Assembly (NCBI GenBank): GCA_937927875.1
Contig: CALEYV010000037.1
Span: 21,221-85,220 of the forward strand
Source of the DNA: an uncultured Actinomycetes bacterium
GTDB taxonomy: Bacteria; Actinomycetota; Acidimicrobiia; IMCC26256; PALSA-555
Reading direction: 5' to 3'
DNA: 64,000 bases
The notes under the pieces were generated by a model that ran no database searches, was not told the DNA's origin, and saw only the letters and a program-made list of their open reading frames with translations. Position numbers and translations under genes: made by a program. Positions 1 through 64,000 of this stretch are shown here, piece after piece; position 1 is the stretch's first letter; every line of letters starts with the position of its first letter.

Positions 1-486
1 AAGTCGACGACCTCGCTCGCCTGCTTGGCGGCCGGACTCGACTTCTTCGGCGACGACTACTGCCTCGTCGCGGTCCAACCAAAGCCGCGTGTGCATGGGG
101 TCTACGCCACCGCCAAGCTTCAGCCCGCGGCGCTGGCGATGCTGCCGAGCAACATCGGGACCGTGCGGAACGCGTCGCGCCTCCGGCGCGAGAAGGCCAT
201 CCTCGATCTACCCGCCCCGGCCTCGCGCCGATTGGCCGACGGCGCGGCGATCACCGCCATCGTGGCTCCGTGCGTGACCGGGCGCGTCGCCTTGGAACGC
301 ATCAGCGCTGGCGCGTCCCTTCGCGCCATGGCACCGAGCACGATTTTCGGGCTGTTCGGTGCCACGTCGGGGAGCCTGCGCCGACTCGCCTCTCTCGCCG
401 CGACGGTTCCCGGTTACCGCCTGGAGTTGGGGGCGGACGTCGACCGAGTGGTCGACGCGGTCACCTCGCTGGTACGCGCAGCATGA
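1..486 (+). CDS. HprK-related P-loop kinase, C-terminal fragment (5' end outside window)
   Basis: Frame 1 is open from nt 1. The translation (..KSTTSLACLAAGLDFFGDDYCLV..) is the tail of a GxxGxGKS/T P-loop followed by a GDD segment, as in HPr-kinase C-domain relatives. The stop TGA 484-486 overlaps the next start (ATGA). Family call is from memory. Confidence 0.5.
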   Translation, partial: KSTTSLACLAAGLDFFGDDYCLVAVQPKPRVHGVYATAKLQPAALAMLPSNIGTVRNASRLRREKAILDLPAPASRRLADGAAITAIVAPCVTGRVALERISAGASLRAMAPSTIFGLFGATSGSLRRLASLAATVPGYRLELGADVDRVVDAVTSLVRAA

Positions 487-1172
487 CCCCGACCGTCAGC
501 GTCGTGATTCCGGTCCGAGACGGAGCCAAGTACCTCGCCGAAGCGCTGGAGAGCGTCCTCACCCAGTCCTATCAAGCGGCGGAGGTGATCGCGGTTGACG
601 ATGGCTCGCAGGACCGGACGCCGGAGGTGCTCGCCGAGCACGGGCGCTGGGTACGCGTAATCCGCCAGGGCCCGCTCGGTCTGGGCACCGCCCTCAACCG
701 TGGCATCGCATCGTCGAAGGCGGAGCTCCTGGCGTTCTGTGACTCCGACGACGTGTGGACACCCCTGAAACTCGAACGCCAGGTCACGCATCTGCGCCGA
801 CATCCCGGTCATGCCGGCGTCGGCGGACTGATCCAGCAGTTCGTGACCCCGGACGTCCCTCAGTTGACGGGGAAGGTGCGCATCGATGTCCGCCCTGTAG
901 CCGCTGCGCTCCTGGGGACGCTGCTGTTGCGCCGAACGGCCGCCGACCGAGTCGGACCCTTTGAGGAGACAGCAGCAACGGCGACCACCGTGGACTGGGT
1001 TGGACGCCTTCGGCACCTCGGCTTGCAGATCGATGCGCTCGAGGAGGTGGTGCTGCTGCGACGCATCCACGGCGGCAACATGACGATGAAGAGCGCCGAC
1101 CAGACACGGGCGAGGTTGCTCTCGGCGCTCCGGGCTCAGCTTGGGCGAAACCGCGCCGCGCCGCGACCGTGA
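483..1172 (+). CDS. glycosyltransferase family 2
   Basis: ATG at 483. VSVVIPVRDGAKYLAEALESVLTQSY, VIAVDDGSQDRT and FCDSDDVW match the canonical GT-A family 2 N-terminal, DDGS and DxD motifs. Confidence 0.85.
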   Translation: MTPTVSVVIPVRDGAKYLAEALESVLTQSYQAAEVIAVDDGSQDRTPEVLAEHGRWVRVIRQGPLGLGTALNRGIASSKAELLAFCDSDDVWTPLKLERQVTHLRRHPGHAGVGGLIQQFVTPDVPQLTGKVRIDVRPVAAALLGTLLLRRTAADRVGPFEETAATATTVDWVGRLRHLGLQIDALEEVVLLRRIHGGNMTMKSADQTRARLLSALRAQLGRNRAAPRP

Positions 1173-3439
1173 GGCGTCCGGCGCGTTTCCAAGACCTGTC
1201 GGAGCGCGACCGACTGCTGCTGCACGCTTCGGTAGGCCGTGGTCCGGGCGCTCTCGGGGCATGGCGCACCTGGGTCGGCGATGCCGACCTCGGCGATATC
1301 CCCTACCCGGAGGCGCGACTGCTCCCGCAGGTGTTCTCCAACCTCGCGGCCCAGGAGCTGGCGACCGACCTGCCGCCTCGGATGCGGGGGAAGTACCGGT
1401 GGGTCTGGTCGTCGAATCATCTGCGGGCGAAGACGGTCGCGCGGGCGCTACGCGAACTGGAACGGCACGGGATCGCGACGATCCTCCTGAAGGGCGCGGC
1501 GCTCGTCGCGGCCGAGCGGTGCTCGTGGGGAGCCCGCGAGATGGGCGACGTCGACATCCTCGTGCGAACGGCGCAGGCCGGCGCGGCAGCCGCCGTCCTC
1601 GAGAGGCTCGGCTGGCGGGGCATCGAAGGTGTCGACGCCGACTACATCGCGCGCAGACTCGTTCGCCGACGCCAAAGCTGGAACTTCGAGGGCCCACCAT
1701 CTGGCAGTCTCGATCTGCACTGGCGCGTCGTCGACCGAATGGGCACTGAGCACGCCGAGGACCTCGTCTGGCGGGCCGGTCGTACCGCTACCTTCGGCGA
1801 CGTCGAGACTCAGTGGCTCGACGACGCTGCCCACCTCGTCCAAACGATCGAGCACGCCGCGCACGGCGAGCCGGCGCACCGACTGGTCTGGGTCAGCGAC
1901 GCCGCGAGTCTGCTTTGCCGTGTCGACCCGGCGAGGCTCCGCCGGGTGACGTCTGCGCTCGGCCTCCGTGAGCTCGTGATCGAAGGCCTCGAGCTTGCGG
2001 GCTGGGCGCTGCGCTCTAGCGCGGCGACTGATCTAGCTCGACGGCTGCGCGGGCAGCCGAGGTCCGTGCGTGAGCGACTTCTCACGCTGGCCGTCGACGA
2101 CGCGAGTCCCCAGCGCGCTCCTGCTGTCATGCACCTCATACGGGAAGGCATGGCACGGCAGGTGAGTCCGCAGCATCCCGTCAGCTCAGCACGCGCGCTT
2201 GTAGCGCGTGGCGTCGAGCCGAGTTGCACGCGTCACAGGCTCGTCAGCACCGCGCTCGGGATGGCTGGCCGTCCCCGATTGTTCGAAGCCGCGCTCATCC
2301 GCCTCGGCGGCCCGATCGCACGCCCCCCGAAGTCGCGCAAGCTGCCGCCCGGCGTGTGGATCGATGTCGGCACCGGCGCCATGCTCGACATCGTCGGTGG
2401 TCCGGGTTGGGCATGGCCTCAGCCTGGCGGTTCCGGCGTCTGGGCCGAGGGCGCGGAGGCAAGGCTTGTGCTTGACCTCGACCTTCCAGACGGCGAGGAG
2501 GTAGCGCTCCAGTTTCTTCTGGGGCCGTTCGTTTACTTCTGTCCGAATCCGTCGGTGATCGTGTCGGTGAACGCTCGACCGTTGGCTGAGTGGGACCTCC
2601 GCGCTGGAGACCCTGGGCCAAAGACGGTCGAGGTTCCGGGCCGGCTTGTGGACTGGTGTCGACCGATCGAGATCACCTTCCGTCCTCGAGCACCGCGCGA
2701 ATCCGAGCAACGGCCCCTGATCTTCGAGCCCGCTTATCGCCGTACCTTCCTTCAGCTCCGGGCCCTGCGCGCCCGCCCGGCGTCGGACGACGGTGAGTAT
2801 CGACGCGACGTCGTCGCCGCCTGGGACGACGTGGCGCGTGGCCAGCGCGCGCAGGAGGCAATCAACCCGCTCGGCACAGACCCGGAGGCGTACCTGCGGT
2901 CCGGCGCGAAGGCGACGGTCGAGCTTGCCGCCCTCATCGGCGATGATCCCGGCCTGAGCATCGTTGACTTCGGCGCTGGCGATGGCCGCGTGACCCTGCC
3001 GCTGTCGCTGCGGTATCGCAGGGTCATCGCCATCGACTCATCGCCTGCGATGTTGGAGCGCTTGCGATGCCACTGCCCTGGCGTTGAGACCGTCCTCGCC
3101 GACGGCATCGACGACGTCGGGCTGCCGACCGACGTCGATGTGGTGGTGGCACTGGCGGTGCTCATCCACCACCGCCACGCGGATGCGGCCCGGATGATCC
3201 GTGGGCTGACGTCGATGTTGCGCTCCGGCGGCAAGCTGATCCTCGACCTCGCTCTCTACGAGATCGGGCGGGAACCCAGGCACTGGAGCGACATCTCGGT
3301 GTGGACGCGGGCCGAGCTCGAGATGCTCGCTGCCGACCTCGGCCTCGAGATCCTCACCGCGCCCGTTTCACCCGGGGAATTCGACGGCACCACGCTCGGT
3401 CCGAACCACGGAAAAGTTCTGGTGCTCCGAAAGCGCTGA
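1169..3439 (+). CDS. fusion protein: uncharacterised nucleotidyltransferase (NTP_transf_5-like) + unassigned middle region + class I SAM methyltransferase
   Basis: GTG 1169 overlaps the previous stop (GTGA). The N-terminal part has LLKGAALVAAE..REMGDVDILV..LDLHW. The C-terminal part has IVDFGAGDGRVTLPLS..VIAIDSSPAML..LAVLIHH (methyltransferase motifs). About 150 aa in between is unassigned. Confidence 0.75.
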   Translation: MRRPARFQDLSERDRLLLHASVGRGPGALGAWRTWVGDADLGDIPYPEARLLPQVFSNLAAQELATDLPPRMRGKYRWVWSSNHLRAKTVARALRELERHGIATILLKGAALVAAERCSWGAREMGDVDILVRTAQAGAAAAVLERLGWRGIEGVDADYIARRLVRRRQSWNFEGPPSGSLDLHWRVVDRMGTEHAEDLVWRAGRTATFGDVETQWLDDAAHLVQTIEHAAHGEPAHRLVWVSDAASLLCRVDPARLRRVTSALGLRELVIEGLELAGWALRSSAATDLARRLRGQPRSVRERLLTLAVDDASPQRAPAVMHLIREGMARQVSPQHPVSSARALVARGVEPSCTRHRLVSTALGMAGRPRLFEAALIRLGGPIARPPKSRKLPPGVWIDVGTGAMLDIVGGPGWAWPQPGGSGVWAEGAEARLVLDLDLPDGEEVALQFLLGPFVYFCPNPSVIVSVNARPLAEWDLRAGDPGPKTVEVPGRLVDWCRPIEITFRPRAPRESEQRPLIFEPAYRRTFLQLRALRARPASDDGEYRRDVVAAWDDVARGQRAQEAINPLGTDPEAYLRSGAKATVELAALIGDDPGLSIVDFGAGDGRVTLPLSLRYRRVIAIDSSPAMLERLRCHCPGVETVLADGIDDVGLPTDVDVVVALAVLIHHRHADAARMIRGLTSMLRSGGKLILDLALYEIGREPRHWSDISVWTRAELEMLAADLGLEILTAPVSPGEFDGTTLGPNHGKVLVLRKR

Positions 3440-3452
3440 TCGCAGGACCGCT

Positions 3453-4289
3453 GTGGTGACGAACGACGCCGAGAACCAGTTCGACGAACCGCCCGCGGTG
3501 CCGCGCCCGCTCGACGGCCGGATCGCCGTCGTGACGGGTGTCAGCCGTCGTCGTGGGATCGGCTTGGCCCTGACTCGGCGCCTGCTCGCCCTCGGCGCGC
3601 GGATCCTCGCCCAGTCTTGGAGTGAATACGACCGGGATCGGCCATACGGTCCAGATCCTGGCGGCGCGGACGCCGCGGTCGCCGAGCTCGGCGCCCGCGA
3701 GGACCAACTTCGCGATATCGCGCTCGATCTCGGCGATCCTGGGTCGCCAGCCCGGCTCGTGAACGAGGCTGTCACGACGTTCGGCGGCATCGACATCCTC
3801 GTTGTGAACCACACCCGCACGTCGCAGCAGTCCCTGCAGGCAATGACCGCGGCGGAGCTGGATCGGTCGTGGGCTGTGAACACTCGGGCCAGTCTTCTGC
3901 TCGTCCAGGCGTACGCGAACGCGCACGATGACGGTCGTCCCGGCCGAATCGTGCTGTTCACCTCGGGCCAGCACCTCGCGCCGATGGGCGGTGACCTTCC
4001 GTACGCCGTCACGAAGGGGGCAATCCACCAGATCACGCTCACGCTGTCCGACGTGCTCGCGGACCGGGGGATCACGGTCAACGCGATCAACCCGGGGCCG
4101 ACCGACACGGGCTGGGCTCCCCCCGAGCTGATCGATCGTCTCGCGCCCGCGTTCCCAGCTGGGCGCTGGGGAGCGCCCGACGATGCCGCGAGGCTCGTGG
4201 CCTGGCTGGTGAGCGACGAGGCGGCGTGGATCACCGGACAGGTCATCAACTCCGAGGGAGGCTTTCGTCGGTGGATGGGCGCGACCTGA
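3453..4289 (+). CDS. SDR family oxidoreductase
   Basis: GRIAVVTGVSRRRGIGLA is the glycine-rich NAD(P) motif, YAVTKGA is the YxxxK catalytic motif, and NAINPGPTDTG is also present. Confidence 0.85.
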   Translation: MVTNDAENQFDEPPAVPRPLDGRIAVVTGVSRRRGIGLALTRRLLALGARILAQSWSEYDRDRPYGPDPGGADAAVAELGAREDQLRDIALDLGDPGSPARLVNEAVTTFGGIDILVVNHTRTSQQSLQAMTAAELDRSWAVNTRASLLLVQAYANAHDDGRPGRIVLFTSGQHLAPMGGDLPYAVTKGAIHQITLTLSDVLADRGITVNAINPGPTDTGWAPPELIDRLAPAFPAGRWGAPDDAARLVAWLVSDEAAWITGQVINSEGGFRRWMGAT

Positions 4290-4317
4290 AGAGGGCGTTC
4301 AGACCTTCTGCCCACCT

Positions 4318-6348
4318 GTGAGCCGGCCTCAGAACATGTCGGGACGACGATCGGGCGTCCGGGCCAGGTTCCGCTGGGACGTCGAGGGGCTACGGGGCCT
4401 CGCCGTCTTGCTGGTCGTTCTGTTCCACGCCCGCGTCGCGGGCTTCCACGGCGGCTACATCGGAGTCGATGTCTTCTTCGTCATCTCGGGTTACCTGATC
4501 ACTCGACTCTTGGTCGCCGAGCTGCACTCGACAGGCCGCATCTCACTGAGAGCTTTCTACGCACGGCGAGCCCGTCGGATCCTGCCAATGGCCACTCTCG
4601 TCATCGCCGCGACCGTCGTCGTGTCCTCCCTGCTTGTTGCCCCGCTCGTCGTCCCGCAGATCGCCCACGACGGGCTCGCCTGCGCGCTCTTCTTCTCCAA
4701 TGTCCGGTTTGCCTCGCAGACGACGAACTACTTCGCACCGCACCTCGGGCCGTCTCCGCTTCTTCACTTCTGGTCACTCTCGTTGGAGGAGCAGTACTAC
4801 CTGGTGTGGCCAAGTCTCCTGTTGTTAGTCGCGGGACGTTCCGTGCGCCCCCGACGGCTCTTGATCGCGCTCGGGATGCTCTTCGCATCCTCGCTGACCG
4901 TCTCGATACTGCTCACCCGGTACTCGAAACCGTGGGCGTTCTATTCGATCCCATCCCGGGCATGGGAGTTCGCCGTCGGCGGCATGCTTGCGGTGGTTGG
5001 CACGGCTTGGTTGCCGTCGGTACTCCGAAGCGCGCTCGCGTTCGGCGGGTTAGGTCTCATCGGGGCAGCGGCGACGATGTACAGCGCCAACACCGCGTTT
5101 CCCGGCTGGGTCGCGCTCATGCCGGTTTGTGGTGCGGCGGCTGTCATCGCTGGGGGAACGGGGGCCGGGTCGCTCCTCACGGCGGGGCCCCTGCCGTGGC
5201 TTGGCCGGCGGTCGTATGGGCTCTACCTCGTCCACTTCCCGCTCCTGGTCTTGACGCCGGTCGCGGTCGGGCACCCTCTGAACCTCGGGGAACGATCCCT
5301 CGTATGCGTGGCGGCGGTCATGGTGAGCGCGGTCACGTACCGCTGGATCGAGAACCCAGCCCTCTCGAGCGACTGGCTAATTCGACGGCCGAGGCGCGGC
5401 CTTGCGGTGGGCGGAACGCTGGTCGTCGCGACGCTGCTGGTCATCGGAACCGTGCTGGTGTCGGCGCCGCCCCTGCAGGGACGCGGGGCAGCGGCCACGG
5501 CCGTCCGTCCGAGCTCCGTGCCGGAAGTCCAACGCGAGCTCGCGATCGGTCTGGCGACTCGGGCTGTCCCCCGTAACCTCGCTCCCCCATTGCCAGACGT
5601 GCCCAATGACATGCCGCGCTACATCACGGACGGCTGCAACGACGACTACCCGAACAGCAACCTCCCGGCGCCTCGCTGCGTCTATGGGGACCGTCGAGCG
5701 CGGTCCTACGTGGTGTTGCTCGGCGACTCCCATGCGGGTCAGTGGTTCCCGGCCCTCGACCTCATTGCGAGGCGCCATCACTGGGCGCTCATCCCATTGA
5801 CCAAGTTCTCCTGCCCAGCGCCAAGCGTCACCTTCTTTGTACCGATGCTTGGGCGCAACTATGACGAGTGTGACGCCTTTCGTCAGCGCGCAATAGCGAG
5901 GATTCGGCAGCTGAAGCCCGAGCTGGTCGTGCTGTCAAGCTCGAAGGGCTACGGCACCGTTGCTCGCCCCACCGAATGGCAGCGGGGGTATCAGGCCACG
6001 CTCACCGCCATCCGTCCCGCGGCGAAGGAGATAATTGTCCTCGGCGACGGCCCGTACTGGACCACCGACCCGCCGACATGTGTCTCGTCCAACCTCGGAG
6101 ACGTGCGGTCGTGCGTTCGACCGGTGTCGGAGGCCATCGACGGGCCCCATAGCCTCGCCGAGCAGAAGGCGGCGCGAGCGGCCGGCGCTCGGTTCGTCGA
6201 TCCGGTCCCTTGGCTATGTGTCCCGGCTGGTTGCCCGATGGTTGTCGAGAACCTTCTCGTATACCGCGACACAAACCACGTCACGACGGTCTTCTCCCGC
6301 TGGCTCGCCAACGTGTTGGAGCGGGCGATCCAGACCTCTCACGGTTAA
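4318..6348 (+). CDS. acyltransferase family 3 protein with C-terminal SGNH-like domain (OafA/YrhL-type O-acyltransferase)
   Basis: The N-terminal ~370 aa is polytopic and opens with RWDVEGLRGLAVLLVVLFHA..GVDVFFVISGYLIT. The C-terminal domain has VVLLGDSHAGQW and D.NH. An alternative ATG start lies at 4336. Confidence 0.85.
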   Translation: MSRPQNMSGRRSGVRARFRWDVEGLRGLAVLLVVLFHARVAGFHGGYIGVDVFFVISGYLITRLLVAELHSTGRISLRAFYARRARRILPMATLVIAATVVVSSLLVAPLVVPQIAHDGLACALFFSNVRFASQTTNYFAPHLGPSPLLHFWSLSLEEQYYLVWPSLLLLVAGRSVRPRRLLIALGMLFASSLTVSILLTRYSKPWAFYSIPSRAWEFAVGGMLAVVGTAWLPSVLRSALAFGGLGLIGAAATMYSANTAFPGWVALMPVCGAAAVIAGGTGAGSLLTAGPLPWLGRRSYGLYLVHFPLLVLTPVAVGHPLNLGERSLVCVAAVMVSAVTYRWIENPALSSDWLIRRPRRGLAVGGTLVVATLLVIGTVLVSAPPLQGRGAAATAVRPSSVPEVQRELAIGLATRAVPRNLAPPLPDVPNDMPRYITDGCNDDYPNSNLPAPRCVYGDRRARSYVVLLGDSHAGQWFPALDLIARRHHWALIPLTKFSCPAPSVTFFVPMLGRNYDECDAFRQRAIARIRQLKPELVVLSSSKGYGTVARPTEWQRGYQATLTAIRPAAKEIIVLGDGPYWTTDPPTCVSSNLGDVRSCVRPVSEAIDGPHSLAEQKAARAAGARFVDPVPWLCVPAGCPMVVENLLVYRDTNHVTTVFSRWLANVLERAIQTSHG

Positions 6349-6470
6349 GTCCGCTGCGGTAGGCGCCCGCGAGCCAGACTTGCTCGCCACGAGACCTCCG
6401 CTCCGCCCAGGGGACGCCGCGTCACACTTGGGGGTGGGACGCGCCGACCGCCGGCCAAGCGCGGCAACGG

Positions 6471-6541
6471 AGCGGGTGACGGGAATCGAACCCGCGTTCT
6501 CAGCTTGGGAAGCTGATGTTCTGCCGCTGAACTACACCCGC
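6471..6541 (-). tRNA. tRNA-Gly (anticodon CCC)
   Basis: The reverse complement is GCGGGTGTAGTTCAGCGGCAGAACATCAGCTTCCCAAGCTGAGAACGCGGGTTCGATTCCCGTCACCCGCT. The acceptor stem GCGGGTG/CACCCGC pairs over 7 bp, the anticodon loop is TTCCCAA, and the T-loop is TTCGATT. CCA is not encoded. Confidence 0.9.
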
Positions 6542-6633
6542 GCGGCGCAGGACGCTACCAAAGCAGCCTGGCGGTCCGATCGGTGGACACCGGACCGCTA
6601 CCGCCCGAGCTGCTGCGACCCGAAGCCGTCCCC

Positions 6634-7419
6634 TCATCGGGCGGCCCGGTTGCTCACGAACTGGGTCAAGGGGCTGCTGTCGATGTGGATGAACCCGCGG
6701 AACGGATAGTCGAGCGCGGCCGCGAGCGCGAGCGTGATCGACACGCCGACGACGAGCGCGCCGATGATCAGCAGATGGGACCGCCGGTGCCGCGTGTCCA
6801 TGAGGGTCGCGACGGCGAGGACGGTGCCGGCGAGGACGGCGAGGATGACGAAGAGGGAGGTTGGGATCGTGGCCTTCGTCGAGTTCACGAGGTTGCTGCG
6901 GGTCTGGGACACCTGGGCCAGCGCGCTCAGGATCTCCGCGTAGGCGGCCTTCCCCGACTCGGTGGACGGCTCGATGGTCGAGACGACGCGGTAGATGTTC
7001 TCGAGGGCGGCGTCGATCACCGGGCTCGGCTTCGAGCTGTGCGCCAGCCCGGGCAGTCCGATGCGCACATCGAGCCGCGCGTACGCGAGGACCGAGTGCC
7101 GGATGGCCTCGCCCTCGGTCTGGGGCAGGTTCCGGCTGTTCTCGAAGATGATGCTGAGTTGGGCCGCCTTCGACGACACCTCGTCCTGAGCGTTGCGCAG
7201 CTGGCTGTACTCGTCGACGATGACGAGCGCGACCAGGACCGCGTAGACGGTCGCGAGCGCCTGGAGCGTCGTCGAGGCGGTGGGGCCCGCCGTCTGGCGG
7301 ACCGACACCGGCACCAGCCGCCGCCGCATGATCCCGTCGACGGCGACGGTGAAGAGGAGCGCGCCCGCCGCGAACAGCGGGAACAGCGCCCACGGGGGGA
7401 GCGAGCCGATCCAGGTCAT
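6634..7419 (-). CDS. integral membrane protein (DUF4239-like, tentative)
   Basis: A 261-aa ORF with hydrophobic helices at both ends (WALFPLFAAGALLFTVAV.., ..SLFVILAVLAGTVLAVATL.., LLIIGALVVGVSITLALAAAL) and a soluble helical middle. Third codon positions are G/C-rich. Confidence 0.6.
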   Translation of the reverse strand: MTWIGSLPPWALFPLFAAGALLFTVAVDGIMRRRLVPVSVRQTAGPTASTTLQALATVYAVLVALVIVDEYSQLRNAQDEVSSKAAQLSIIFENSRNLPQTEGEAIRHSVLAYARLDVRIGLPGLAHSSKPSPVIDAALENIYRVVSTIEPSTESGKAAYAEILSALAQVSQTRSNLVNSTKATIPTSLFVILAVLAGTVLAVATLMDTRHRRSHLLIIGALVVGVSITLALAAALDYPFRGFIHIDSSPLTQFVSNRAAR

Positions 7420-7431
7420 CGGCCCGGCCGG

Positions 7432-9657
7432 TCAGACGCCGGGCTGGAACTCAGCCGTCGACGAGGCGGGCGCGGTGTCGGCGCGCTGGAGTCCCTCGAG
7501 CAGGACCTCGGCGATGTCCTGCACCTTCACGTCATCGTCGCGCTGGGCCTCCTTCACGCCGTCCTCGAGCATCACGTAGCAGAAGGGGCACGCCACCGCG
7601 ATCCGGGACGCGCCCGTCGCGAGCGCCTCCTGGGTCCGCTCGGTGTTCACCTTCTTGCCGACCCGCTCCTCCATCCACATGCGGGCGCCGCCGGCGCCGC
7701 AGCAGAGGCCCCGGGTCCCATTCCGGGGCATCTCAACCACGTCGATGCCGCGCAGCGAGCCAACCACCTTGCGCGGCGCCAGGTAGATGTCGTTGTGGCG
7801 ACCCAGGTAGCAGGAGTCGTGGTAGGTGACCCGCTCGTCGAGGGACGCGCCGTCGAGGGACAGCCGGCCGTCCTCGATCAGCTCCATGAGGAACTGCGCG
7901 TGGTGCACGACCTCGTAGTTGCCGCCCAGCTGGGGATACTCGTTCTTCAGCGTGTTGAAGCAGTGCGGGCACTGGGTGAGGATCTTGCGGACGCCGAGCC
8001 CGTTCAGGGCCTCGATGTTCTGCAGGGCGAGCATCTGGAAGATGTACTCGTTGCCGCTGCGCCGGGCCGGGTCCCCGGTGCACAGCTCGCTCGGGCCGAG
8101 GATGGCGAAGTCGATGCCCGCCCGCCGCAGCAGCTGGGCGACGGCCCGGCTCGTCTTCTTGTTCCGGTCGTCGAAGCTGCCGGCGCAGCCCACCCAGTAC
8201 AGGTACTCGTGGTCGAAGGGGCCCGAGGCGTCGATGACCGGGACCCCCTCGAGGTCGCGGGCCCAGTCGGCCCGGTCGCCCTGGTTGAGCCCGTACACGT
8301 TCGACGAGTTCTCCATCGAGCGGTAGGTGTTGCCGAGCTCGGCCGGGAAGTCGCTCTCCATGAGAGAGAGGTAGCGGCGCATGTCGAGGATCTTGTCGAG
8401 GATCTCGATGTCGACCGGGCAAATCTCGTCGCAGGCCTTGCAGCTGGTGCACGACCAGAGCTCCTCGGCCGTGATCCGCTGGAAGACCGAGTCGGCGGTG
8501 ACGGTGATGTCCCGGTCGACCCCGACCGGCGGGGCGACGGCCGGGTCGCCGGTCGCCGCCATCACCTCGCCGACCTTCAGCACGATCTCGCGGGGGTCGA
8601 GCGGCTTGCCGGTGAGGTGGGCCGGGCAGACCGACGTGCAGCGGCCGCAGATGGTGCAGGCGTCGGTGTCGAAGAGCTGCTTCCAGGTGAAGTCCTCGAC
8701 CGTCGAGGCACCGAAGGTCTCGAGCTCGGTCTCCATGAGGTTCGGCATCGGCCGCATGGCGCCCTTCGGGCGCTCGCGATCGGCGAGGTACATGTTCATG
8801 GGGGACGTGATCATGTGACGGAGCTTCGTGGTGGGCAGGATCACGAGGAAGGCCACGAAGGTGGCGAAGTGCACGACCCACATCGTGCGGTGCAGGTCCG
8901 AGAGCGTCCCGTGTGACCACCCCGACCACAGCGCGGAGAGGCCCCACCCGACGTAGGACCACTCCTCGAAGTGCGGTCGGCCCTCGAGGGCGATCCGGAA
9001 TCCCTCGACGAGGAAGCCGGTCACGCCGAGGAGGAGGAACGTGGTGAGGATCACCGCGTCCTCGGGCTTGGTCTTGATGCGGATCCGGTACGGCCGCTGC
9101 ACGTAGCGGCGCCCGATCGCCCACACCAGCCCGACCACGAAGACGATCCCGAACGTGTTCGCGGTGGCCTTGTAGCCCTGGTACACGTCACCGTGGAGGA
9201 ACTTGAGCGACGGCGGCAGCTGGTGGTCGATCTCGAGGATCACCGTGGCCGCGAACAGGACGAGGAACCCGAAGTAGATGCAGGAGTGCATGACGCCGGC
9301 GGCCGGGTCCCGCAGCAGGGTCCGCATCCAGACGCCGGCGCGGAAGTCGCGGAGCCGGTGGTGCACGTTGGCCCGGGTAGTGCGCCGGTCTTCGGGGCCG
9401 CCCCGGAGGTAGTTGCGCACCCGCAGCGAGACCAGCCACGCGACCACGAAGAGCATCCCGGCGACGGTGGCGTAGAAGAGCCAGTAGATCGGGTCCGGGA
9501 CGTCGAGGAACACGGTCCGGGAGACCCGGGACGTGTCGTGCCACTCGGTGATCCGGGGCGCGACGCCGGAGGCGATCGCCCCCGCGGCGGCCAGGAGGCC
9601 CACCACCAGCACGACCTGGGTCGTGGTGAGGGGGAAGCGGCGCCGCACGGCAGGCAA
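7432..9657 (-). CDS. membrane-anchored (Fe-S)-binding oxidoreductase, HdrD/GlpC/DsrK-like with CCG domains
   Basis: The N-terminal ~260 aa carries about 6 TM helices. It is followed by two ferredoxin-type motifs (CTICGRCTSVCP, CTSCKACDEICP) and cysteine-rich CCG-type segments (VGCAGSFDD, CPHCFNTLK, GLCCGAGG, CPFCYVML). Confidence 0.85.
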   Translation of the reverse strand: MPAVRRRFPLTTTQVVLVVGLLAAAGAIASGVAPRITEWHDTSRVSRTVFLDVPDPIYWLFYATVAGMLFVVAWLVSLRVRNYLRGGPEDRRTTRANVHHRLRDFRAGVWMRTLLRDPAAGVMHSCIYFGFLVLFAATVILEIDHQLPPSLKFLHGDVYQGYKATANTFGIVFVVGLVWAIGRRYVQRPYRIRIKTKPEDAVILTTFLLLGVTGFLVEGFRIALEGRPHFEEWSYVGWGLSALWSGWSHGTLSDLHRTMWVVHFATFVAFLVILPTTKLRHMITSPMNMYLADRERPKGAMRPMPNLMETELETFGASTVEDFTWKQLFDTDACTICGRCTSVCPAHLTGKPLDPREIVLKVGEVMAATGDPAVAPPVGVDRDITVTADSVFQRITAEELWSCTSCKACDEICPVDIEILDKILDMRRYLSLMESDFPAELGNTYRSMENSSNVYGLNQGDRADWARDLEGVPVIDASGPFDHEYLYWVGCAGSFDDRNKKTSRAVAQLLRRAGIDFAILGPSELCTGDPARRSGNEYIFQMLALQNIEALNGLGVRKILTQCPHCFNTLKNEYPQLGGNYEVVHHAQFLMELIEDGRLSLDGASLDERVTYHDSCYLGRHNDIYLAPRKVVGSLRGIDVVEMPRNGTRGLCCGAGGARMWMEERVGKKVNTERTQEALATGASRIAVACPFCYVMLEDGVKEAQRDDDVKVQDIAEVLLEGLQRADTAPASSTAEFQPGV

Positions 9658-9717
9658 CCTACCGCCGGGTGCTGCGGGGGCTCGGCCTGCGACGGCGGGC
9701 GGCGGGGCCCGCGCCGG

Positions 9718-10140
9718 TCACTGGACGGTCTGGGCGTCGAACTCGCGCAGCCGGTGCGCGAGCCCGGTCAGCAGCTTGTGCGCGAAGCCTGGCACCTCGT
9801 CGATCATGGCCGCGAACTCGCGCTGGCCGAGCACCGCGAAGTCCATCTCGGTCTTGGCGGTCACCGTCGCGTTGCGGGGGGAGCGGTCGAGGAGGGCGAG
9901 CTCGCCGAACGATGCGCCGGGGCCGAGGGTGGCGACGCGCCGGCCGTGCCGGGTGACCTCGGCGGTGCCGTCGAGGATCACGAAGAACTCGGCGCCGGCC
10001 GCCCCCTCCCGGACCAGCACCTTGCCGGCCGGCACCTTGACCCGCTCGGCCCGCCGGGCGATGAGCTGGAGCTCCTTCTTGGAGCAGGCGGAGAAGAGGG
10101 GGACTTTGGCCAGGTCCGGGAAGGCGCCTCGACCAGCCAT
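9718..10140 (-). CDS. stand-alone cyclic-nucleotide-binding domain protein
   Basis: A 140-aa [25 protein letters not shown]...[23 protein letters not shown] is the Crp/PKA-type cNMP-binding beta-roll with the FGELAL..R.A(T/S) phosphate-binding cassette. There is no output domain. Confidence 0.8.
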
Positions 10141-10210
10141 GGCGGCAATCTACCGATCCTGTCAACGGCCCGCGGGTGGGGAGCCGGCCGGGAATAGGGC
10201 CTCCCGCAGC

Positions 10211-10238
10211 AAAGTTGATACCGTCACACTCAAGCTTT
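10211..10238. promoter_or_regulatory. HAIR-like HspR operator upstream of dnaK
   Basis: AAAGTTGA-taccgtcacac-TCAAGCTTT. The right half contains a perfect ACTCAAG and the core is TTGA-N11-TCAA. It ends 22 nt upstream of the dnaK ATG, and hspR is the last gene of the same operon. Confidence 0.5.
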
Positions 10239-10259
10239 TCGACACGGAGGCCATTCCCC

Positions 10260-12121
<1,862 letters not shown>

Positions 12122-12125
<4 letters not shown>

Positions 12126-12646
12126 TGCCCGAGTCCGAGCCGGTCGACCGGGAGGTCGCCGCCGACGAGCCGTCCGCGGAGGCGGCCGAGGCTGACCTGC
12201 ACGCCGATCTCGCCGCGATCGCCAAGGAGCGCGACGAGATGCGGCTGCTCGCGCAGCGGGTGCAGGCCGACTTCGAGAACTACCGGAAGCGGATGCTCCG
12301 GGAGCAGACCGAGGCCATCGCTCACGCCAGCGAGTCGATGGTCGAGCAGCTCCTGCCGGTGCTGGACAGCCTCGAGCTGGCGCTCGGCCAGCTCGGGGAC
12401 GCCGACGAGCAGGTCCGCAAGGGCCTGGAGCTCGTGTACGGCGAGCTGCTCGGGGTGCTGGAGAAGGCCGGGCTCGAGCGCATCGACGCCATCGGCGTCC
12501 CGTTCGACCCGACCGTGCACGAGGCGGTCCTGCAGGAGGGCGAGGCGGAGGGGGAGCCGGTCGTCGTCGACATCGTGCGGACGGGCTACCGCCTCAAGGG
12601 ACGGGTGCTGCGTCCAGCCATGGTGAAGGTCGCGCGCAAGGACTGA
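12122..12646 (+). CDS. grpE: nucleotide exchange factor GrpE
   Basis: The start overlaps the dnaK stop (GTGATG). [12 protein letters not shown] and the C-terminal [14 protein letters not shown] match GrpE. An alternative ATG lies at 12125. Confidence 0.93.
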
Positions 12647-12653
12647 AGAAGAG

Positions 12654-13805
12654 ATGGCACCGCAGCGGGAGTGGTTCGAGAAGGACTACTACGCGGTCCT
12701 CGGCGTCGAGCCCGGCGCGAGCGACCGCGAGATCCAGCGCGCGTATCGGCGCCTGGCCAAGGCCAACCACCCCGATGCCAACGCCGGCGACGCCGAGGCG
12801 GAGGAGCGCTTCAAGGAGGTCTCGGCCGCCCACGACGTGCTCGGCGACCCCGAGAAGCGCAAGGAGTACGACCAGGTCCGCGAGATGGTCGCGTCGGGAA
12901 TCGGGCCCAGCGGCCCGGGCGGGTTCGGCGGGTTCGGGCCCGGCTTCGAGGGCGCGACCTTCCAGTTTGACGACGGCGGCGGGCTCGGCGACCTGCTCGG
13001 CAACCTGTTCGGCACCGCCCGCGGCGGCGGGCGGCGCCGCGGCCGCGCCGCCACCGGCCCGATCCGCGGCGTTGACCTCGAGACCGAGCTGCACCTCGAC
13101 TTCATCGACGCCGTCCACGGCGTCACGACCAGCGTCGGCGTCACCTCCGACGCGACGTGCTCGCGCTGCGGCGGCAACGGCGCCGAGCCCGGCACGTTCC
13201 CGCAACGCTGCCCGACCTGTGACGGGACGGGCGCGGTCGCGGTCGACCAAGGCCCGTTCTCGTTCTCGCAGGTCTGCCCGACGTGCGGGGGGCGGGGCGA
13301 GACCATCGAGCACCGCTGCAAGAAATGCCGCGGCACCGGGGTGGAGCGGCGTCGCCGCGACGTCAAGGTCCGGATCCCTGCCGGGGTCGCCGACGGCCAG
13401 CGAATCCGGGTCAAGGGCCGGGGCGCGGCGGGTCGAAACGGCGGGCCGCCGGGCGACCTCTACGTCGTCGTGCGCGTCGGGTCGCACCCGATCTTCGGCC
13501 GCCAGGCCAAGAAGAACCTGACCGTCCGGGTGCCGGTGACGTTCAGCGAGGCCGCGCTCGGCGCCCAGGTCAAGGTCCCGACCCTCGACGGGCCGGTCAC
13601 GGTGAAGGTGCCGCCCGGCACCCAGAGCGGCAAGACGGTGCGGGTCCGGGGCCGGGGCGTGCAGCCGGCCAAGGGCGAGCCGGGTGACCTGCTGGTGACC
13701 TTCGACGTGGTGGTGCCGACCGAGCTCAGCGACGAGCAGCGGGCGGCGGTCACCGCACTCGGCGAGCAGCTGCCGCAGAATCCACGCGAGAGCCTCGGCG
13801 TCTAG
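12654..13805 (+). CDS. dnaJ: molecular chaperone DnaJ
   Basis: J-domain DYYAVLGV..REIQRAYRRLAKANHPD, a G/F-rich linker, and four CxxCxGxG zinc-finger repeats (CSRCGGNG, CPTCDGTG, CPTCGGRG, CKKCRGTG). Confidence 0.95.
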   Translation: MAPQREWFEKDYYAVLGVEPGASDREIQRAYRRLAKANHPDANAGDAEAEERFKEVSAAHDVLGDPEKRKEYDQVREMVASGIGPSGPGGFGGFGPGFEGATFQFDDGGGLGDLLGNLFGTARGGGRRRGRAATGPIRGVDLETELHLDFIDAVHGVTTSVGVTSDATCSRCGGNGAEPGTFPQRCPTCDGTGAVAVDQGPFSFSQVCPTCGGRGETIEHRCKKCRGTGVERRRRDVKVRIPAGVADGQRIRVKGRGAAGRNGGPPGDLYVVVRVGSHPIFGRQAKKNLTVRVPVTFSEAALGAQVKVPTLDGPVTVKVPPGTQSGKTVRVRGRGVQPAKGEPGDLLVTFDVVVPTELSDEQRAAVTALGEQLPQNPRESLGV

Positions 13806-13813
13806 GAGGAGCC

Positions 13814-14200
13814 ATGGACGAGCGAGACCGGGCGCTGTACATCATTTCGGTCGCCGCCGAGCTGGCCGGCGTGCACGCGCAGACGCTGCGGATCTACGAG
13901 CGCAAGGGCCTCATCGAGCCGTCGCGGACCGAGGGCGGCAGTCGTCGCTACTCCGACCGCGACATCGCGCTGCTACGCCGCATCCAGGACCTCACCAACG
14001 AGGGCGTCAGCCTCGCCGGCGTGCGCAAGGTTCTCGACCTCGAGGACGAGCTGGCCGACCTGCGGCGCCACATCGCCGACCTCGAGGACGAGCTCGAGGA
14101 TCAGCGGCGGGAGCTGAAGGCCCGGATCGACGCCGTCCACCGCCAGTACCGGCGGGCGCTGGTGCCGGTGAAGCAGGCCGTCGTCCCGTTCCGCCGGTAG
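13814..14200 (+). CDS. hspR: MerR-family heat-shock repressor HspR
   Basis: YIISVAAELAGVHAQTLRIYERKGLIEPSRTEGGSRRYSDRDI is a MerR-type HTH. The gene is last in the dnaK operon, the position of actinobacterial hspR. Confidence 0.9.
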   Translation: MDERDRALYIISVAAELAGVHAQTLRIYERKGLIEPSRTEGGSRRYSDRDIALLRRIQDLTNEGVSLAGVRKVLDLEDELADLRRHIADLEDELEDQRRELKARIDAVHRQYRRALVPVKQAVVPFRR

Positions 14201-14209
14201 CGGCGGCGA

Positions 14210-15109
14210 CTACCGGATCGAGGCCAGGAGGTCGTGCAGCGCCGCGGTGCTGGGCGCGTACTGCGGGTCCGGTGTCGTCACCGTGACGGTGAGCGGCCGC
14301 TGATCGGCGGTCCGGCCCGCGACTTCGATGATCGTGAGGGGGGACGACGAGACGGTGAACGAGGCCCGGCGGGCGAGGCCGCCCGCGAGGGTGGTGTCGG
14401 CGCCGTCGGCGAGGAGGAGCCCCGGGTACTGCACCCGCAGCTCGTCGGTCGCGGCCTGCTCGAACTCGGTCAGGCTCGGGAGGGGCCCCCGGTCGGCGCC
14501 GGTCGCGATCGAGACGGTCGCGAGGTGGTCGTCGGCGACGCGGGCCGGCCCGGCGAGGAGCTGCACGCCCTGGCCCCGGTTGGCGCGGGCGACCCGCCAC
14601 GACCGCGGGTGGAGCAGGGAGAAGCCGGCCGCGCGGTCGCGGTACGCGACGACGTCGGCGAGGACCGGGCGCGACGGGCTCGGCGTGAGGAGCGCGGCGC
14701 TGGCGACGCCGGGGACGATGAGCAGCAGCGCGGCCGCCAGCACGACGAGGTTCCGGCGCCGGCGTCGGGCGCGCTGCGCCGGCTCGGCCCGCCCGCCCGG
14801 CAGGAGCGCCAGCGCGGGGGCGGGGGCGGGGAGAGCCGGCACCGGCGACGTCCCGATCTGGGCGAGGGGTCGGAAGGTCAGCGGCGGCGCGGTCGCGATC
14901 CGCAGGATCGGCGTGCCCCACTGGATGGGGGGCAGCTGCTCGCCCAGCTCCGGGCACCAGGCGATGGTGGGCGTCGAGACCGGCGACTCGACCACCGAGG
15001 CCGTCCAGTGGTCCCCTGCCCACCAGCGCAGGCGATGGCCGTCCGAGAGCGGGTCCGGATGCCAGGCGGCTGCGGTGACGCTGGTTTCGGGTCCGTCCAT
15101 CGAGGCCAT
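14210..15109 (-). CDS. DUF2510-type membrane-anchored protein
   Basis: N-terminal WHPDPLSDGHRLRWWAGDHWT motif, one TM helix (LVVLAAALLLIVPGVASAALL), and a C-terminal extracytoplasmic domain of about 160 aa. Confidence 0.6.
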   Translation of the reverse strand: MASMDGPETSVTAAAWHPDPLSDGHRLRWWAGDHWTASVVESPVSTPTIAWCPELGEQLPPIQWGTPILRIATAPPLTFRPLAQIGTSPVPALPAPAPALALLPGGRAEPAQRARRRRRNLVVLAAALLLIVPGVASAALLTPSPSRPVLADVVAYRDRAAGFSLLHPRSWRVARANRGQGVQLLAGPARVADDHLATVSIATGADRGPLPSLTEFEQAATDELRVQYPGLLLADGADTTLAGGLARRASFTVSSSPLTIIEVAGRTADQRPLTVTVTTPDPQYAPSTAALHDLLASIR

Positions 15110-15165
15110 GCTTGGGGGCGGGATCCCAATCGTCGCACAGGGCGAGCCGAAATTGCCGGAATGCG

Positions 15166-15192
15166 AAAGTTGATGGTGGGGTTGTCAACTTT
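15166..15192. promoter_or_regulatory. HAIR-like HspR operator upstream of clpB
   Basis: A perfect 8-bp inverted repeat, AAAGTTGA-tggtggggttg-TCAACTTT. It has the same arms and the same 11-nt spacer as the dnaK site, and ends 28 nt upstream of the clpB ATG. Confidence 0.55.
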
Positions 15193-15219
15193 GATATGCG
15201 AGCGGGAGAGCGGTGAGCC

Positions 15220-17793
<2,574 letters not shown>

Positions 17794-17810
17794 CCGCCGC
17801 TACGACGCCC

Positions 17811-17827
17811 GCCGCGCAATCCGCGGC
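17811..17827 (+). terminator. stem-loop after clpB (possible U-tract-less terminator)
   Basis: GCCGCG-caatc-CGCGGC begins 18 nt after the clpB stop. It has only a 6-bp stem and no T-tract. Confidence 0.25.
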
Positions 17828-17873
17828 TCGGACGGTCCGACCCCGACTACGATGCCGTCAACGTGACTGCTGA

Positions 17874-20482
<2,609 letters not shown>

Positions 20483-20490
20483 CGGCGGCG

Positions 20491-20808
20491 CTAGAAGAGG
20501 CCGGGCGGGCGGCGCTGGGCGCGGTTCATGTTCATCGGGGTGCTGCGAGCGCCGCGGCTGCGCACGCCGCCGGCGATCATGGCGCACTCGATGCACCGGA
20601 TCGGCTGGCGCTTGCGCACCGGCGGGACGAGGCATTCGGCGCACCATTCCTCGCCGCAGTCCTCGCAGCGTCCGGCGGCGCGCTCGGTCCAGTGCTTCGC
20701 GCACGTGCCGGCCGACGCCGGTTGCTGCTTGGCGTTCACGGGCGCCCCTCCCGGTGCCTCGGCGCTCGCTCCGGTGCCGCCGGTGCCGAGGAACCTCGGA
20801 CGCGGCAC
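20491..20808 (-). CDS. small cysteine-rich (zinc-ribbon/B-box-like) protein, unknown function
   Basis: Seven Cys arranged C-x12-CxxC-x4-CxxC-x14-CxxC (CAKHW..CEDCGEEWCAEC..CIEC), with a basic C-terminus. The start is uncertain; an alternative GTG at 20739 gives 82 aa. Confidence 0.45.
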   Translation of the reverse strand: MPRPRFLGTGGTGASAEAPGGAPVNAKQQPASAGTCAKHWTERAAGRCEDCGEEWCAECLVPPVRKRQPIRCIECAMIAGGVRSRGARSTPMNMNRAQRRPPGLF

Positions 20809-20843
20809 CGGCTCCTAGGGTGTCGACCAGGAGGAGGCCGGCC

Positions 20844-22151
20844 TTGATCCCCCGTTACGCGCTCGAGCCGATGGCCCGTCTCTTCGCGGACGAGGAGCGG
20901 TACGCCACCTGGCTGGAGGTCGAGGTCCTCGCCGTCGAGGCGCTGGCGAAGCTGGGCGTGGTGCCGGCGGAGGACGCGGCGGTCGTACGCGACCGCGCCG
21001 GCTTCGACGTCGCCGCCATCGAGGCGCGCGAGCGCGTCACCGACCACGACACCGCCGCCTTCGTCGACGTCGTCCAGGAGCGCGTCGGCGCGCTGGCGGC
21101 GCGGTGGATCCACCACGGGCTGACGTCGAGCGACGTCGTCGACACCGCCCTCGCGGTCACGCTGGTGCGCGCCAGCAGCGTGCTGCTGGAAGCGGTGGAC
21201 GCGCTCGAGACGGTCGTCGCCGAGCGGGCCCGCGAGTTTCGCGACACACCGATCGTGGGCCGCACCCACGGCATCCACGCCGAGCCGACCACCTTCGGCG
21301 CCAAGCTCGCGCTCTGGGCGCTGGCGCTGCGGCGGGACCTCCGGCGCCTGACGCGCGCCCGCGAGGGCGTCGCGGTCGGCAAGCTGTCGGGGCCGGTCGG
21401 CAGTTACTCGCACCTCGACCCCGAGGTCGAGGCATACGTCTGCGAGCACCTCGGGCTGCGCCCGGCGCCGGCGACCCAGGTCCTCGGCCGCGACCGGCAC
21501 GCCGAGCTCCTCTACGCCTGCGCGTCGCTCGGCGCCACGGTCGAGTCGTGCGCGCTGCAGATCCGGCTGCTGCAGCAGACCGAGATCGGCGAGGTTGCCG
21601 AGCCGTTCCGCGCCGGCGCGCAGAAGGGCTCGAGCGCGATGCCGCACAAGCGCAACCCGGTGAAGACCGAGCAGCTGTGCGGGCTGGCCCGGGTGCTGCG
21701 CGCCAACGTCGTGGCCGGGCTGGAGGACGTGGCGCTCTGGCACGAGCGCGACATCTCGCAGTCGTCGGTGGAGCGCATCGTGCTCCCCGATTCGCTCGAG
21801 CTCGCCTACTACGTCACGGTGCGGCTCCGCGAGATCGTCGAGGGCCTCGACGTCTACCCCGACCGCATGCGCGAGAACCTCGAGTCGACGCGCGGCCTCG
21901 TGTTCAGCCACGGGGTGCTGCTGGCGCTGGTCGAGGCCGGGTGGACCCGCGACGACGCCTACCGCGCCGTCCAGGCCGCGGCCGCCCGGTCGGTCGAAGA
22001 GGCGCGGCCGCTGCTCGACGTGCTGCGCGCCGACCCGGCCGTCGTCGCTGCGCTCGGCGAGGCCAAGCTCACCGCGTCCTTCGACCTCGGCGCCGTGCTC
22101 GAGCACGCCGGGCGCGCCGTCGACGCCCTCGACGCGCCCGACCAGCCGTGA
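20844..22151 (+). CDS. purB: adenylosuccinate lyase
   Basis: The likely start is TTG 20844, preceded by GAGGAGG at 20831-20837; this gives M/LIPRYALEPM, typical of PurB. The fumarate-lyase signature GSSAMPHKRNP is present. Confidence 0.92.
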   Translation: MIPRYALEPMARLFADEERYATWLEVEVLAVEALAKLGVVPAEDAAVVRDRAGFDVAAIEARERVTDHDTAAFVDVVQERVGALAARWIHHGLTSSDVVDTALAVTLVRASSVLLEAVDALETVVAERAREFRDTPIVGRTHGIHAEPTTFGAKLALWALALRRDLRRLTRAREGVAVGKLSGPVGSYSHLDPEVEAYVCEHLGLRPAPATQVLGRDRHAELLYACASLGATVESCALQIRLLQQTEIGEVAEPFRAGAQKGSSAMPHKRNPVKTEQLCGLARVLRANVVAGLEDVALWHERDISQSSVERIVLPDSLELAYYVTVRLREIVEGLDVYPDRMRENLESTRGLVFSHGVLLALVEAGWTRDDAYRAVQAAAARSVEEARPLLDVLRADPAVVAALGEAKLTASFDLGAVLEHAGRAVDALDAPDQP

Positions 22152-23038
22152 CCGGCGTCGCGCTCCCGCACCGGTACACGGGCAAGGTCCGCGACCTCTA
22201 CGAGGTCGGGCCCGACCGGATGCTGATGGTCGCCTCGAACCGGATCTCGGTATTCGACGTCGTCCTCTCCGACGAGATCCCGGACAAGGGCCGGGCCCTC
22301 ACCGCGCTCTCCACCTTCTGGTTCGAGCGGACGGCGGCGCTGGCGCCCAACCACTTCCTCACCGCCGACCCCGGTCAATTCCCGGCCGGCGTCGGATCCG
22401 AGACCCGGGGGCGGGCGATGATGGTGCGGGCCGCCGACCCCATCCGGCTCGAGTGCATCGCCCGCGGCTACCTGTTCGGCTCCGCGTGGCAGGAGTACGC
22501 CGCCGCCGGCACGGTGTGCGGCCGGCGGCTCCGCGCCGGGCTGCGCCAGGCCGAGCGGCTCGACAAGCCGATCTTCACGACCACCACGAAGGTCGAGCCG
22601 GGCGCCGGCCACGACGAGACGCTCACCGACGCCGACGCGGCGGCGCTCGTCGGCGACTCGGTCTTCGAGCGCTGCCGCGACGCCGCCCTCGGCATCTACC
22701 GGTTGGCGGCCGCGCACGCTGAGGATCGGGGGATGCTCCTGGCCGACACGAAGCTCGAGTTCGGGCGGGTCGACGACACGGTCGTCGTCATCGACGAGCT
22801 CCTCACCCCCGACTCGTCCCGGTACTGGGACGCCGACCGCTACGCGGTCGGCACCTCTCCACCCTCGTTCGACAAGCAGTTCGTCCGTGATCACTACGCC
22901 GCGGCGGGCTGGGACCACCGGCCGCCCGCGCCGCCGCTCCCGGCCTCGGTGATCGACGGGACCCGCTCCCGCTACATCGAGGCGTACGAGCGCCTCACCG
23001 GGCTGCGCTTCGGCGACTGGTACGCGCCCGGGCCGTGA
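22148..23038 (+). CDS. purC: phosphoribosylaminoimidazole-succinocarboxamide synthase
   Basis: GTG 22148 overlaps the purB stop (GTGA). GKVRDLYEVGPDRMLMVASNRISVFD is a SAICAR synthase motif. Confidence 0.93.
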   Translation: MTGVALPHRYTGKVRDLYEVGPDRMLMVASNRISVFDVVLSDEIPDKGRALTALSTFWFERTAALAPNHFLTADPGQFPAGVGSETRGRAMMVRAADPIRLECIARGYLFGSAWQEYAAAGTVCGRRLRAGLRQAERLDKPIFTTTTKVEPGAGHDETLTDADAAALVGDSVFERCRDAALGIYRLAAAHAEDRGMLLADTKLEFGRVDDTVVVIDELLTPDSSRYWDADRYAVGTSPPSFDKQFVRDHYAAAGWDHRPPAPPLPASVIDGTRSRYIEAYERLTGLRFGDWYAPGP

Positions 23039-23088
23039 ACGCAGCCCGGTCCGAGGGTGGCGACGAGGGCGACCGGTACCATCGGCGG

Positions 23089-23352
23089 GTGCGCTACGAG
23101 GCTCGGATCGAGGTCACGCACCTCCCGGGCGTGCTCGACCCCCAGGGCGCGACGGTCGAGCGGGCGCTCCCCGCGCTTGGGTACTCCGGCGTGACCGACG
23201 TCCGGATCGGCAAGTGCATCCGCCTCGTCGTCGAGGCGCCCGACCGGGAGGCGGCCCGCAGCCAGGTCGAGTCGATGTGCGAGCGCCTGCTCGCGAACCC
23301 GGTCATCGAGGCCTACGACCTCGAGCTCACCGAGCTCGTCCCCACCGGGTAG
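23089..23352 (+). CDS. purS: phosphoribosylformylglycinamidine synthase subunit PurS
   Basis: VRYEARIEVTHLPGVLDPQGATVERAL matches the PurS pattern, giving 87 aa. An alternative longer start, GTG 23035, overlaps the purC stop. Confidence 0.85.
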   Translation: MRYEARIEVTHLPGVLDPQGATVERALPALGYSGVTDVRIGKCIRLVVEAPDREAARSQVESMCERLLANPVIEAYDLELTELVPTG

Positions 23353-23354
23353 CG

Positions 23355-24038
23355 ATGAGCGCGCGCGTCGCGGTCCTGGTGTTCCCGGGCACGAACTGCG
23401 AGCTCGACGTCGCGGCCGCCGCCGAGCGCCTCGGCGGTGCCTCCGACCTGGTGTTCCACACCGAGACCAGCTTGCGGGGCGCCGACGCGGTCGTGGTCCC
23501 GGGCGGCTTCGCGCACGGCGACTACCTGCGGACCGGCGCGCTGGCCCGGTTCTCGCCCGTGATGGCCGCGGTCGCCGAGCACGCGGCCGCCGGCGGGCCG
23601 CTGGTCGGCATCTGCAACGGCTTCCAGATCCTCACCGAGGCCGGGCTCCTGCCCGGCGCGCTCCAGAAGAACGCCGGGCTCAAGTTCCTCTGCCAGACGG
23701 TGACGTGCCGGGTCACGAGCACCGGCTCCGTGCTCACCAAGCAGGCCGAGTTGGGGTCCGAGCTGCGGCTCCCGATCAACCACTTCGAGGGCGCGTACAT
23801 CTGCGACCAGGCCACGCTCGACGAGCTGCGGGCCGAGGACCGGGTCGTGCTCCGCTACGCCGACAACCCCAACGGCAGCCTCGACGACATCGCCGGGATC
23901 GCCAACCAAGCCGGCAACGTGGTCGGGCTCATGCCCCACCCCGAGCGGGCCTCGGACCCGCTGCTCGGCTCCGACGACGGCGTCGTGCTGCTGGCGTCCC
24001 TGCTCGGCGCCGCCGCCGACCGGGCCGTCGCCGCGTGA
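23355..24038 (+). CDS. purQ: phosphoribosylformylglycinamidine synthase subunit PurQ (glutaminase)
   Basis: VAVLVFPGTNCE, the nucleophile elbow GICNGFQ and the C-terminal MPHPER are present. Confidence 0.93.
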   Translation: MSARVAVLVFPGTNCELDVAAAAERLGGASDLVFHTETSLRGADAVVVPGGFAHGDYLRTGALARFSPVMAAVAEHAAAGGPLVGICNGFQILTEAGLLPGALQKNAGLKFLCQTVTCRVTSTGSVLTKQAELGSELRLPINHFEGAYICDQATLDELRAEDRVVLRYADNPNGSLDDIAGIANQAGNVVGLMPHPERASDPLLGSDDGVVLLASLLGAAADRAVAA

Positions 24039-24041
24039 GGC

Positions 24042-24446
24042 TCAGCCGCCCCGGGTGATCCCGGCCCGGCCGAGCACGTCGGCCGGCACCCCCATCTCGC
24101 GCCAGGTCGCGTACGCGATTCCCTTGCGCTGCCCGTAGGTCTTCGCCACCTTCGCGAACTCCGCCTCCAGCGTCGGCAGGTCCGCGCCCGGCCCCGCCTT
24201 CGACTCCAGCTCCGATTCGAGGTCGCGCCGCTCCTGCAGCAGCTGGAGCCGCCGCAGCGACGCGGCCTCGGCCAGCTCGGTCTCGAGGGCGGCCAGCCGG
24301 GCCCGGATCGAGTCGGTGGTGCGGGGCCGGCCCCGGCGGGGCCGCTGGTCCTGGAGCGCGTCCAGGTAGGCCTTCACGACCCGCCCCTCGGCCCGCCCGG
24401 CCGCCATGGCCTCCTTGTGCGCGGTGGTCATCGGCTTCGGTGCCAT
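24042..24446 (-). CDS. hypothetical protein with AT-hook-like RRGRPR motif and coiled-coil
   Basis: A 134-aa ORF antisense to the surrounding pur genes, with QRPRRGRPRTT, a heptad-like acidic stretch and a C-terminal GIAYATWREMGVPADVL. Third codon positions are G/C-rich. Confidence 0.5.
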   Translation of the reverse strand: MAPKPMTTAHKEAMAAGRAEGRVVKAYLDALQDQRPRRGRPRTTDSIRARLAALETELAEAASLRRLQLLQERRDLESELESKAGPGADLPTLEAEFAKVAKTYGQRKGIAYATWREMGVPADVLGRAGITRGG

Positions 24447-24526
24447 TTGCCGTCCTCGTGCGATCGTATTTCCCCAATTCTGGCACCAGTCATTTGGTGA
24501 AATCGAACCGCCGGTAGTCTCGGATC

Positions 24527-26770
24527 GTGGTGAGCACGGAGCCGCTGCACCGAGCGCTCGGCCTCACCGACCCCGAGCTGGCCGACATCGTCGAGCTGCT
24601 GGGACGGGACCCGTCGGACCTCGAGCTCGCCATGTACGGCGTGATGTGGTCCGAGCACTGCTCCTACAAGTCCTCGAAGGTCCACCTGCGCCGCCTCCCG
24701 ACCGAGGCGCCCTGGGTGCTCGTCGGCCCCGGTGAGGGCGCGGGCGTCATCGACGCCGGCGACGGGCTGGCGGTCGCGCTGCGGATCGAGAGCCACAACC
24801 ACCCGTCGGCCGTCGAGCCCTACCAGGGGGCGGCGACCGGGGTGGGCGGCATCATCCGCGACGTGTTCTCGATGGGCGCGCGCCCGATCGCGCTCATGGA
24901 CCCGCTGTTCTTCGGGCCGCTCGACGATCCTCGCAGCCGCTACCTGTTCGAGCACGTCGTCGCCGGCATCAGCGGCTACGGCAACTCGGTCGGCGTGCCG
25001 ACGGTCGGCGGCCAGGTCGTCGTCGGCGACTGCTACCGCGACAACCCGCTCGTGAACGTCCTCTGCCTCGGGCTGGCGTCCCAGCACCAGCTCGTGCGCG
25101 CCCGCGCCGGGAAGGCGGGGAACCTCGCCGTCCTCCTCGGGTCGTCGACCGGCCGCGACGGCATCGGCGGCGCGAGCGTCCTGGCATCGGCTGGCTTCGA
25201 GGAGGGCTCGGAGGCGAAGCGGCCGTCGGTGCAGGTCGGCGACCCGTTCGAGGAGAAGCGGCTCATCGAGGCCTGCCTCACGCTGCTCGCCGACGGCCTC
25301 GCGGTCGGCGTGCAGGACCTCGGCGCCGGCGGGCTGTCCTGCGCCGCGTCCGAGATCGCGGCCAACAGCGGCCTCGGCATGGACGTCGACGTGGCGCGCG
25401 TCCCGCGCCGCGAGCCGCACATGACGTCGATCGAGGTCATGACGTCGGAGAGCCAGGAGCGCATGCTCGCCATCGTCGAGCCCGAGCGGCTCGACGCCGT
25501 GCTCTCCATCTGCGAGCGCTGGGACCTCCGCGGCGCCGTGGTGGGCGTCGTGACCGGCACCGGCCGCTTCCGCGTCCTCGACGGCGGGTTCGACGCGCCG
25601 GCCGGCGCGGCCGCGCCGGACGTGCTGGCCGACGTCCCCGCCGGCAGCCTCGGTGACGGGCCCGTCTACACCCGGCCCGCCCAGCGCCCCGCCGAGCAGG
25701 ACGCGCTCGCGGCCGCCGACCCGGCCTACGAGCTGGGGGCGACGTTCCCGGTCGGGTCCGACCTCGGGCCGGAGCTGCTGGCCCTGCTCTCGACGCCGAC
25801 CATCGCCGACAAGCGCTGGGTGTGGGAGCAGTACGACCACCAGCTGTTCCTGAACACGGTCGTCGGCCCGGGCGGCGACGCCACCGTCCTCCGGCTGCCG
25901 GGCACGAGCCGCGGCCTGGCGCTGGCGACCGACGGCCACCCCCGGTTCGGGCGCCTGGACCCGCGCGCCGGCGGCCGGCTGGTGGTGCTCGAGGCGGCGC
26001 GCAACGTCGCCTGCACGGGGGCGCAGGCCCGGGCGCTCGTCAACTGCCTCAACTTCGGGAACCCGGAGCACGCGGCCGTGATGTGGCAGTTCCACGAGAC
26101 GGTGGAGGGGATGAGCGAGGCGTGCGAGGCGCTGTCCATCCCGGTCATCGGCGGCAACGTCAGCTTCTACAACGAGTCCCGCGGCGCCGACATCGACCCG
26201 ACGCCGGTCGTCGGCGTCCTCGGGCTCCTCGACCGGCTCGAGCAGGCCCCGGTCGGCGCCGGCCTCGCGCCGGGCCACGAGCTGGTGCTGCTCGGGACGA
26301 CGCGGACCGAGCTCGGCGGCTCGGAGTGGGCGGCGACCGTGCACGGGCTCGACGGCGGCCGGCCGCCGGCCGCCGACCTCGACGCGGCCCGGCGGCTGCA
26401 CGAGCTGGTGCGAGCGCTCGTCGCCGAGCGGGTGGTTGCCGCCGTCCACGACTGCGCCGACGGTGGCGTCGCGGTCACGCTCGCCGAGATGGCGATCGGC
26501 GGCGGCTGTGGCGCGGTCGTGGCCCCCGAGCCGGGGCTGACGCCGGCCGCCTGGTGCTTCTCGGAGTCGACGTCGCGCGTCGTCGTCGCCGTCGACCCGG
26601 CCCAGCTCGACGCGGTCCGGGCCCGCGCCGCGGCCGCCGACGTGCCGGCGACGGTCATCGGCCGCACGGGAGGATCCCGCCTCGTCGTCGAGGGCGCGCT
26701 CGACGTGGCGGTCGACGACGCCGCCGACGCCTGGCGCCGCGGCCTGCCCGGCCTGGTCGAGACGCGATGA
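24527..26770 (+). CDS. purL: phosphoribosylformylglycinamidine synthase subunit PurL
   Basis: MWSEHCSYKSS, ESHNHPS and duplicated AIRS-like domains; 747 aa. Confidence 0.95.
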   Translation: MVSTEPLHRALGLTDPELADIVELLGRDPSDLELAMYGVMWSEHCSYKSSKVHLRRLPTEAPWVLVGPGEGAGVIDAGDGLAVALRIESHNHPSAVEPYQGAATGVGGIIRDVFSMGARPIALMDPLFFGPLDDPRSRYLFEHVVAGISGYGNSVGVPTVGGQVVVGDCYRDNPLVNVLCLGLASQHQLVRARAGKAGNLAVLLGSSTGRDGIGGASVLASAGFEEGSEAKRPSVQVGDPFEEKRLIEACLTLLADGLAVGVQDLGAGGLSCAASEIAANSGLGMDVDVARVPRREPHMTSIEVMTSESQERMLAIVEPERLDAVLSICERWDLRGAVVGVVTGTGRFRVLDGGFDAPAGAAAPDVLADVPAGSLGDGPVYTRPAQRPAEQDALAAADPAYELGATFPVGSDLGPELLALLSTPTIADKRWVWEQYDHQLFLNTVVGPGGDATVLRLPGTSRGLALATDGHPRFGRLDPRAGGRLVVLEAARNVACTGAQARALVNCLNFGNPEHAAVMWQFHETVEGMSEACEALSIPVIGGNVSFYNESRGADIDPTPVVGVLGLLDRLEQAPVGAGLAPGHELVLLGTTRTELGGSEWAATVHGLDGGRPPAADLDAARRLHELVRALVAERVVAAVHDCADGGVAVTLAEMAIGGGCGAVVAPEPGLTPAAWCFSESTSRVVVAVDPAQLDAVRARAAAADVPATVIGRTGGSRLVVEGALDVAVDDAADAWRRGLPGLVETR

Positions 26771-26849
26771 CCGAGCCGTCCCGAACGCGGCGAACGCGCC
26801 GCTGCGCACGGCCGGGATCGGCGCGACCCCGTGGGATACTGGAGCTGCG

Positions 26850-28358
26850 ATGAGCTCCCGGTCGCCGGCATCCGGCCTCAGCCACGCGTGCGGTGTCTTC
26901 GGCGTCTACGCGCCGGGGCAGGCCGTGTCACAGCTGACCTACCTCGGCCTCTACGCGCTGCAGCACCGGGGCCAGGAGTCGGCCGGCATCGCGGTCAGCG
27001 ACGGCGAGACGATCACGGTCGTGAAAGACATGGGCCTCGTGACCCAGGTCTTCGACGAGCGCCGCCTCGCCCCGCTCGAAGGCCACCTGGCCATCGGCCA
27101 CAACCGCTACTCGACGACCGGGTCGAGCACCTGGCGCAACGCCCAGCCGGTGTACCGGTCGGTCGCCGACGCCGGCTTCGCGCTCGGCCACAACGGGAAC
27201 CTCACCAACACCAAGGCGCTCGCGGAGCGGCTCGGCATGCTCCCCGGCATGACGGCGCCCGCGGCCGAGGTCGACTCGACGACCGACTCCGCGCTCATCG
27301 CGGAGCTGATCGCCGAGGAGTACCCGGCCGAGCCCCGCTCCGACGGGCGCGACCTCGAGCTGGCGCTCGAGCGGGTGCTGCCCCGCCTCGAGGGCGGGTT
27401 CTCGCTCGTGCTGATGGACGAGGCCCACCTCGTCGCGGTCCGGGACCGGCACGGCTTCTGGCCCCTCGTCCTCGGTCGGGTCGAGGGCGGGTGGGTGGTC
27501 GCCAGCGAGACCGCCGCCCTCGACATCATCGGCGCCCATGTCGTGCGCGAGGTCGAGCCGGGCGAGATGCTCGTCATCGACGCCTCCGGCGTGCGGGAGT
27601 ACCGCTTCGCCGAGCCGACGCCGCACCTGTGCCTGTTCGAGTTCGTCTACTTCGCGCGCCCGGACAGCTACCTCTACGGTCACAACATCCACGCCGCGCG
27701 GCGGCGGATGGGCGAGGAGCTGGCCCGGCAGGCGCCGGTCGACGCCGACATGGTGATGCCGGTGCCCGAGTCCGGGGTCCCGGCCGCGCAGGGCTACGCG
27801 CGTGCGTCCGGCATCCCGTACGGCGACGGCCTGGTCAAGAACCGCTACGTCGGCCGTACGTTCATCGAGCCGACCCAGCGCCTGCGCTCCGGCGGGGTGC
27901 GCCTGAAGCTGAACCCGCTGCGGGAGGCGATCAACGGCAAGCGCCTGGTCGTCGTCGAGGACTCGATCGTGCGCGGCACGACGACCCGCCAGGTCGTCGC
28001 CATGCTGCGCGAGGCGGGCGCGGCCGAGGTCCACTTCCGGGTCTCGTCCCCGCCCTACAAGTGGCCCTGCCACTACGGGATGGACACCGGCCGGCGCTCC
28101 GAGCTCCTCGCGGCCGACCTCTCGGTCGGGGAGATCGCCGACTACCTGAAGGTCGACTCCCTCGCCTACCTCGAGCTCGACCGGCTCACCCGCGCCACCG
28201 GCGCGCCGGCGGACGCCTTCTGCACCGCCTGCCTGTCCGGGAGCTACCCGGTGCCGGTCCCGGAGACGAAGGGCGACTCGAAGCGGGTGCTCGAGCCGGC
28301 CGGCTGGGGATCCGACGAGGAGCCGTCCCTGCCGGTCGGCCCCCCGCCGTCGGCGTGA
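26850..28358 (+). CDS. purF: amidophosphoribosyltransferase
   Basis: Ntn nucleophile context HACGVFGV, PRTase motif VVVVEDSIVRGTT, and C-terminal Cys ligands (CHYGMD, CTAC). Confidence 0.95.
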   Translation: MSSRSPASGLSHACGVFGVYAPGQAVSQLTYLGLYALQHRGQESAGIAVSDGETITVVKDMGLVTQVFDERRLAPLEGHLAIGHNRYSTTGSSTWRNAQPVYRSVADAGFALGHNGNLTNTKALAERLGMLPGMTAPAAEVDSTTDSALIAELIAEEYPAEPRSDGRDLELALERVLPRLEGGFSLVLMDEAHLVAVRDRHGFWPLVLGRVEGGWVVASETAALDIIGAHVVREVEPGEMLVIDASGVREYRFAEPTPHLCLFEFVYFARPDSYLYGHNIHAARRRMGEELARQAPVDADMVMPVPESGVPAAQGYARASGIPYGDGLVKNRYVGRTFIEPTQRLRSGGVRLKLNPLREAINGKRLVVVEDSIVRGTTTRQVVAMLREAGAAEVHFRVSSPPYKWPCHYGMDTGRRSELLAADLSVGEIADYLKVDSLAYLELDRLTRATGAPADAFCTACLSGSYPVPVPETKGDSKRVLEPAGWGSDEEPSLPVGPPPSA

Positions 28359-29416
28359 CCCCGCGCCGCGCCGGAGCCGACCGCCTCACCTACGCCGACG
28401 CCGGCGTCGACGTCGAGGCCGGCGAGCAGGCCGTCGAGCTGATCAAGGAGCACGTTCGCTCCACGTTCCGGCCCGGCGCGCTCGGTGACCTCGGCGGGTT
28501 CGGCGGCCTCTTCGACATCGGCAAGCTCCCCTACAAGGACCCGCTGCTCGTCTCCTCGACCGACGGCGTCGGCACGAAGGCGGTGCTGGCGCGTCAGCTG
28601 GAGCGCTACGGCACCATCGGGATCGACTGCGTCGCCATGTCGGTCGACGACATCGCGGCCCACGGCGCCGAGCCCCTCTTCTTCCTCGACTACATCGCGA
28701 TCGGGGAGCTGGTGCCGGAGCAGGTCGAGGACCTCGTGGCCGGCGTCGCGCGCGGCTGCCGCGAGGCCGGCTGCGCGCTCGTCGGCGGCGAGATGGCCGA
28801 GCACCCCGGCGTGCTCGAGCCCGGCGAGTTCGACCTGGTCGGGTTCGCGGTCGGCGTCGTCGAGCGCTCGAAGCTGCTCCCGGCCGGGGTCGAGCCCGGC
28901 GACCGCGTCCTCGGGCTCGCCAGCCCGGGCCTGCGCTGCAACGGCTACTCCCTCGCCCGCCGGGCGGTGGCCCAAAGCGGGCGGGCCCTCGAGCAGCCGG
29001 CCTGGCGCGGGGCCCGGCACTCGCTCGGTGCCGAGCTGCTGCGCCCGAGCGTCATCTACGCCCCTGCCCTCCTCGAGCTCCGCCGGCGGGTCGACGTCCA
29101 CGCCCTGTGCCACGTCACCGGCGGCGGAATCCCCGGCAACCTGGTGCGGGTGCTGCCGTCGAAGTGCGACGCCGTGATCGACCGGGGCGCCTGGGAGCAG
29201 CCCCGGATCTTCTCGGTCATCCAGGCCGCCGGCGACATCGCCGACGACGAGATGACCCACGTCTTCAACCTCGGTCTCGGCATGCTGGCTTTGGTGGCCG
29301 CCGAGGACGCCCCTCGGGCCCTCGACGCGCTGCGGGCGGCCGGCCACGAGGCATGGGTGGTGGGGGAAATCACGAATGGGCGCGGACGTGTCATGTTTTC
29401 GGACCGTTCGGGGTAA
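28355..29416 (+). CDS. purM: phosphoribosylformylglycinamidine cyclo-ligase
   Basis: GTG 28355 overlaps the purF stop (GTGA). YADAGVDV and STDGVGTK are present. Only the last 353 codons of the 861-aa track ORF are used. Confidence 0.93.
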   Translation: MTPRRAGADRLTYADAGVDVEAGEQAVELIKEHVRSTFRPGALGDLGGFGGLFDIGKLPYKDPLLVSSTDGVGTKAVLARQLERYGTIGIDCVAMSVDDIAAHGAEPLFFLDYIAIGELVPEQVEDLVAGVARGCREAGCALVGGEMAEHPGVLEPGEFDLVGFAVGVVERSKLLPAGVEPGDRVLGLASPGLRCNGYSLARRAVAQSGRALEQPAWRGARHSLGAELLRPSVIYAPALLELRRRVDVHALCHVTGGGIPGNLVRVLPSKCDAVIDRGAWEQPRIFSVIQAAGDIADDEMTHVFNLGLGMLALVAAEDAPRALDALRAAGHEAWVVGEITNGRGRVMFSDRSG

Positions 29417-29495
29417 CCTCCGCGGGCAGGGCACTGGGGCAATCTGGACAGATCGGACCGGCAAACCGTCGGTCACCGAGCAGAGCGGCGTGCTG

Positions 29496-29711
29496 ATGGA
29501 ACCCAGGCCCGACGGCAAGCACCCTGACCAGGAAGAGCTCCTGACGCCGTCCGAGGTCGCGGCCATGTTCCGGGTCAACCCGAAAACGGTGACCCGCTGG
29601 GCCCGCTCCGGGAAGATCTCCGCCATCCGCACCCTGGGCGGGCACCGCCGCTTCCGCAAGAGCGAGATCACCCGCATCCTTGCCGAGGGCGGGGAGGCCA
29701 CCGGCCCCTGA
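29496..29711 (+). CDS. bldC: BldC-family small MerR-like/excisionase-type DNA-binding protein
   Basis: LLTPSEVAAMFRVNPKTVTRWARSGKISAIRTLGGHRRFRKSEI closely follows the Streptomyces BldC sequence as I remember it. 71 aa; an alternative GTG lies at 29490. Confidence 0.85.
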   Translation: MEPRPDGKHPDQEELLTPSEVAAMFRVNPKTVTRWARSGKISAIRTLGGHRRFRKSEITRILAEGGEATGP

Positions 29712-29756
29712 CCGGCTCGACGCGAAACGCCGGGTAGGGACCGAGGCGCTCGCGAT

Positions 29757-29832
29757 TGGTGGCCGGGGCCGGCGTCGATCCGGCGACCCCGCGCTTTTCA
29801 GGCGCGTGCTCTGCCAACTGAGCTACCCGGCC
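29757..29832 (-). tRNA. tRNA-Phe (anticodon GAA), CCA encoded
   Basis: The reverse complement is GGCCGGGTAGCTCAGTTGGCAGAGCACGCGCCTGAAAAGCGCGGGGTCGCCGGATCGACGCCGGCCCCGGCCACCA. All four stems pair and the anticodon loop is CTGAAAA. The T-loop is ATCGACG, which has A rather than T at position 54. Confidence 0.9.
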
Positions 29833-29862
29833 GTGCCGACGCCGGCGGGCCGACGTCGGCGG

Positions 29863-29937
29863 CGGTCCTGACGGGATTTGAACCCGCGGCCTCCGCCTTG
29901 ACAGGGCGGCGTGCACTCCAAACTGCACCACAGGACC
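29863..29937 (-). tRNA. tRNA-Asp (anticodon GTC)
   Basis: The reverse complement is GGTCCTGTGGTGCAGTTTGGAGTGCACGCCGCCCTGTCAAGGCGGAGGCCGCGGGTTCAAATCCCGTCAGGACCG. The anticodon loop is CTGTCAA. Confidence 0.9.
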
Positions 29938-29965
29938 AAAGGGGGTGGCGGGCCCACGCCGCCCG

Positions 29966-30038
29966 TGCCCCCAGGGGAATTCGAATCCCCGTTACCGCCT
30001 TGAAAGGGCGGCGTCCTGGGCCACTAGACGATGGGGGC
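29966..30038 (-). tRNA. tRNA-Glu (anticodon TTC)
   Basis: The reverse complement is GCCCCCATCGTCTAGTGGCCCAGGACGCCGCCCTTTCAAGGCGGTAACGGGGATTCGAATTCCCCTGGGGGCA. The anticodon loop is CTTTCAA. Confidence 0.9.
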
Positions 30039-30231
30039 TCGACTCCTCCAGAAGCGACCGCGAACTGTAGCCTTCGCGGACTGGCCGGGGATGAGCGCGT
30101 CGGACGCGACGCGCGCTACCGCGCGCAACCGCGAGTGGCTTCTCGCTCGCGCGACGGACCGTCAGTACGCTGGCCGGCGCACGAGCGCACGAGCCCGCGC
30201 TTGCACGTACGTCGCGCTCCGTCCCAGCCGA

Positions 30232-30304
30232 GGGTCGCTAGCTCAACTGGCAGAGCAACGGGCTTTTAACCCGGTGGTTCAGGGTTCGAGTCCCTGGCGG
30301 CCCA
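30232..30304 (+). tRNA. tRNA-Lys (anticodon TTT)
   Basis: GGGTCGCTAGCTCAACTGGCAGAGCAACGGGCTTTTAACCCGGTGGTTCAGGGTTCGAGTCCCTGGCGGCCCA. The anticodon loop is CTTTTAA. There is one A-G mismatch at the top of the anticodon stem and one G-U pair in the acceptor stem. Confidence 0.88.
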
Positions 30305-30313
30305 CGATTCCTT

Positions 30314-30350
30314 CAATCTGGAACCAGCAGTAAACGAGCAATCTGGAACC
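30314..30350. repeat. 12-bp direct repeat CAATCTGGAACC x2 (25-nt period) just 3' of tRNA-Lys
   Basis: Exact copies lie at 30314-30325 and 30339-30350, in a locally AT-richer stretch. Confidence 0.6.
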
Positions 30351-30429
30351 GACGGCTGGCGGCGTCACGCGCGCAAGCCTGACACGGTGCCAGCCCCACT
30401 TCCATCGCCGCCCACGACAAGGAGCCGCG

Positions 30430-30912
30430 GTGCTCGTCATCTCGACCGGTGATTTCCTCTGGTACGTCGACCAGGCACTCGACGGCATGGTCGCGGCCGT
30501 GCGCGAGCTCGGGGACGAGCGGGCGAGCACGCGTCCGGACCTGCCGGGCGCCAACTCGCCGTACGCGATCCTCACCCATTGTCTCGGGGTGATGGAGTTC
30601 TGGGGCGGCGCGGTGATCGCGGGGCGGCGCGTCACTCGCGACCGCGACGCCGAGTTCCGGGCTAAGGGTCGCGTCGCCCACCTCGTGCAGCGGGTGGGCG
30701 ACGCTCGTCGCCGGCTCGAGGCTGACCTCGCGTCGCTCGAAGCCTCGGCGCCGATCCGGGCCCGCGTCCTGCCCGAGGACATGGACACCCCGATGGGTCG
30801 GAGCCAGGGCGGCGCGCTCGTGCATCTTTACGAGGAGCTCGCCCAGCACCTCGGCCAGGTCGAGCTGACCCGCGACGTGCTCGTCGCGGCGTCAGCGCCG
30901 GGCGGCGTCTGA
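30430..30912 (+). CDS. DinB-family (DinB_2 / mycothiol-dependent enzyme N-domain-like) protein
   Basis: GTG 30430 follows AAGGAG. The four-helix pattern includes [15 protein letters not shown] and ..[18 protein letters not shown], giving the spaced His residues typical of DinB folds. Confidence 0.7.
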
Positions 30913-30927
30913 GCCCGCGCGGGGTCG

Positions 30928-31578
30928 TCAGTCGGCGGCGGCCAGCCCAGTGGGGCAGGCGACGCCGGTGCCGCCGAGCCCGCAGTACCCGGACGGGTTC
31001 TTGGCCAGGTACTGCTGGTGGTACTCCTCGGCGTAGAAGAACTCGCCCGCCTTCGAGACCTCGGTCGTGATCTCGCCGTGCCCGGCCTCCCGCAGCGCCG
31101 CCTGGTACCGGTCACGCGACGCCTCGGCCTCCGCCCGCTGGGCGTCGTCGGCGTAGAAGATCGCCGAGCGGTACTGGGTCCCGACGTCGTTGCCCTGCCG
31201 CATCCCCTGCGTCGGGTCGTGGTGCTCCCAGAACGTCTGCAGCAGCCCGTTGAACGAGATGACCCGGGGGTCGAAGACGACCAGGACCGCCTCCGCGTGG
31301 CCGGTGCGACCGGAGCACACCTCTTCGTAGGTCGGGTTCGGCGTGAAGCCGCCGGCGTAGCCGACCGCGGTCGTGTACACGCCGGTCAGCTGCCAGAAAT
31401 CCTTCTCGGCGCCCCAGAAGCAGCCCAGCGCGAACTGGGCGCACACCAGCCCCTCCGGGAACGGGGGCTTCAGGGGCGTCCCGAGCACGAAGTGGCGCTC
31501 GGGGACCGGCATCGGCTCGGCCCGGCCCGGCAGGGCCCGGTCCGGCTCGACCATCTTGGTGTGGGCGCCGAAGATCAT
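30928..31578 (-). CDS. msrA: peptide-methionine (S)-S-oxide reductase
   Basis: ATG at 31578 is preceded by GGAGG. The active site [11 protein letters not shown] and [13 protein letters not shown] are present. The longer 257-aa track ORF start is rejected. Confidence 0.92.
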
Positions 31579-31811
31579 CGCGTTCCTCCGTCCTCGGGAG
31601 CCCCCCGACGTTACGGCGCCGACGACGCGGTTTTCCGCCCGCGTCGCCGGCCGTTCACGCCCTCGTCGCTCGGGCGCTACCCGGGCCGGGCAGGATCGCA
31701 AGTACCAGCGCGGCGCCCGAAGCGCGGCCGGTTGTCTCCCCCGTACCGGCCGCCCGGGCGTCGCCTCGGCTTCGGCCCCGTGCGCAGCTCGCCGGGGCGT
31801 CGCGGGGCGTC

Positions 31812-33029
31812 ATGCCAAGATGCCCCGGCGTGACCCTGAAGGACGAGGCCGCGATCGTCGGCGTCGGCGCGACCCCGTACTACAAGCGGGGTCGGTCGCT
31901 GCCCCAGACGCCGCTCGAGCTGGCCGGCAAGGCCACGCTCGCCGCGCTCGACGACGCCGGGCTCGCCATCACCGACGTCGACGGCCTCGCCCTGTACAGC
32001 GTGGGGCTCGGCGGCGACACGTCCCTGTTCGCGCAGACGCTCGGCATCCCCGAGGTGCGGTTCACCGCCATGCTCACCGGCGGGGGCGGGGGCGCGGCGG
32101 GCTCGGTCGGGCTGGCCGCGGCCGCCATCGACGCCGGCATGGCGACGTGCGTGGTGAGCCTCATGACGCTGCAGCAGGCCGCGAGCCGGTTCGGGGCGTC
32201 GTACGCGCCCCGGGGCCGGCCCGGCGCCCAGTACTCGGCGCCGCCGTCGCCGGAGGGCAACTTCATCCAGCCCGCCGGCCTCATGGCCCCCGGCCAGATG
32301 TTCGCCGTCATCACCCAGCGCCACATGTACCGGTACGGCACGCAGCGCGAGCACCTGGCCGAGGTCGCCATCTCGACCCGGGAGAACGCGCGCCGGCGGC
32401 CGACCGCGCTGATGCGCGACGAGCTGACCCTCGACGAGTACTTCGCGGCCCGGCTCATCGCCGAGCCGCTCTGCCTCTTCGACTTCTGTCTCGAGTGCGA
32501 CGGCGCGGTCGCGGTCGTGACCGTGAGCGCGGCGCGGGCCCGGGACCTGCGCCACCCGCCGGTGCTCGTCACCGCCTCCGCGCACGGCGGGCACGGCCGC
32601 TGGGGCCAGGCCATCACGTGGATGGGCATGCCCGACGAGATGTTCGCGTCGTCCGGTCACCGCCCCGTCGCGCGGCGGCTCTACGAGATGGCCGGGCTCG
32701 GCCCGGCCGACGTCGACGTGGCGCTGCTGTACGACCACTTCTCGCCGATGGTGCTGCTCCAGCTCGAGGACTACGGCTTCTGCCCCATCGGCGAGAGCGG
32801 CCCGTTCGTCGCCGACGGCAACATCCGCTGGCCGACCGGCTCGCTGCCGGTCAACACCCACGGCGGCAACCTGTCCGAGGCCTACATCATCGGCATGACG
32901 CACGTGAAGGAGGCGGTCGAGCAGCTGCGAGGCCAGGCCGTCAACCAGGTCGAAGGGGCCGAGGTGGCGCTGGTGACCGGCGGGCCGGCGTCGCTGCCCA
33001 CGTCGTCGCTGCTGCTGCGGGCGGCATGA
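31812..33029 (+). CDS. thiolase-fold lipid-transfer/SCP-x-type protein
   Basis: AAIVGVGATPYYKRG, an interior thiolase-fold core, and C-terminal NTHGGNLSEAYIIGMTHV..QLRG match the non-acetylating thiolase-like family that pairs with DUF35 proteins. Confidence 0.85.
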   Translation: MPRCPGVTLKDEAAIVGVGATPYYKRGRSLPQTPLELAGKATLAALDDAGLAITDVDGLALYSVGLGGDTSLFAQTLGIPEVRFTAMLTGGGGGAAGSVGLAAAAIDAGMATCVVSLMTLQQAASRFGASYAPRGRPGAQYSAPPSPEGNFIQPAGLMAPGQMFAVITQRHMYRYGTQREHLAEVAISTRENARRRPTALMRDELTLDEYFAARLIAEPLCLFDFCLECDGAVAVVTVSAARARDLRHPPVLVTASAHGGHGRWGQAITWMGMPDEMFASSGHRPVARRLYEMAGLGPADVDVALLYDHFSPMVLLQLEDYGFCPIGESGPFVADGNIRWPTGSLPVNTHGGNLSEAYIIGMTHVKEAVEQLRGQAVNQVEGAEVALVTGGPASLPTSSLLLRAA

Positions 33030-33475
33030 CCGCGTCCCCCGCCCCGGCCGAGCGGCTCCGCGTCCCGGCCGCCGACCTCATCCGCCTCACCCCGGATCCG
33101 TGGACGGCCCCGTTCTGGGAGGCGGCGGCCGAGCACCGCCTCGTCGTCCCCCGCTGCACCAGCTGCGGGACGTTTCGCTTCCCGCCCTCCCCGTTCTGCT
33201 GGCGGTGCCAGGCCCAGGCGGTGGAGTGGGTGGAGCGACCCGGGGCCGGGACCGTCTACAGCTTCACGGTGGTGTGGCACCCGGTGCTGCCCGACCTCGC
33301 CGACTCGGTGCCGTACGCGCCGGCGGTCGTCGAGCTGCCCGATACCGACCACGTGCGCGTGGTCGGCGCGGTCGTCGACGCCGACGCCAGCGACGTCAAG
33401 ATCGGCCTGCCGGTCGAGCTGGTGTGGCGCGACGTGCGAGCCGGTGAGACGGTGCCGACCTGGCGGCCCGCCTGA
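33026..33475 (+). CDS. Zn-ribbon + OB-fold protein (DUF35 family)
   Basis: ATGA overlap with the thiolase stop. PFWEAAAEHRLVVPRCTSCGTFRFPPSPFCWRC is a rubredoxin-like CxxC..CxxC ribbon, followed by an OB-fold (GTVYSFTVV). Confidence 0.85.
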   Translation: MTASPAPAERLRVPAADLIRLTPDPWTAPFWEAAAEHRLVVPRCTSCGTFRFPPSPFCWRCQAQAVEWVERPGAGTVYSFTVVWHPVLPDLADSVPYAPAVVELPDTDHVRVVGAVVDADASDVKIGLPVELVWRDVRAGETVPTWRPA

Positions 33476-33557
33476 GGCTCGGCCGAGCCGGGCCCCGCCG
33501 CGCTCCGCTACCGTCCGCGGCGATGCGCCATCCCAACCAGTCCGGCGGCGGGTGCTG

Positions 33558-34505
33558 ATGGGGGGGCCCAAGCCGCTCGACGGCCAGCGCATCCTCGTGA
33601 CCGGCCCGACCAGCCAGGTCGGCCTCCCGGTCACGCTCGGCCTCGCGGGCGCCAACGAGGTGTGGGGGATCGCCCGCTTCTCGGACGCCCCGGCCCGCGA
33701 GCGGCTCGAGGCCGCGGGCGTGCAGTGCGTGACGACCGATCTCGCCACCACCGACTTCGGGCACCTCCCCGACGCGTTCGACTACGTCCTCAACTTCGCG
33801 GTGGCCAAGGGCGGCGACGACGCCTGGGACCACGACCTCGCCGCCAACGCGGAATCGGTCGGGCTGCTCATCGGGCACTGCAAGACGGCCCGGGCGGTGC
33901 TCCACTGCTCGTCGACCGCCGTGTACCAGCACCAGGGCCCCGAGCACGAGCTGCGCGAGACCGACCCCCTCGGCGACAACCACCGGGTCATGTTCCCGAC
34001 CTACAGCCTCGCCAAGATCGCCGCCGAGGCCGTCGCGCGTGCCGCCGCGCGCGAGCACGGCGTCCCGACCACGATCGCCCGCCTCAACGTCCCGTACGGC
34101 GACAACGGTGGCTGGCCCGCGTACCACGTGCTCTTCATGCGCGGCGACGCGCCGATCCCGCTGCACCCGGGGCGGCCGAACCGCTTCAACCCGATCCACG
34201 AGGACGACATCCTCGCCACCATCCCGGCCCTGCTGGCGGCGGCCAGCGTCCCGGCGACGATCGTGAACTGGGGCGGCGAGCCGTCCTCGATCGAGGAGTG
34301 GTGCGCCGACCTCGGCGAGCTGACCGGGCTGCCGGTCCGCTTCGAGGAGACGCCGAACACGATCGGGTCGGTGACCATCGACTGCACCAAGCTGCTCTCG
34401 ATCGCGCCGCCCCCGACCGTCTCGCTGCGCGACGGCCTGGCCCGTCTGGTGGCGGCCCGCTTCCCCGACCTGGCCCCCGAGAGCTCGTGGCCCGCCCCCG
34501 GGTGA
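33558..34505 (+). CDS. NAD-dependent epimerase/dehydratase family protein
   Basis: ILVTGPTSQVGLPV is a Rossmann GxxGxxG variant, and YSLAKIAAE is the YxxxK motif. An alternative GTG lies at 33552. Confidence 0.8.
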   Translation: MGGPKPLDGQRILVTGPTSQVGLPVTLGLAGANEVWGIARFSDAPARERLEAAGVQCVTTDLATTDFGHLPDAFDYVLNFAVAKGGDDAWDHDLAANAESVGLLIGHCKTARAVLHCSSTAVYQHQGPEHELRETDPLGDNHRVMFPTYSLAKIAAEAVARAAAREHGVPTTIARLNVPYGDNGGWPAYHVLFMRGDAPIPLHPGRPNRFNPIHEDDILATIPALLAAASVPATIVNWGGEPSSIEEWCADLGELTGLPVRFEETPNTIGSVTIDCTKLLSIAPPPTVSLRDGLARLVAARFPDLAPESSWPAPG

Positions 34506-35569
34506 TCGACGTCGACGGGCACGTCTTCGAGCCCGACGACCTCTGGGAGCGCTACCTGCCGCCGGCGTTCCACGACCGGCGGCCCCGGCTGGTCCGGGAC
34601 GAGCGGGGCACGACCCGCTACGAGCTCGAGGGCAACCTCATCCCCAACGGGACCGGCCCCGGCGCCTGGGTCCCGGAGGGGATCCGCGAGGCGTCCGTGC
34701 ACCGGGAGGGCGCCGTCGACCCGAACCTGCGCCTCGTCGACATGGACACCGAGGGCATCGACGTGGCGGTGCTCTACGGCACCGCGAGCCTCGGCTTCTG
34801 GGGCATCGCCGACCCCGAGCTCGCCGACGCCTGCTGTCGCGCCTACGACGACTGGCTCGCCGACTACTGCGCCGCCGACCCGACGCGCCTGAAAGGCACG
34901 CCGACGCTCCCGCTCCGCGCCCTGCCGCTCGCCCTCGCCGAGGCCCGGCGGGCCGTGACCGAGCTCGGCTTCGTCTCCCTCACCGTCCCCTGCTGCATCG
35001 GCACCCACAACCTCGACGACCCCGCGCTCGACCCGCTGTGGCAGCTCGCCGAGGAGCTCGACGTGCCGATCGGCGTGCACGCGGGCGGCCCCCGGTTCGC
35101 GTACAAGCGCTTCGTCGACTCGTACGCGACCCTGCACGCGCTCGAGTTCCCGTTCGACATCATGTTCGCGGCCGCGACCATCGTGTGCGGCGGGCTGCTC
35201 GAGCGGTTCCGGCGGCTGCGCATCCTGCTCCTCGAGGCCGGCGCGGCGTGGGGCCCGTACCTGTTCGACCGGCTCGACGAGCACTACGAGAAGCGGCCCC
35301 ACGAGATGCCGCGCATCACCAAGCGCCCGAGCGAGTACCTGGCCGACGGCCGCCTCGTCGTCTCGTGCGAGGCGGAGCGGCACCTCGGCCACGCGCTGGA
35401 CGGGCTCGGCGCCCACAGCGTCGTGTTCGCGTCCGACTACCCGCACTGGGACGCCGAGTTCCCGGACTCGGTCACCGCCATCACCGGCCGCGACGACCTC
35501 GACGATTCGCAGAAGACCGCGGTCCTGGCCGGGAACGCGGCCCGCGTCTACGGGTGGAACGGATCGTGA
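34502..35569 (+). CDS. amidohydrolase-2 family metal-dependent hydrolase/decarboxylase
   Basis: GTGA overlap with the previous stop. VIDVDGHVFEP is the N-terminal metal-binding HxH-like motif, and ..VVFASDYPHWD is the terminal D/H ligand motif of the ACMSD/LigW-type family. Confidence 0.8.
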   Translation: MIDVDGHVFEPDDLWERYLPPAFHDRRPRLVRDERGTTRYELEGNLIPNGTGPGAWVPEGIREASVHREGAVDPNLRLVDMDTEGIDVAVLYGTASLGFWGIADPELADACCRAYDDWLADYCAADPTRLKGTPTLPLRALPLALAEARRAVTELGFVSLTVPCCIGTHNLDDPALDPLWQLAEELDVPIGVHAGGPRFAYKRFVDSYATLHALEFPFDIMFAAATIVCGGLLERFRRLRILLLEAGAAWGPYLFDRLDEHYEKRPHEMPRITKRPSEYLADGRLVVSCEAERHLGHALDGLGAHSVVFASDYPHWDAEFPDSVTAITGRDDLDDSQKTAVLAGNAARVYGWNGS

Positions 35570-36375
35570 GCGACGTCGTGCTCGTCGACGTCGCCGAGCG
35601 CGTCGCCACCATCACCCTGAACCGGCCCGAGGTCCGCAACGCCATCAACGGCGACCTCAGCGTGGCGCTCGCCCGCGCCGTCGACGAGGCGGAGGCGGAC
35701 GACGGCGTCGACGTCCTGATCCTGACCGGCGCCGACCCCGCCTTCTGCGCCGGCGCCGACCTGCGCGAGGTGGCGGGCGACGCCGGCGCCCCCGCCATCC
35801 TCGACCCCGACCAGCGGTACGAGCGCGACGACGTCGGCCGGTTCGCGTTCCGGGGCCCGTTCCCGCCCCGCACCAAGCTGCTCATCGGCGCCATCAACGG
35901 GCCCGCCATCACCGGCGGCTTCGAGCTGGCGCTGAACTGCGACCTGCTCGTCGCCTCGGAGCGGGCCCGCTTCGCCGACACCCACGCCCGGGTCGGGGTG
36001 ATGCCGGGCTGGGGCCTCACCGTCCTCCTCCCGGAGGCGGTCGGCCTGCGCCGGGCCCGCGAGCTCAGCGCGACCGGCAACTTCCTTGCCGCCGAGCAGG
36101 CCCTGGCCTGGGGGCTGGTGAACCACGTCGTCCCCCACGACCAGCTGCTGCCCTGCGCGCGCGAGCTCGCGCTGGCGGCCGTGCACAACGACCAGGTCGC
36201 GGTGCGCCGCGTGCTCCGCACCTACCACGAGCTGGCCGGCGCCATCTACGACCCGGGCTGGGAGAACGAGGACCGGGTGAACCGCGAGTGGTGGCTCGGC
36301 ACGTTCGACGCCGCCGAGCTCGGGCGCCGCCGGGCCGGGGTCATCGAGCGGGGCCGGGGCCAGGTCGGCTCGTGA
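35566..36375 (+). CDS. enoyl-CoA hydratase/isomerase (crotonase) family protein
   Basis: GTGA overlap with the previous stop. ITLNRPEVRNAI, LTGADPAFCAGADL and INGPAITGGFELAL are present. Confidence 0.88.
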   Translation: MSDVVLVDVAERVATITLNRPEVRNAINGDLSVALARAVDEAEADDGVDVLILTGADPAFCAGADLREVAGDAGAPAILDPDQRYERDDVGRFAFRGPFPPRTKLLIGAINGPAITGGFELALNCDLLVASERARFADTHARVGVMPGWGLTVLLPEAVGLRRARELSATGNFLAAEQALAWGLVNHVVPHDQLLPCARELALAAVHNDQVAVRRVLRTYHELAGAIYDPGWENEDRVNREWWLGTFDAAELGRRRAGVIERGRGQVGS

Positions 36376-38693
36376 CCGCGCCGACCGCGGGCCGGTTCGT
36401 CGGGCAGGCGGTGCGCCGCCGGGAGGACCCGCGGCTGCTCACCGGCCAGGGCGTCTTCGTCGACGACGTCGTCGTGCCGGGCATGCTGCACGCCGCCTTC
36501 GTGCGTAGCGACCTGGCCCGGGCCCGGATCACCGGTCTCGACGTCGAGGCGGCCCGGGCCCTCCCCGGCGTCGCGGCGGTTCTGACCGCGGCCGACCTGA
36601 ACCCGATCGTCGGCTCGATGCAGCCGACGATGTTCCAGGGTGACCGCCCGCCGGCGCCCTGCGCGCCGCTGCGGCCGCTCGCCGACGGCGACGTGCGCTT
36701 CGTCGGCGACCCGATCGCGCTCGTGATCGCCGAGAGCCGCTACGTCGCCGAGGACGCGGCCGAGCTCGTCGTCGTCGACTACGAGCCGCTCCCCCCGGTC
36801 GTCGACGCCGAGGCCGCCGCGACCGCGACCGACGTCGTGCACCCCGAGCTCGGCTCCAACGTCGCGCTCCACGCGGCGTCGCCGCCGGATCCCGAGCTCG
36901 ACGCGGCCTTCGCCGCCGCCGCCCACGTGGTGACCGAGACCCTCGTGCAGCACCGCCACACCAACGTCCCGATGGAGACCCGGGGCGTCGTCGCCACCTC
37001 GAAGTCGGCCACCGGCGAGCTCGACGTGTGGATCTCCACCCAGAACCCGCACGAGGTCCGCCAGACCTGCGCCCGCGCCCTCGCGATCCCCGAGCACCTC
37101 GTGCGCGTCCGCATGGGCGACGTCGGCGGCGGGTTCGGCCAGAAGTACTTCACGCCCCGGGACGAGCTCACCGTGATCGCGGCCGCGCACCTGCTCGGGC
37201 GGTCGGTGAAGTGGATCGAGGACCGCCGCGAGAACCTCATCGCCGCCAACCACGCCCGCGCCGACCGGGTGACGGTCCGCATGGCCCTCGACGACGACGG
37301 CCGGATCCTCGCCGTGCACCTCGACCACCTCGAGGACTGCGGCGCGTACCCGGTCGGCGGGACGGGCGGCATCGGCCCGTTCATGGCCATGCTGTTCCCG
37401 GGCCCGTACCGGATGCCGAAGCTCGGCTTCTCGAGCACCGCGGTGTGGACCAACACCTGCGGCCGCGGCGCCTACCGGGGCCCGTGGATGATGGAGACCG
37501 TCGCCCGCGAGGAGATGCTCGACCTGGCCGCCCGCGCCGTCGGCCTCGACCCGCTCGAGCTCCGCCGCCGCAACTGCGTGCACGGCGACGAGCTGCCGTT
37601 CAGCACCGCGGGCGGGCTCGTCCTCGACCACGTCACCCCGGCCGAGACGCTCGAGCAGGCCGCCGGCCTCATCGACTACCCGGGCTTCCGGGCCGAGCAG
37701 GGCCGCGCCACCGGCGAGGGCCGCCTGCTCGGGGTCGGGATCGGCCTCTACGTCGAGCCGACCAGCATGTCCTCGGGCAGCCTCGGCGCCGAGACGGCGA
37801 CGGTGCGGGTGCAGCCGACCGGCACCGTGACCGTCCACCTCGGCACCGGGTCGCACGGCCAGAGCATCGAGACGACGATGGCGCAGGTCGTGGCCGAGCA
37901 CCTCGGCGTCGACCTCGACGCCGTGACCGTGGTCCAGGGCGACACCGACAGCGCCCCCTTCGGCGGCGGCACCGGCGGCAGCCGCACCGCGGTCGTCGCC
38001 GGCGGCGCGGCGCGCGACGCCGCCCTCGTCGTGAGCGACAAGGCCGCCAAGATCGCGGCGCACCTGCTCGAGGCCGCGCCGGAGGACCTCGAGGCCGAGG
38101 GCGGGCGGATCGCCGTCCGCGGCACGCCGACCCGGGGCGTCACCCTGGCCGAGGTGGCGCGCGTGGCGCTGAACGCGCCGGGCGAGCTGCCCCCCGACCT
38201 CGGCCCCGGCCTCGAGGCGACGGTCAGCTACCAGGCGCCGCCGATCACGTGGTCGAACGCCTGCCACGCCTGCACGGTCGAGGTCGACCCCGCGACCGGC
38301 GTGGTGGAGATTCTCCGCTACGTCGTCAGCGAGGACTGCGGCCTGATGATCAACCCGATGGTCGTCGAGGGCCAGATCGCGGGCGGCGTCGTGCAGGGCA
38401 TCGGCGGCGTGCTCTACGAGCACCTCGTCTACGACGAGGACGGCAACCCGCTCACGACCACCTTCCTCGACTACCTCCTTCCCACCGCGACCGAGGTGCC
38501 GACCATCGAGTACGGGCACATCGAGACCCGCTCGCCGACGCCGGGCGGGCACAAGGGCATGGGGGAGGGTGGCGCCATCGGCGCCCCGCCGTGCGTGTTC
38601 AACGCGGTCGCCGACGCGCTGGCGGTGCGCGGCAGGCGCGTCACCGACCAGCCGCTGTCGCCGGCCCGGGTCCTGGACGCGCTGGCCGGCTGA
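36372..38693 (+). CDS. xanthine dehydrogenase/CO dehydrogenase family molybdopterin-binding large subunit
   Basis: GTGA overlap with the previous stop. RREDPRLLTGQG, GDVGGGFGQKY, GAYRGP and the C-terminal GMGEGGAIGAP are present. No FAD or 2Fe-2S subunit gene is adjacent. Confidence 0.9.
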   Translation: MTAPTAGRFVGQAVRRREDPRLLTGQGVFVDDVVVPGMLHAAFVRSDLARARITGLDVEAARALPGVAAVLTAADLNPIVGSMQPTMFQGDRPPAPCAPLRPLADGDVRFVGDPIALVIAESRYVAEDAAELVVVDYEPLPPVVDAEAAATATDVVHPELGSNVALHAASPPDPELDAAFAAAAHVVTETLVQHRHTNVPMETRGVVATSKSATGELDVWISTQNPHEVRQTCARALAIPEHLVRVRMGDVGGGFGQKYFTPRDELTVIAAAHLLGRSVKWIEDRRENLIAANHARADRVTVRMALDDDGRILAVHLDHLEDCGAYPVGGTGGIGPFMAMLFPGPYRMPKLGFSSTAVWTNTCGRGAYRGPWMMETVAREEMLDLAARAVGLDPLELRRRNCVHGDELPFSTAGGLVLDHVTPAETLEQAAGLIDYPGFRAEQGRATGEGRLLGVGIGLYVEPTSMSSGSLGAETATVRVQPTGTVTVHLGTGSHGQSIETTMAQVVAEHLGVDLDAVTVVQGDTDSAPFGGGTGGSRTAVVAGGAARDAALVVSDKAAKIAAHLLEAAPEDLEAEGGRIAVRGTPTRGVTLAEVARVALNAPGELPPDLGPGLEATVSYQAPPITWSNACHACTVEVDPATGVVEILRYVVSEDCGLMINPMVVEGQIAGGVVQGIGGVLYEHLVYDEDGNPLTTTFLDYLLPTATEVPTIEYGHIETRSPTPGGHKGMGEGGAIGAPPCVFNAVADALAVRGRRVTDQPLSPARVLDALAG

Positions 38694-38702
38694 CCCGCCC
38701 GG

Positions 38703-39377
38703 TCAGCTCCGGTCGGCCGGGCGCACCCGGTAGGCGCAGCGGGCGTCGCCGGCCATGAGGTGCTGGGTCCGCTCGACCGCGACGTCGGGCCCGAGGACGG
38801 CGCGGAACAGCTCGAGCTCGCCCCGGCACAGCCCGGTGCACGCGGTGGCGGCGCTGCACACCGGGCAGTGGTGCTCGACGAGCAGCAGCGCGTCGCCGTC
38901 GCGCTGGGTTTCGGCCATGTAGCCCTCGGCGCTGCGCTGGCGGGCCAGCGCGGCCAGCCGCGATCGAAGCGATCCCGCGTCGGGCGCCGGCACGACGGCC
39001 CGGTACGCGGCGAGCTGGCGGGCGGTGCGGGCCTCGACGACGGCGTCGAGGCCGTCGTCGCCGACCGCCTCCCGGATCGCGGCGAGCAGCTCGACGGTCA
39101 GGTCGCCGTGGCGGTCGGGGAACAGCTCGGCGGCCAGCGCGGTGACCGCCCACTCGTCCGGCGGGCGGCCCCGGCCTCCGCCGGCCCGGCCCCGGCGCTC
39201 CACGAGCCCGTGCGACGCCAGGCCCTCGAGGTGCTGGCGGACGGCGGCCTCGGTGAGCCCGAGCCCGGCCGCCAGCTCGGGGACGGTCGCGGCGTCGACG
39301 CGCTTCAGCCGCTCCAGCACGCGGCGCTTGGCGTCGGTGAGGCCTGCGGACACGCCCCCGACCCTAGCGACTTCCAC
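38703..39377 (-). CDS. ArsR-type winged-helix regulator with C-terminal Cys cluster (SufR-like)
   Basis: An N-terminal wHTH (VLERLKRVDAATVPELAAGLGLTEAAVRQHLEGLASHGLVERR) and a C-terminal EHHCPVCSAATACTGLCRGELELF plus a further Cys (DARCAY), resembling the Fe-S-sensing SufR family. Confidence 0.7.
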   Translation of the reverse strand: MEVARVGGVSAGLTDAKRRVLERLKRVDAATVPELAAGLGLTEAAVRQHLEGLASHGLVERRGRAGGGRGRPPDEWAVTALAAELFPDRHGDLTVELLAAIREAVGDDGLDAVVEARTARQLAAYRAVVPAPDAGSLRSRLAALARQRSAEGYMAETQRDGDALLLVEHHCPVCSAATACTGLCRGELELFRAVLGPDVAVERTQHLMAGDARCAYRVRPADRS

Positions 39378-39387
39378 AAGTCAGGTC

Positions 39388-39416
39388 TTGACGAACTGCC
39401 GCCCAGAGGTGATTAT
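39388..39416 (+). promoter_or_regulatory. candidate promoter of the Rieske-fusion gene
   Basis: TTGACG, a 17-nt spacer and GATTAT in the only AT-richer patch of the 47-bp divergent intergenic region. The ATG at 39425 would leave little or no leader. Confidence 0.35.
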
Positions 39417-39424
39417 GGCAAGCG

Positions 39425-41164
39425 ATGGCTTCCGAAAATGGGGGACGGGTTCGAGCCGGGTCGGCGGCCACGCTCGAGGCCGAGGGCCGGCTGCTCACCA
39501 AGCTCGGCAGCCTGCCGGTGTTGGTCGTCTGGCACGAGGGCCGCGTCTACGCCCTCGAGGACCGCTGTCCGCATATGGGCTTCCCGCTGCACCGGGGGAC
39601 CTGCGAGGACGGGCTGCTCACCTGCCACTGGCACCACGCCCGCTTCGACCTGGCCTCGGGCTGCACCCTCGACCGCTGGGCCGACGACACGCGTGCCTTC
39701 GACGTCGAGATCGCCGACGGCGACGTGTGGGTGTCCGCGCGCGACGGCGGCGACAACGTCGAGCACCTCCACCAGCGCCTCCGGGAGGGACTCGAGGACG
39801 GCACCTCGCTCGTGATCGCCAAGGCCGTGCTCGGGCTGGTGGACGCGGGCGTGGACCCGGCCGACCTCGTGCGCACCGGCCTCGAGTTCGGGGCCCGCAA
39901 CCGCGCCGGCGGCTGGGGCACCGGGCTCACCGTCCTCGTCGCCATGGCGAACGTGCTGCCGCACCTGGACGCCGACGACCGTGCCGCCGCCCTCATCCAC
40001 GCCCTCGTGTTCGTCTCGAACGACACCCGCGGGAACGCGCCCCGCTTCGACGTGCCGCCCCTGCTGACGAGCACGGTGTCGCCCGACCGGCTGGCCGAGT
40101 GGTACCGGCGCTTCGTCGACACTCGTTCCGCCGGCGCGGCCGAGCGGGTGCTCGCCACCGCGCTGGCCGGCGACGTCGCCGACGCCGACGTCGAGGCGAT
40201 GCTGTTCGCCGCCGTCACCGACCACGTCTTCGTCGACGGCGGCCACACCCTCGACTTCACGAACAAGGCGGTCGAGGTCCTGCGCCAGGTCGGCCCGGCG
40301 TCGCGGGCGCTGGTGCTGCCGACCCTCGTCGCTCAGACCGCGGTCGCCGGCCGCAGCGAGGAAGGCAGCGACTGGCGGTACCCCGACAACCTGGTCGCGC
40401 TGCTGCGGTCCGCGACCGACGCCTTGCCCGACGCGCTCGAGGAGGGCCGGGCCCGCCGGGGCGAGTTCCAGGACGTGGCGGGGCTCGGCGACCAGCTGCT
40501 CGGCGAGGACCCGGCCGCGATCGTGGACGCGTTGCTCGACGCCGTACGCGCCGGCGCGACCGACGAGCAGGTCGGCCGGGCGGTGGCGCTGGCCGCCTCC
40601 CGCCGCGTCGTGCGCTTCCACACCCAGAACGACTTCGGCGACTGGGACACCGTCCACCACACCTTCACGGCCGACAACGCGCTGCACCAGGCGCTGCTGC
40701 GGGCGCCGACCGTCGAGCTGCTGCGGGGCGCGTTCCACGGGGCGCTGCGCGTCTACCTGGACCGCTTCCTCAACGTGCCGCCGGCCCGGTTGCCGACCGC
40801 CGAGACGGGATCGCTCGAGGCGCTCGTCGCCTGCTTCGACGTGCAGGGCGACGTCGACGTGGCCGGGAACGAGGCCTACGGGTACCTGCGGTCCGGCGGG
40901 TCGCGGGCCTCGCTCGTCGCCGCCCTCGGGCGCCGGATGCTCGACGAGGACGTCGGCTTCCACACCTATCAGCACTACGAGGCCAGCGTCCGGCAGGCCT
41001 TCGCCTGGCCAGAGGGGTCCGAGGAGGCAGCGCTGATCCTGACCGGCTGCGCTCGCTACCTCGCCGCCCACGCGCCGACGCGGCGCGAGCTGCCGACCGT
41101 GATCACGATCGCGTCGCGGCTCCGCCGGGGCGAGCACCTCTTCGAGGAGGCGGTGGCGAGCTGA
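39425..41164 (+). CDS. Rieske [2Fe-2S] domain fused to a ~460-aa uncharacterised alpha-helical domain
   Basis: The N-terminal ~100 aa has CPHMGFPLHRG..LTCHWHHARF, the CxH...CxxH Rieske ligands. I recognise no motif in the rest of the protein. Confidence 0.75.
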   Translation: MASENGGRVRAGSAATLEAEGRLLTKLGSLPVLVVWHEGRVYALEDRCPHMGFPLHRGTCEDGLLTCHWHHARFDLASGCTLDRWADDTRAFDVEIADGDVWVSARDGGDNVEHLHQRLREGLEDGTSLVIAKAVLGLVDAGVDPADLVRTGLEFGARNRAGGWGTGLTVLVAMANVLPHLDADDRAAALIHALVFVSNDTRGNAPRFDVPPLLTSTVSPDRLAEWYRRFVDTRSAGAAERVLATALAGDVADADVEAMLFAAVTDHVFVDGGHTLDFTNKAVEVLRQVGPASRALVLPTLVAQTAVAGRSEEGSDWRYPDNLVALLRSATDALPDALEEGRARRGEFQDVAGLGDQLLGEDPAAIVDALLDAVRAGATDEQVGRAVALAASRRVVRFHTQNDFGDWDTVHHTFTADNALHQALLRAPTVELLRGAFHGALRVYLDRFLNVPPARLPTAETGSLEALVACFDVQGDVDVAGNEAYGYLRSGGSRASLVAALGRRMLDEDVGFHTYQHYEASVRQAFAWPEGSEEAALILTGCARYLAAHAPTRRELPTVITIASRLRRGEHLFEEAVAS

Positions 41165-42281
41165 GCCACGGGGCGAGATCCCGGCGCATCACCTCGAGGT
41201 AGCGGTCCTCCAGCTCGGCCAGCACGAACCGGCGCCCGAGCGCCGCCGCCGCCCGGCCCACCGTGCCGACGCCGGCGAAGGGGTCGAGCACGACGTCGTC
41301 CTCGAAGGACCAGTAGCGGATGACGCGCTCGGCGAGCGCGACCGGGAACACGGCCGGGTGGTCGGCCCGGCTGCTCGGCGCGATCCGCCAGACGTTGGTC
41401 CGCTCGTAGTCGTCGTCGATCCGGGACCGGTCCACCGCGTCGGGGTCGTGGTGGGCGCGGATGTTCCAGTCGAGCAGCCGGTCGGTGCGGGCCCGGTACA
41501 CGAGCACGTACTCGGTGACCGGCACCGCCTTGTACTGCAGCGGGCGGCGGTCGGCGGCGAACCGACGGCCCCGTCCGGTGGCCCACCCCGCGCCCTCCGG
41601 CTTCTCCCAGATGATGTCGTCGACGAAGTCGAAGTCCTCCTCGACGAGGATGCGGTGCAGGTCGAACGGCACCGCCAGCCGCCGCGACGACTCGGACCGG
41701 CTGGCCCGGCGCAGCAGCACCGGCGCCGTGTTCAGCACGAGGAAGCGCCCCTCGGCCAGCAGCCGGCGGCACTGCCGTAGCACCCGGCGCATTTTGTCGA
41801 GGTAGGCGCCGTAGTCGACGAAGTCGCCGGCGTCGGGGCGGGCGTTGAAGTACGGCGGCGACGTGAACACGAGGTCGACGGCGCCGTCGGGGAGCTCGGC
41901 GAGCGTGCGCTCGGCGTCGCCGGCGAGCACGCAGCTCGAGAGCGGCGACCGGGTGATGACCGGCGCGCGTGACCGGACCGGGCGGCGCTCGGCGGGGCGG
42001 GCGAGCCGGGCCCGCACCGTCGCGACGTCGGTCGTGCGCGCCGCGTCGACCTCGCCCGACCGGGCGTCGAGCACCACCTCGCCGACCCGCACCGTCGACG
42101 AGGCGGCCAGCAGCGGCACCCGCCACACGTGGTAGCGGTCGTCGACCTCCGGCAGCCCGAAGGAGAGCGACCGCCGCAGCCGCCAGGCCCGCGCCTGGTC
42201 GGCGGCCCGGGCCCGGGCCTCCTCGACCGTGCGGACCTCGTAGGCGCGCTCCTCGCTGACCAGCTGCGCCCGTTGCGCCAC
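41103..42281 (-). CDS. beta-class N4/N6 DNA methyltransferase with ~120-aa N-terminal extension
   Basis: GTG start at 42281. Motif IV DLVFTSPPY precedes motif I DPFAGVGTVGRAA, the permuted order of the N6_N4_Mtase family. No endonuclease-like gene is adjacent. Confidence 0.85.
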   Translation of the reverse strand: MAQRAQLVSEERAYEVRTVEEARARAADQARAWRLRRSLSFGLPEVDDRYHVWRVPLLAASSTVRVGEVVLDARSGEVDAARTTDVATVRARLARPAERRPVRSRAPVITRSPLSSCVLAGDAERTLAELPDGAVDLVFTSPPYFNARPDAGDFVDYGAYLDKMRRVLRQCRRLLAEGRFLVLNTAPVLLRRASRSESSRRLAVPFDLHRILVEEDFDFVDDIIWEKPEGAGWATGRGRRFAADRRPLQYKAVPVTEYVLVYRARTDRLLDWNIRAHHDPDAVDRSRIDDDYERTNVWRIAPSSRADHPAVFPVALAERVIRYWSFEDDVVLDPFAGVGTVGRAAAALGRRFVLAELEDRYLEVMRRDLAPWLSSPPPPRRGARPGGAATRS

Positions 42282-42329
42282 TCGATGAACGTACCGGTGG
42301 CCGGCGCGCCGGACGCGGTTCTCCAGGCG

Positions 42330-42755
42330 TTAGGCGTCCGCCACGCCGGCCGCGCCCTGGGCGCGCAGCGCGGTCCGGATCAGGGCCGCGTTGGCCTCCA
42401 GGTCGTCGGCGCTGACCGACGCGGCCGCGTTCGAGAGGTGCAGGTCGGCCTCGCCCCGGATCGGGATCAGGTGGAGGTGCGTGTGCGGCACCTCCATGCC
42501 CGCGATGAGGAGCCCGATCCGGGCCGGCCGGAACGCCTCCTGCTGGGCTCGCCCGACGGCCTGGGCCACGTCGAGGAGGTGGTGGGCCAGGTCCGCGTCG
42601 AGGTCGATCCAGTGGTCGACCTCGGCCCGGGGGACCACGAGGGCGTGGCCGGGCCGCACCGGGTTGATGGAGAGGAAGGTGACGCAGCGGTCGTCCCGCC
42701 AGACGAAGACCCCGGGCAGCTCGCCGTCGATGATCCGGGTGAAGACGCTCGGCAC
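42330..42755 (-). CDS. HIT-family nucleotide hydrolase/transferase
   Basis: GTG start at 42755. SVFTRIIDGELPG and the histidine triad HTHLHLIP are present. The upstream two-thirds of the 301-aa track ORF is rejected. Confidence 0.88.
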   Translation of the reverse strand: MPSVFTRIIDGELPGVFVWRDDRCVTFLSINPVRPGHALVVPRAEVDHWIDLDADLAHHLLDVAQAVGRAQQEAFRPARIGLLIAGMEVPHTHLHLIPIRGEADLHLSNAAASVSADDLEANAALIRTALRAQGAAGVADA

Positions 42756-42809
42756 GGCCGGGATCGTAGGGGCTGAACCCCGGGCCTTCCGGCGCCGATA
42801 AGGGCAGAG

Positions 42810-44273
42810 ATGTTCGACCGCCTGCCTCCCGTCCGGGCCCGCGACGTCGAGCCCCTCGGCGCCTTCCGGCCCAGCGCGGCCCGGCCCCTCCCGCCGCTCC
42901 GCCCGATCGCCGACTTCGTCGGTCTGCCGGACGGCGGGCGCGCGGTGCCGACCGAGCAGAAGCTCCTTGTCGCCGGCGGGGGAGCCGTCGCGTGGCTTCT
43001 GGTAGCCACCGTCGTCGCGTTGCTCACCAGCGGCGGCCTCGCGGGCACGGTGTCCTGGCCCTACGCGCTGCTGCTCGGCGCGCTGACGGTCAGCCTCCCG
43101 GCCGGCGTCGCCGCGTTCCGCACCCTCGGCCTGCTGCTCGACGAGACGCCACCGGTGCAGCACCTGCGGCCGGTCACACCGGTGACGGTCGTCCTCACCG
43201 CCGACGACTCGGGCGCCGCGCTCACGACGCTGCACTCACTGGCGTCCCAGGACTACAGCGGCCCGCGCCGGGTCGTCCTCGCGGCGCGCGACGCGGTGGT
43301 CGCGGGCGAGGTGGCCCGCGCCGCGCTCGACCTGCGGCTCGACTGCGAGGTCGTCGCCGACGGCGGCGACACCCCGGCCCGCACCGCCGCCCTCGGCCGC
43401 GTCGCGACCCCGCTCGTGCTGGCCGTCGAGCCCGGCGCCGTGCTCCACCCGTCGACGCTGCGCCTGCTGGTGGCGCGCCTCGAGTCGGCACCGTCGGACG
43501 CGGTCGCCGTCTCCGCGCACGCGCTGGTGCGCAACCGCGACCCGGGTCGGCTCGCCGAGGGCCTCGCGGCCGGCTGGCTGCTCGAGCTCGACGCGACCCG
43601 CCGGCTCGAGGACCTCTTCGCCGGCCCGCTGGCCGGGGGCCGGGCCTGCCTCCTGGCGCGTGCCGAGGCGCTGCGCGCGGTGCGGGCCTGGTCGGGCGAC
43701 GGCGACAGCGACGCCGAGCTGACGTGGCGGCTCCTCGAGTGTGGCTGGCGGGTGATCAACGAGCCGCTGGCGCTCGTGTTCACGACCTCGATCGTCACCG
43801 TCGCCACGCCGGCCCGGTGGCGCACCGCGGCGGCGCGGGCCGTGCGCGACGCCGCCCGGGCGGCGGGCGGGCTGCCGCGGCTGCCCCGGCCGAGCAGCCG
43901 GGTCCTGGCCGCGTTGGACCGCGCCGTCCCGACCTTCGATCTCGCCTTCACGCTGGCGTGGCTCCAGGCCGTGATCCTCATCGGGTACGGCCACGCCGGG
44001 CTCGTGTTCGTGCACCTGCTGCTGGTGGCCCCGGTGTCGCTGGGCGGCGCCGCGCTCGAGCGGCGGCGCCACCGGGAGGTGCTCGACGACGCCGGCCTGT
44101 CCCTCGTGGCGCCGAGCGGCGTGCGCGTGGCCGCGCTCCTGGCGCTGCAGGCCGTGCAGTCCCCGGTCGCGGTGTGGAGCCGCCTCCGCAGCTGGCCCCA
44201 CCGGGGAACCCCCGCGGCCGGCCCGTCGACCCTCAGGTGGCGCCTCGGAGCCCCGGCGCGACCGTACGCATGA
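42810..44273 (+). CDS. polytopic GT2-like protein with degenerate catalytic motifs
   Basis: TM helices flank a GT-A-like core (VTVVLTADDSGAALTTLHSLASQDY..). The usual DDGS, DxD and ED positions read AARDAV, AVEPGA and DSDAEL. Confidence 0.6.
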   Translation: MFDRLPPVRARDVEPLGAFRPSAARPLPPLRPIADFVGLPDGGRAVPTEQKLLVAGGGAVAWLLVATVVALLTSGGLAGTVSWPYALLLGALTVSLPAGVAAFRTLGLLLDETPPVQHLRPVTPVTVVLTADDSGAALTTLHSLASQDYSGPRRVVLAARDAVVAGEVARAALDLRLDCEVVADGGDTPARTAALGRVATPLVLAVEPGAVLHPSTLRLLVARLESAPSDAVAVSAHALVRNRDPGRLAEGLAAGWLLELDATRRLEDLFAGPLAGGRACLLARAEALRAVRAWSGDGDSDAELTWRLLECGWRVINEPLALVFTTSIVTVATPARWRTAAARAVRDAARAAGGLPRLPRPSSRVLAALDRAVPTFDLAFTLAWLQAVILIGYGHAGLVFVHLLLVAPVSLGGAALERRRHREVLDDAGLSLVAPSGVRVAALLALQAVQSPVAVWSRLRSWPHRGTPAAGPSTLRWRLGAPARPYA

Positions 44274-45117
44274 ACTCCTGAACCGTCGCCGGCATCCCGA
44301 AGTCGGAGAACTGCAGGACGAAGCCCTGCGCCCCGTTCGCGACGTCGGATGCCAGCGCGTCGACGAGCTCCGGTGCCGTCCCCACCAGCAGCCCGCCCCA
44401 CGACCCGAACCGGCGCTGCGCGACCGCCTCCACCGCGTCGCGATCGGCGCCGTCGGTCACGAAGCCGATCGGGTGCTGCACCGAGACCCGCGCGTCGCCG
44501 GCCAGGGGCCGCAGCTCGGGGAGCCGGTCCGACGCGTACGACGGGCAGTTCCACCAGTCGGCGTGGGCCCGCACCAGCGGCATCGTGAGCTTCGGGCCCG
44601 CGCCGCCGATGTGGATGGGGACCCGCTCCTGCACCGGGGTCGGCCGCCCGATCGCGCCCCGCAACTCGAAGTGGTCGCCCCGGTAGTCGAAGAACTCGCC
44701 GGCGAACATCAGCCGCAGGATCTCGATCGACTCGCCCAGCCGCGCCGCCCGGCGGGCCGGCGGTCCGGCGTCGAAGCCGAACCGGGTGAGCTCGTCCTCG
44801 ACCGAGCCCCACCCGAGCCCCAGCTCGAGCCGCCCGTCGCTGAGGACGTCGAGGGTGGCGGCCATCTTGGCGAGCACGGCGGGATGCCGGAACGGGTCGG
44901 CGGTCACGAGGTGCCCGATGCGGATCGTCGAGGTGCGCGCCGCCAGCACCGGCGCCAGTGTCCATCCGTCGAGGGTGTCGTGCTCGAGCGCGCCGGGCGC
45001 GGCCAGGTGGTCCATGAGCCACACCGAGTCGAAGCCGGCCGCCTCGGCCGCCTGCGCGCGCTCGACGATCGTGTCGGCGCGCATCCGCAGCTGGGGGAGG
45101 AACAAGCCGAGCCACAT
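44233..45117 (-). CDS. LLM-class (luciferase-like) flavin/F420-dependent oxidoreductase
   Basis: MWLGLFLPQ.., AAGFDSVWLMDH and GRLELGLGWG are present. ATG 45117 is preferred; an alternative GTG lies at 45138. Confidence 0.8.
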   Translation of the reverse strand: MWLGLFLPQLRMRADTIVERAQAAEAAGFDSVWLMDHLAAPGALEHDTLDGWTLAPVLAARTSTIRIGHLVTADPFRHPAVLAKMAATLDVLSDGRLELGLGWGSVEDELTRFGFDAGPPARRAARLGESIEILRLMFAGEFFDYRGDHFELRGAIGRPTPVQERVPIHIGGAGPKLTMPLVRAHADWWNCPSYASDRLPELRPLAGDARVSVQHPIGFVTDGADRDAVEAVAQRRFGSWGGLLVGTAPELVDALASDVANGAQGFVLQFSDFGMPATVQEFMRTVAPGLRGAT

Positions 45118-45143
45118 GGCGGCGAACGGTAGCGTCACGCCGC

Positions 45144-45596
45144 GTGCCTCGATCCCTGCACCACGCCGCGCTGTGCGTCCGGGACGTCGCCGCCAGCCTT
45201 CGCTTCTACCGGGACGGGCTCGGCCTCGTGGTGCTCATGGACGAGCACTTCGACGGCGACTGGCCGGCCCTGTTCGACGCGCCGTCGCGGCAGCTGCACT
45301 CGGTGTTCCTCGGGGAGCCGAGCGCGCCGGAGGCCGGGATCGTCGAGCTGGTCGCGTTCGACGGTGGCGTGGACACCGACTCCCCGGCGCCGCGACCCGA
45401 GACCGGGTTCTTCCTCCTCTCCTTCTTCGTCGACCTCGCGGCGACCCTTGGCCGCCTCGACGAGCTCGGGCTGGGCGCGACGCCGCGCCGAATCGAGCAG
45501 CCGGGACCGGGTGGCGCGAGCGTGGCCATGGCCACCGTGCGCGACCCCGACGGTGTCCTCGTCGAGCTCATCGAGGCGGGGTCGGCCTCGGCGTAG
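45144..45596 (+). CDS. VOC (glyoxalase/bleomycin-resistance/dioxygenase) family protein
   Basis: LHHAALCVRDVAASLRFYRDGLGL is the typical first beta-alpha-beta-beta-beta module; 150 aa. Confidence 0.8.
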   Translation: MPRSLHHAALCVRDVAASLRFYRDGLGLVVLMDEHFDGDWPALFDAPSRQLHSVFLGEPSAPEAGIVELVAFDGGVDTDSPAPRPETGFFLLSFFVDLAATLGRLDELGLGATPRRIEQPGPGGASVAMATVRDPDGVLVELIEAGSASA

Positions 45597-45646
45597 CCTC
45601 ACCAGCCGTGCTCCATCCCGACGTCTCCACCGACGACGCCCGTCGC

Positions 45647-46393
45647 ATGCACGCGGTCGACGGCCGGGTCGTCATCGTGACCGGGTCCGGGCAGGGCGTC
45701 GGGCGCGGGATGGCCAACCATCTGGCCAAGGCCGGCGCCACGGTCGTGATCGCCGACTACCAGCCCGAGAAGGCCCGCCGGACCCGCGACGAGCTGCAGG
45801 CGCTCGGCGCGACCGCGCTCGCGGTCGACGTCGACATCCGGGACCCGCAGTCGATCGACGCCATGGTCGGCCGGGTGGTCGACGAACTCGACCGGGTCGA
45901 CGCCATCATCAACAACGCCCAGACCTTCCGGCCCAACGCCCCGATGGCCGTCGTCGACGCCGGCGACGTCGACGTCTTCTACCAGTCGGGGGTGCTCGGG
46001 ACCCTGCGGGCCATGCAGGCCGTGTACCCGCACATGCGCGACGCGGGCTGGGGCCGCATCGTGAACTTCGCGTCGTCGATGGGGCGGGTCGGCGGCGAGG
46101 GCTTCGGGGCGTACAACGCCTCGAAGGAGGCCATCCGGGCCCTGACCCGCACCGCGGCCCGCGAGTGGGCGAAGGACGGCATCGTCGTGAACGCCATCGC
46201 CCCCGCCGCCGCGCCGCCGCGGGCGGTCGGCTCGGAGCACTACGAGGCGTTCATGCGCGCCTGCCCGGCGGGCCGCAACGGCGACCCCGAGCTCGACATC
46301 GGGCCGGTGGCGCTGTTCCTGTGCTCGGACGCGTGCCGCTTCCTGACCGGCCAGACCTTCATGGTCGACGGCGGCACCTACCTCTGGTCGTAG
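45647..46393 (+). CDS. SDR family oxidoreductase
   Basis: GRVVIVTGSGQGVGRG, NNAQ, YNASKEA (YxxxK) and a C-terminal GQTFMVDGG. An alternative GTG lies at 45608. Confidence 0.85.
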   Translation: MHAVDGRVVIVTGSGQGVGRGMANHLAKAGATVVIADYQPEKARRTRDELQALGATALAVDVDIRDPQSIDAMVGRVVDELDRVDAIINNAQTFRPNAPMAVVDAGDVDVFYQSGVLGTLRAMQAVYPHMRDAGWGRIVNFASSMGRVGGEGFGAYNASKEAIRALTRTAAREWAKDGIVVNAIAPAAAPPRAVGSEHYEAFMRACPAGRNGDPELDIGPVALFLCSDACRFLTGQTFMVDGGTYLWS

Positions 46394-46440
46394 TGGCGAC
46401 GTCGCGGGGCCAAGACGCCGACTGGCGCGACCCGTGGCCG

Positions 46441-46971
46441 ATGAAGGGGGTGCGGCGGGGCGACCCGGAGCCGTCCCCGGGCGCGGCGGCCCTGACCGAC
46501 GACGGCTTCGTCGCCTGCTTCGACGTCGAGACCCTGCCCGGCGACCAGGACGAGTACCAGGACCACCTCAACAACGCGGCCGTGGTCCGCATGTTCAACG
46601 AGCTGCGGACCGCGTACATCGCGGCGCGCTTCGCGCCCGACTGGCCCCGGTACGTCCGCCGCCAGGCGCTGACGGTCGCGGTGCGCGAGTTGCACGTGCT
46701 GTACGAGAGCGAGGGCTGGCTGCACGAGCGCTACGTCGGCGCGACCCGCGTCGCGCAGTCACGCGGGAAGGCGGTGGTGGTCGAGCAGCGGCTCGTCGAG
46801 GCGTCGACGGCCCGACCGCTGGCCCGGGCCTGGGTCCTGCAGCTGCTCGTCGACGCCGACGGGAGCGTGACGGACTGGCCGTCCGTCTTCTGGGACCTGG
46901 TGCAGGACGTGCAGGGATCGCCGGCGATGCGGATCGCCGACCCCGCCCGGCCCGCGTGGGGGCCGCCGTGA
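46441..46971 (+). CDS. hotdog-fold acyl-CoA thioesterase (4HBT-like)
   Basis: DEYQDHLNNAAVVRMFNELR resembles the D..GHVNNA.Y motif of 4HBT thioesterases; 176 aa. Confidence 0.6.
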   Translation: MKGVRRGDPEPSPGAAALTDDGFVACFDVETLPGDQDEYQDHLNNAAVVRMFNELRTAYIAARFAPDWPRYVRRQALTVAVRELHVLYESEGWLHERYVGATRVAQSRGKAVVVEQRLVEASTARPLARAWVLQLLVDADGSVTDWPSVFWDLVQDVQGSPAMRIADPARPAWGPP

Positions 46972-48104
46972 GCGAGCGCGATCCGATCGCGACCCTCGCC
47001 ATCCGGCTCCGGGCCCAGGCCGACTGGTGCGCGGCGCGACCGTCCCCGTTCTACGGCGCGCTCCTCTACCGCATGGCGACCGACACCGAGCAGCGGGGAC
47101 CGACCTGGGACCGGCTCGCCGTCACCGTCGACGACCCGCCCGGCTTCCTCGCCCACCTCGGTCTGCTCGCCGGCGTCCACTATCTCGTGCTCGCCGGCGA
47201 GGCCCCCGACCTCGCGGCCCATTACCCGTCCACGGGCGGCGACGGCGACGCCGAGGCGGCGTGGCCGGCGCTGCGCGCCGTGCTCGCGACGCGCGCGGAG
47301 GCGCTCGACCCGTGGCTGCGGAAGCGGCCCCAGACCAACGAGGTGGGACGCGCCGCGCCGCTGATGAGCGGCCTGCTCGAGGTGGTGGCGGAGACCGGGC
47401 TGCCCGTGCGGCTGCTGGAGATCGGCGCCAGCGCCGGCCTCAACCTGCGCCTCGACCACTTCTGGTACCAGGCCGGCGACCGCGGTGCCGGCGACCCGTC
47501 GTCGTCGGTCCGCTTCGTCGATCTCTGGGAGGGCGGCACGCCGCCGTTCGAGGCGCCGCTCCGCGTCACCGAGCGGGCCGGCTGCGACCGGGCGCCGATC
47601 GACGTGGCGACCGAGGCGGGGCGCCAGACCCTGCTCGCCTACGTGTGGGCCGACCAGACCGACCGGCTCGAACGGCTGCGGGCCGCGTTCGACATCGCGG
47701 CGCGCGTGCCGGTCACCCTCGACCGGGCCGAGGCGCTCGAGTGGCTCCCGGCCCAGCTCGCCGACCCGCCGGCCGGCACGGCCACGGTCGTCTTCCACTC
47801 CATCGTGATGCAGTACTTCAGCGACACCGACGCGGCGCGCTTCCGTGGGATCCTCGCCGAGGCGGGGGCGGGCGCGACCGCGTCCACACCGCTGGCGTGG
47901 CTGCGACTCGAGCCGCGCCGGCTCGTCGACGCGGACGCCGAGCTGCGGCTCACGACGTGGCCGGTGGGGCGGGACCGTCACCTGGCGCGCACGTCGCCGC
48001 ACCTGGGCCCGGTCGTCTACGACGCCGACGACCCCGATCAGGGGCCGAGCGACGCGAGCAGCTCCCCGACCCGCCCGATCGCGCGCGACGACGCCTCGGC
48101 GTAG
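46968..48104 (+). CDS. DUF2332-like protein
   Basis: GTGA overlap with the previous stop. SPFYGALL.., LLEIGASAGLNLRLDHFWY and VVFHSIVMQYF match the family from memory. The last 67 nt overlap the convergent gene. Confidence 0.6.
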   Translation: MSERDPIATLAIRLRAQADWCAARPSPFYGALLYRMATDTEQRGPTWDRLAVTVDDPPGFLAHLGLLAGVHYLVLAGEAPDLAAHYPSTGGDGDAEAAWPALRAVLATRAEALDPWLRKRPQTNEVGRAAPLMSGLLEVVAETGLPVRLLEIGASAGLNLRLDHFWYQAGDRGAGDPSSSVRFVDLWEGGTPPFEAPLRVTERAGCDRAPIDVATEAGRQTLLAYVWADQTDRLERLRAAFDIAARVPVTLDRAEALEWLPAQLADPPAGTATVVFHSIVMQYFSDTDAARFRGILAEAGAGATASTPLAWLRLEPRRLVDADAELRLTTWPVGRDRHLARTSPHLGPVVYDADDPDQGPSDASSSPTRPIARDDASA

Positions 48105-48844
48105 CCCTCCTCGTCGATGCGCGGCCCGATCAGCTCGAGGTCGAACACGCCCCCGTACCCGGCGTCGAGGAGCTGGCCCACGAGGCGTCGCAGCGGGATG
48201 TTCCCGTCGCCGGGGACGAGCCGGTTCGGCGTCGAGAGGGTGCCGACCGCGTAGTCGCTGATCTGGACGATCCGGAACGCGTCGACGTCGTCGGCGAAGG
48301 TGGCGGCGAGGTTCCGCTCCGCCCAGCACGCGTTCAGCTCGACGCAGACGCCGATCCCGAGGCGTCGGGCCAGGTCGACCACGTCGCGCAGCGTGTGCAC
48401 GAAGCCGACGTCGACCCGCAGCGAGTTGGTGTGCTCGAGGCCCATCGGCACGCCCCGGGCGCGGGCGTCGTCGAGCACCGGGTCCAGCGCGGCGGCCAGC
48501 GCGTCGGCGGCGTCCTCCCACGACAGCGGGCCGGCCGGCCCGGTGGTGAGGATGAGGCACTCCGCGCCCGCGGCCTCGGCGGCGTCGAGGGCGCGGCGCA
48601 CCCGGTCCCGCTGCCGGTCCCACTGGGACGGGTCGGCGAGCACGAAGGGCCCGATGCCGATGAGGTTCGTCACCCGCAGCCCGGCGTCGCGGAGGCGCTG
48701 CGCCCCCGCCTCGACGCCGGCCGCCTCGAGCTTGGCGACCGACGCCCCGATGGCCGTGACGCCGGCCTGCTCATAGAAGGCGAGGTCCTCGTCGAGGCTC
48801 CACGAGAAGGTGGAGATCGCGCTCAGCGAGACCCGCGGGTGCAT
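48038..48844 (-). CDS. sugar phosphate isomerase/epimerase (xylose-isomerase-like TIM barrel)
   Basis: Alternating beta/alpha pattern with GLEHTN and ELNACW metal-ligand contexts; 268 aa. Confidence 0.8.
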   Translation of the reverse strand: MHPRVSLSAISTFSWSLDEDLAFYEQAGVTAIGASVAKLEAAGVEAGAQRLRDAGLRVTNLIGIGPFVLADPSQWDRQRDRVRRALDAAEAAGAECLILTTGPAGPLSWEDAADALAAALDPVLDDARARGVPMGLEHTNSLRVDVGFVHTLRDVVDLARRLGIGVCVELNACWAERNLAATFADDVDAFRIVQISDYAVGTLSTPNRLVPGDGNIPLRRLVGQLLDAGYGGVFDLELIGPRIDEEGYAEASSRAIGRVGELLASLGP

Positions 48845-48869
48845 CAGCCGTCGAGCCCGGCGTCCTGGA

Positions 48870-49691
48870 TCATCCGAGCGACGCGGCGCGGGCGATGCTG
48901 CTGCCCCCGTCGAGCTGCAGGTTGATCCCGGTCAGCAGCTCCGACTCCCGGCTGGCCAGGTACACCGACGCGAAGGCGACGTCGGCGGCCTCGCCGAGCC
49001 GGGTGAGGTGCATCGCCTCCAGCCGCTGCCTTCGCTCCGGCGCCAGCTGGGCGTCGCGGCGCTCGTTGATGACGTAGCCGGGGCTGATCGTGTTGCACCG
49101 GATGCCCTCCCGCGCGTACTCGACCGCGATCGAGCGGGTCAGCGCGTTCAGCCCGCCCTTGCTGGCCGCGTAGGCGGCCAGGCCGGGGCTCGGCCGCTCG
49201 GCCTGTCGCGACGACACGTTGATGATCGACCCGTGGCCAGCGTCGATCATGAGCGGGATCGCGGCCTGGCACAGTAGCATCGGCGCGGTCAGGTTGACGC
49301 GCAGGGCGTGCTCCCAGTAGCCGGGCTCGACGTCCCCCACCGTCGCGTCGTGGCCGTCCGGGCTCGCCACCGCGTTGTTGACGAGCACGGTCAGGCCCCC
49401 CAGGGCCTCGGCCGCCGAATCCACGAGCTCGCGGCACGCCGAGGCCAAGTCGAGATCGGCGGTGACGAACGACGCCTGGCCGCCGCCGGCGGCGATCTGG
49501 TCGACGACCGCGGCGCCGCGGCCGGCGTCGCGACCGTGCACGCACACCCGCGCCCCCTGGGCCGCGAACTCGACCGCGATCGCCTTGCCGATGCCGGCCG
49601 TCGACCCGGTGACGAGCGCCCTCTCCCCGGCGAGCCGCACGGCGCGCACCTTATTGGCCGGCGGAAGGGGCCGCGCGCCCCCGTCGCGCAC
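48870..49691 (-). CDS. SDR family oxidoreductase
   Basis: ALVTGSTAGIGKAIA, NNAV and YAASKGG (YxxxK) are present. The start is uncertain; an alternative GTG lies at 49649. Confidence 0.85.
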   Translation of the reverse strand: MRDGGARPLPPANKVRAVRLAGERALVTGSTAGIGKAIAVEFAAQGARVCVHGRDAGRGAAVVDQIAAGGGQASFVTADLDLASACRELVDSAAEALGGLTVLVNNAVASPDGHDATVGDVEPGYWEHALRVNLTAPMLLCQAAIPLMIDAGHGSIINVSSRQAERPSPGLAAYAASKGGLNALTRSIAVEYAREGIRCNTISPGYVINERRDAQLAPERRQRLEAMHLTRLGEAADVAFASVYLASRESELLTGINLQLDGGSSIARAASLG

Positions 49692-49705
49692 GGCACCATG
49701 GACCC

Positions 49706-50587
49706 GTGGGCACGACGGTCGACGCTCGGGCCGGCCGGGCGCTGTGGGTGGCCCTGGCCGCGAACGCGGGGCTGCTCGCGGCCGAAGTCGCGGGCGGCCT
49801 CGTGTTCTCGTCCCTGGCGCTGCTCGCCGACGCCGCGCACCTGGCCACCGACGTGCTCGGGCTCGGCGTCGCGGTGGCCGCCCAGGTCCTGCTGGCCCGC
49901 CCCGCGTCCGGACGCCGCACGTTTGGGCTGCGACGGGCCGAGGCGCTCGGCGCGCAGGTCAACGTGCTGCTGGTGCTCGGCGCGGCGGTGTGGATCGTCG
50001 TCGAGGCGATCGGTCGGCTCGGTGGCAGCCATCGGGTCGACGGGACCGGCGTGCTCGCCATCGCGGCGGTGGCGGTGCTCGTGAACGGCGCCAGCGCGAG
50101 GGTGCTCGCCGCCGCCGGCAGCCGGCGCCTCAACGTGCGGGCCGCGTTCGTGCACCTGGTGACCGATGTCGCCGGCTCGGTCGTGGTCCTCGTGGCGGGG
50201 GTCGGGATCGTCGCCTTCGGGGCCGACTGGCTGGACCCGGTGGCGTCCCTCGCGATCGCGGCGCTGATCGCGTGGGCCACCTGGGGGGTGCTGCGCGATT
50301 CGACGAACGTCCTGCTCGAGGCCGCCCCCCGCCACCTCGAGGTCGGCGACGTCGAGCGGGCGCTGCACGCGGCCCCGGGCGTGGAGGCGGTCCACCACGT
50401 GCACGTCTGGGAGGTCGCCTCCGACCTGCCGGCGCTCTCCGCCCACGTCGTGCTGACCGGCGACCCGTCGCTGCACGACGCGCAGGAGCGCGGCGAGACC
50501 CTGAAGACGATGCTGGCCGAGCGGTTCGGGATCGCCCACGCCACGCTCGAGCTCGAGTGCCACGAGTGCGACACGCCGAGTCACTGA
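49706..50587 (+). CDS. cation diffusion facilitator (CDF) metal efflux transporter
   Basis: Six TM helices with LALLADAAHLATDV (HxxxD, TM2) and VHLVTDVAGS (HxxxD, TM5), plus a C-terminal cytoplasmic domain ending HECDTPSH. Confidence 0.9.
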   Translation: MGTTVDARAGRALWVALAANAGLLAAEVAGGLVFSSLALLADAAHLATDVLGLGVAVAAQVLLARPASGRRTFGLRRAEALGAQVNVLLVLGAAVWIVVEAIGRLGGSHRVDGTGVLAIAAVAVLVNGASARVLAAAGSRRLNVRAAFVHLVTDVAGSVVVLVAGVGIVAFGADWLDPVASLAIAALIAWATWGVLRDSTNVLLEAAPRHLEVGDVERALHAAPGVEAVHHVHVWEVASDLPALSAHVVLTGDPSLHDAQERGETLKTMLAERFGIAHATLELECHECDTPSH

Positions 50588-50594
50588 GCCTCGC

Positions 50595-51683
50595 TCAGCC
50601 CGCGGACACCTCGACCGGCTGACGGGCCGGCGCCGGCCGACGGGCCGGCGGGGGCGTGACCCGAAGCCGCAGCGCGCCGACGACCGCGATCCCGGTCCCG
50701 AGCCCGAGCACGGTGGCGACCTCGAGGCGGGCGAAGACGTGCGGCAGCGTCGTCGGCAGCTGGGATCGGTAGAGCTCGGTGACGTCGGCCAGGCCGCCGG
50801 CCAGGGCGAGGAACAGCCCCGCCAGCAGCAGCAGCGGCGCGGTGGCGCGGACACCGCGGCGGACGAGCCACGTCAGCGCGAGGACGCCCAGCGCGATCCC
50901 GCCGAGCGCGTACGCGCTGGCGGCGAGCTTCGTCGTGCCCGCCACCGTCGTCCCCTCGTACGAGCCGAGCACGTGCGCGACCTCACCGACGATCATCGCC
51001 ACCAGGGCCGTGACCAGCACCGGGCGGGCGACCCGGGTGCGCGCCAGGACGACCAGGAGGATGGCGAGCGCCGCCGCGACGGCGAACCAGCCCCAGGGCG
51101 CGGGCCCCGGCACCCACACCACCTCGCCGCGCACCGTGATCGGCACCCCGTCCTGGACCAGCGTGACCGTCCATCGCTGCACGAGGTGCCGCGAGCTCGG
51201 GTCGCGCTGCACCTGGGGCGGGTTGATGGTCCCGAGCCAGTGCGCGCGGTGGTCGTGCCACCGGACGATCGGCCCGTCACCGATGCGACGCCACTCGGGC
51301 GCCGCCCGGGGGTCGGCCGAGCGGGGCACCGGCACGTTGCCGGTCCGGGTCCGGTTCAGGTACACGGCGGGGGAGCGGACGTTCTCGAACACCCCCGCCG
51401 GCCCCACCCGCAGGTAGGGCTCGCGGTCGTACCCGAGGACGGTCAGGTCGCGGCCGGTGCGGTTCTCCAGCTCGAGCTTGTTGCCGAGATCCGCCGCCCT
51501 CACCGACAGCCCGGCAACCCGGGGGGTGACGGTGAGGACCCGAGTCGAGAAGTTGCTGGGCTGGATCCCGGCGACGCCGTGCGCGCCAGCCGGCTCGGCC
51601 GCCACGACGACGGCACCGACGCCGATCGCGACCGCGAGGGCGGCCTGCCCGATGCGCGTCCCGGTTACGCGCAGCGCCGGCAC
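50595..51683 (-). CDS. exported His-rich domain + C-terminal polytopic membrane protein, unknown family
   Basis: GTG 51683 overlaps the last 19 nt of the Fur-family gene. The signal peptide MPALRVTGTRIGQAALAVAIGVGAVVVAAEPAGA is followed by HG.., then a ~190-aa beta-rich domain containing WHDHRAHW, then about 5 TM helices. Only the distal 362 codons of the 779-aa track ORF are used. Confidence 0.6.
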   Translation of the reverse strand: MPALRVTGTRIGQAALAVAIGVGAVVVAAEPAGAHGVAGIQPSNFSTRVLTVTPRVAGLSVRAADLGNKLELENRTGRDLTVLGYDREPYLRVGPAGVFENVRSPAVYLNRTRTGNVPVPRSADPRAAPEWRRIGDGPIVRWHDHRAHWLGTINPPQVQRDPSSRHLVQRWTVTLVQDGVPITVRGEVVWVPGPAPWGWFAVAAALAILLVVLARTRVARPVLVTALVAMIVGEVAHVLGSYEGTTVAGTTKLAASAYALGGIALGVLALTWLVRRGVRATAPLLLLAGLFLALAGGLADVTELYRSQLPTTLPHVFARLEVATVLGLGTGIAVVGALRLRVTPPPARRPAPARQPVEVSAG

Positions 51684-52099
51684 AGTCCGACCAGGTCGAC
51701 CCGGTGGGTCTGGGTCCGGAAGCCGGTGGTGGCGGCGATCTGGTCGACGGCGTTCCGCAGCGACTGTTCGAGGTGCGCGTTCGGCGGGACGTCCTCGACG
51801 GTGCCGCACGACGAGCAGATGAGGTGGTGGTGATGCCCGACCAGGTCCTCGGCGAGCTCGAAGCGAGCGAACTCGTCGTTCGTGACGATGCGGTGCACGA
51901 CGCCGGCCTGCTCGAGGATGACGAGGTTGCGGTACACGCTGCTCTGCGCGAGCCCGTTCCCGGCCTCGAGCACCTCCGGGATGGTGAGCGGCCGGGGCGA
52001 CGCGACCAGGACGTCGACGATCGCCTCGCGGTTCGGCGTGAGACGCTGCTGCACTCGTCGGAGTCGCGAGGCGACCAGCTCGCGAAGCTCGTCGCTCAC
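51665..52099 (-). CDS. Fur-family metalloregulator (Fur/Zur/Nur-type)
   Basis: A wHTH (LTPNREAIVDVLVAS..LTIPEVL) plus HHHHLICSSCG and GLCRRCA, i.e. two CxxC pairs and a His cluster. GTG 52099 is preferred; an alternative GTG lies at 52147. Confidence 0.85.
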   Translation of the reverse strand: MSDELRELVASRLRRVQQRLTPNREAIVDVLVASPRPLTIPEVLEAGNGLAQSSVYRNLVILEQAGVVHRIVTNDEFARFELAEDLVGHHHHLICSSCGTVEDVPPNAHLEQSLRNAVDQIAATTGFRTQTHRVDLVGLCRRCA

Positions 52100-52114
52100 G
52101 GCGGCGAGTGTACC

Positions 52115-52135
52115 GTCGAGTTCGATGAATCCGAC
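52115..52135. promoter_or_regulatory. imperfect 21-bp palindrome between the Fur-family gene and the divergent gene (candidate operator)
   Basis: In GTCGAGTTCGATGAATCCGAC, 7 of 10 arm positions are self-complementary (GTCG..TTC-n3-GAA..CGAC). It spans the ATG of the + strand gene. Confidence 0.3.
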
Positions 52136-52892
52136 CGACGCGTTCACGCGACTCGTGCGGCAACCGGAGCCCGAGCTCGCGCTCGACGAGGCGGCGCTGC
52201 TCATCGCGGCTCACGACCACGAGGTCGACATCGCCGCCAACCTGGCCGCGCTCGACGAGCTGGCCCGGGACGCGCCCGACGACGCCGAGGGGATGGCGCG
52301 CCTCCTGTTCGTCGAGCGGGGCTTCGCCGGGAACGAGGTCGACTACGGCGACCCGCACAACTCGTACCTCGACTCGGTGCTGCGCCGCCGGCTCGGGCTG
52401 CCGATCACGCTCAGCGTCCTGCTGCTGGAGGTGGCGCGCCGGCGGGGCGTCGTCCTCCACGGGGTCGGGATGCCGGGGCACTTCCTGGTCGGCGATGGCG
52501 ACGGCCGGTACTACGACCCGTTCCACGCCGGCGCGACGCTGGACGAGCAGGGGTGCCGCGCCATCAGCGAGCGGCTGCGGCCCGGCGCGCCGTGGCATCG
52601 CTCGTACCTCGAGCCGGTCGGGCCCCGCGCCATCCTCGTGCGGATGCTCGCCAACCTCGTGCACACGCTCGTCGAGCGCTCGCCGGCGGACGCGGTGTGG
52701 GCGCTCCGCCTGCGCCTCGCCGTGCCCGGCGTGGCAGCGGGGGAGCGCCGGGAGACCGCGGCGCTGCTCGGGACCCTGGGCCGGTTCGGGGAGGCCGCGT
52801 CGGTGCTCGACGAGGTCGCCGACGACCTGGACGAGGCGGGCGCGGCCCGCGCGCGCGAGGACGCGGCCCGACTGCGCGCCCGCGCGAACTGA
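52125..52892 (+). CDS. transglutaminase-like/TPR protein (SirB1/YchA family)
   Basis: GFAGNEVDYGDPHNSYLDSVLRRRLGLPITLSVLLLEVARRRGV..GVGMPGHFLV..YYDPFHAG matches the SirB1 N-domain, followed by a TPR-like tail. Confidence 0.7.
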   Translation: MNPTDAFTRLVRQPEPELALDEAALLIAAHDHEVDIAANLAALDELARDAPDDAEGMARLLFVERGFAGNEVDYGDPHNSYLDSVLRRRLGLPITLSVLLLEVARRRGVVLHGVGMPGHFLVGDGDGRYYDPFHAGATLDEQGCRAISERLRPGAPWHRSYLEPVGPRAILVRMLANLVHTLVERSPADAVWALRLRLAVPGVAAGERRETAALLGTLGRFGEAASVLDEVADDLDEAGAARAREDAARLRARAN

Positions 52893-52899
52893 GGCGCGC

Positions 52900-53514
52900 G
52901 TGGCTCGGGAGCTCCCGATGTTCCCGCTCGGCACGGTGCTGTTCCCGCACGGCGTGCTCCCGCTCCACGTGTTCGAGCCCCGCTACCGGACGATGACCGA
53001 GCGCTGCCTCGCCGACGACGCGACGTTCGGCGTCGTCCTCATCGAGCGGGGCAGCGAGGTCGGCGGCAACGACCAGCGCTTCGACGTCGGGACCGCAGCG
53101 CGGATCCTGCAGGCCGGCCGGCTCGAGGACGGGCGCTACGTGCTGATGACCGTCGGCGAGCAGCGGGTCCGGGTGCAGGAATGGCTCCCCGACGACCCGT
53201 ATCCGCGGGCCAACGTCGTGCCCCTGTCCGACCACGCTGACGACGACGCGGGAGCCGCGCTGCCCGACCTCGCCGCCGATCTCCGGCGGCTGCTGGAGCT
53301 GCGCGCGCAGCTCGGCGAGCCGGTGCCGGGCGTCGAGGTCGCGCTGCCGGACGACCCGGTCCATGCCTCCTTCGAGGCGTGCGCGCTCGCCGCTCTCGGG
53401 CCGCTCGACGGCCAGCGGCTCCTCGAGCTCGACGACGCCGGGCAGCGGCTCCGCGATCTCTCGTCGCTGGTGCGCGACGAGGTCGCGGTGCTCGAGTTCC
53501 GGCTCGGCGAGTGA
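52900..53514 (+). CDS. LON N-terminal substrate-binding domain protein (stand-alone)
   Basis: LPMFPLGTVLFPHGVLPLHVFEPRYRTM is the LON-domain opening motif. 204 aa with no AAA+ or protease domain. GTG at 52900; an alternative ATG lies at 52918. Confidence 0.8.
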   Translation: MARELPMFPLGTVLFPHGVLPLHVFEPRYRTMTERCLADDATFGVVLIERGSEVGGNDQRFDVGTAARILQAGRLEDGRYVLMTVGEQRVRVQEWLPDDPYPRANVVPLSDHADDDAGAALPDLAADLRRLLELRAQLGEPVPGVEVALPDDPVHASFEACALAALGPLDGQRLLELDDAGQRLRDLSSLVRDEVAVLEFRLGE

Positions 53515-53537
53515 CGGCGCGGCCTACGCTCGGAGCC

Positions 53538-53675
53538 ATGGACCCGTCCGCACCGCGCGAGCCGAGCGACGCCGACCGCGACTACGCGTCCCTCGAGGAG
53601 GCCGAGCAGGAGCTGGCCGAGCTCGAGCGCGAGCTCCGACGGATCGACGGCGCCGAGGAGCCTCCCGAGGCGTGA
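53538..53675 (+). CDS. 45-aa acidic coiled-coil micro-protein (candidate)
   Basis: ATG follows cGGAG. 42 of 45 third codon positions are G/C. The stop overlaps the GTG of the MoaD-like gene (GTGA). The sequence is MDPSAPREPSDADRDYASLEEAEQELAELERELRRIDGAEEPPEA. Confidence 0.45.
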   Translation: MDPSAPREPSDADRDYASLEEAEQELAELERELRRIDGAEEPPEA

Positions 53676-53950
53676 GCGGGGCCGGCAGGACGGTCCGGGT
53701 CCGGCTCTTCGCCGCCGCGCGCGAGGCGGCCGGCCGCGCCGAGCTCAGCGCCGACCCGCAGGCCCTCGGCGACCTGCTCGCGGCCCTGCGGCGTGATCAC
53801 GGCCCCGAGTTCTCGAGCGTGCTCGCCACCGCGCGCGTCTGGGTCAACGGCGACGACCCTCGGGACGGGGATGCCACCGTGCTCGCGCCCGGTGACGAGG
53901 TGGCGGTGCTGCCGCCGGTCAGCGGCGGGTCGCCACCGCCCGGCGGCTGA
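53672..53950 (+). CDS. MoaD/ThiS-family beta-grasp sulfur-carrier-like protein with 6-aa tail after the canonical GG
   Basis: VRVRLFAAAREAAG...GDEVAVLPPVSGG is the MoaD pattern. The ORF continues SPPPGG before the stop. Confidence 0.75.
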   Translation: MSGAGRTVRVRLFAAAREAAGRAELSADPQALGDLLAALRRDHGPEFSSVLATARVWVNGDDPRDGDATVLAPGDEVAVLPPVSGGSPPPGG

Positions 53951-53952
53951 GC

Positions 53953-54570
53953 TCAGCCGAGGTCGAGGTCGATGGTGCGGGCCTTGTCGAAGCGCGACCC
54001 GACGTCGTCCCAGTCGACGAGGTGCCAGAACGCCTCGACCCACTCGGCCTTCCGGTTCTCGTACTGCAGGTAGTAGGCGTGCTCCCACATGTCGAGCACG
54101 AGCAGCGGCGGGCCGCCCTGCCCGACGTTGCCCTGGTGGTCGTAGACCTGCTCGACGATCAGGCGCTGGCCGAGCGGCTCCCAGGACAGGGCGGCCCAGC
54201 CCGAGCCCTGCACGTTGTTCGCCGCCTCGACGAGTTGGGACCGGAACTGGTCGAACGAGCCGAGATGCTCGTCGATGGCGGCCGCCAGGTCGCCCACCGG
54301 CTTGTCGCCGCCGGCCGGGGTCAGGTTCTTCCAGAACAGCGAGTGCAGGATGTGCCCGGAGAGGTGGAAGGCCAGGTTCTTCTCCAGCAGGTTGATCGAC
54401 CCGAAGTCGCCCGTCGCCCGGGCTTCCTGGAGGCGCTCAAGCACCTTGTTCGCGCCGTCGACATAAGCCTTGTGATGCTTGTCGTGATGCAGCTCGAGGA
54501 TCCGCCCGCTCAGGTGCGGCTCGAGCGCCGAATAGTCGTACCCGAGTTCCGGCAAGGCGTAGAAGGCCAT
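53953..54570 (-). CDS. sodA: Fe/Mn superoxide dismutase
   Basis: [22 protein letters not shown] and [11 protein letters not shown] are present. Confidence 0.95.
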
Positions 54571-54674
54571 GGCGGGCTCCTTTCGTCAGCAGCGACGGTA
54601 GCGGCGACCCGCTGCTCCCTACCCACCGACCGGCGGCGCGCTAACGCGGCGCCGCAAGCGGTACCCTCGGTCCG

Positions 54675-55193
54675 GTGAGCGCCCCGCACCGACGCCGCCT
54701 CGACGTCGTGCTCGGCGAGGGCTACCTCGACGGCCTCGACGCCAAGACCATCGACGAGGTCCGCGCGATGCACGAGGAGTGCCTCGAGGTCGAGACCGAG
54801 ATCTCCTACGTGCGACGCCTCGCGCAGGCCCGGATCGACATCGTGTCGGCCGAGCTGGACCGCCGGTCGACCGGCCGCTCGGTCGAGGACCTGGTGGCGA
54901 TGCTCCCCGAGATCCTCGCCGACGACCAGCCCCGCACCGATCCCGCCCACAGCCGGCTGCCGCGCCACCTGGCGCCGTCACCGACGATCGCGTGGCGGCG
55001 GGGACTCGAGCACCTCATCACCGACGCCACGCTCGTGAACCTGCCGACGCTGGGCGACGACGAGCTGCGTGAAACCCTCGAGCAGCTCGGCACCCTCGAG
55101 CGCGAGATGTCGACCCGGCGGCGGGCCCTGCACGGGGTCATCGACGGCATCGAGAGCAACCTCGCGACCCGGCATCGCGTCGACCACGTCTGA
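54675..55193 (+). CDS. RsiG-like anti-sigma factor candidate (c-di-GMP-binding signature)
   Basis: A helical 172-aa protein. ETEISYVRRLAQARID matches E-x3-S-x2-R-x3-Q-x3-D exactly (aa 40-55). EREMSTRRRALHGVID matches it except for H in place of Q (aa 142-157). Confidence 0.6.
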   Translation: MSAPHRRRLDVVLGEGYLDGLDAKTIDEVRAMHEECLEVETEISYVRRLAQARIDIVSAELDRRSTGRSVEDLVAMLPEILADDQPRTDPAHSRLPRHLAPSPTIAWRRGLEHLITDATLVNLPTLGDDELRETLEQLGTLEREMSTRRRALHGVIDGIESNLATRHRVDHV

Positions 55194-55194
55194 C

Positions 55195-55587
55195 GTGGCC
55201 GACAGCCTCGAGCAGCGCCTCCGCGAGCTCGGGACCTTCATCCGTGACCGCCGCCGGGACGCGCGGCTGTCACTGCGACGGCTGAGCGAGCTGGCCGGCG
55301 TCTCGAATCCGTACCTCAGCCAGATCGAGCGGGGGCTGCGAAAGCCGAGCGCCGACATCCTGCAGCAGCTCGCGCGCGCGCTCCACGTGTCCGCCGAGAC
55401 GCTGTACGTGCGCGCCGGCATCCTGGACCCGACCGACGGCGAGCCCAACCTCGAGCGCGAGATCCTGCGCGACTCGACGCTCACCGATCGCCAGAAGCAG
55501 GCGCTGCTCGAGGTCTACCGGTCGTTCCAAGCCGAGCGCGAGCCTCGCCCCGCCACCGAGGCGCGAGGGAAGTCGGGCCCCGCCTGA
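55195..55587 (+). CDS. XRE-family helix-turn-helix transcriptional regulator
   Basis: GTG lies 1 nt after the previous stop. LSLRRLSELAGVSNPYLSQIERGLRKPSADILQQLARAL is a Cro/C1-type HTH. Confidence 0.8.
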   Translation: MADSLEQRLRELGTFIRDRRRDARLSLRRLSELAGVSNPYLSQIERGLRKPSADILQQLARALHVSAETLYVRAGILDPTDGEPNLEREILRDSTLTDRQKQALLEVYRSFQAEREPRPATEARGKSGPA

Positions 55588-55611
55588 CCCGTCGGTAGGA
55601 TCACGTACGTC

Positions 55612-56841
55612 ATGAGCCCCTCTCGCGTCGCGATGCTCAGCGTGCACACGTCGCCCCTCGCCCAGCCCGGCGCCGGCGACGGCGGCGGCATGAACGTGTA
55701 CGTGCGGTCGCTCGGCGAGGCACTGGCCCGGGCCGGTGTCCCCTGCGACATCCTCACGCGCGCCGACCGGCCGCGGCAGCGAGCCATCGTGGAGCTCGAG
55801 CCGGGCCTGCAGGTCGTGCACCTGGACGCCGGGCCGCGGTCCCCGGTCGCCAAGCACGAGCTGCTCGGACTGCTCGACGAGCTCGTCGCCGCCGCGCGCG
55901 ACCACCTGCAGTGCGGACGGGCGTGCTTCGAGGCCCTGCACGCCAACTACTGGATCTCGGGCGCGGTCGGCCACCGGCTCAAGCACGAGCTCGACCTGCC
56001 GCTGGCGGCGACGTTCCACACCCTGGCCCGCGTCAAGGCCGACGCCGGCATCGCCGACGACCCGGCCGAGCGCAGCGCGGTCGAGGCCGAGCTGCTGCGC
56101 TGCGCCGACGCGCTCGTCGTCGCGACCGCCGACGAGGGCGCGGGACTGTGCGCCGGCACCGACGCCGACCCGGGCCGCATCGAGGTCGTCCCCCCCGGGG
56201 TCGACCACACCCTCTTCTCGCCCGGGGATCCGCGCACCGCCCGCGGTCACCTCGGCCTGCCGACCGACCGGCCGGTCCTGCTGTTCGTCGGGCGGATCCA
56301 GCCCCTGAAGGGCGTCGACGTCGCGGTACGGGCTCTCGCCGCGGTTCGCGACCCGGCCACCGAGCTCGTCGTGGTCGGCGGCCCGAGCGGCGCCGACGGC
56401 CCGGCCGAGGTCGCCCGCCTGCACCGGCTCGCCGAGGAGCTCGGCGTCGCGGCGCGCGTCCGCTGGGTCCCGCCGGTTCGTCACGAGCGGCTGGCCGACT
56501 GGTACCGGGCCGCCGACGTGTGCCTGGTGCCGTCGCGGACCGAGTCGTTCGGGCTGGTCGCCCTCGAGGCGGCCGCCTGCGGGACGCCGGTGGTGGCCGC
56601 TGACGTCGGCGGGCTGCGCACCCTCGTCGACCACGGCCGGACCGGCTTCCTCGTCGAGGGCCGGGACCCCGACGACTACGCGGCGCTCGTGCAGCGGCTG
56701 CTCGACGACGAGGCCCTGGCGGCGGCGATGGGCGCCAGCGCGGCGACGCGCGCGGGCCGGTACACGTGGAGCATCGCGGCCGCCCGGCTGCGGCGGCTCT
56801 ACTCGGACCTCACCGCCCGCGCCCTCGTCCGCTGCTCGTGA
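55612..56841 (+). CDS. mshA: D-inositol-3-phosphate glycosyltransferase (mycothiol biosynthesis)
   Basis: VAMLSVHTSPLAQPGAGDGGGMNVYV and the GT4 C-terminal ESFGLVALEAAACGTPVVA are present. Confidence 0.9.
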   Translation: MSPSRVAMLSVHTSPLAQPGAGDGGGMNVYVRSLGEALARAGVPCDILTRADRPRQRAIVELEPGLQVVHLDAGPRSPVAKHELLGLLDELVAAARDHLQCGRACFEALHANYWISGAVGHRLKHELDLPLAATFHTLARVKADAGIADDPAERSAVEAELLRCADALVVATADEGAGLCAGTDADPGRIEVVPPGVDHTLFSPGDPRTARGHLGLPTDRPVLLFVGRIQPLKGVDVAVRALAAVRDPATELVVVGGPSGADGPAEVARLHRLAEELGVAARVRWVPPVRHERLADWYRAADVCLVPSRTESFGLVALEAAACGTPVVAADVGGLRTLVDHGRTGFLVEGRDPDDYAALVQRLLDDEALAAAMGASAATRAGRYTWSIAAARLRRLYSDLTARALVRCS

Positions 56842-57287
56842 CGGAGGTCGCGGAGCTCGAGGCGCGCGAGCGGGCCGCGCACGACCTGATCGCGGACCAC
56901 TTGGAAGGCGAGGTGGCGCGCCAGCCGTACGTGCAGACGGTCGAGTACGACCCCGAGATCCCGCGCTGGTACGTGCGGTTCGGGTGCGAGGGGCGCGACG
57001 CGACGACGATCTACTTCGACCTGCACCAGCGGACGCTTCGCTACGAGGTCTACTTCTTGCCCGACCCGCCGCGGAACCAGCTCGACCTGTACCGGTTCCT
57101 CCTCCAGCGCAACCACGGCTTGTACGGCGCCCGCTTCTCGATCGGGCCCGACGGCGACCTGTACCTCACCGGTCGGGTCGCGCTCGAGCACCTCGATCGG
57201 GCCGAGCTCGACCGGGTCATCGGCGTCCTCTACGAGATCGTCGAGACGTGGTTCCAGCCTTCGGTGCGGCTCGCCTTCCGCCGCTGA
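56838..57287 (+). CDS. YbjN-domain protein
   Basis: GTGA overlap with the mshA stop. RWYVRFGCEGRDATTIYFDLHQRTLRYEVYF is present, and the position downstream of mshA matches mycobacteria as I remember them. Confidence 0.7.
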   Translation: MTEVAELEARERAAHDLIADHLEGEVARQPYVQTVEYDPEIPRWYVRFGCEGRDATTIYFDLHQRTLRYEVYFLPDPPRNQLDLYRFLLQRNHGLYGARFSIGPDGDLYLTGRVALEHLDRAELDRVIGVLYEIVETWFQPSVRLAFRR

Positions 57288-57313
57288 GCGCGAGCGAGCC
57301 CGAGGAACGATCC

Positions 57314-57345
57314 GGTCTCTCCGCACTTCCCCGAACGGAGAGGCC
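57314..57345 (+). terminator. 10-bp stem-loop after the ybjN-like gene
   Basis: GGTCTCTCCG-12 nt-CGGAGAGGCC with one G-U pair, followed by TTCCT. It begins 27 nt after the stop. Confidence 0.35.
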
Positions 57346-57472
57346 TTCCTGCACCTCGGGCCCGCTGCGACCGGCACCCGTCGGTGCCGGGATTGGGAGA
57401 CTCGCGCCGGGCGCGCCGCGACACAAGACCCAATCTCCTGACCCGCAAGCCCGGCTGCCGTAACTTGCTTCC

Positions 57473-58282
57473 ATGGTCCGACTCGCGATTCTCGGGGGCG
57501 GTCGCATGGGCGAGGCGCTCGTCGCCGGCCTCCGCGACGCGGGCTGGGACGCCGACGGCATCGCGGTCGCCGAGGTCGACGCCGACCGGCGCCGGTTCCT
57601 CGAGGACCGCTTCCCGGGTGTCCGCATCGTCCCCAGCCCGGCGTGGGCGGTCGCCGACGCCGAGGTGGTCGTCGTCGCGGTGAAGCCGGCCGACGTCGGG
57701 TCGGCCCTCGAGGCGAGCGCGGAGGCGCTTCCCAGTGATGCCCTGGTGCTCTCGATCGCGGCCGGCGTGCCGCTCGCCGAGCTCGAGCGCGCCGCGCCGG
57801 ACCGCCCGGTCGTTCGCGCCATGCCGAACGCGGCGGCCCTGGTCGGGCACGGGGCGGCCGCGATCGCGGCCGGGCAGCGGGCCGACGCCACCCACCTCGA
57901 GATCGCGGAGCGCGTCCTCGGGGCGGTCGGGACGGTGGTGCGGCTCCCCGAGCACCAGCTCGACGCCGTGACCGCGCTCTCGGGCTCCGGCCCGGCCTAC
58001 GTGTTCCTCGTCGCCGAGGCCTTGGTCGAGGCGGGCGTGCTCGCCGGCCTGCCCCGGGACGTGGCCGAGGACCTGACCCGCCAGACACTGCTCGGGGCGG
58101 CGCAGCTGCTCCACGGCGACGACTCGGCGGCGGCGCTGCGGGCCGCGGTGACCTCGCCGGGCGGGACGACGGCCGCCGGCCTGCGCATCCTCGAGCGGCG
58201 CGGGGTCCGCGGCGCGTTCCTCGACGCCGTGCTCGCCGCCACCGAGCGCTCCCGCGAGCTCGGCGACGCCAGCCGCCGATGA
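57473..58282 (+). CDS. proC: pyrroline-5-carboxylate reductase
   Basis: LAILGGGRMGEAL (Rossmann) and the C-terminal VTSPGGTTAAGL are present. Confidence 0.93.
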   Translation: MVRLAILGGGRMGEALVAGLRDAGWDADGIAVAEVDADRRRFLEDRFPGVRIVPSPAWAVADAEVVVVAVKPADVGSALEASAEALPSDALVLSIAAGVPLAELERAAPDRPVVRAMPNAAALVGHGAAAIAAGQRADATHLEIAERVLGAVGTVVRLPEHQLDAVTALSGSGPAYVFLVAEALVEAGVLAGLPRDVAEDLTRQTLLGAAQLLHGDDSAAALRAAVTSPGGTTAAGLRILERRGVRGAFLDAVLAATERSRELGDASRR

Positions 58283-59193
58283 CCCGACGCCCCCGCCGCG
58301 ACCGCCCGCCCCGCTTGCCGGACCGGCCGGCGGACCGCCCCGCCAGCACGCCCCGGGCGCCGCGGCGCCCATCGACGCCGAGCGCGTCGCGGCAGCTGCT
58401 GCAGGCCGGCGTCTGCGGCTCGCACCCCCGGCTCGGCCGCGAGGAGGTGCTGGCCGCCGCCCGCCGGCTCGTACGTCCCGGCGCCAGCCCGACCGAGGAC
58501 GCGGTCACGATCGACGAGGTCACGGCCGCGCTCGAGGCGGTCGCCGGTCCCCAGGGTCGTCGTCGCGGCGAGATCGACCCCGAGCGCACGCTCGCGGCGG
58601 CGAGAACCGCCGGCGACCAGCTCGCCGAGGCGGCGCACCGCCACCGGCGGGTCGCGTTCGCGACCGCGGCCCCGGCGTCGCTGTTGAGCGTGTATACCGC
58701 CGCGGCGCGGGCCGGGCGCGCCGGTGGCGCGGTCGTCGCCGACGCCGGCGCGTGCGGCCCGTATGCGTCGGGGCGCTCGCTGTGGTGGCACGACGGGGTG
58801 GCCGTCGCGACCGACGGCCAGACGCTCGTCGACGAGACGCGGCCCGAGGCTGGCGAGGAGTGGCTCTTCGTGGTCGGTCGACCCGCCTTGGTGGTCGCCG
58901 ACGGCGTGTTCGCCGAGCACGCCATCGCCGCCGGCCTCCCGACGGTCGCGTTCGCGGATCTCGACGCGCCCGCGCCGGCCCTCGCCGCCCACCGGGGCCG
59001 GCCGGTGGTGGTGGTGCCGGTGGCGCTGCGCCGGCCGCCGGCGGCCTACGCGCCGATCGCCCGGCTCCTCGTCGGCCCCGTCCTCGAGTCGGGCCCCGTG
59101 ACCCACGACGGCGACGGCACACGCCACGGGCCGCAGTTGTCAACAGAGACCCCGGGGCCCTACTCTGCCCCCCCGAGCGGGGGAGAGGGGTGA
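58279..59193 (+). CDS. hypothetical protein (start uncertain)
   Basis: ATGA overlap with the proC stop. The first ~60 aa are R/P-rich low complexity; from VTIDEVTAALEAV onward it looks like a normal globular sequence. No motif is recognised. Confidence 0.45.
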   Translation: MTRRPRRDRPPRLPDRPADRPASTPRAPRRPSTPSASRQLLQAGVCGSHPRLGREEVLAAARRLVRPGASPTEDAVTIDEVTAALEAVAGPQGRRRGEIDPERTLAAARTAGDQLAEAAHRHRRVAFATAAPASLLSVYTAAARAGRAGGAVVADAGACGPYASGRSLWWHDGVAVATDGQTLVDETRPEAGEEWLFVVGRPALVVADGVFAEHAIAAGLPTVAFADLDAPAPALAAHRGRPVVVVPVALRRPPAAYAPIARLLVGPVLESGPVTHDGDGTRHGPQLSTETPGPYSAPPSGGEG

Positions 59194-59197
59194 GCTC

Positions 59198-59401
59198 GTG
59201 GCGGAAGCGGAGGATTCGTTTGCGAAAGCGCGCTTCCTGACGGTTCAGGAAGTCGCCGATCTCATGCGCGTGTCGTCGATGACGGTCTACCGGCTCATCA
59301 AGGCGGGTGACCTGCCGGCGGTGCGCGTCGGGCGGTCGTTTCGGGTGCGGGACGTCGACGTCGACACGTACCTCTCTTCCCGGTACACCCAGGCCGGGTA
59401 G
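59198..59401 (+). CDS. excisionase-family (MerR-superfamily) small HTH protein
   Basis: FLTVQEVADLMRVSSMTVYRLIKAGDLPAVRVGRSFRV is present. It sits downstream of proC, as does the small HTH gene in mycobacteria (from memory). Confidence 0.8.
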   Translation: MAEAEDSFAKARFLTVQEVADLMRVSSMTVYRLIKAGDLPAVRVGRSFRVRDVDVDTYLSSRYTQAG

Positions 59402-59425
59402 CCGGGCCCGGGTGGCACGAGGCCA

Positions 59426-60253
59426 CTGAGCAAGCCGGTCGCCTTCCTCTCCGACTACGGGCTCGTCGACGAGTTCGTCGGGGTCTGCAAGGGCGTGATG
59501 CTCGGCCTCGTGCCCGGCCTCGACGTCATCGACCTCACCCACGAGCTGCCCGCCCACGACATCCGGGCCGGCGCGCTGGCCCTGGTCCGGGCCGTGCAGT
59601 ACCTGCCCGACGGCTGCGTCGTGCTCGCGGTCGTCGACCCCGGCGTCGGCACCGACCGTCGGCTCCTCGGCGTCGAGTGCGAGCCGGCGACCTTCGTCGG
59701 CCCCGACAACGGGCTGCTCGCCCCCGCCGTCGCCATGCTCGGCGGCCCCCGCCGGGCGGTGACGCTCACCAGCCCCGAGCACCGACTCCCCGCCCCCGGG
59801 CCCACGTTCGCGGGGCGGGACGTGCTCGCACCGGCCGCCGCCCACCTGGCCGGCGGCGGCGACCTCGCCGACCTCGGCGAGCCGGTCGACCCCGCCTCGC
59901 TCGTGCCCGGTGTGCTCGGGCTCCCCCGCCCGCTCGAGGGCGGCGCGATCGAAGCCGACGTGTGGTGGGTCGACCGGTTCGGGAACTGCCAGCTCAACTG
60001 CGGCCCCGACGAGCTGGCCGCGGCCGGCGCCCAGCCCGGCGGCACGGTCGAGGTCCTCATCGGCGAGCGCGCCAAGTCGGCCCGCTGGGTCGAGGCGTAC
60101 GCCGACGCCCGGCCCTCCGAGCTGGTGCTCCTCGTCGACTCCTACGGGCTCCTCGCCCTGGCCCTCGACCGCCAGTCGGCGGCCGGCGAGTACGGCCTGC
60201 GCCCGGGGTCGAGCGTGGTGCTCCGACCCCCCGGCGCTACCGTGCCGCGGTGA
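59426..60253 (+). CDS. SAM hydrolase / SAM-dependent halogenase family protein (DUF62)
   Basis: PVAFLSDYGLVDEFVGVCKGVM, VVDPGVGT, GPDNGLL and FAGRDVLAPAAA are present. The conserved N-terminus lies upstream of the first ATG/GTG (59495). The only start-like codon after the in-frame TAG (59399-59401) is CTG 59426. Confidence 0.75.
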   Translation: MSKPVAFLSDYGLVDEFVGVCKGVMLGLVPGLDVIDLTHELPAHDIRAGALALVRAVQYLPDGCVVLAVVDPGVGTDRRLLGVECEPATFVGPDNGLLAPAVAMLGGPRRAVTLTSPEHRLPAPGPTFAGRDVLAPAAAHLAGGGDLADLGEPVDPASLVPGVLGLPRPLEGGAIEADVWWVDRFGNCQLNCGPDELAAAGAQPGGTVEVLIGERAKSARWVEAYADARPSELVLLVDSYGLLALALDRQSAAGEYGLRPGSSVVLRPPGATVPR

Positions 60254-60342
60254 GGCCGGGCACGACGATCGCCATCGCGGCGCTCCTGGTCCTGATCTTC
60301 GCCGCTGCCTTCGCCCAGTTCGTCCTGCGCCTCAGCCCCTAG
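60250..60342 (+). CDS. 30-aa single-TM micro-protein (candidate)
   Basis: GTG overlaps the previous stop (GTGA). The sequence is MRPGTTIAIAALLVLIFAAAFAQFVLRLSP. 29 of 30 third codon positions are G/C. Confidence 0.4.
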   Translation: MRPGTTIAIAALLVLIFAAAFAQFVLRLSP

Positions 60343-60413
60343 CTCCGGCCCCCGAATCGGGCCCACGCTGGGTGGCAAAAGGGCTCAAGCCGGTCACGTA
60401 GAGCGACGATGAG

Positions 60414-60539
60414 GGTGACGGTTCCGGTCCGCGGGCGTGGGGAGCGTGACGCCACGACAAAGTGGCGATCACTGGCCTCCCAGCCCGCCCCAAGACCCAC
60501 GCCCGCGGCTGGAGCCACCTTCGTTCCCGGAACCGCCAC
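60414..60539 (+). ncRNA. candidate structured RNA / 5' leader upstream of the acyl-CoA ligase gene
   Basis: Nested complementarity is visible: GGTTCCGG (60420-27) with CCGGAACC (60527-34); CCGCGGGCGTGGG (60429-41) with CCCACGCCCGCGG (60496-508), a perfect 13 bp; and an inner hairpin GTGACGCCAC-gacaaa-GTGGCGaTCAC (60446-72). Strand is assumed from context. Confidence 0.35.
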
Positions 60540-60573
60540 GACCGGCGCAGCGACCCCCATACGATCCCCGGTC

Positions 60574-62040
60574 GTGAACCTGGCCGCGGCCCTCCTGCAC
60601 GGCGGGCTCGGCCGTCCCGACGCCCCGGCCCTGATCGGCCGGCGGGGGACCACCACCTACGGGCAGCTGGCCGACGCCGCGGCGCGCCTGGCCACCGGGC
60701 TGGCCGACGACGGCGTGCAGCCCGGCGACCGGGTCGCGCTCGTCGCCGGCAACGACGAGGCGTTCGTCACCGGCTACCTCGCCGTCCTCCACGCCGGCGC
60801 CACCTGCGCGCCGCTGAACCCGGGCTCGCCGCCCGCCGCGCTCGAGGCCGAGCTCGCAGTCGTCGAGCCGCGCCTCACGCTCGCCGCCGGGTCGTCGGCG
60901 CCGGTCGTCACCGCGGCGTCGCAGCGGCTGCGGACGATCGACCTCGACGCCCTGCCGGCCGCCGGGGCGCCGCTCGCCGAGCGGGCGCCCGACGACGTCG
61001 CGGTGCTGCTCTTCACGTCCGGGACCGGCGGCCAGCCGCGAGCGGCCCAGCTCACGCACGCGAACCTGGCCGCCAACATCGCCGAGGTCCAGGGCCACCC
61101 CGGCCTCGCGGTGGAGCGCACCGACGTGACGCTCGGCGCGCTGCCGTGCTTCCACATCTTCGGGCTCAACGTCGTGCTCGGCGTCGCCCTCGCCGCCGGC
61201 GCCACCACCGTGCTCGTCGACCGGTTCCAGCCCGCCCCGTCGGCGGAGCTCGTCCGCCGCCACCGGGTGACGATCCTGGCCGGGGTGCCCACCATGTTCG
61301 CCGACTGGCTCGACCTCGACGCCGCCGCCGCGCCGCCCGACACGTTCGCCAGCGTGCGCCTCGCGGTCTCGGGGGCGGCCGAGCTCCCCGAGCCGGTGGC
61401 GGCCGCCTTCTCGACCCGGTTCGGGGTGGTCCTCCACCAGGGCTACGGCCTCACCGAGGCGTCGCCGATCGTCACCACCACCGTGCTCGGCCCGAGCCCG
61501 CCCCGGCCGGGGTCGATCGGCCGGCCGCTGCCGGGCGTCGAGGTGCGGCTCGTCGACGCCGACGGCGCCGACGTGCTCGAGGGCGACCCGGGCGAGGTGT
61601 GGGTCCGGGGGCCGAACGTCTTCGCCGGCTACTGGCGCGACGACGAGGCGACCGCGAACGCGCTCACCGACGACGGCTGGCTGCGGACCGGCGACGTCGC
61701 GGTGCTCGACGACGACGGCGACCTCCGCCTGGTCGACCGCCGCAAGGACCTCGTCATCGTGTCGGGCTTCAACGTGTACCCGGCCGAGGTCGAGGACGTG
61801 CTGCGCGCCCACCCCGACGTGGCCGACGCCGCCGTCACCGGCGAGGCCAGCCCCCGCACCGGCGAGACCGTCGTCGCCTACGTCCAGCCGAAGCCGGGCG
61901 CGACCCCCGACCCGGCCGCGCTCGTCACCTTCTGCGGCAAGTCGCTGGCCCGCTACAAGTGCCCGACCCGGGTCGAGCTGCTCGACGAGCTGCCCCGGGA
62001 CGAGGCCGGCAAGCTCCGCCGCCGGGCCCTGCCGGGCTGA
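60574..62040 (+). CDS. AMP-dependent acyl-CoA synthetase/ligase
   Basis: GTG 60574 (VNLAAALL..). AMP-binding motif LLFTSGTGGQPRAAQLTH, then YGLTE, TGDVAVLDDDGDLRLVDRRKD and the C-terminal GKLRRR. The upstream 55 codons of the track ORF are rejected. Confidence 0.88.
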   Translation: MNLAAALLHGGLGRPDAPALIGRRGTTTYGQLADAAARLATGLADDGVQPGDRVALVAGNDEAFVTGYLAVLHAGATCAPLNPGSPPAALEAELAVVEPRLTLAAGSSAPVVTAASQRLRTIDLDALPAAGAPLAERAPDDVAVLLFTSGTGGQPRAAQLTHANLAANIAEVQGHPGLAVERTDVTLGALPCFHIFGLNVVLGVALAAGATTVLVDRFQPAPSAELVRRHRVTILAGVPTMFADWLDLDAAAAPPDTFASVRLAVSGAAELPEPVAAAFSTRFGVVLHQGYGLTEASPIVTTTVLGPSPPRPGSIGRPLPGVEVRLVDADGADVLEGDPGEVWVRGPNVFAGYWRDDEATANALTDDGWLRTGDVAVLDDDGDLRLVDRRKDLVIVSGFNVYPAEVEDVLRAHPDVADAAVTGEASPRTGETVVAYVQPKPGATPDPAALVTFCGKSLARYKCPTRVELLDELPRDEAGKLRRRALPG

Positions 62041-62044
62041 CCGC

Positions 62045-62725
62045 TCACGCCGCGACCCGGGTGCCCCCGGCGACCCGGAACCCGGCGTAGATGACGACGA
62101 TGCCGGCGGCCAGGGTCGCCGCGAACGCCTGGTCGTGCCCGACGAAGCCCTGCACCAGCCCGCCGCTCGACAGCACCAGCGTCCCGGCCGCGATGAGCAC
62201 GTTGGCGCCCGCCCTCGCCGCGTGCCCGGCGCGGGTGCGGTCCCGGGCGTAGCGGACGGCGGAGACGACGGCGCCGACGAGGATCACGGTCGCGCCGACG
62301 CCGCTGCCGATCCCGGCCAGCGCCCGCGGGAAGGTCCCGAACACCCGGCCGGCGACCGGGATGGCGGTCCCCGCCACCGGCCGGAGGGGGGCGGTCAGCA
62401 GCACGCCGCCGGCCAGGCCGGAGAAGAACACCACGAACCACTGGGCCCGACGTCCGGCCGCCGGGCCGAGCAGCAGGTCGACCGTGCCGAGGGCCAGCCA
62501 CGGCACGTCGAGGACCGCGCCGAGCAGGAAGAACAGCCGATAGGTGCCGCGGTCCCAGCCGTTCGAGCTGCCGAGGGCCAGCGCGGTCGCCGCGCCGCCG
62601 AACAGGGCGAGGGCGACCGTCCAGTCCCACAGCTCCCGCCGCCGCCGCTGGGTGGCGCGGGCCAGGGTCGACTCGGCGAAGAGGAAGGCCACCGCGGCGG
62701 CCACGAACGCCAGCCCCGGGACCAT
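62045..62725 (-). CDS. integral membrane protein, unknown function
   Basis: About 7 hydrophobic helices follow MVPGLAFVAAAVAFLF. ATG 62725 is preferred to the 279-aa track start, which would run into the rex start region. Confidence 0.5.
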   Translation of the reverse strand: MVPGLAFVAAAVAFLFAESTLARATQRRRRELWDWTVALALFGGAATALALGSSNGWDRGTYRLFFLLGAVLDVPWLALGTVDLLLGPAAGRRAQWFVVFFSGLAGGVLLTAPLRPVAGTAIPVAGRVFGTFPRALAGIGSGVGATVILVGAVVSAVRYARDRTRAGHAARAGANVLIAAGTLVLSSGGLVQGFVGHDQAFAATLAAGIVVIYAGFRVAGGTRVAA

Positions 62726-62765
62726 CTCGGGCGCGATCGTAGGCCCGAGCCCCCGCCCCGAGACG

Positions 62766-62783
62766 CTTGTGACCGCGTGCACA
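62766..62783. promoter_or_regulatory. Rex operator (ROP)-like inverted repeat
   Basis: TTGTGAC-CGCG-TGCACAA compared with the remembered consensus TTGTGAA-N4-TTCACAA gives 12 of 14 matches. It lies 49 nt upstream of the rex GTG, in the divergent intergenic region. Confidence 0.55.
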
Positions 62784-62831
62784 AGCGCGGCTAGCGTTGA
62801 TCGGAGCGCAGGCGCGCCGGCCCCGGGCGCG

Positions 62832-63509
62832 GTGGGGCGAGAGGAGCCCGACATCCCAGAGGCTCGGCTCATCCCCGAGGCCACGGTGGCCCGGCTTCCG
62901 CTCTACTACCGGGCCCTGCTGCAGGTCGCCGACCAGGCGATCGACACCGTCTCGTCCGAGCAGCTGGCCGAGCTGGCGGGCGTCAACGCCGCGAAGGTGC
63001 GCAAGGACCTCTCGTACCTGGGCTCCTACGGCACGAGGGGCGTCGGCTACGACGTCGACCAGCTGGTGCGGGAGGTCTCCCGCGAGCTCGGCCTCACCCG
63101 GGACTGGCCGGTCGCCATCCTCGGGCTCGGGAACCTCGGCCGGGCGCTCGCCAACTACCGCGGGTTCAGCGCCCGGGGCTTCCGCATCGTCGCCCTCGTC
63201 GACGCCGACCCGGCCAAGGTCGGCGAGCGGGTCGGCGACCTCACCATCGAGCCGGTCGACGGCCTCCGCGCCATCGTCGACGAGCGCCGGGTCGCGATCG
63301 GGGTGATCGCCACCCCCGCCGACTCGGCCCAGGCGGTCGCCGACCGCCTGGTGGCGGCCGGCGTGCGGGCCATCTTGAACTTCGCCCCCGCGGTGGTGGT
63401 CGTCCCGCCCGAGGTGTCGCTGCGCAAGGTGGACCTCGCCACCGAGCTGCAGATCCTCTCCTTCTACCAGCAGCACGGTCGGCGCGCTCGGGACGGCGCC
63501 GGCGTGTGA
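62832..63509 (+). CDS. rex: redox-sensing transcriptional repressor Rex
   Basis: GTG 62832. IPEATVARLPLYYRAL, SYLGSYGTRGVGY and the Rossmann motif ILGLGNLGRAL are present. Confidence 0.9.
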   Translation: MGREEPDIPEARLIPEATVARLPLYYRALLQVADQAIDTVSSEQLAELAGVNAAKVRKDLSYLGSYGTRGVGYDVDQLVREVSRELGLTRDWPVAILGLGNLGRALANYRGFSARGFRIVALVDADPAKVGERVGDLTIEPVDGLRAIVDERRVAIGVIATPADSAQAVADRLVAAGVRAILNFAPAVVVVPPEVSLRKVDLATELQILSFYQQHGRRARDGAGV

Positions 63510-63519
63510 CCATGGGCCG

Positions 63520-64000
63520 ATGGGACGGCCCGGCCTCCTCGGCTACCCGGTCAACCTGCTCGTGGCGGGGCGGCGCTGCGTCGTCGTCGGCGCGGGCCGG
63601 ATCGCGGCCCGCAAGATCGAGGGGCTGCTGACCGCCGGGGCCGTGGTGCACGTCGTCGCCCCCGAGGTGGGGCCCGAGGTCGGCGCCCTCCGGGACGAGG
63701 GCCGCATCACCGTCGCCGAGCGGCCCTTCGAGCCCGCCGACCTCGACGAGGCCTGGCTGGCCACCGCCGCCACGCCCGACCCGGCCGTGAACGCGTCGGT
63801 CTACGAGGCCGGCCAGGCCCGGCGGGTGTTCGTGAACGCGGCCGACGACCCCGAGCACTGCTCGTTCACGCTCATGTCGACGGTGCGGCGGGGCGACCTC
63901 GTCGTCACCATCGGCACCGGGGGCCGCAGCCCGGCCCTCGCCACCTACCTGAAGGACCACCTGGCCACCGAGATCGGCCCGGAGTGGGAGGTGCTGCTCG
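63520..64000 (+). CDS. precorrin-2 dehydrogenase/sirohydrochlorin ferrochelatase-type (siroheme synthase N-domain) protein, 3' end outside window
   Basis: ATG 63520. The frame stays open to the window end, so it is absent from the ORF track. YPVNLLVAGRRCVVVGAGRIAARKIEGLL (Rossmann) and FVNAADDPEHCSF are present. Confidence 0.8.
   Translation, partial: MGRPGLLGYPVNLLVAGRRCVVVGAGRIAARKIEGLLTAGAVVHVVAPEVGPEVGALRDEGRITVAERPFEPADLDEAWLATAATPDPAVNASVYEAGQARRVFVNAADDPEHCSFTLMSTVRRGDLVVTIGTGGRSPALATYLKDHLATEIGPEWEVLL

Follow-up and report, generated by a model that had tools for sequence, protein, structure and literature searches.

Within the stretch of DNA analysed here (the window, 64 kb, 74% GC), a gene for a SufR-like regulator and a gene for a protein that joins a Rieske [2Fe-2S] domain to a long helical domain stand divergently, back to back (Table 1). 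The first-pass annotation had described this arrangement with promoter boxes between the genes, and both ORFs and the boxes are indeed present; GC content by codon position in the two ORFs follows the pattern expected of real genes (GC3 0.96). The first possible start of the regulator is a GTG at 39377, which would yield a protein of 224 aa (38703-39377, minus strand), and residue numbers of the regulator below refer to this form. In public gene calls the start is placed at GTG 39353, with the exact 216-aa protein present as P0271, and relatives align only from residue 9 of the longer form onwards. The intergenic gap had been put at 47 bp, which holds for the longest ORF, but 71 bp is more probable because the public calls start at 39353 and the relatives align only from residue 9. 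The pair directly follows a partner-less molybdenum hydroxylase, as had been noted: the CoxL-like large subunit gene ends at 38693, beside the regulator. The earlier remark that no suf genes are nearby also holds, with zero suf-related Pfam families among the 34 ORFs scanned in the window. A search for a riboswitch or small RNA between the two genes with Rfam at gathering thresholds was negative; its only matches in the window were tRNAs at other places.

Table 1. Genes, protein domains and predicted regulatory sites at the locus (window coordinates; regulator residues in 224-aa numbering)
Feature	Position	Strand	Details and basis
Regulator, SufR-like (COG2345)	38703..39353	-	216 aa; ORF, Pfam, NCBIfam and public gene calls
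Predicted Fe-S cluster-binding segment of regulator: C171, C174, C180, C184, E187 ... C214	38736..38867	-	Spacing and conservation
RGRP AT-hook in wing of regulator wHTH, residues 69-72	39162..39173	-	Conservation; counterpart of 75-RGRP-78 in Mtb SufR
Probable -10 box (TAGGGT) of the regulator's own promoter	39361..39366	-	Read from sequence; 7 nt upstream of GTG 39353
Operator O1 (predicted), palindrome CAAGTCAGGTCTTG	39377..39390	.	Right arm overlaps -35 box of Rieske gene promoter
Rieske gene promoter TTGACG-17-GATTAT	39388..39416	+	Consensus scan; ends 8 nt before ATG
Operator O2 (predicted), imperfect palindrome CAAGCGATGGCTTC	39419..39432	.	Covers predicted transcription start and ATG of Rieske gene
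Rieske-helical fusion protein	39425..41164	+	579 aa; ORF; full-length homologues abundant; AlphaFold2
Rieske [2Fe-2S] domain, residues 8-105	39446..39739	+	PF00355; invariant ligands; Foldseek
Uncharacterised all-alpha domain, residues 108-579	39746..41161	+	AlphaFold2 model; ~25 near-invariant polar residues

The regulator is matched over its full length by the NCBIfam model of SufR (TIGR02702, E 9.5e-36, profile positions 2-207 of 208), with a score of 123.4 bits that lies under the equivalog cutoff of 178.8 bits; because the model was built on cyanobacterial SufR, actinobacterial SufR may also score under this cutoff. Pfam places HTH_20 and MarR_2 at the N-terminus, and the ArsR/SmtB metalloregulator model NF033788 is not reached (31.2 bits against a cutoff of 55, over residues 17-63 only). 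The motifs by which the Mtb SufR cryo-EM preprint defines COG2345, namely RxH, an RGRP AT-hook and C-X12-C-X2-E...C, are all found, and together with the full-length profile match they uphold the designation "SufR-like". The first is R47-Q-H49 in helix 3 of the wHTH; the second is R69-G-R71-P72, the Mtb equivalent of which is a DNA minor-groove hook (Mtb SufR cryo-EM preprint). The R and H of the former and the R-G-R of the latter are conserved at 98-100% across 120 related clusters. The Cys-rich segment that had been claimed for the regulator is present as HHCPVCSAATACTGLCRGE, and its Cys and Glu are conserved at 95-100% in the same clusters. The ligand spacing is C171-X12-C184-X2-E187-X26-C214, the final Cys standing 27 residues after the Glu; the Mtb SufR counterparts, C179/C192/E195/C220 in C-X12-C-X2-E-X24-C, were matched by spacing and not by direct alignment to Rv1460. 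Two extra conserved Cys, C174 and C180, extend the segment to CPxC-X5-C-X3-C, and this CPxC motif could reflect a different cofactor or a thiol switch. Of 326 COG2345 representatives, all except five have three Cys at the ligand positions, and [4Fe-4S] is bound by SufR and ArnR, the two members that have been characterised (Mtb SufR cryo-EM preprint). Motifs alone cannot prove cluster binding, as the same preprint states, and we infer an Fe-S cluster in this regulator subfamily while regarding it as unproven.

Between the two genes, the promoter TTGACG-17-GATTAT proposed in the first-pass annotation proved to be the sole promoter-like site in 39250-39550 (0.0 expected in shuffles), and TTGACG-17- followed by GAGTAT, GATCAT or GATTAT is kept in L002, L004 and L009. 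The hexamer TAGGGT or TAAGGT recurs at the place of the regulator's probable -10 box in L082, L083, L084 and L090, and the position of this box suggests that the regulator mRNA is probably leaderless. The two predicted operators lie 42 bp apart, centre to centre. Apart from O1, the 64 kb window contains no exact CAAG-N6-CTTG (0.14 expected), and the motif of O1 is kept at the same position in related loci. A second site of this type occurs 42-44 bp from the first in ten related loci (L002, L004, L016, L060, L081-L084, L090 and L093), with an exact match in L004 and L016. The regulator of L093 faces a VOC gene instead of the Rieske gene. Exact sites number 15 in 6.5 kb of regulator-upstream DNA versus 23 in the whole 1.05 Mb examined, these 15 included, which corresponds to 2.3 versus 0.022 per kb, or an enrichment of ~100-fold. 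When one mismatch at most is allowed, 27 of 29 loci have a site. Other non-suf genes are faced by sister regulators with the same operator, and in L003 and L008 an exact operator stands at -41 to -47 of a Rieske gene that has no regulator nearby. The A/T tracts beside O1 are weak in the window; Mtb SufR depends on such tracts flanking its operator (Mtb SufR cryo-EM preprint).

SufR of Mtb (Rv1460), Streptomyces and cyanobacteria is among the closest known relatives of this system. The regulator has in common with these proteins the family COG2345, the R-x-H recognition helix, the AT-hook, the ligand set, a palindromic operator on a promoter, probable autoregulation and, as in Mtb, a probable leaderless target. 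It differs in lying away from suf genes, in its score below the equivalog cutoff, in the two additional invariant Cys, and in CAAG/CTTG half-sites that come in two copies with weak A/T flanks here. Its predicted target is the Rieske protein, whereas that of SufR is the Fe-S assembly machinery. The regulator is accordingly a SufR-family paralogue and not SufR itself.

The first-pass annotation had named in advance a lack of joint conservation as evidence against the pair; the pair instead recurs within its clade. The regulator is divergent and adjacent to the Rieske gene in 13 of 80 genome loci, whose Rieske proteins are 55-76% identical, and in the reciprocal test the Rieske gene adjoins the regulator in 8 of ~14 testable metagenome loci. 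All pair-bearing loci, which are independent and number more than 20, belong to close actinobacterial relatives, and the pair is confined to this one clade. About 57 of the 64 loci that lack the regulator also lack the operator. Since most Rieske-helical genes thus have neither, the regulator says little about the general function of the family. The ORFs around the 80 genome loci were clustered, neighbouring genes were searched with Pfam in Bacillales, cyanobacteria, a haloarchaeon, Dehalococcoidia, Rubrobacteraceae and Acidimicrobiia, and annotated contexts were examined in Paraburkholderia, Priestia, Halorussus and Microvirga; these surveys disclosed no recurrent neighbour of Rieske-helical genes apart from the regulator. 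Neither the clustering, the Pfam searches nor the window showed oxygenase or reductase genes near the Rieske-helical gene. An alpha/beta-hydrolase neighbour in Dehalococcoidia, Microvirga and Priestia was apparent only, the proteins being unrelated.

The N-terminal part of the fusion protein is a Rieske domain by several measures. PF00355 matches residues 22-79 with 47.4 bits against a cutoff of 20.3, and the CPH..CHWH signature reported earlier is confirmed as C48-P-H50 and C67-H-W-H70, with C48, H50, C67 and H70 invariant in 57 homologues. The full-length AlphaFold2 model has a pLDDT of 94.8 and a pTM of 0.92. Foldseek relates its Rieske domain to Rieske ferredoxins such as CarAc and BphA3 (target TM-scores 0.82-0.87, rmsd 1.9-2.6 A), which places it with the electron-carrier type, and the PDB sequence match to CarAc has an E-value of 7.8e-07. 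The ligand loops lack a second Cys pair, which we take to mark the low-potential ferredoxin type. The fusion protein is cytoplasmic. Its N-terminal 105 residues have fold and ligand motif in common with CarAc, BphA3/BphF and T4moC; CarAc-type ferredoxins, however, are stand-alone proteins of ~110 aa in oxygenase operons, while the Rieske domain here is always tied to a 470-residue helical partner. The alpha subunits of Rieske non-heme iron oxygenases are alike in having an N-terminal Rieske domain followed by a larger C-terminal domain, and the idea of electron flow from the Rieske domain to a second domain applies to both. The oxygenase catalytic domain is a beta-rich helix-grip with a 2-His-1-carboxylate iron site, in contrast to the all-helical second domain of the fusion protein. 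Pfam and NCBIfam found no ring-hydroxylating or PaO-type catalytic domain in the fusion, and Foldseek aligns oxygenases over the Rieske part only.

The C-terminal ~460 aa had been described as unplaceable, and wider searches leave them so. No Pfam or NCBIfam model matches the helical domain of the window protein, no PDB entry matches it by sequence (phmmer) or profile, and Foldseek against the PDB, with full-length and domain-only models, gave no helical-domain match at E <= 0.001. A match to a well-known enzyme family, which the first-pass annotation had named as evidence against its view, thus did not appear in Pfam, NCBIfam or the PDB. Modelled alone, residues 108-579 give a pLDDT of 96.2 and a pTM of 0.95 with 23 helices. 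Across 57 homologues R394, N402, D406, W407, P452, E508, Q516 and R544 are invariant, and H274, D277, N280, K281, E284, E312 and E313, together with H412, R447, N450, D509, H513 and E519, are among the near-invariant ones; the conserved polar residues (His, Asp/Glu, Arg, Asn) lie mostly at helix ends. Such strong conservation, in a domain of 470 residues, is at least as compatible with an enzyme as with a sensor. A resemblance to the C-terminal helical domain of MgsA was considered and set aside: the subdomain concerned, of ~90-120 residues, is too small and the likeness too weak to assign a function (Pfam match at E <= 10 in 8 of 38 members, best E 8e-4; Foldseek to 3pvs_C, rmsd 2.1 over 91 columns, E 1.9). 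An internal duplication was likewise discarded, segment-versus-segment hhalign probabilities being <= 3.6%. Rv3818, considered as a mycobacterial homologue, was dropped because its architecture differs; we take it to be the muramic-acid hydroxylase NamH, and the papers that mention it concern peptidoglycan modification.

Full-length Rieske-helical homologues of 570-600 aa are abundant. The Rieske-plus-helical architecture is obligate in 1513 representative clusters, among which the helical domain was never found without a Rieske domain, the shorter database entries being 5'-truncated fragments. The family occurs in Actinomycetota, Chloroflexota, Bacillota, Cyanobacteria, Pseudomonadota, Planctomycetes-like genomes and haloarchaea, with ~45% identity of the helical domain between bacteria and archaea, and its gene is often plasmid-borne, some of the plasmids coming from cultured strains. 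The unit is fused to an ECF sigma factor in 14 clusters (53-80% identity) and to a class III cyclase in two sequences (56% identical over full length), and the core motifs of the unit are kept in both types of fusion. The sigma fusion P0144 has Glu in place of H274. Neighbours of the sigma-fusion genes have no common theme. The unit occupies the place that C-terminal regulatory domains have in other ECF sigma factors, and N-terminal sensors in other class III cyclases; the window protein, unlike these fusions, has no output domain.

We lean slightly towards reading the pair as a two-gene, stress-responsive redox module that is switched on by derepression. The regulator dimer with its Fe-S cluster would most likely bind the two CAAG-N6-CTTG palindromes, whose separation equals four helical turns. 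With O1 between the two divergent promoters and over the -35 box of the Rieske gene, and O2 over the transcription start and start codon of that gene, the Rieske gene and the regulator's own gene would both be repressed. If the regulator behaves like Mtb SufR and C. glutamicum ArnR, damage to the cluster or its loss would take the regulator off the DNA and turn the Rieske gene on. Holo-SufR binds and represses, and apo-, NO- or H2O2-treated SufR does not (PMC8371249); ArnR is a COG2345 [4Fe-4S] repressor of the non-suf genes narKGHJI and hmp (Mtb SufR cryo-EM preprint) and hence a precedent for members that control redox or NO-related targets. ArnR differs in its targets, has ~19% identity to SufR-type proteins and resembles the regulator at the family level only. 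Candidate signals for the regulator are NO, peroxide or oxygen, and Fe-S cluster shortage. In the target protein, the conserved polar residues of the helical domain may form a pocket, a putative ligand or metal site that would exchange electrons with the Rieske cluster. Elsewhere the unit appears to serve ECF sigma factors and class III cyclases as their input, so that a read-out of its redox or ligand state is conceivable; it would thus be redox-reactive and sense or process a small molecule. We infer in this way the direction of regulation, the signal and the role of the helical domain.

The Rieske-helical protein might instead be a catalytic oxidoreductase of a new type, in which the Rieske domain feeds a mono- or di-iron centre held by His, Glu and Asp of the helical domain and which detoxifies or repairs products of nitrosative or oxidative stress. 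The regulatory part would be unchanged, and an Fe-S-sensing repressor would control the enzyme because the enzyme handles such products. The ~25 near-invariant polar residues, including H274, H412, H513, E312, E313, D406, E508, D509 and E519, speak for this view, as do the identity across bacteria and archaea, the electron-carrier type of Rieske domain and the organisation as a single self-sufficient gene, often on plasmids. The hosts, which by loci and plasmid records include cyanobacteria, haloarchaea, Bacillales and soil Actinomycetota and Proteobacteria, are presumably mainly aerobic, and tight repression through two operators recalls stress enzymes such as hmp under ArnR. Foldseek and profile searches, however, matched no known metal-enzyme fold, no reductase or partner gene is conserved, H274 is replaced in P0144, and repeated joining to sigma and cyclase outputs would sooner be expected of an input domain; we regard a catalytic function as possible, though unlikely. 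Another reading makes the Rieske-helical protein the missing electron-transfer partner of the hydroxylase next door, given the adjacency in the window and the absence of a CoxS or CoxM gene beside it. The first-pass annotation had called any such functional link pure inference, and the link is not supported because synteny does not extend past the closest relatives: L002, L083 and L084 are the only loci with the hydroxylase near the pair, and they are loci whose Rieske proteins are 74-76% identical and where ~1.1 kb of intervening DNA leaves room for another gene. Beyond these relatives the pair persists without it, the family occurs in dozens of unrelated contexts, and the two genes lie on opposite sides of the regulator, not co-oriented as in an operon, which leaves this partnership scarcely credible.

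Two further alternatives concern the regulator. Its five conserved Cys, CPxC included, could form a thiol-disulfide switch or a site for zinc or another metal, so that it would sense without an Fe-S cluster. C174 and C180 are absent from Mtb SufR, and the N-terminal domain is weakly ArsR-metalloregulator-like. The Cys, Cys, Glu and Cys that correspond to the four ligands of Mtb SufR are nevertheless invariant, with matched spacing, the metalloregulator model stays far under its cutoff, and the three-Cys pattern prevails in COG2345, where SufR and ArnR both carry [4Fe-4S], which makes cluster-free sensing improbable. We consider it very improbable that the regulator is the organism's real SufR, acting on a distant suf operon and placed beside the Rieske gene incidentally. 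SufR is its best curated family match, and only a 64-kb window of the genome is visible, but the score falls under the equivalog cutoff, and it is exactly at the Rieske gene promoter that the predicted palindromic operators lie, where they are conserved together with that gene. The recurrence of the pair in independent loci and the other non-suf genes faced by sister regulators also argue against it. SufR genes that have been characterised are, moreover, located within or next to the suf genes under their control, Rv1460 being the first gene of the Mtb suf operon (PMC6034842).

COG2345 has only recently been recognised as a large Fe-S transcription factor family, with targets known for two kinds, SufR and ArnR, and the locus would be a third computationally well-defined case, made up of a regulator, two predicted operators, a promoter and one target gene. 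Of the two halves, the target holds more interest, as an obligate Rieske-helical family of ~1500 representative clusters. The literature searched contained no description of this protein family, of a Rieske-containing input domain or of Rieske domains as signal-reading input; the recurrent use of the unit as input to sigma factors and cyclases suggests that a redox or small-molecule signal is read via the Rieske cluster. Our broadest proposal, which we advance tentatively and a little short of even confidence, is that the helical domain may be a new fold and may make up, with its Rieske partner, a redox-reactive module of a class not recognised before, which many bacteria and archaea have either stand-alone or as the input of ECF sigma factors and adenylate/guanylate cyclases. 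In one actinobacterial clade a non-suf, SufR-like [4Fe-4S] repressor would be dedicated to this module, and theirs would be the first regulon of that kind to be predicted with a defined operator.

By its sequence, the regulator encoded divergently from the Rieske gene is a SufR-like member of the COG2345 family. Pfam recognizes only its N-terminal winged helix-turn-helix (HTH_20, MarR_2), and the NCBIfam SufR model spans the whole protein (profile positions 2-207 of 208, E 9.5e-36). A score of 123 bits, under the equivalog cutoff of 178.8, and the finding of no Suf family among the 34 ORFs scanned across the 64 kb window argue that the regulator is not SufR itself. The PDB sequence set yielded no related structure.

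Along with a cryo-EM structure of Mtb SufR, a 2025 preprint defines the traits of COG2345 proteins at large. These include an R-R-H motif in helix 3 and an RGRP AT-hook in the wing, and the [4Fe-4S] ligands of Mtb SufR are C179, C192, E195 and C220. Many species have several COG2345 paralogues, and outside SufR, targets are known only for ArnR of C. glutamicum (10.64898/2025.12.26.696629). The regulator carries R47-Q-H49, R69-G-R-P72 and C171-X12-C184-X2-E187-X26-C214, the last of these matched to the Mtb SufR ligands by motif spacing rather than by direct alignment. R47/H49, the AT-hook and the predicted cluster ligands are 98-100% conserved when the 120 closest database clusters (59-100% identity) are aligned. 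Two further cysteines, C174 (95%) and C180 (100%), are conserved in the same clusters and give the regulator a CPxC-X5-C-X3-C-X2-E motif that Mtb SufR lacks. The full-length model alignment and these motifs uphold the first-pass annotation of the regulator as SufR-like, and its remark that no suf genes lie nearby holds for the 34 window ORFs scanned.

The regulator and Rieske ORFs lie back to back in DNA of ~74% G+C, and both show the GC distribution over codon positions that real genes have (GC3 0.96). Between them, TTGACG-17-GATTAT is the sole promoter-like match in 39250-39550 and did not arise in 50 shuffles; its -10 box ends 8 nt 5' of the Rieske ATG, so that the transcript is predicted to be leaderless or nearly so. 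Public gene calls give the regulator as a 216-aa form with a GTG start at 39353 (P0271), and the alignment of relatives begins only at residue 9. Taken with the position of a TAGGGT -10 box, this indicates that the regulator mRNA is probably leaderless too. The two ORFs, their divergent layout and the promoter are thus as first described, but the intergenic gap is probably 71 bp rather than 47 bp.

Positions of the genes, promoters and predicted operators, with the two sigma-fusion loci numbered in their own sequences
Feature	Positions	Strand	Remarks
CoxL-like molybdenum hydroxylase large subunit	36288-38693	+	best NCBIfam match CODH group
Regulator ORF	38703-39377	-	224 aa from first possible start
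Regulator -10 box TAGGGT	39366-39361	-	7 nt upstream of GTG 39353; recurs in related loci
Predicted operator O1, CAAGTCAGGTCTTG	39377-39390		exact CAAG-N6-CTTG; right arm forms first bases of Rieske gene -35 box
Rieske gene promoter TTGACG-17-GATTAT	39388-39416	+	consensus match in intergenic DNA
Predicted operator O2, CAAGCGATGGCTTC	39419-39432		one mismatch; across predicted transcription start and ATG of Rieske gene
Rieske-helical ORF	39425-41164	+	579 aa
Orphan N6/N4 DNA methyltransferase	41103-42281	-	PF01555, E 5.6e-40
Sigma-fusion gene, L098	6001-8523
Sigma-fusion gene, L099	6001-8328

The palindrome CAAG-N6-CTTG was recognized on visual comparison of intergenic sequences from related loci and was then counted. 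O1 is its sole exact occurrence in the 64 kb window, where 0.14 would be expected by chance. In the 230 bp upstream of the regulator at each of 29 loci with a relative of it, 15 exact copies occur in 6.5 kb (2.3 per kb), as against 23 in 1.05 Mb overall, these 15 included (0.022 per kb). With one mismatch at most, the palindrome is present at 27 of the 29 loci, and paired sites, where a locus has two, are 42-44 bp apart, or four helical turns. Several relatives have a longer form, TTTCGCAAG-N6-CTTGACGAAA, which adds short A/T tracts of the type used by the SufR AT-hook; the flanks of the window's own operators are less rich in A/T than these extended sites.

The two divergent -10 boxes flank O1, and O2 lies on the Rieske transcription start; occupancy is therefore expected to block both promoters. 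Regulator bound at O1 and O2 would shut off the Rieske promoter as well as its own. In Mtb SufR the holo form binds and represses, and the apo, NO-treated and H2O2-treated forms do not (PMC8371249). We infer cluster binding, the signal and the direction of control for the present regulator, assuming by analogy that its holo form would repress and that cluster loss or damage would release the promoters.

A divergent, adjacent regulator homologue was found in 13 of the 80 best genome loci at which a Rieske-protein relative is encoded (L001, L002, L004-L007, L009, L016, L032, L033, L035, L036 and L060). All 13 belong to metagenome-assembled genomes of Acidimicrobiia/Actinomycetota, taxon labels being approximate since most related loci are metagenome-assembled, and their Rieske proteins share 55-76% identity with the window's. 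L027 has its regulator ~1.1 kb downstream instead. The reciprocal search, with the regulator as query, returned 17 metagenome loci, ~14 of them with enough upstream DNA to judge, and the Rieske gene was divergent and adjacent in 8 of these. The remaining judgeable loci keep the operator and place the regulator opposite other genes: a Pfam-confirmed glyoxalase/VOC gene in L093 (1979-2344), probably another VOC-type gene in L095, as its similar N-terminal sequence suggests, and in L092, L094 and L096 a conserved gene for which the N-terminal fragment gave no Pfam match. Such exchange of the opposite gene with retention of the operator implies a regulator subfamily with several alternative targets. 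At two further loci, L003 and L008, an exact CAAG-N6-CTTG stands at -46 / -47 of the Rieske-helical gene and no regulator gene was found nearby (6 kb on each side of L003; the 7.5 kb contig of L008), which suggests control in trans. Neither regulator nor operator was found at more distant Rieske-helical genes.

A functional link to the adjoining molybdenum hydroxylase, offered in the first-pass annotation as inference, is not favored by these comparisons. Only the closest relatives, L002, L083 and L084, have the hydroxylase large subunit gene near the pair, with ~1.1 kb of other DNA in between, and from gene order the proximity looks like ordinary local synteny. The hydroxylase itself scores under every NCBIfam equivalog cutoff (588 bits against 950 for the best, CODH group), and no small (2Fe-2S) or medium (FAD) subunit gene adjoins it; an enoyl-CoA hydratase-like and an amidohydrolase-like ORF lie upstream. 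On the other side, the methyltransferase gene converges on the Rieske gene with a 62-bp overlap of 3' ends. It has no evident restriction enzyme gene as a neighbor, and its synteny is confined to the closest relatives (L002, L060, L083, L084 and L090). Redox and metal-homeostasis genes elsewhere in the window (7432-9657(-), 30430-31701, 51665-52204(-), 53953-55193 and 62544-63509(+)) include those for a CCG/4Fe-4S oxidoreductase with a NarI-like part, a mycothiol S-transferase/DinB protein, MsrA, a Fur-family regulator, an Fe/Mn superoxide dismutase, an RsiG-like protein and a Rex-like regulator; no CAAG-N6-CTTG was found near them. Rfam gathering matches place a cluster of four tRNA genes at 29760-30304 and one further at 6471-6541.

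The Rieske domain of the target protein comprises residues 8-105 (Pfam, 47.4 bits), and its ligands C48, H50, C67 and H70 are invariant among 57 diverse members. Among solved structures it comes closest to Rieske ferredoxins of the electron-carrier kind such as CarAc, BphA3 and T4moC (CarAc sequence match E 7.8e-07; Foldseek target TM-scores 0.82-0.87 for ferredoxin-type structures). Assignment of the whole protein as a Rieske oxygenase or as a stand-alone Rieske ferredoxin was rejected on membership tests. The second ligand motif reads C-H-W-H-H (residues 67-71, 39623-39637), with H68 nearly invariant, W69 invariant and His the majority residue at position 71, an unusual density of His around a Rieske cluster. 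This motif may be part of the contact with the helical domain.

Residues 108-579 had no match in Pfam, NCBIfam or PDB sequences, profile search included, which bears out the early impression that this region could not be placed. AlphaFold2 gave models of very high confidence for the full-length protein (pLDDT 94.8, pTM 0.92) and for the helical domain alone (pLDDT 96.2, pTM 0.95), the latter with 23 helices. Foldseek of this domain against 350,542 PDB chains returned none at E <= 0.001, with query TM-scores <= 0.18, and no relative emerged from any library searched. The single faint signal is a subdomain of ~90-120 residues weakly like the C-terminal helical domain of MgsA/RarA (Pfam MgsA_C in 8 of 38 members, best E 8e-4; Foldseek match to 3pvs_C with rmsd 2.1 A over 91 columns, E 1.9). 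No internal repeat was found. Some 25 polar residues are invariant or nearly so among the 57 diverse members, the former including R394, N402, D406, W407, E508, Q516 and R544 and the latter H274, D277, N280, K281, E284, E312, E313, H412, R447, N450, D509, H513 and E519. Many of them fall at helix ends and inter-helix loops of the model, as would be expected for a predicted pocket. A second Fe-S cluster is unlikely, since the domain has no conserved Cys.

Searched alone against 1.84 billion representative proteins, the helical domain retrieved 1513 clusters at E <= 0.001 and 278 at E <= 1e-30. In nearly all of them an N-terminal region of ~110 residues precedes it, and the shorter entries are truncated fragments; the Rieske and helical domains thus form an obligate unit. 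Among its carriers are Acidimicrobiia, Actinomycetes, Rubrobacteraceae, Dehalococcoidia, Deinococcus, Bacillales, cyanobacteria and one haloarchaeon, and the window protein is ~45% identical to archaeal or Bacillales homologues. Cultured organisms carry copies on plasmids or chromids (Paraburkholderia, Sinorhizobium (pSymA), Microvirga, Priestia megaterium, Nostoc, Aulosira, Gloeothece, Halorussus and Haladaptatus), all annotated merely as "Rieske (2Fe-2S) protein", and literature searches found no paper describing the family. Outside the regulator clade no common gene neighborhood was found, and the contexts are unrelated to one another, which implies that the gene works alone. One Dehalococcoidia contig (CBDBDT010000002.1; L067 and L077) has two paralogous copies, each after an alpha/beta hydrolase gene; the hydrolases near the Microvirga and Priestia copies are unrelated to these, and the hydrolase was rejected as a shared neighbor. 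In Pseudalkalibacillus (L075, 2365-5474) a squalene-hopene cyclase gene and a DUF2515 gene precede the Rieske-helical gene, a context not seen elsewhere.

The most informative clue to function is domain fusion. In P0131 (734 aa) and L064 (741 aa; 6001-8226), which share 56% identity end to end, the helical domain is followed by a class III adenylate/guanylate cyclase domain. In 14 other clusters (P0144, P0391-P0403; 775-870 aa, 53-80% identity) an ECF sigma factor (regions 2 + 4) precedes a complete Rieske-helical unit across a linker of ~65 residues; the neighbors of one such gene, in L099, are typical of Planctomycetes (PSCyt2, PSD1, DUF1501). Both fusion types keep the Rieske ligands and most helical-domain motifs. 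A unit joined to two different signaling outputs usually has an input-domain role. The size and strong conservation of the unit would fit an enzyme equally well, and enzyme-like domains act as inputs in some sigma factors and cyclases. Fusion to sigma and cyclase outputs is more typical of an input domain, and we regard a specifically enzymatic protein as the less likely reading.

We lean, with modest confidence, towards the regulatory model and, with it, the Rieske-helical unit as a sensor or processor. The chemistry of the helical domain we infer: a small molecule would bind or react at its conserved pocket, coupled to the Rieske cluster, and the stand-alone form might be catalytic. There is also a considerable, though less than even, chance that the helical domain represents a new fold and belongs to a new class of modules, Rieske-coupled and serving for input or catalysis. 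The arrangement shares its logic with SufR-suf and ArnR-hmp, in which an Fe-S-sensing repressor acts on a leaderless stress gene, with an extra CPxC motif in the regulator and a new kind of target. The regulator is thus a new member of a recently defined family, within a module whose logic is known and whose target protein is unfamiliar.
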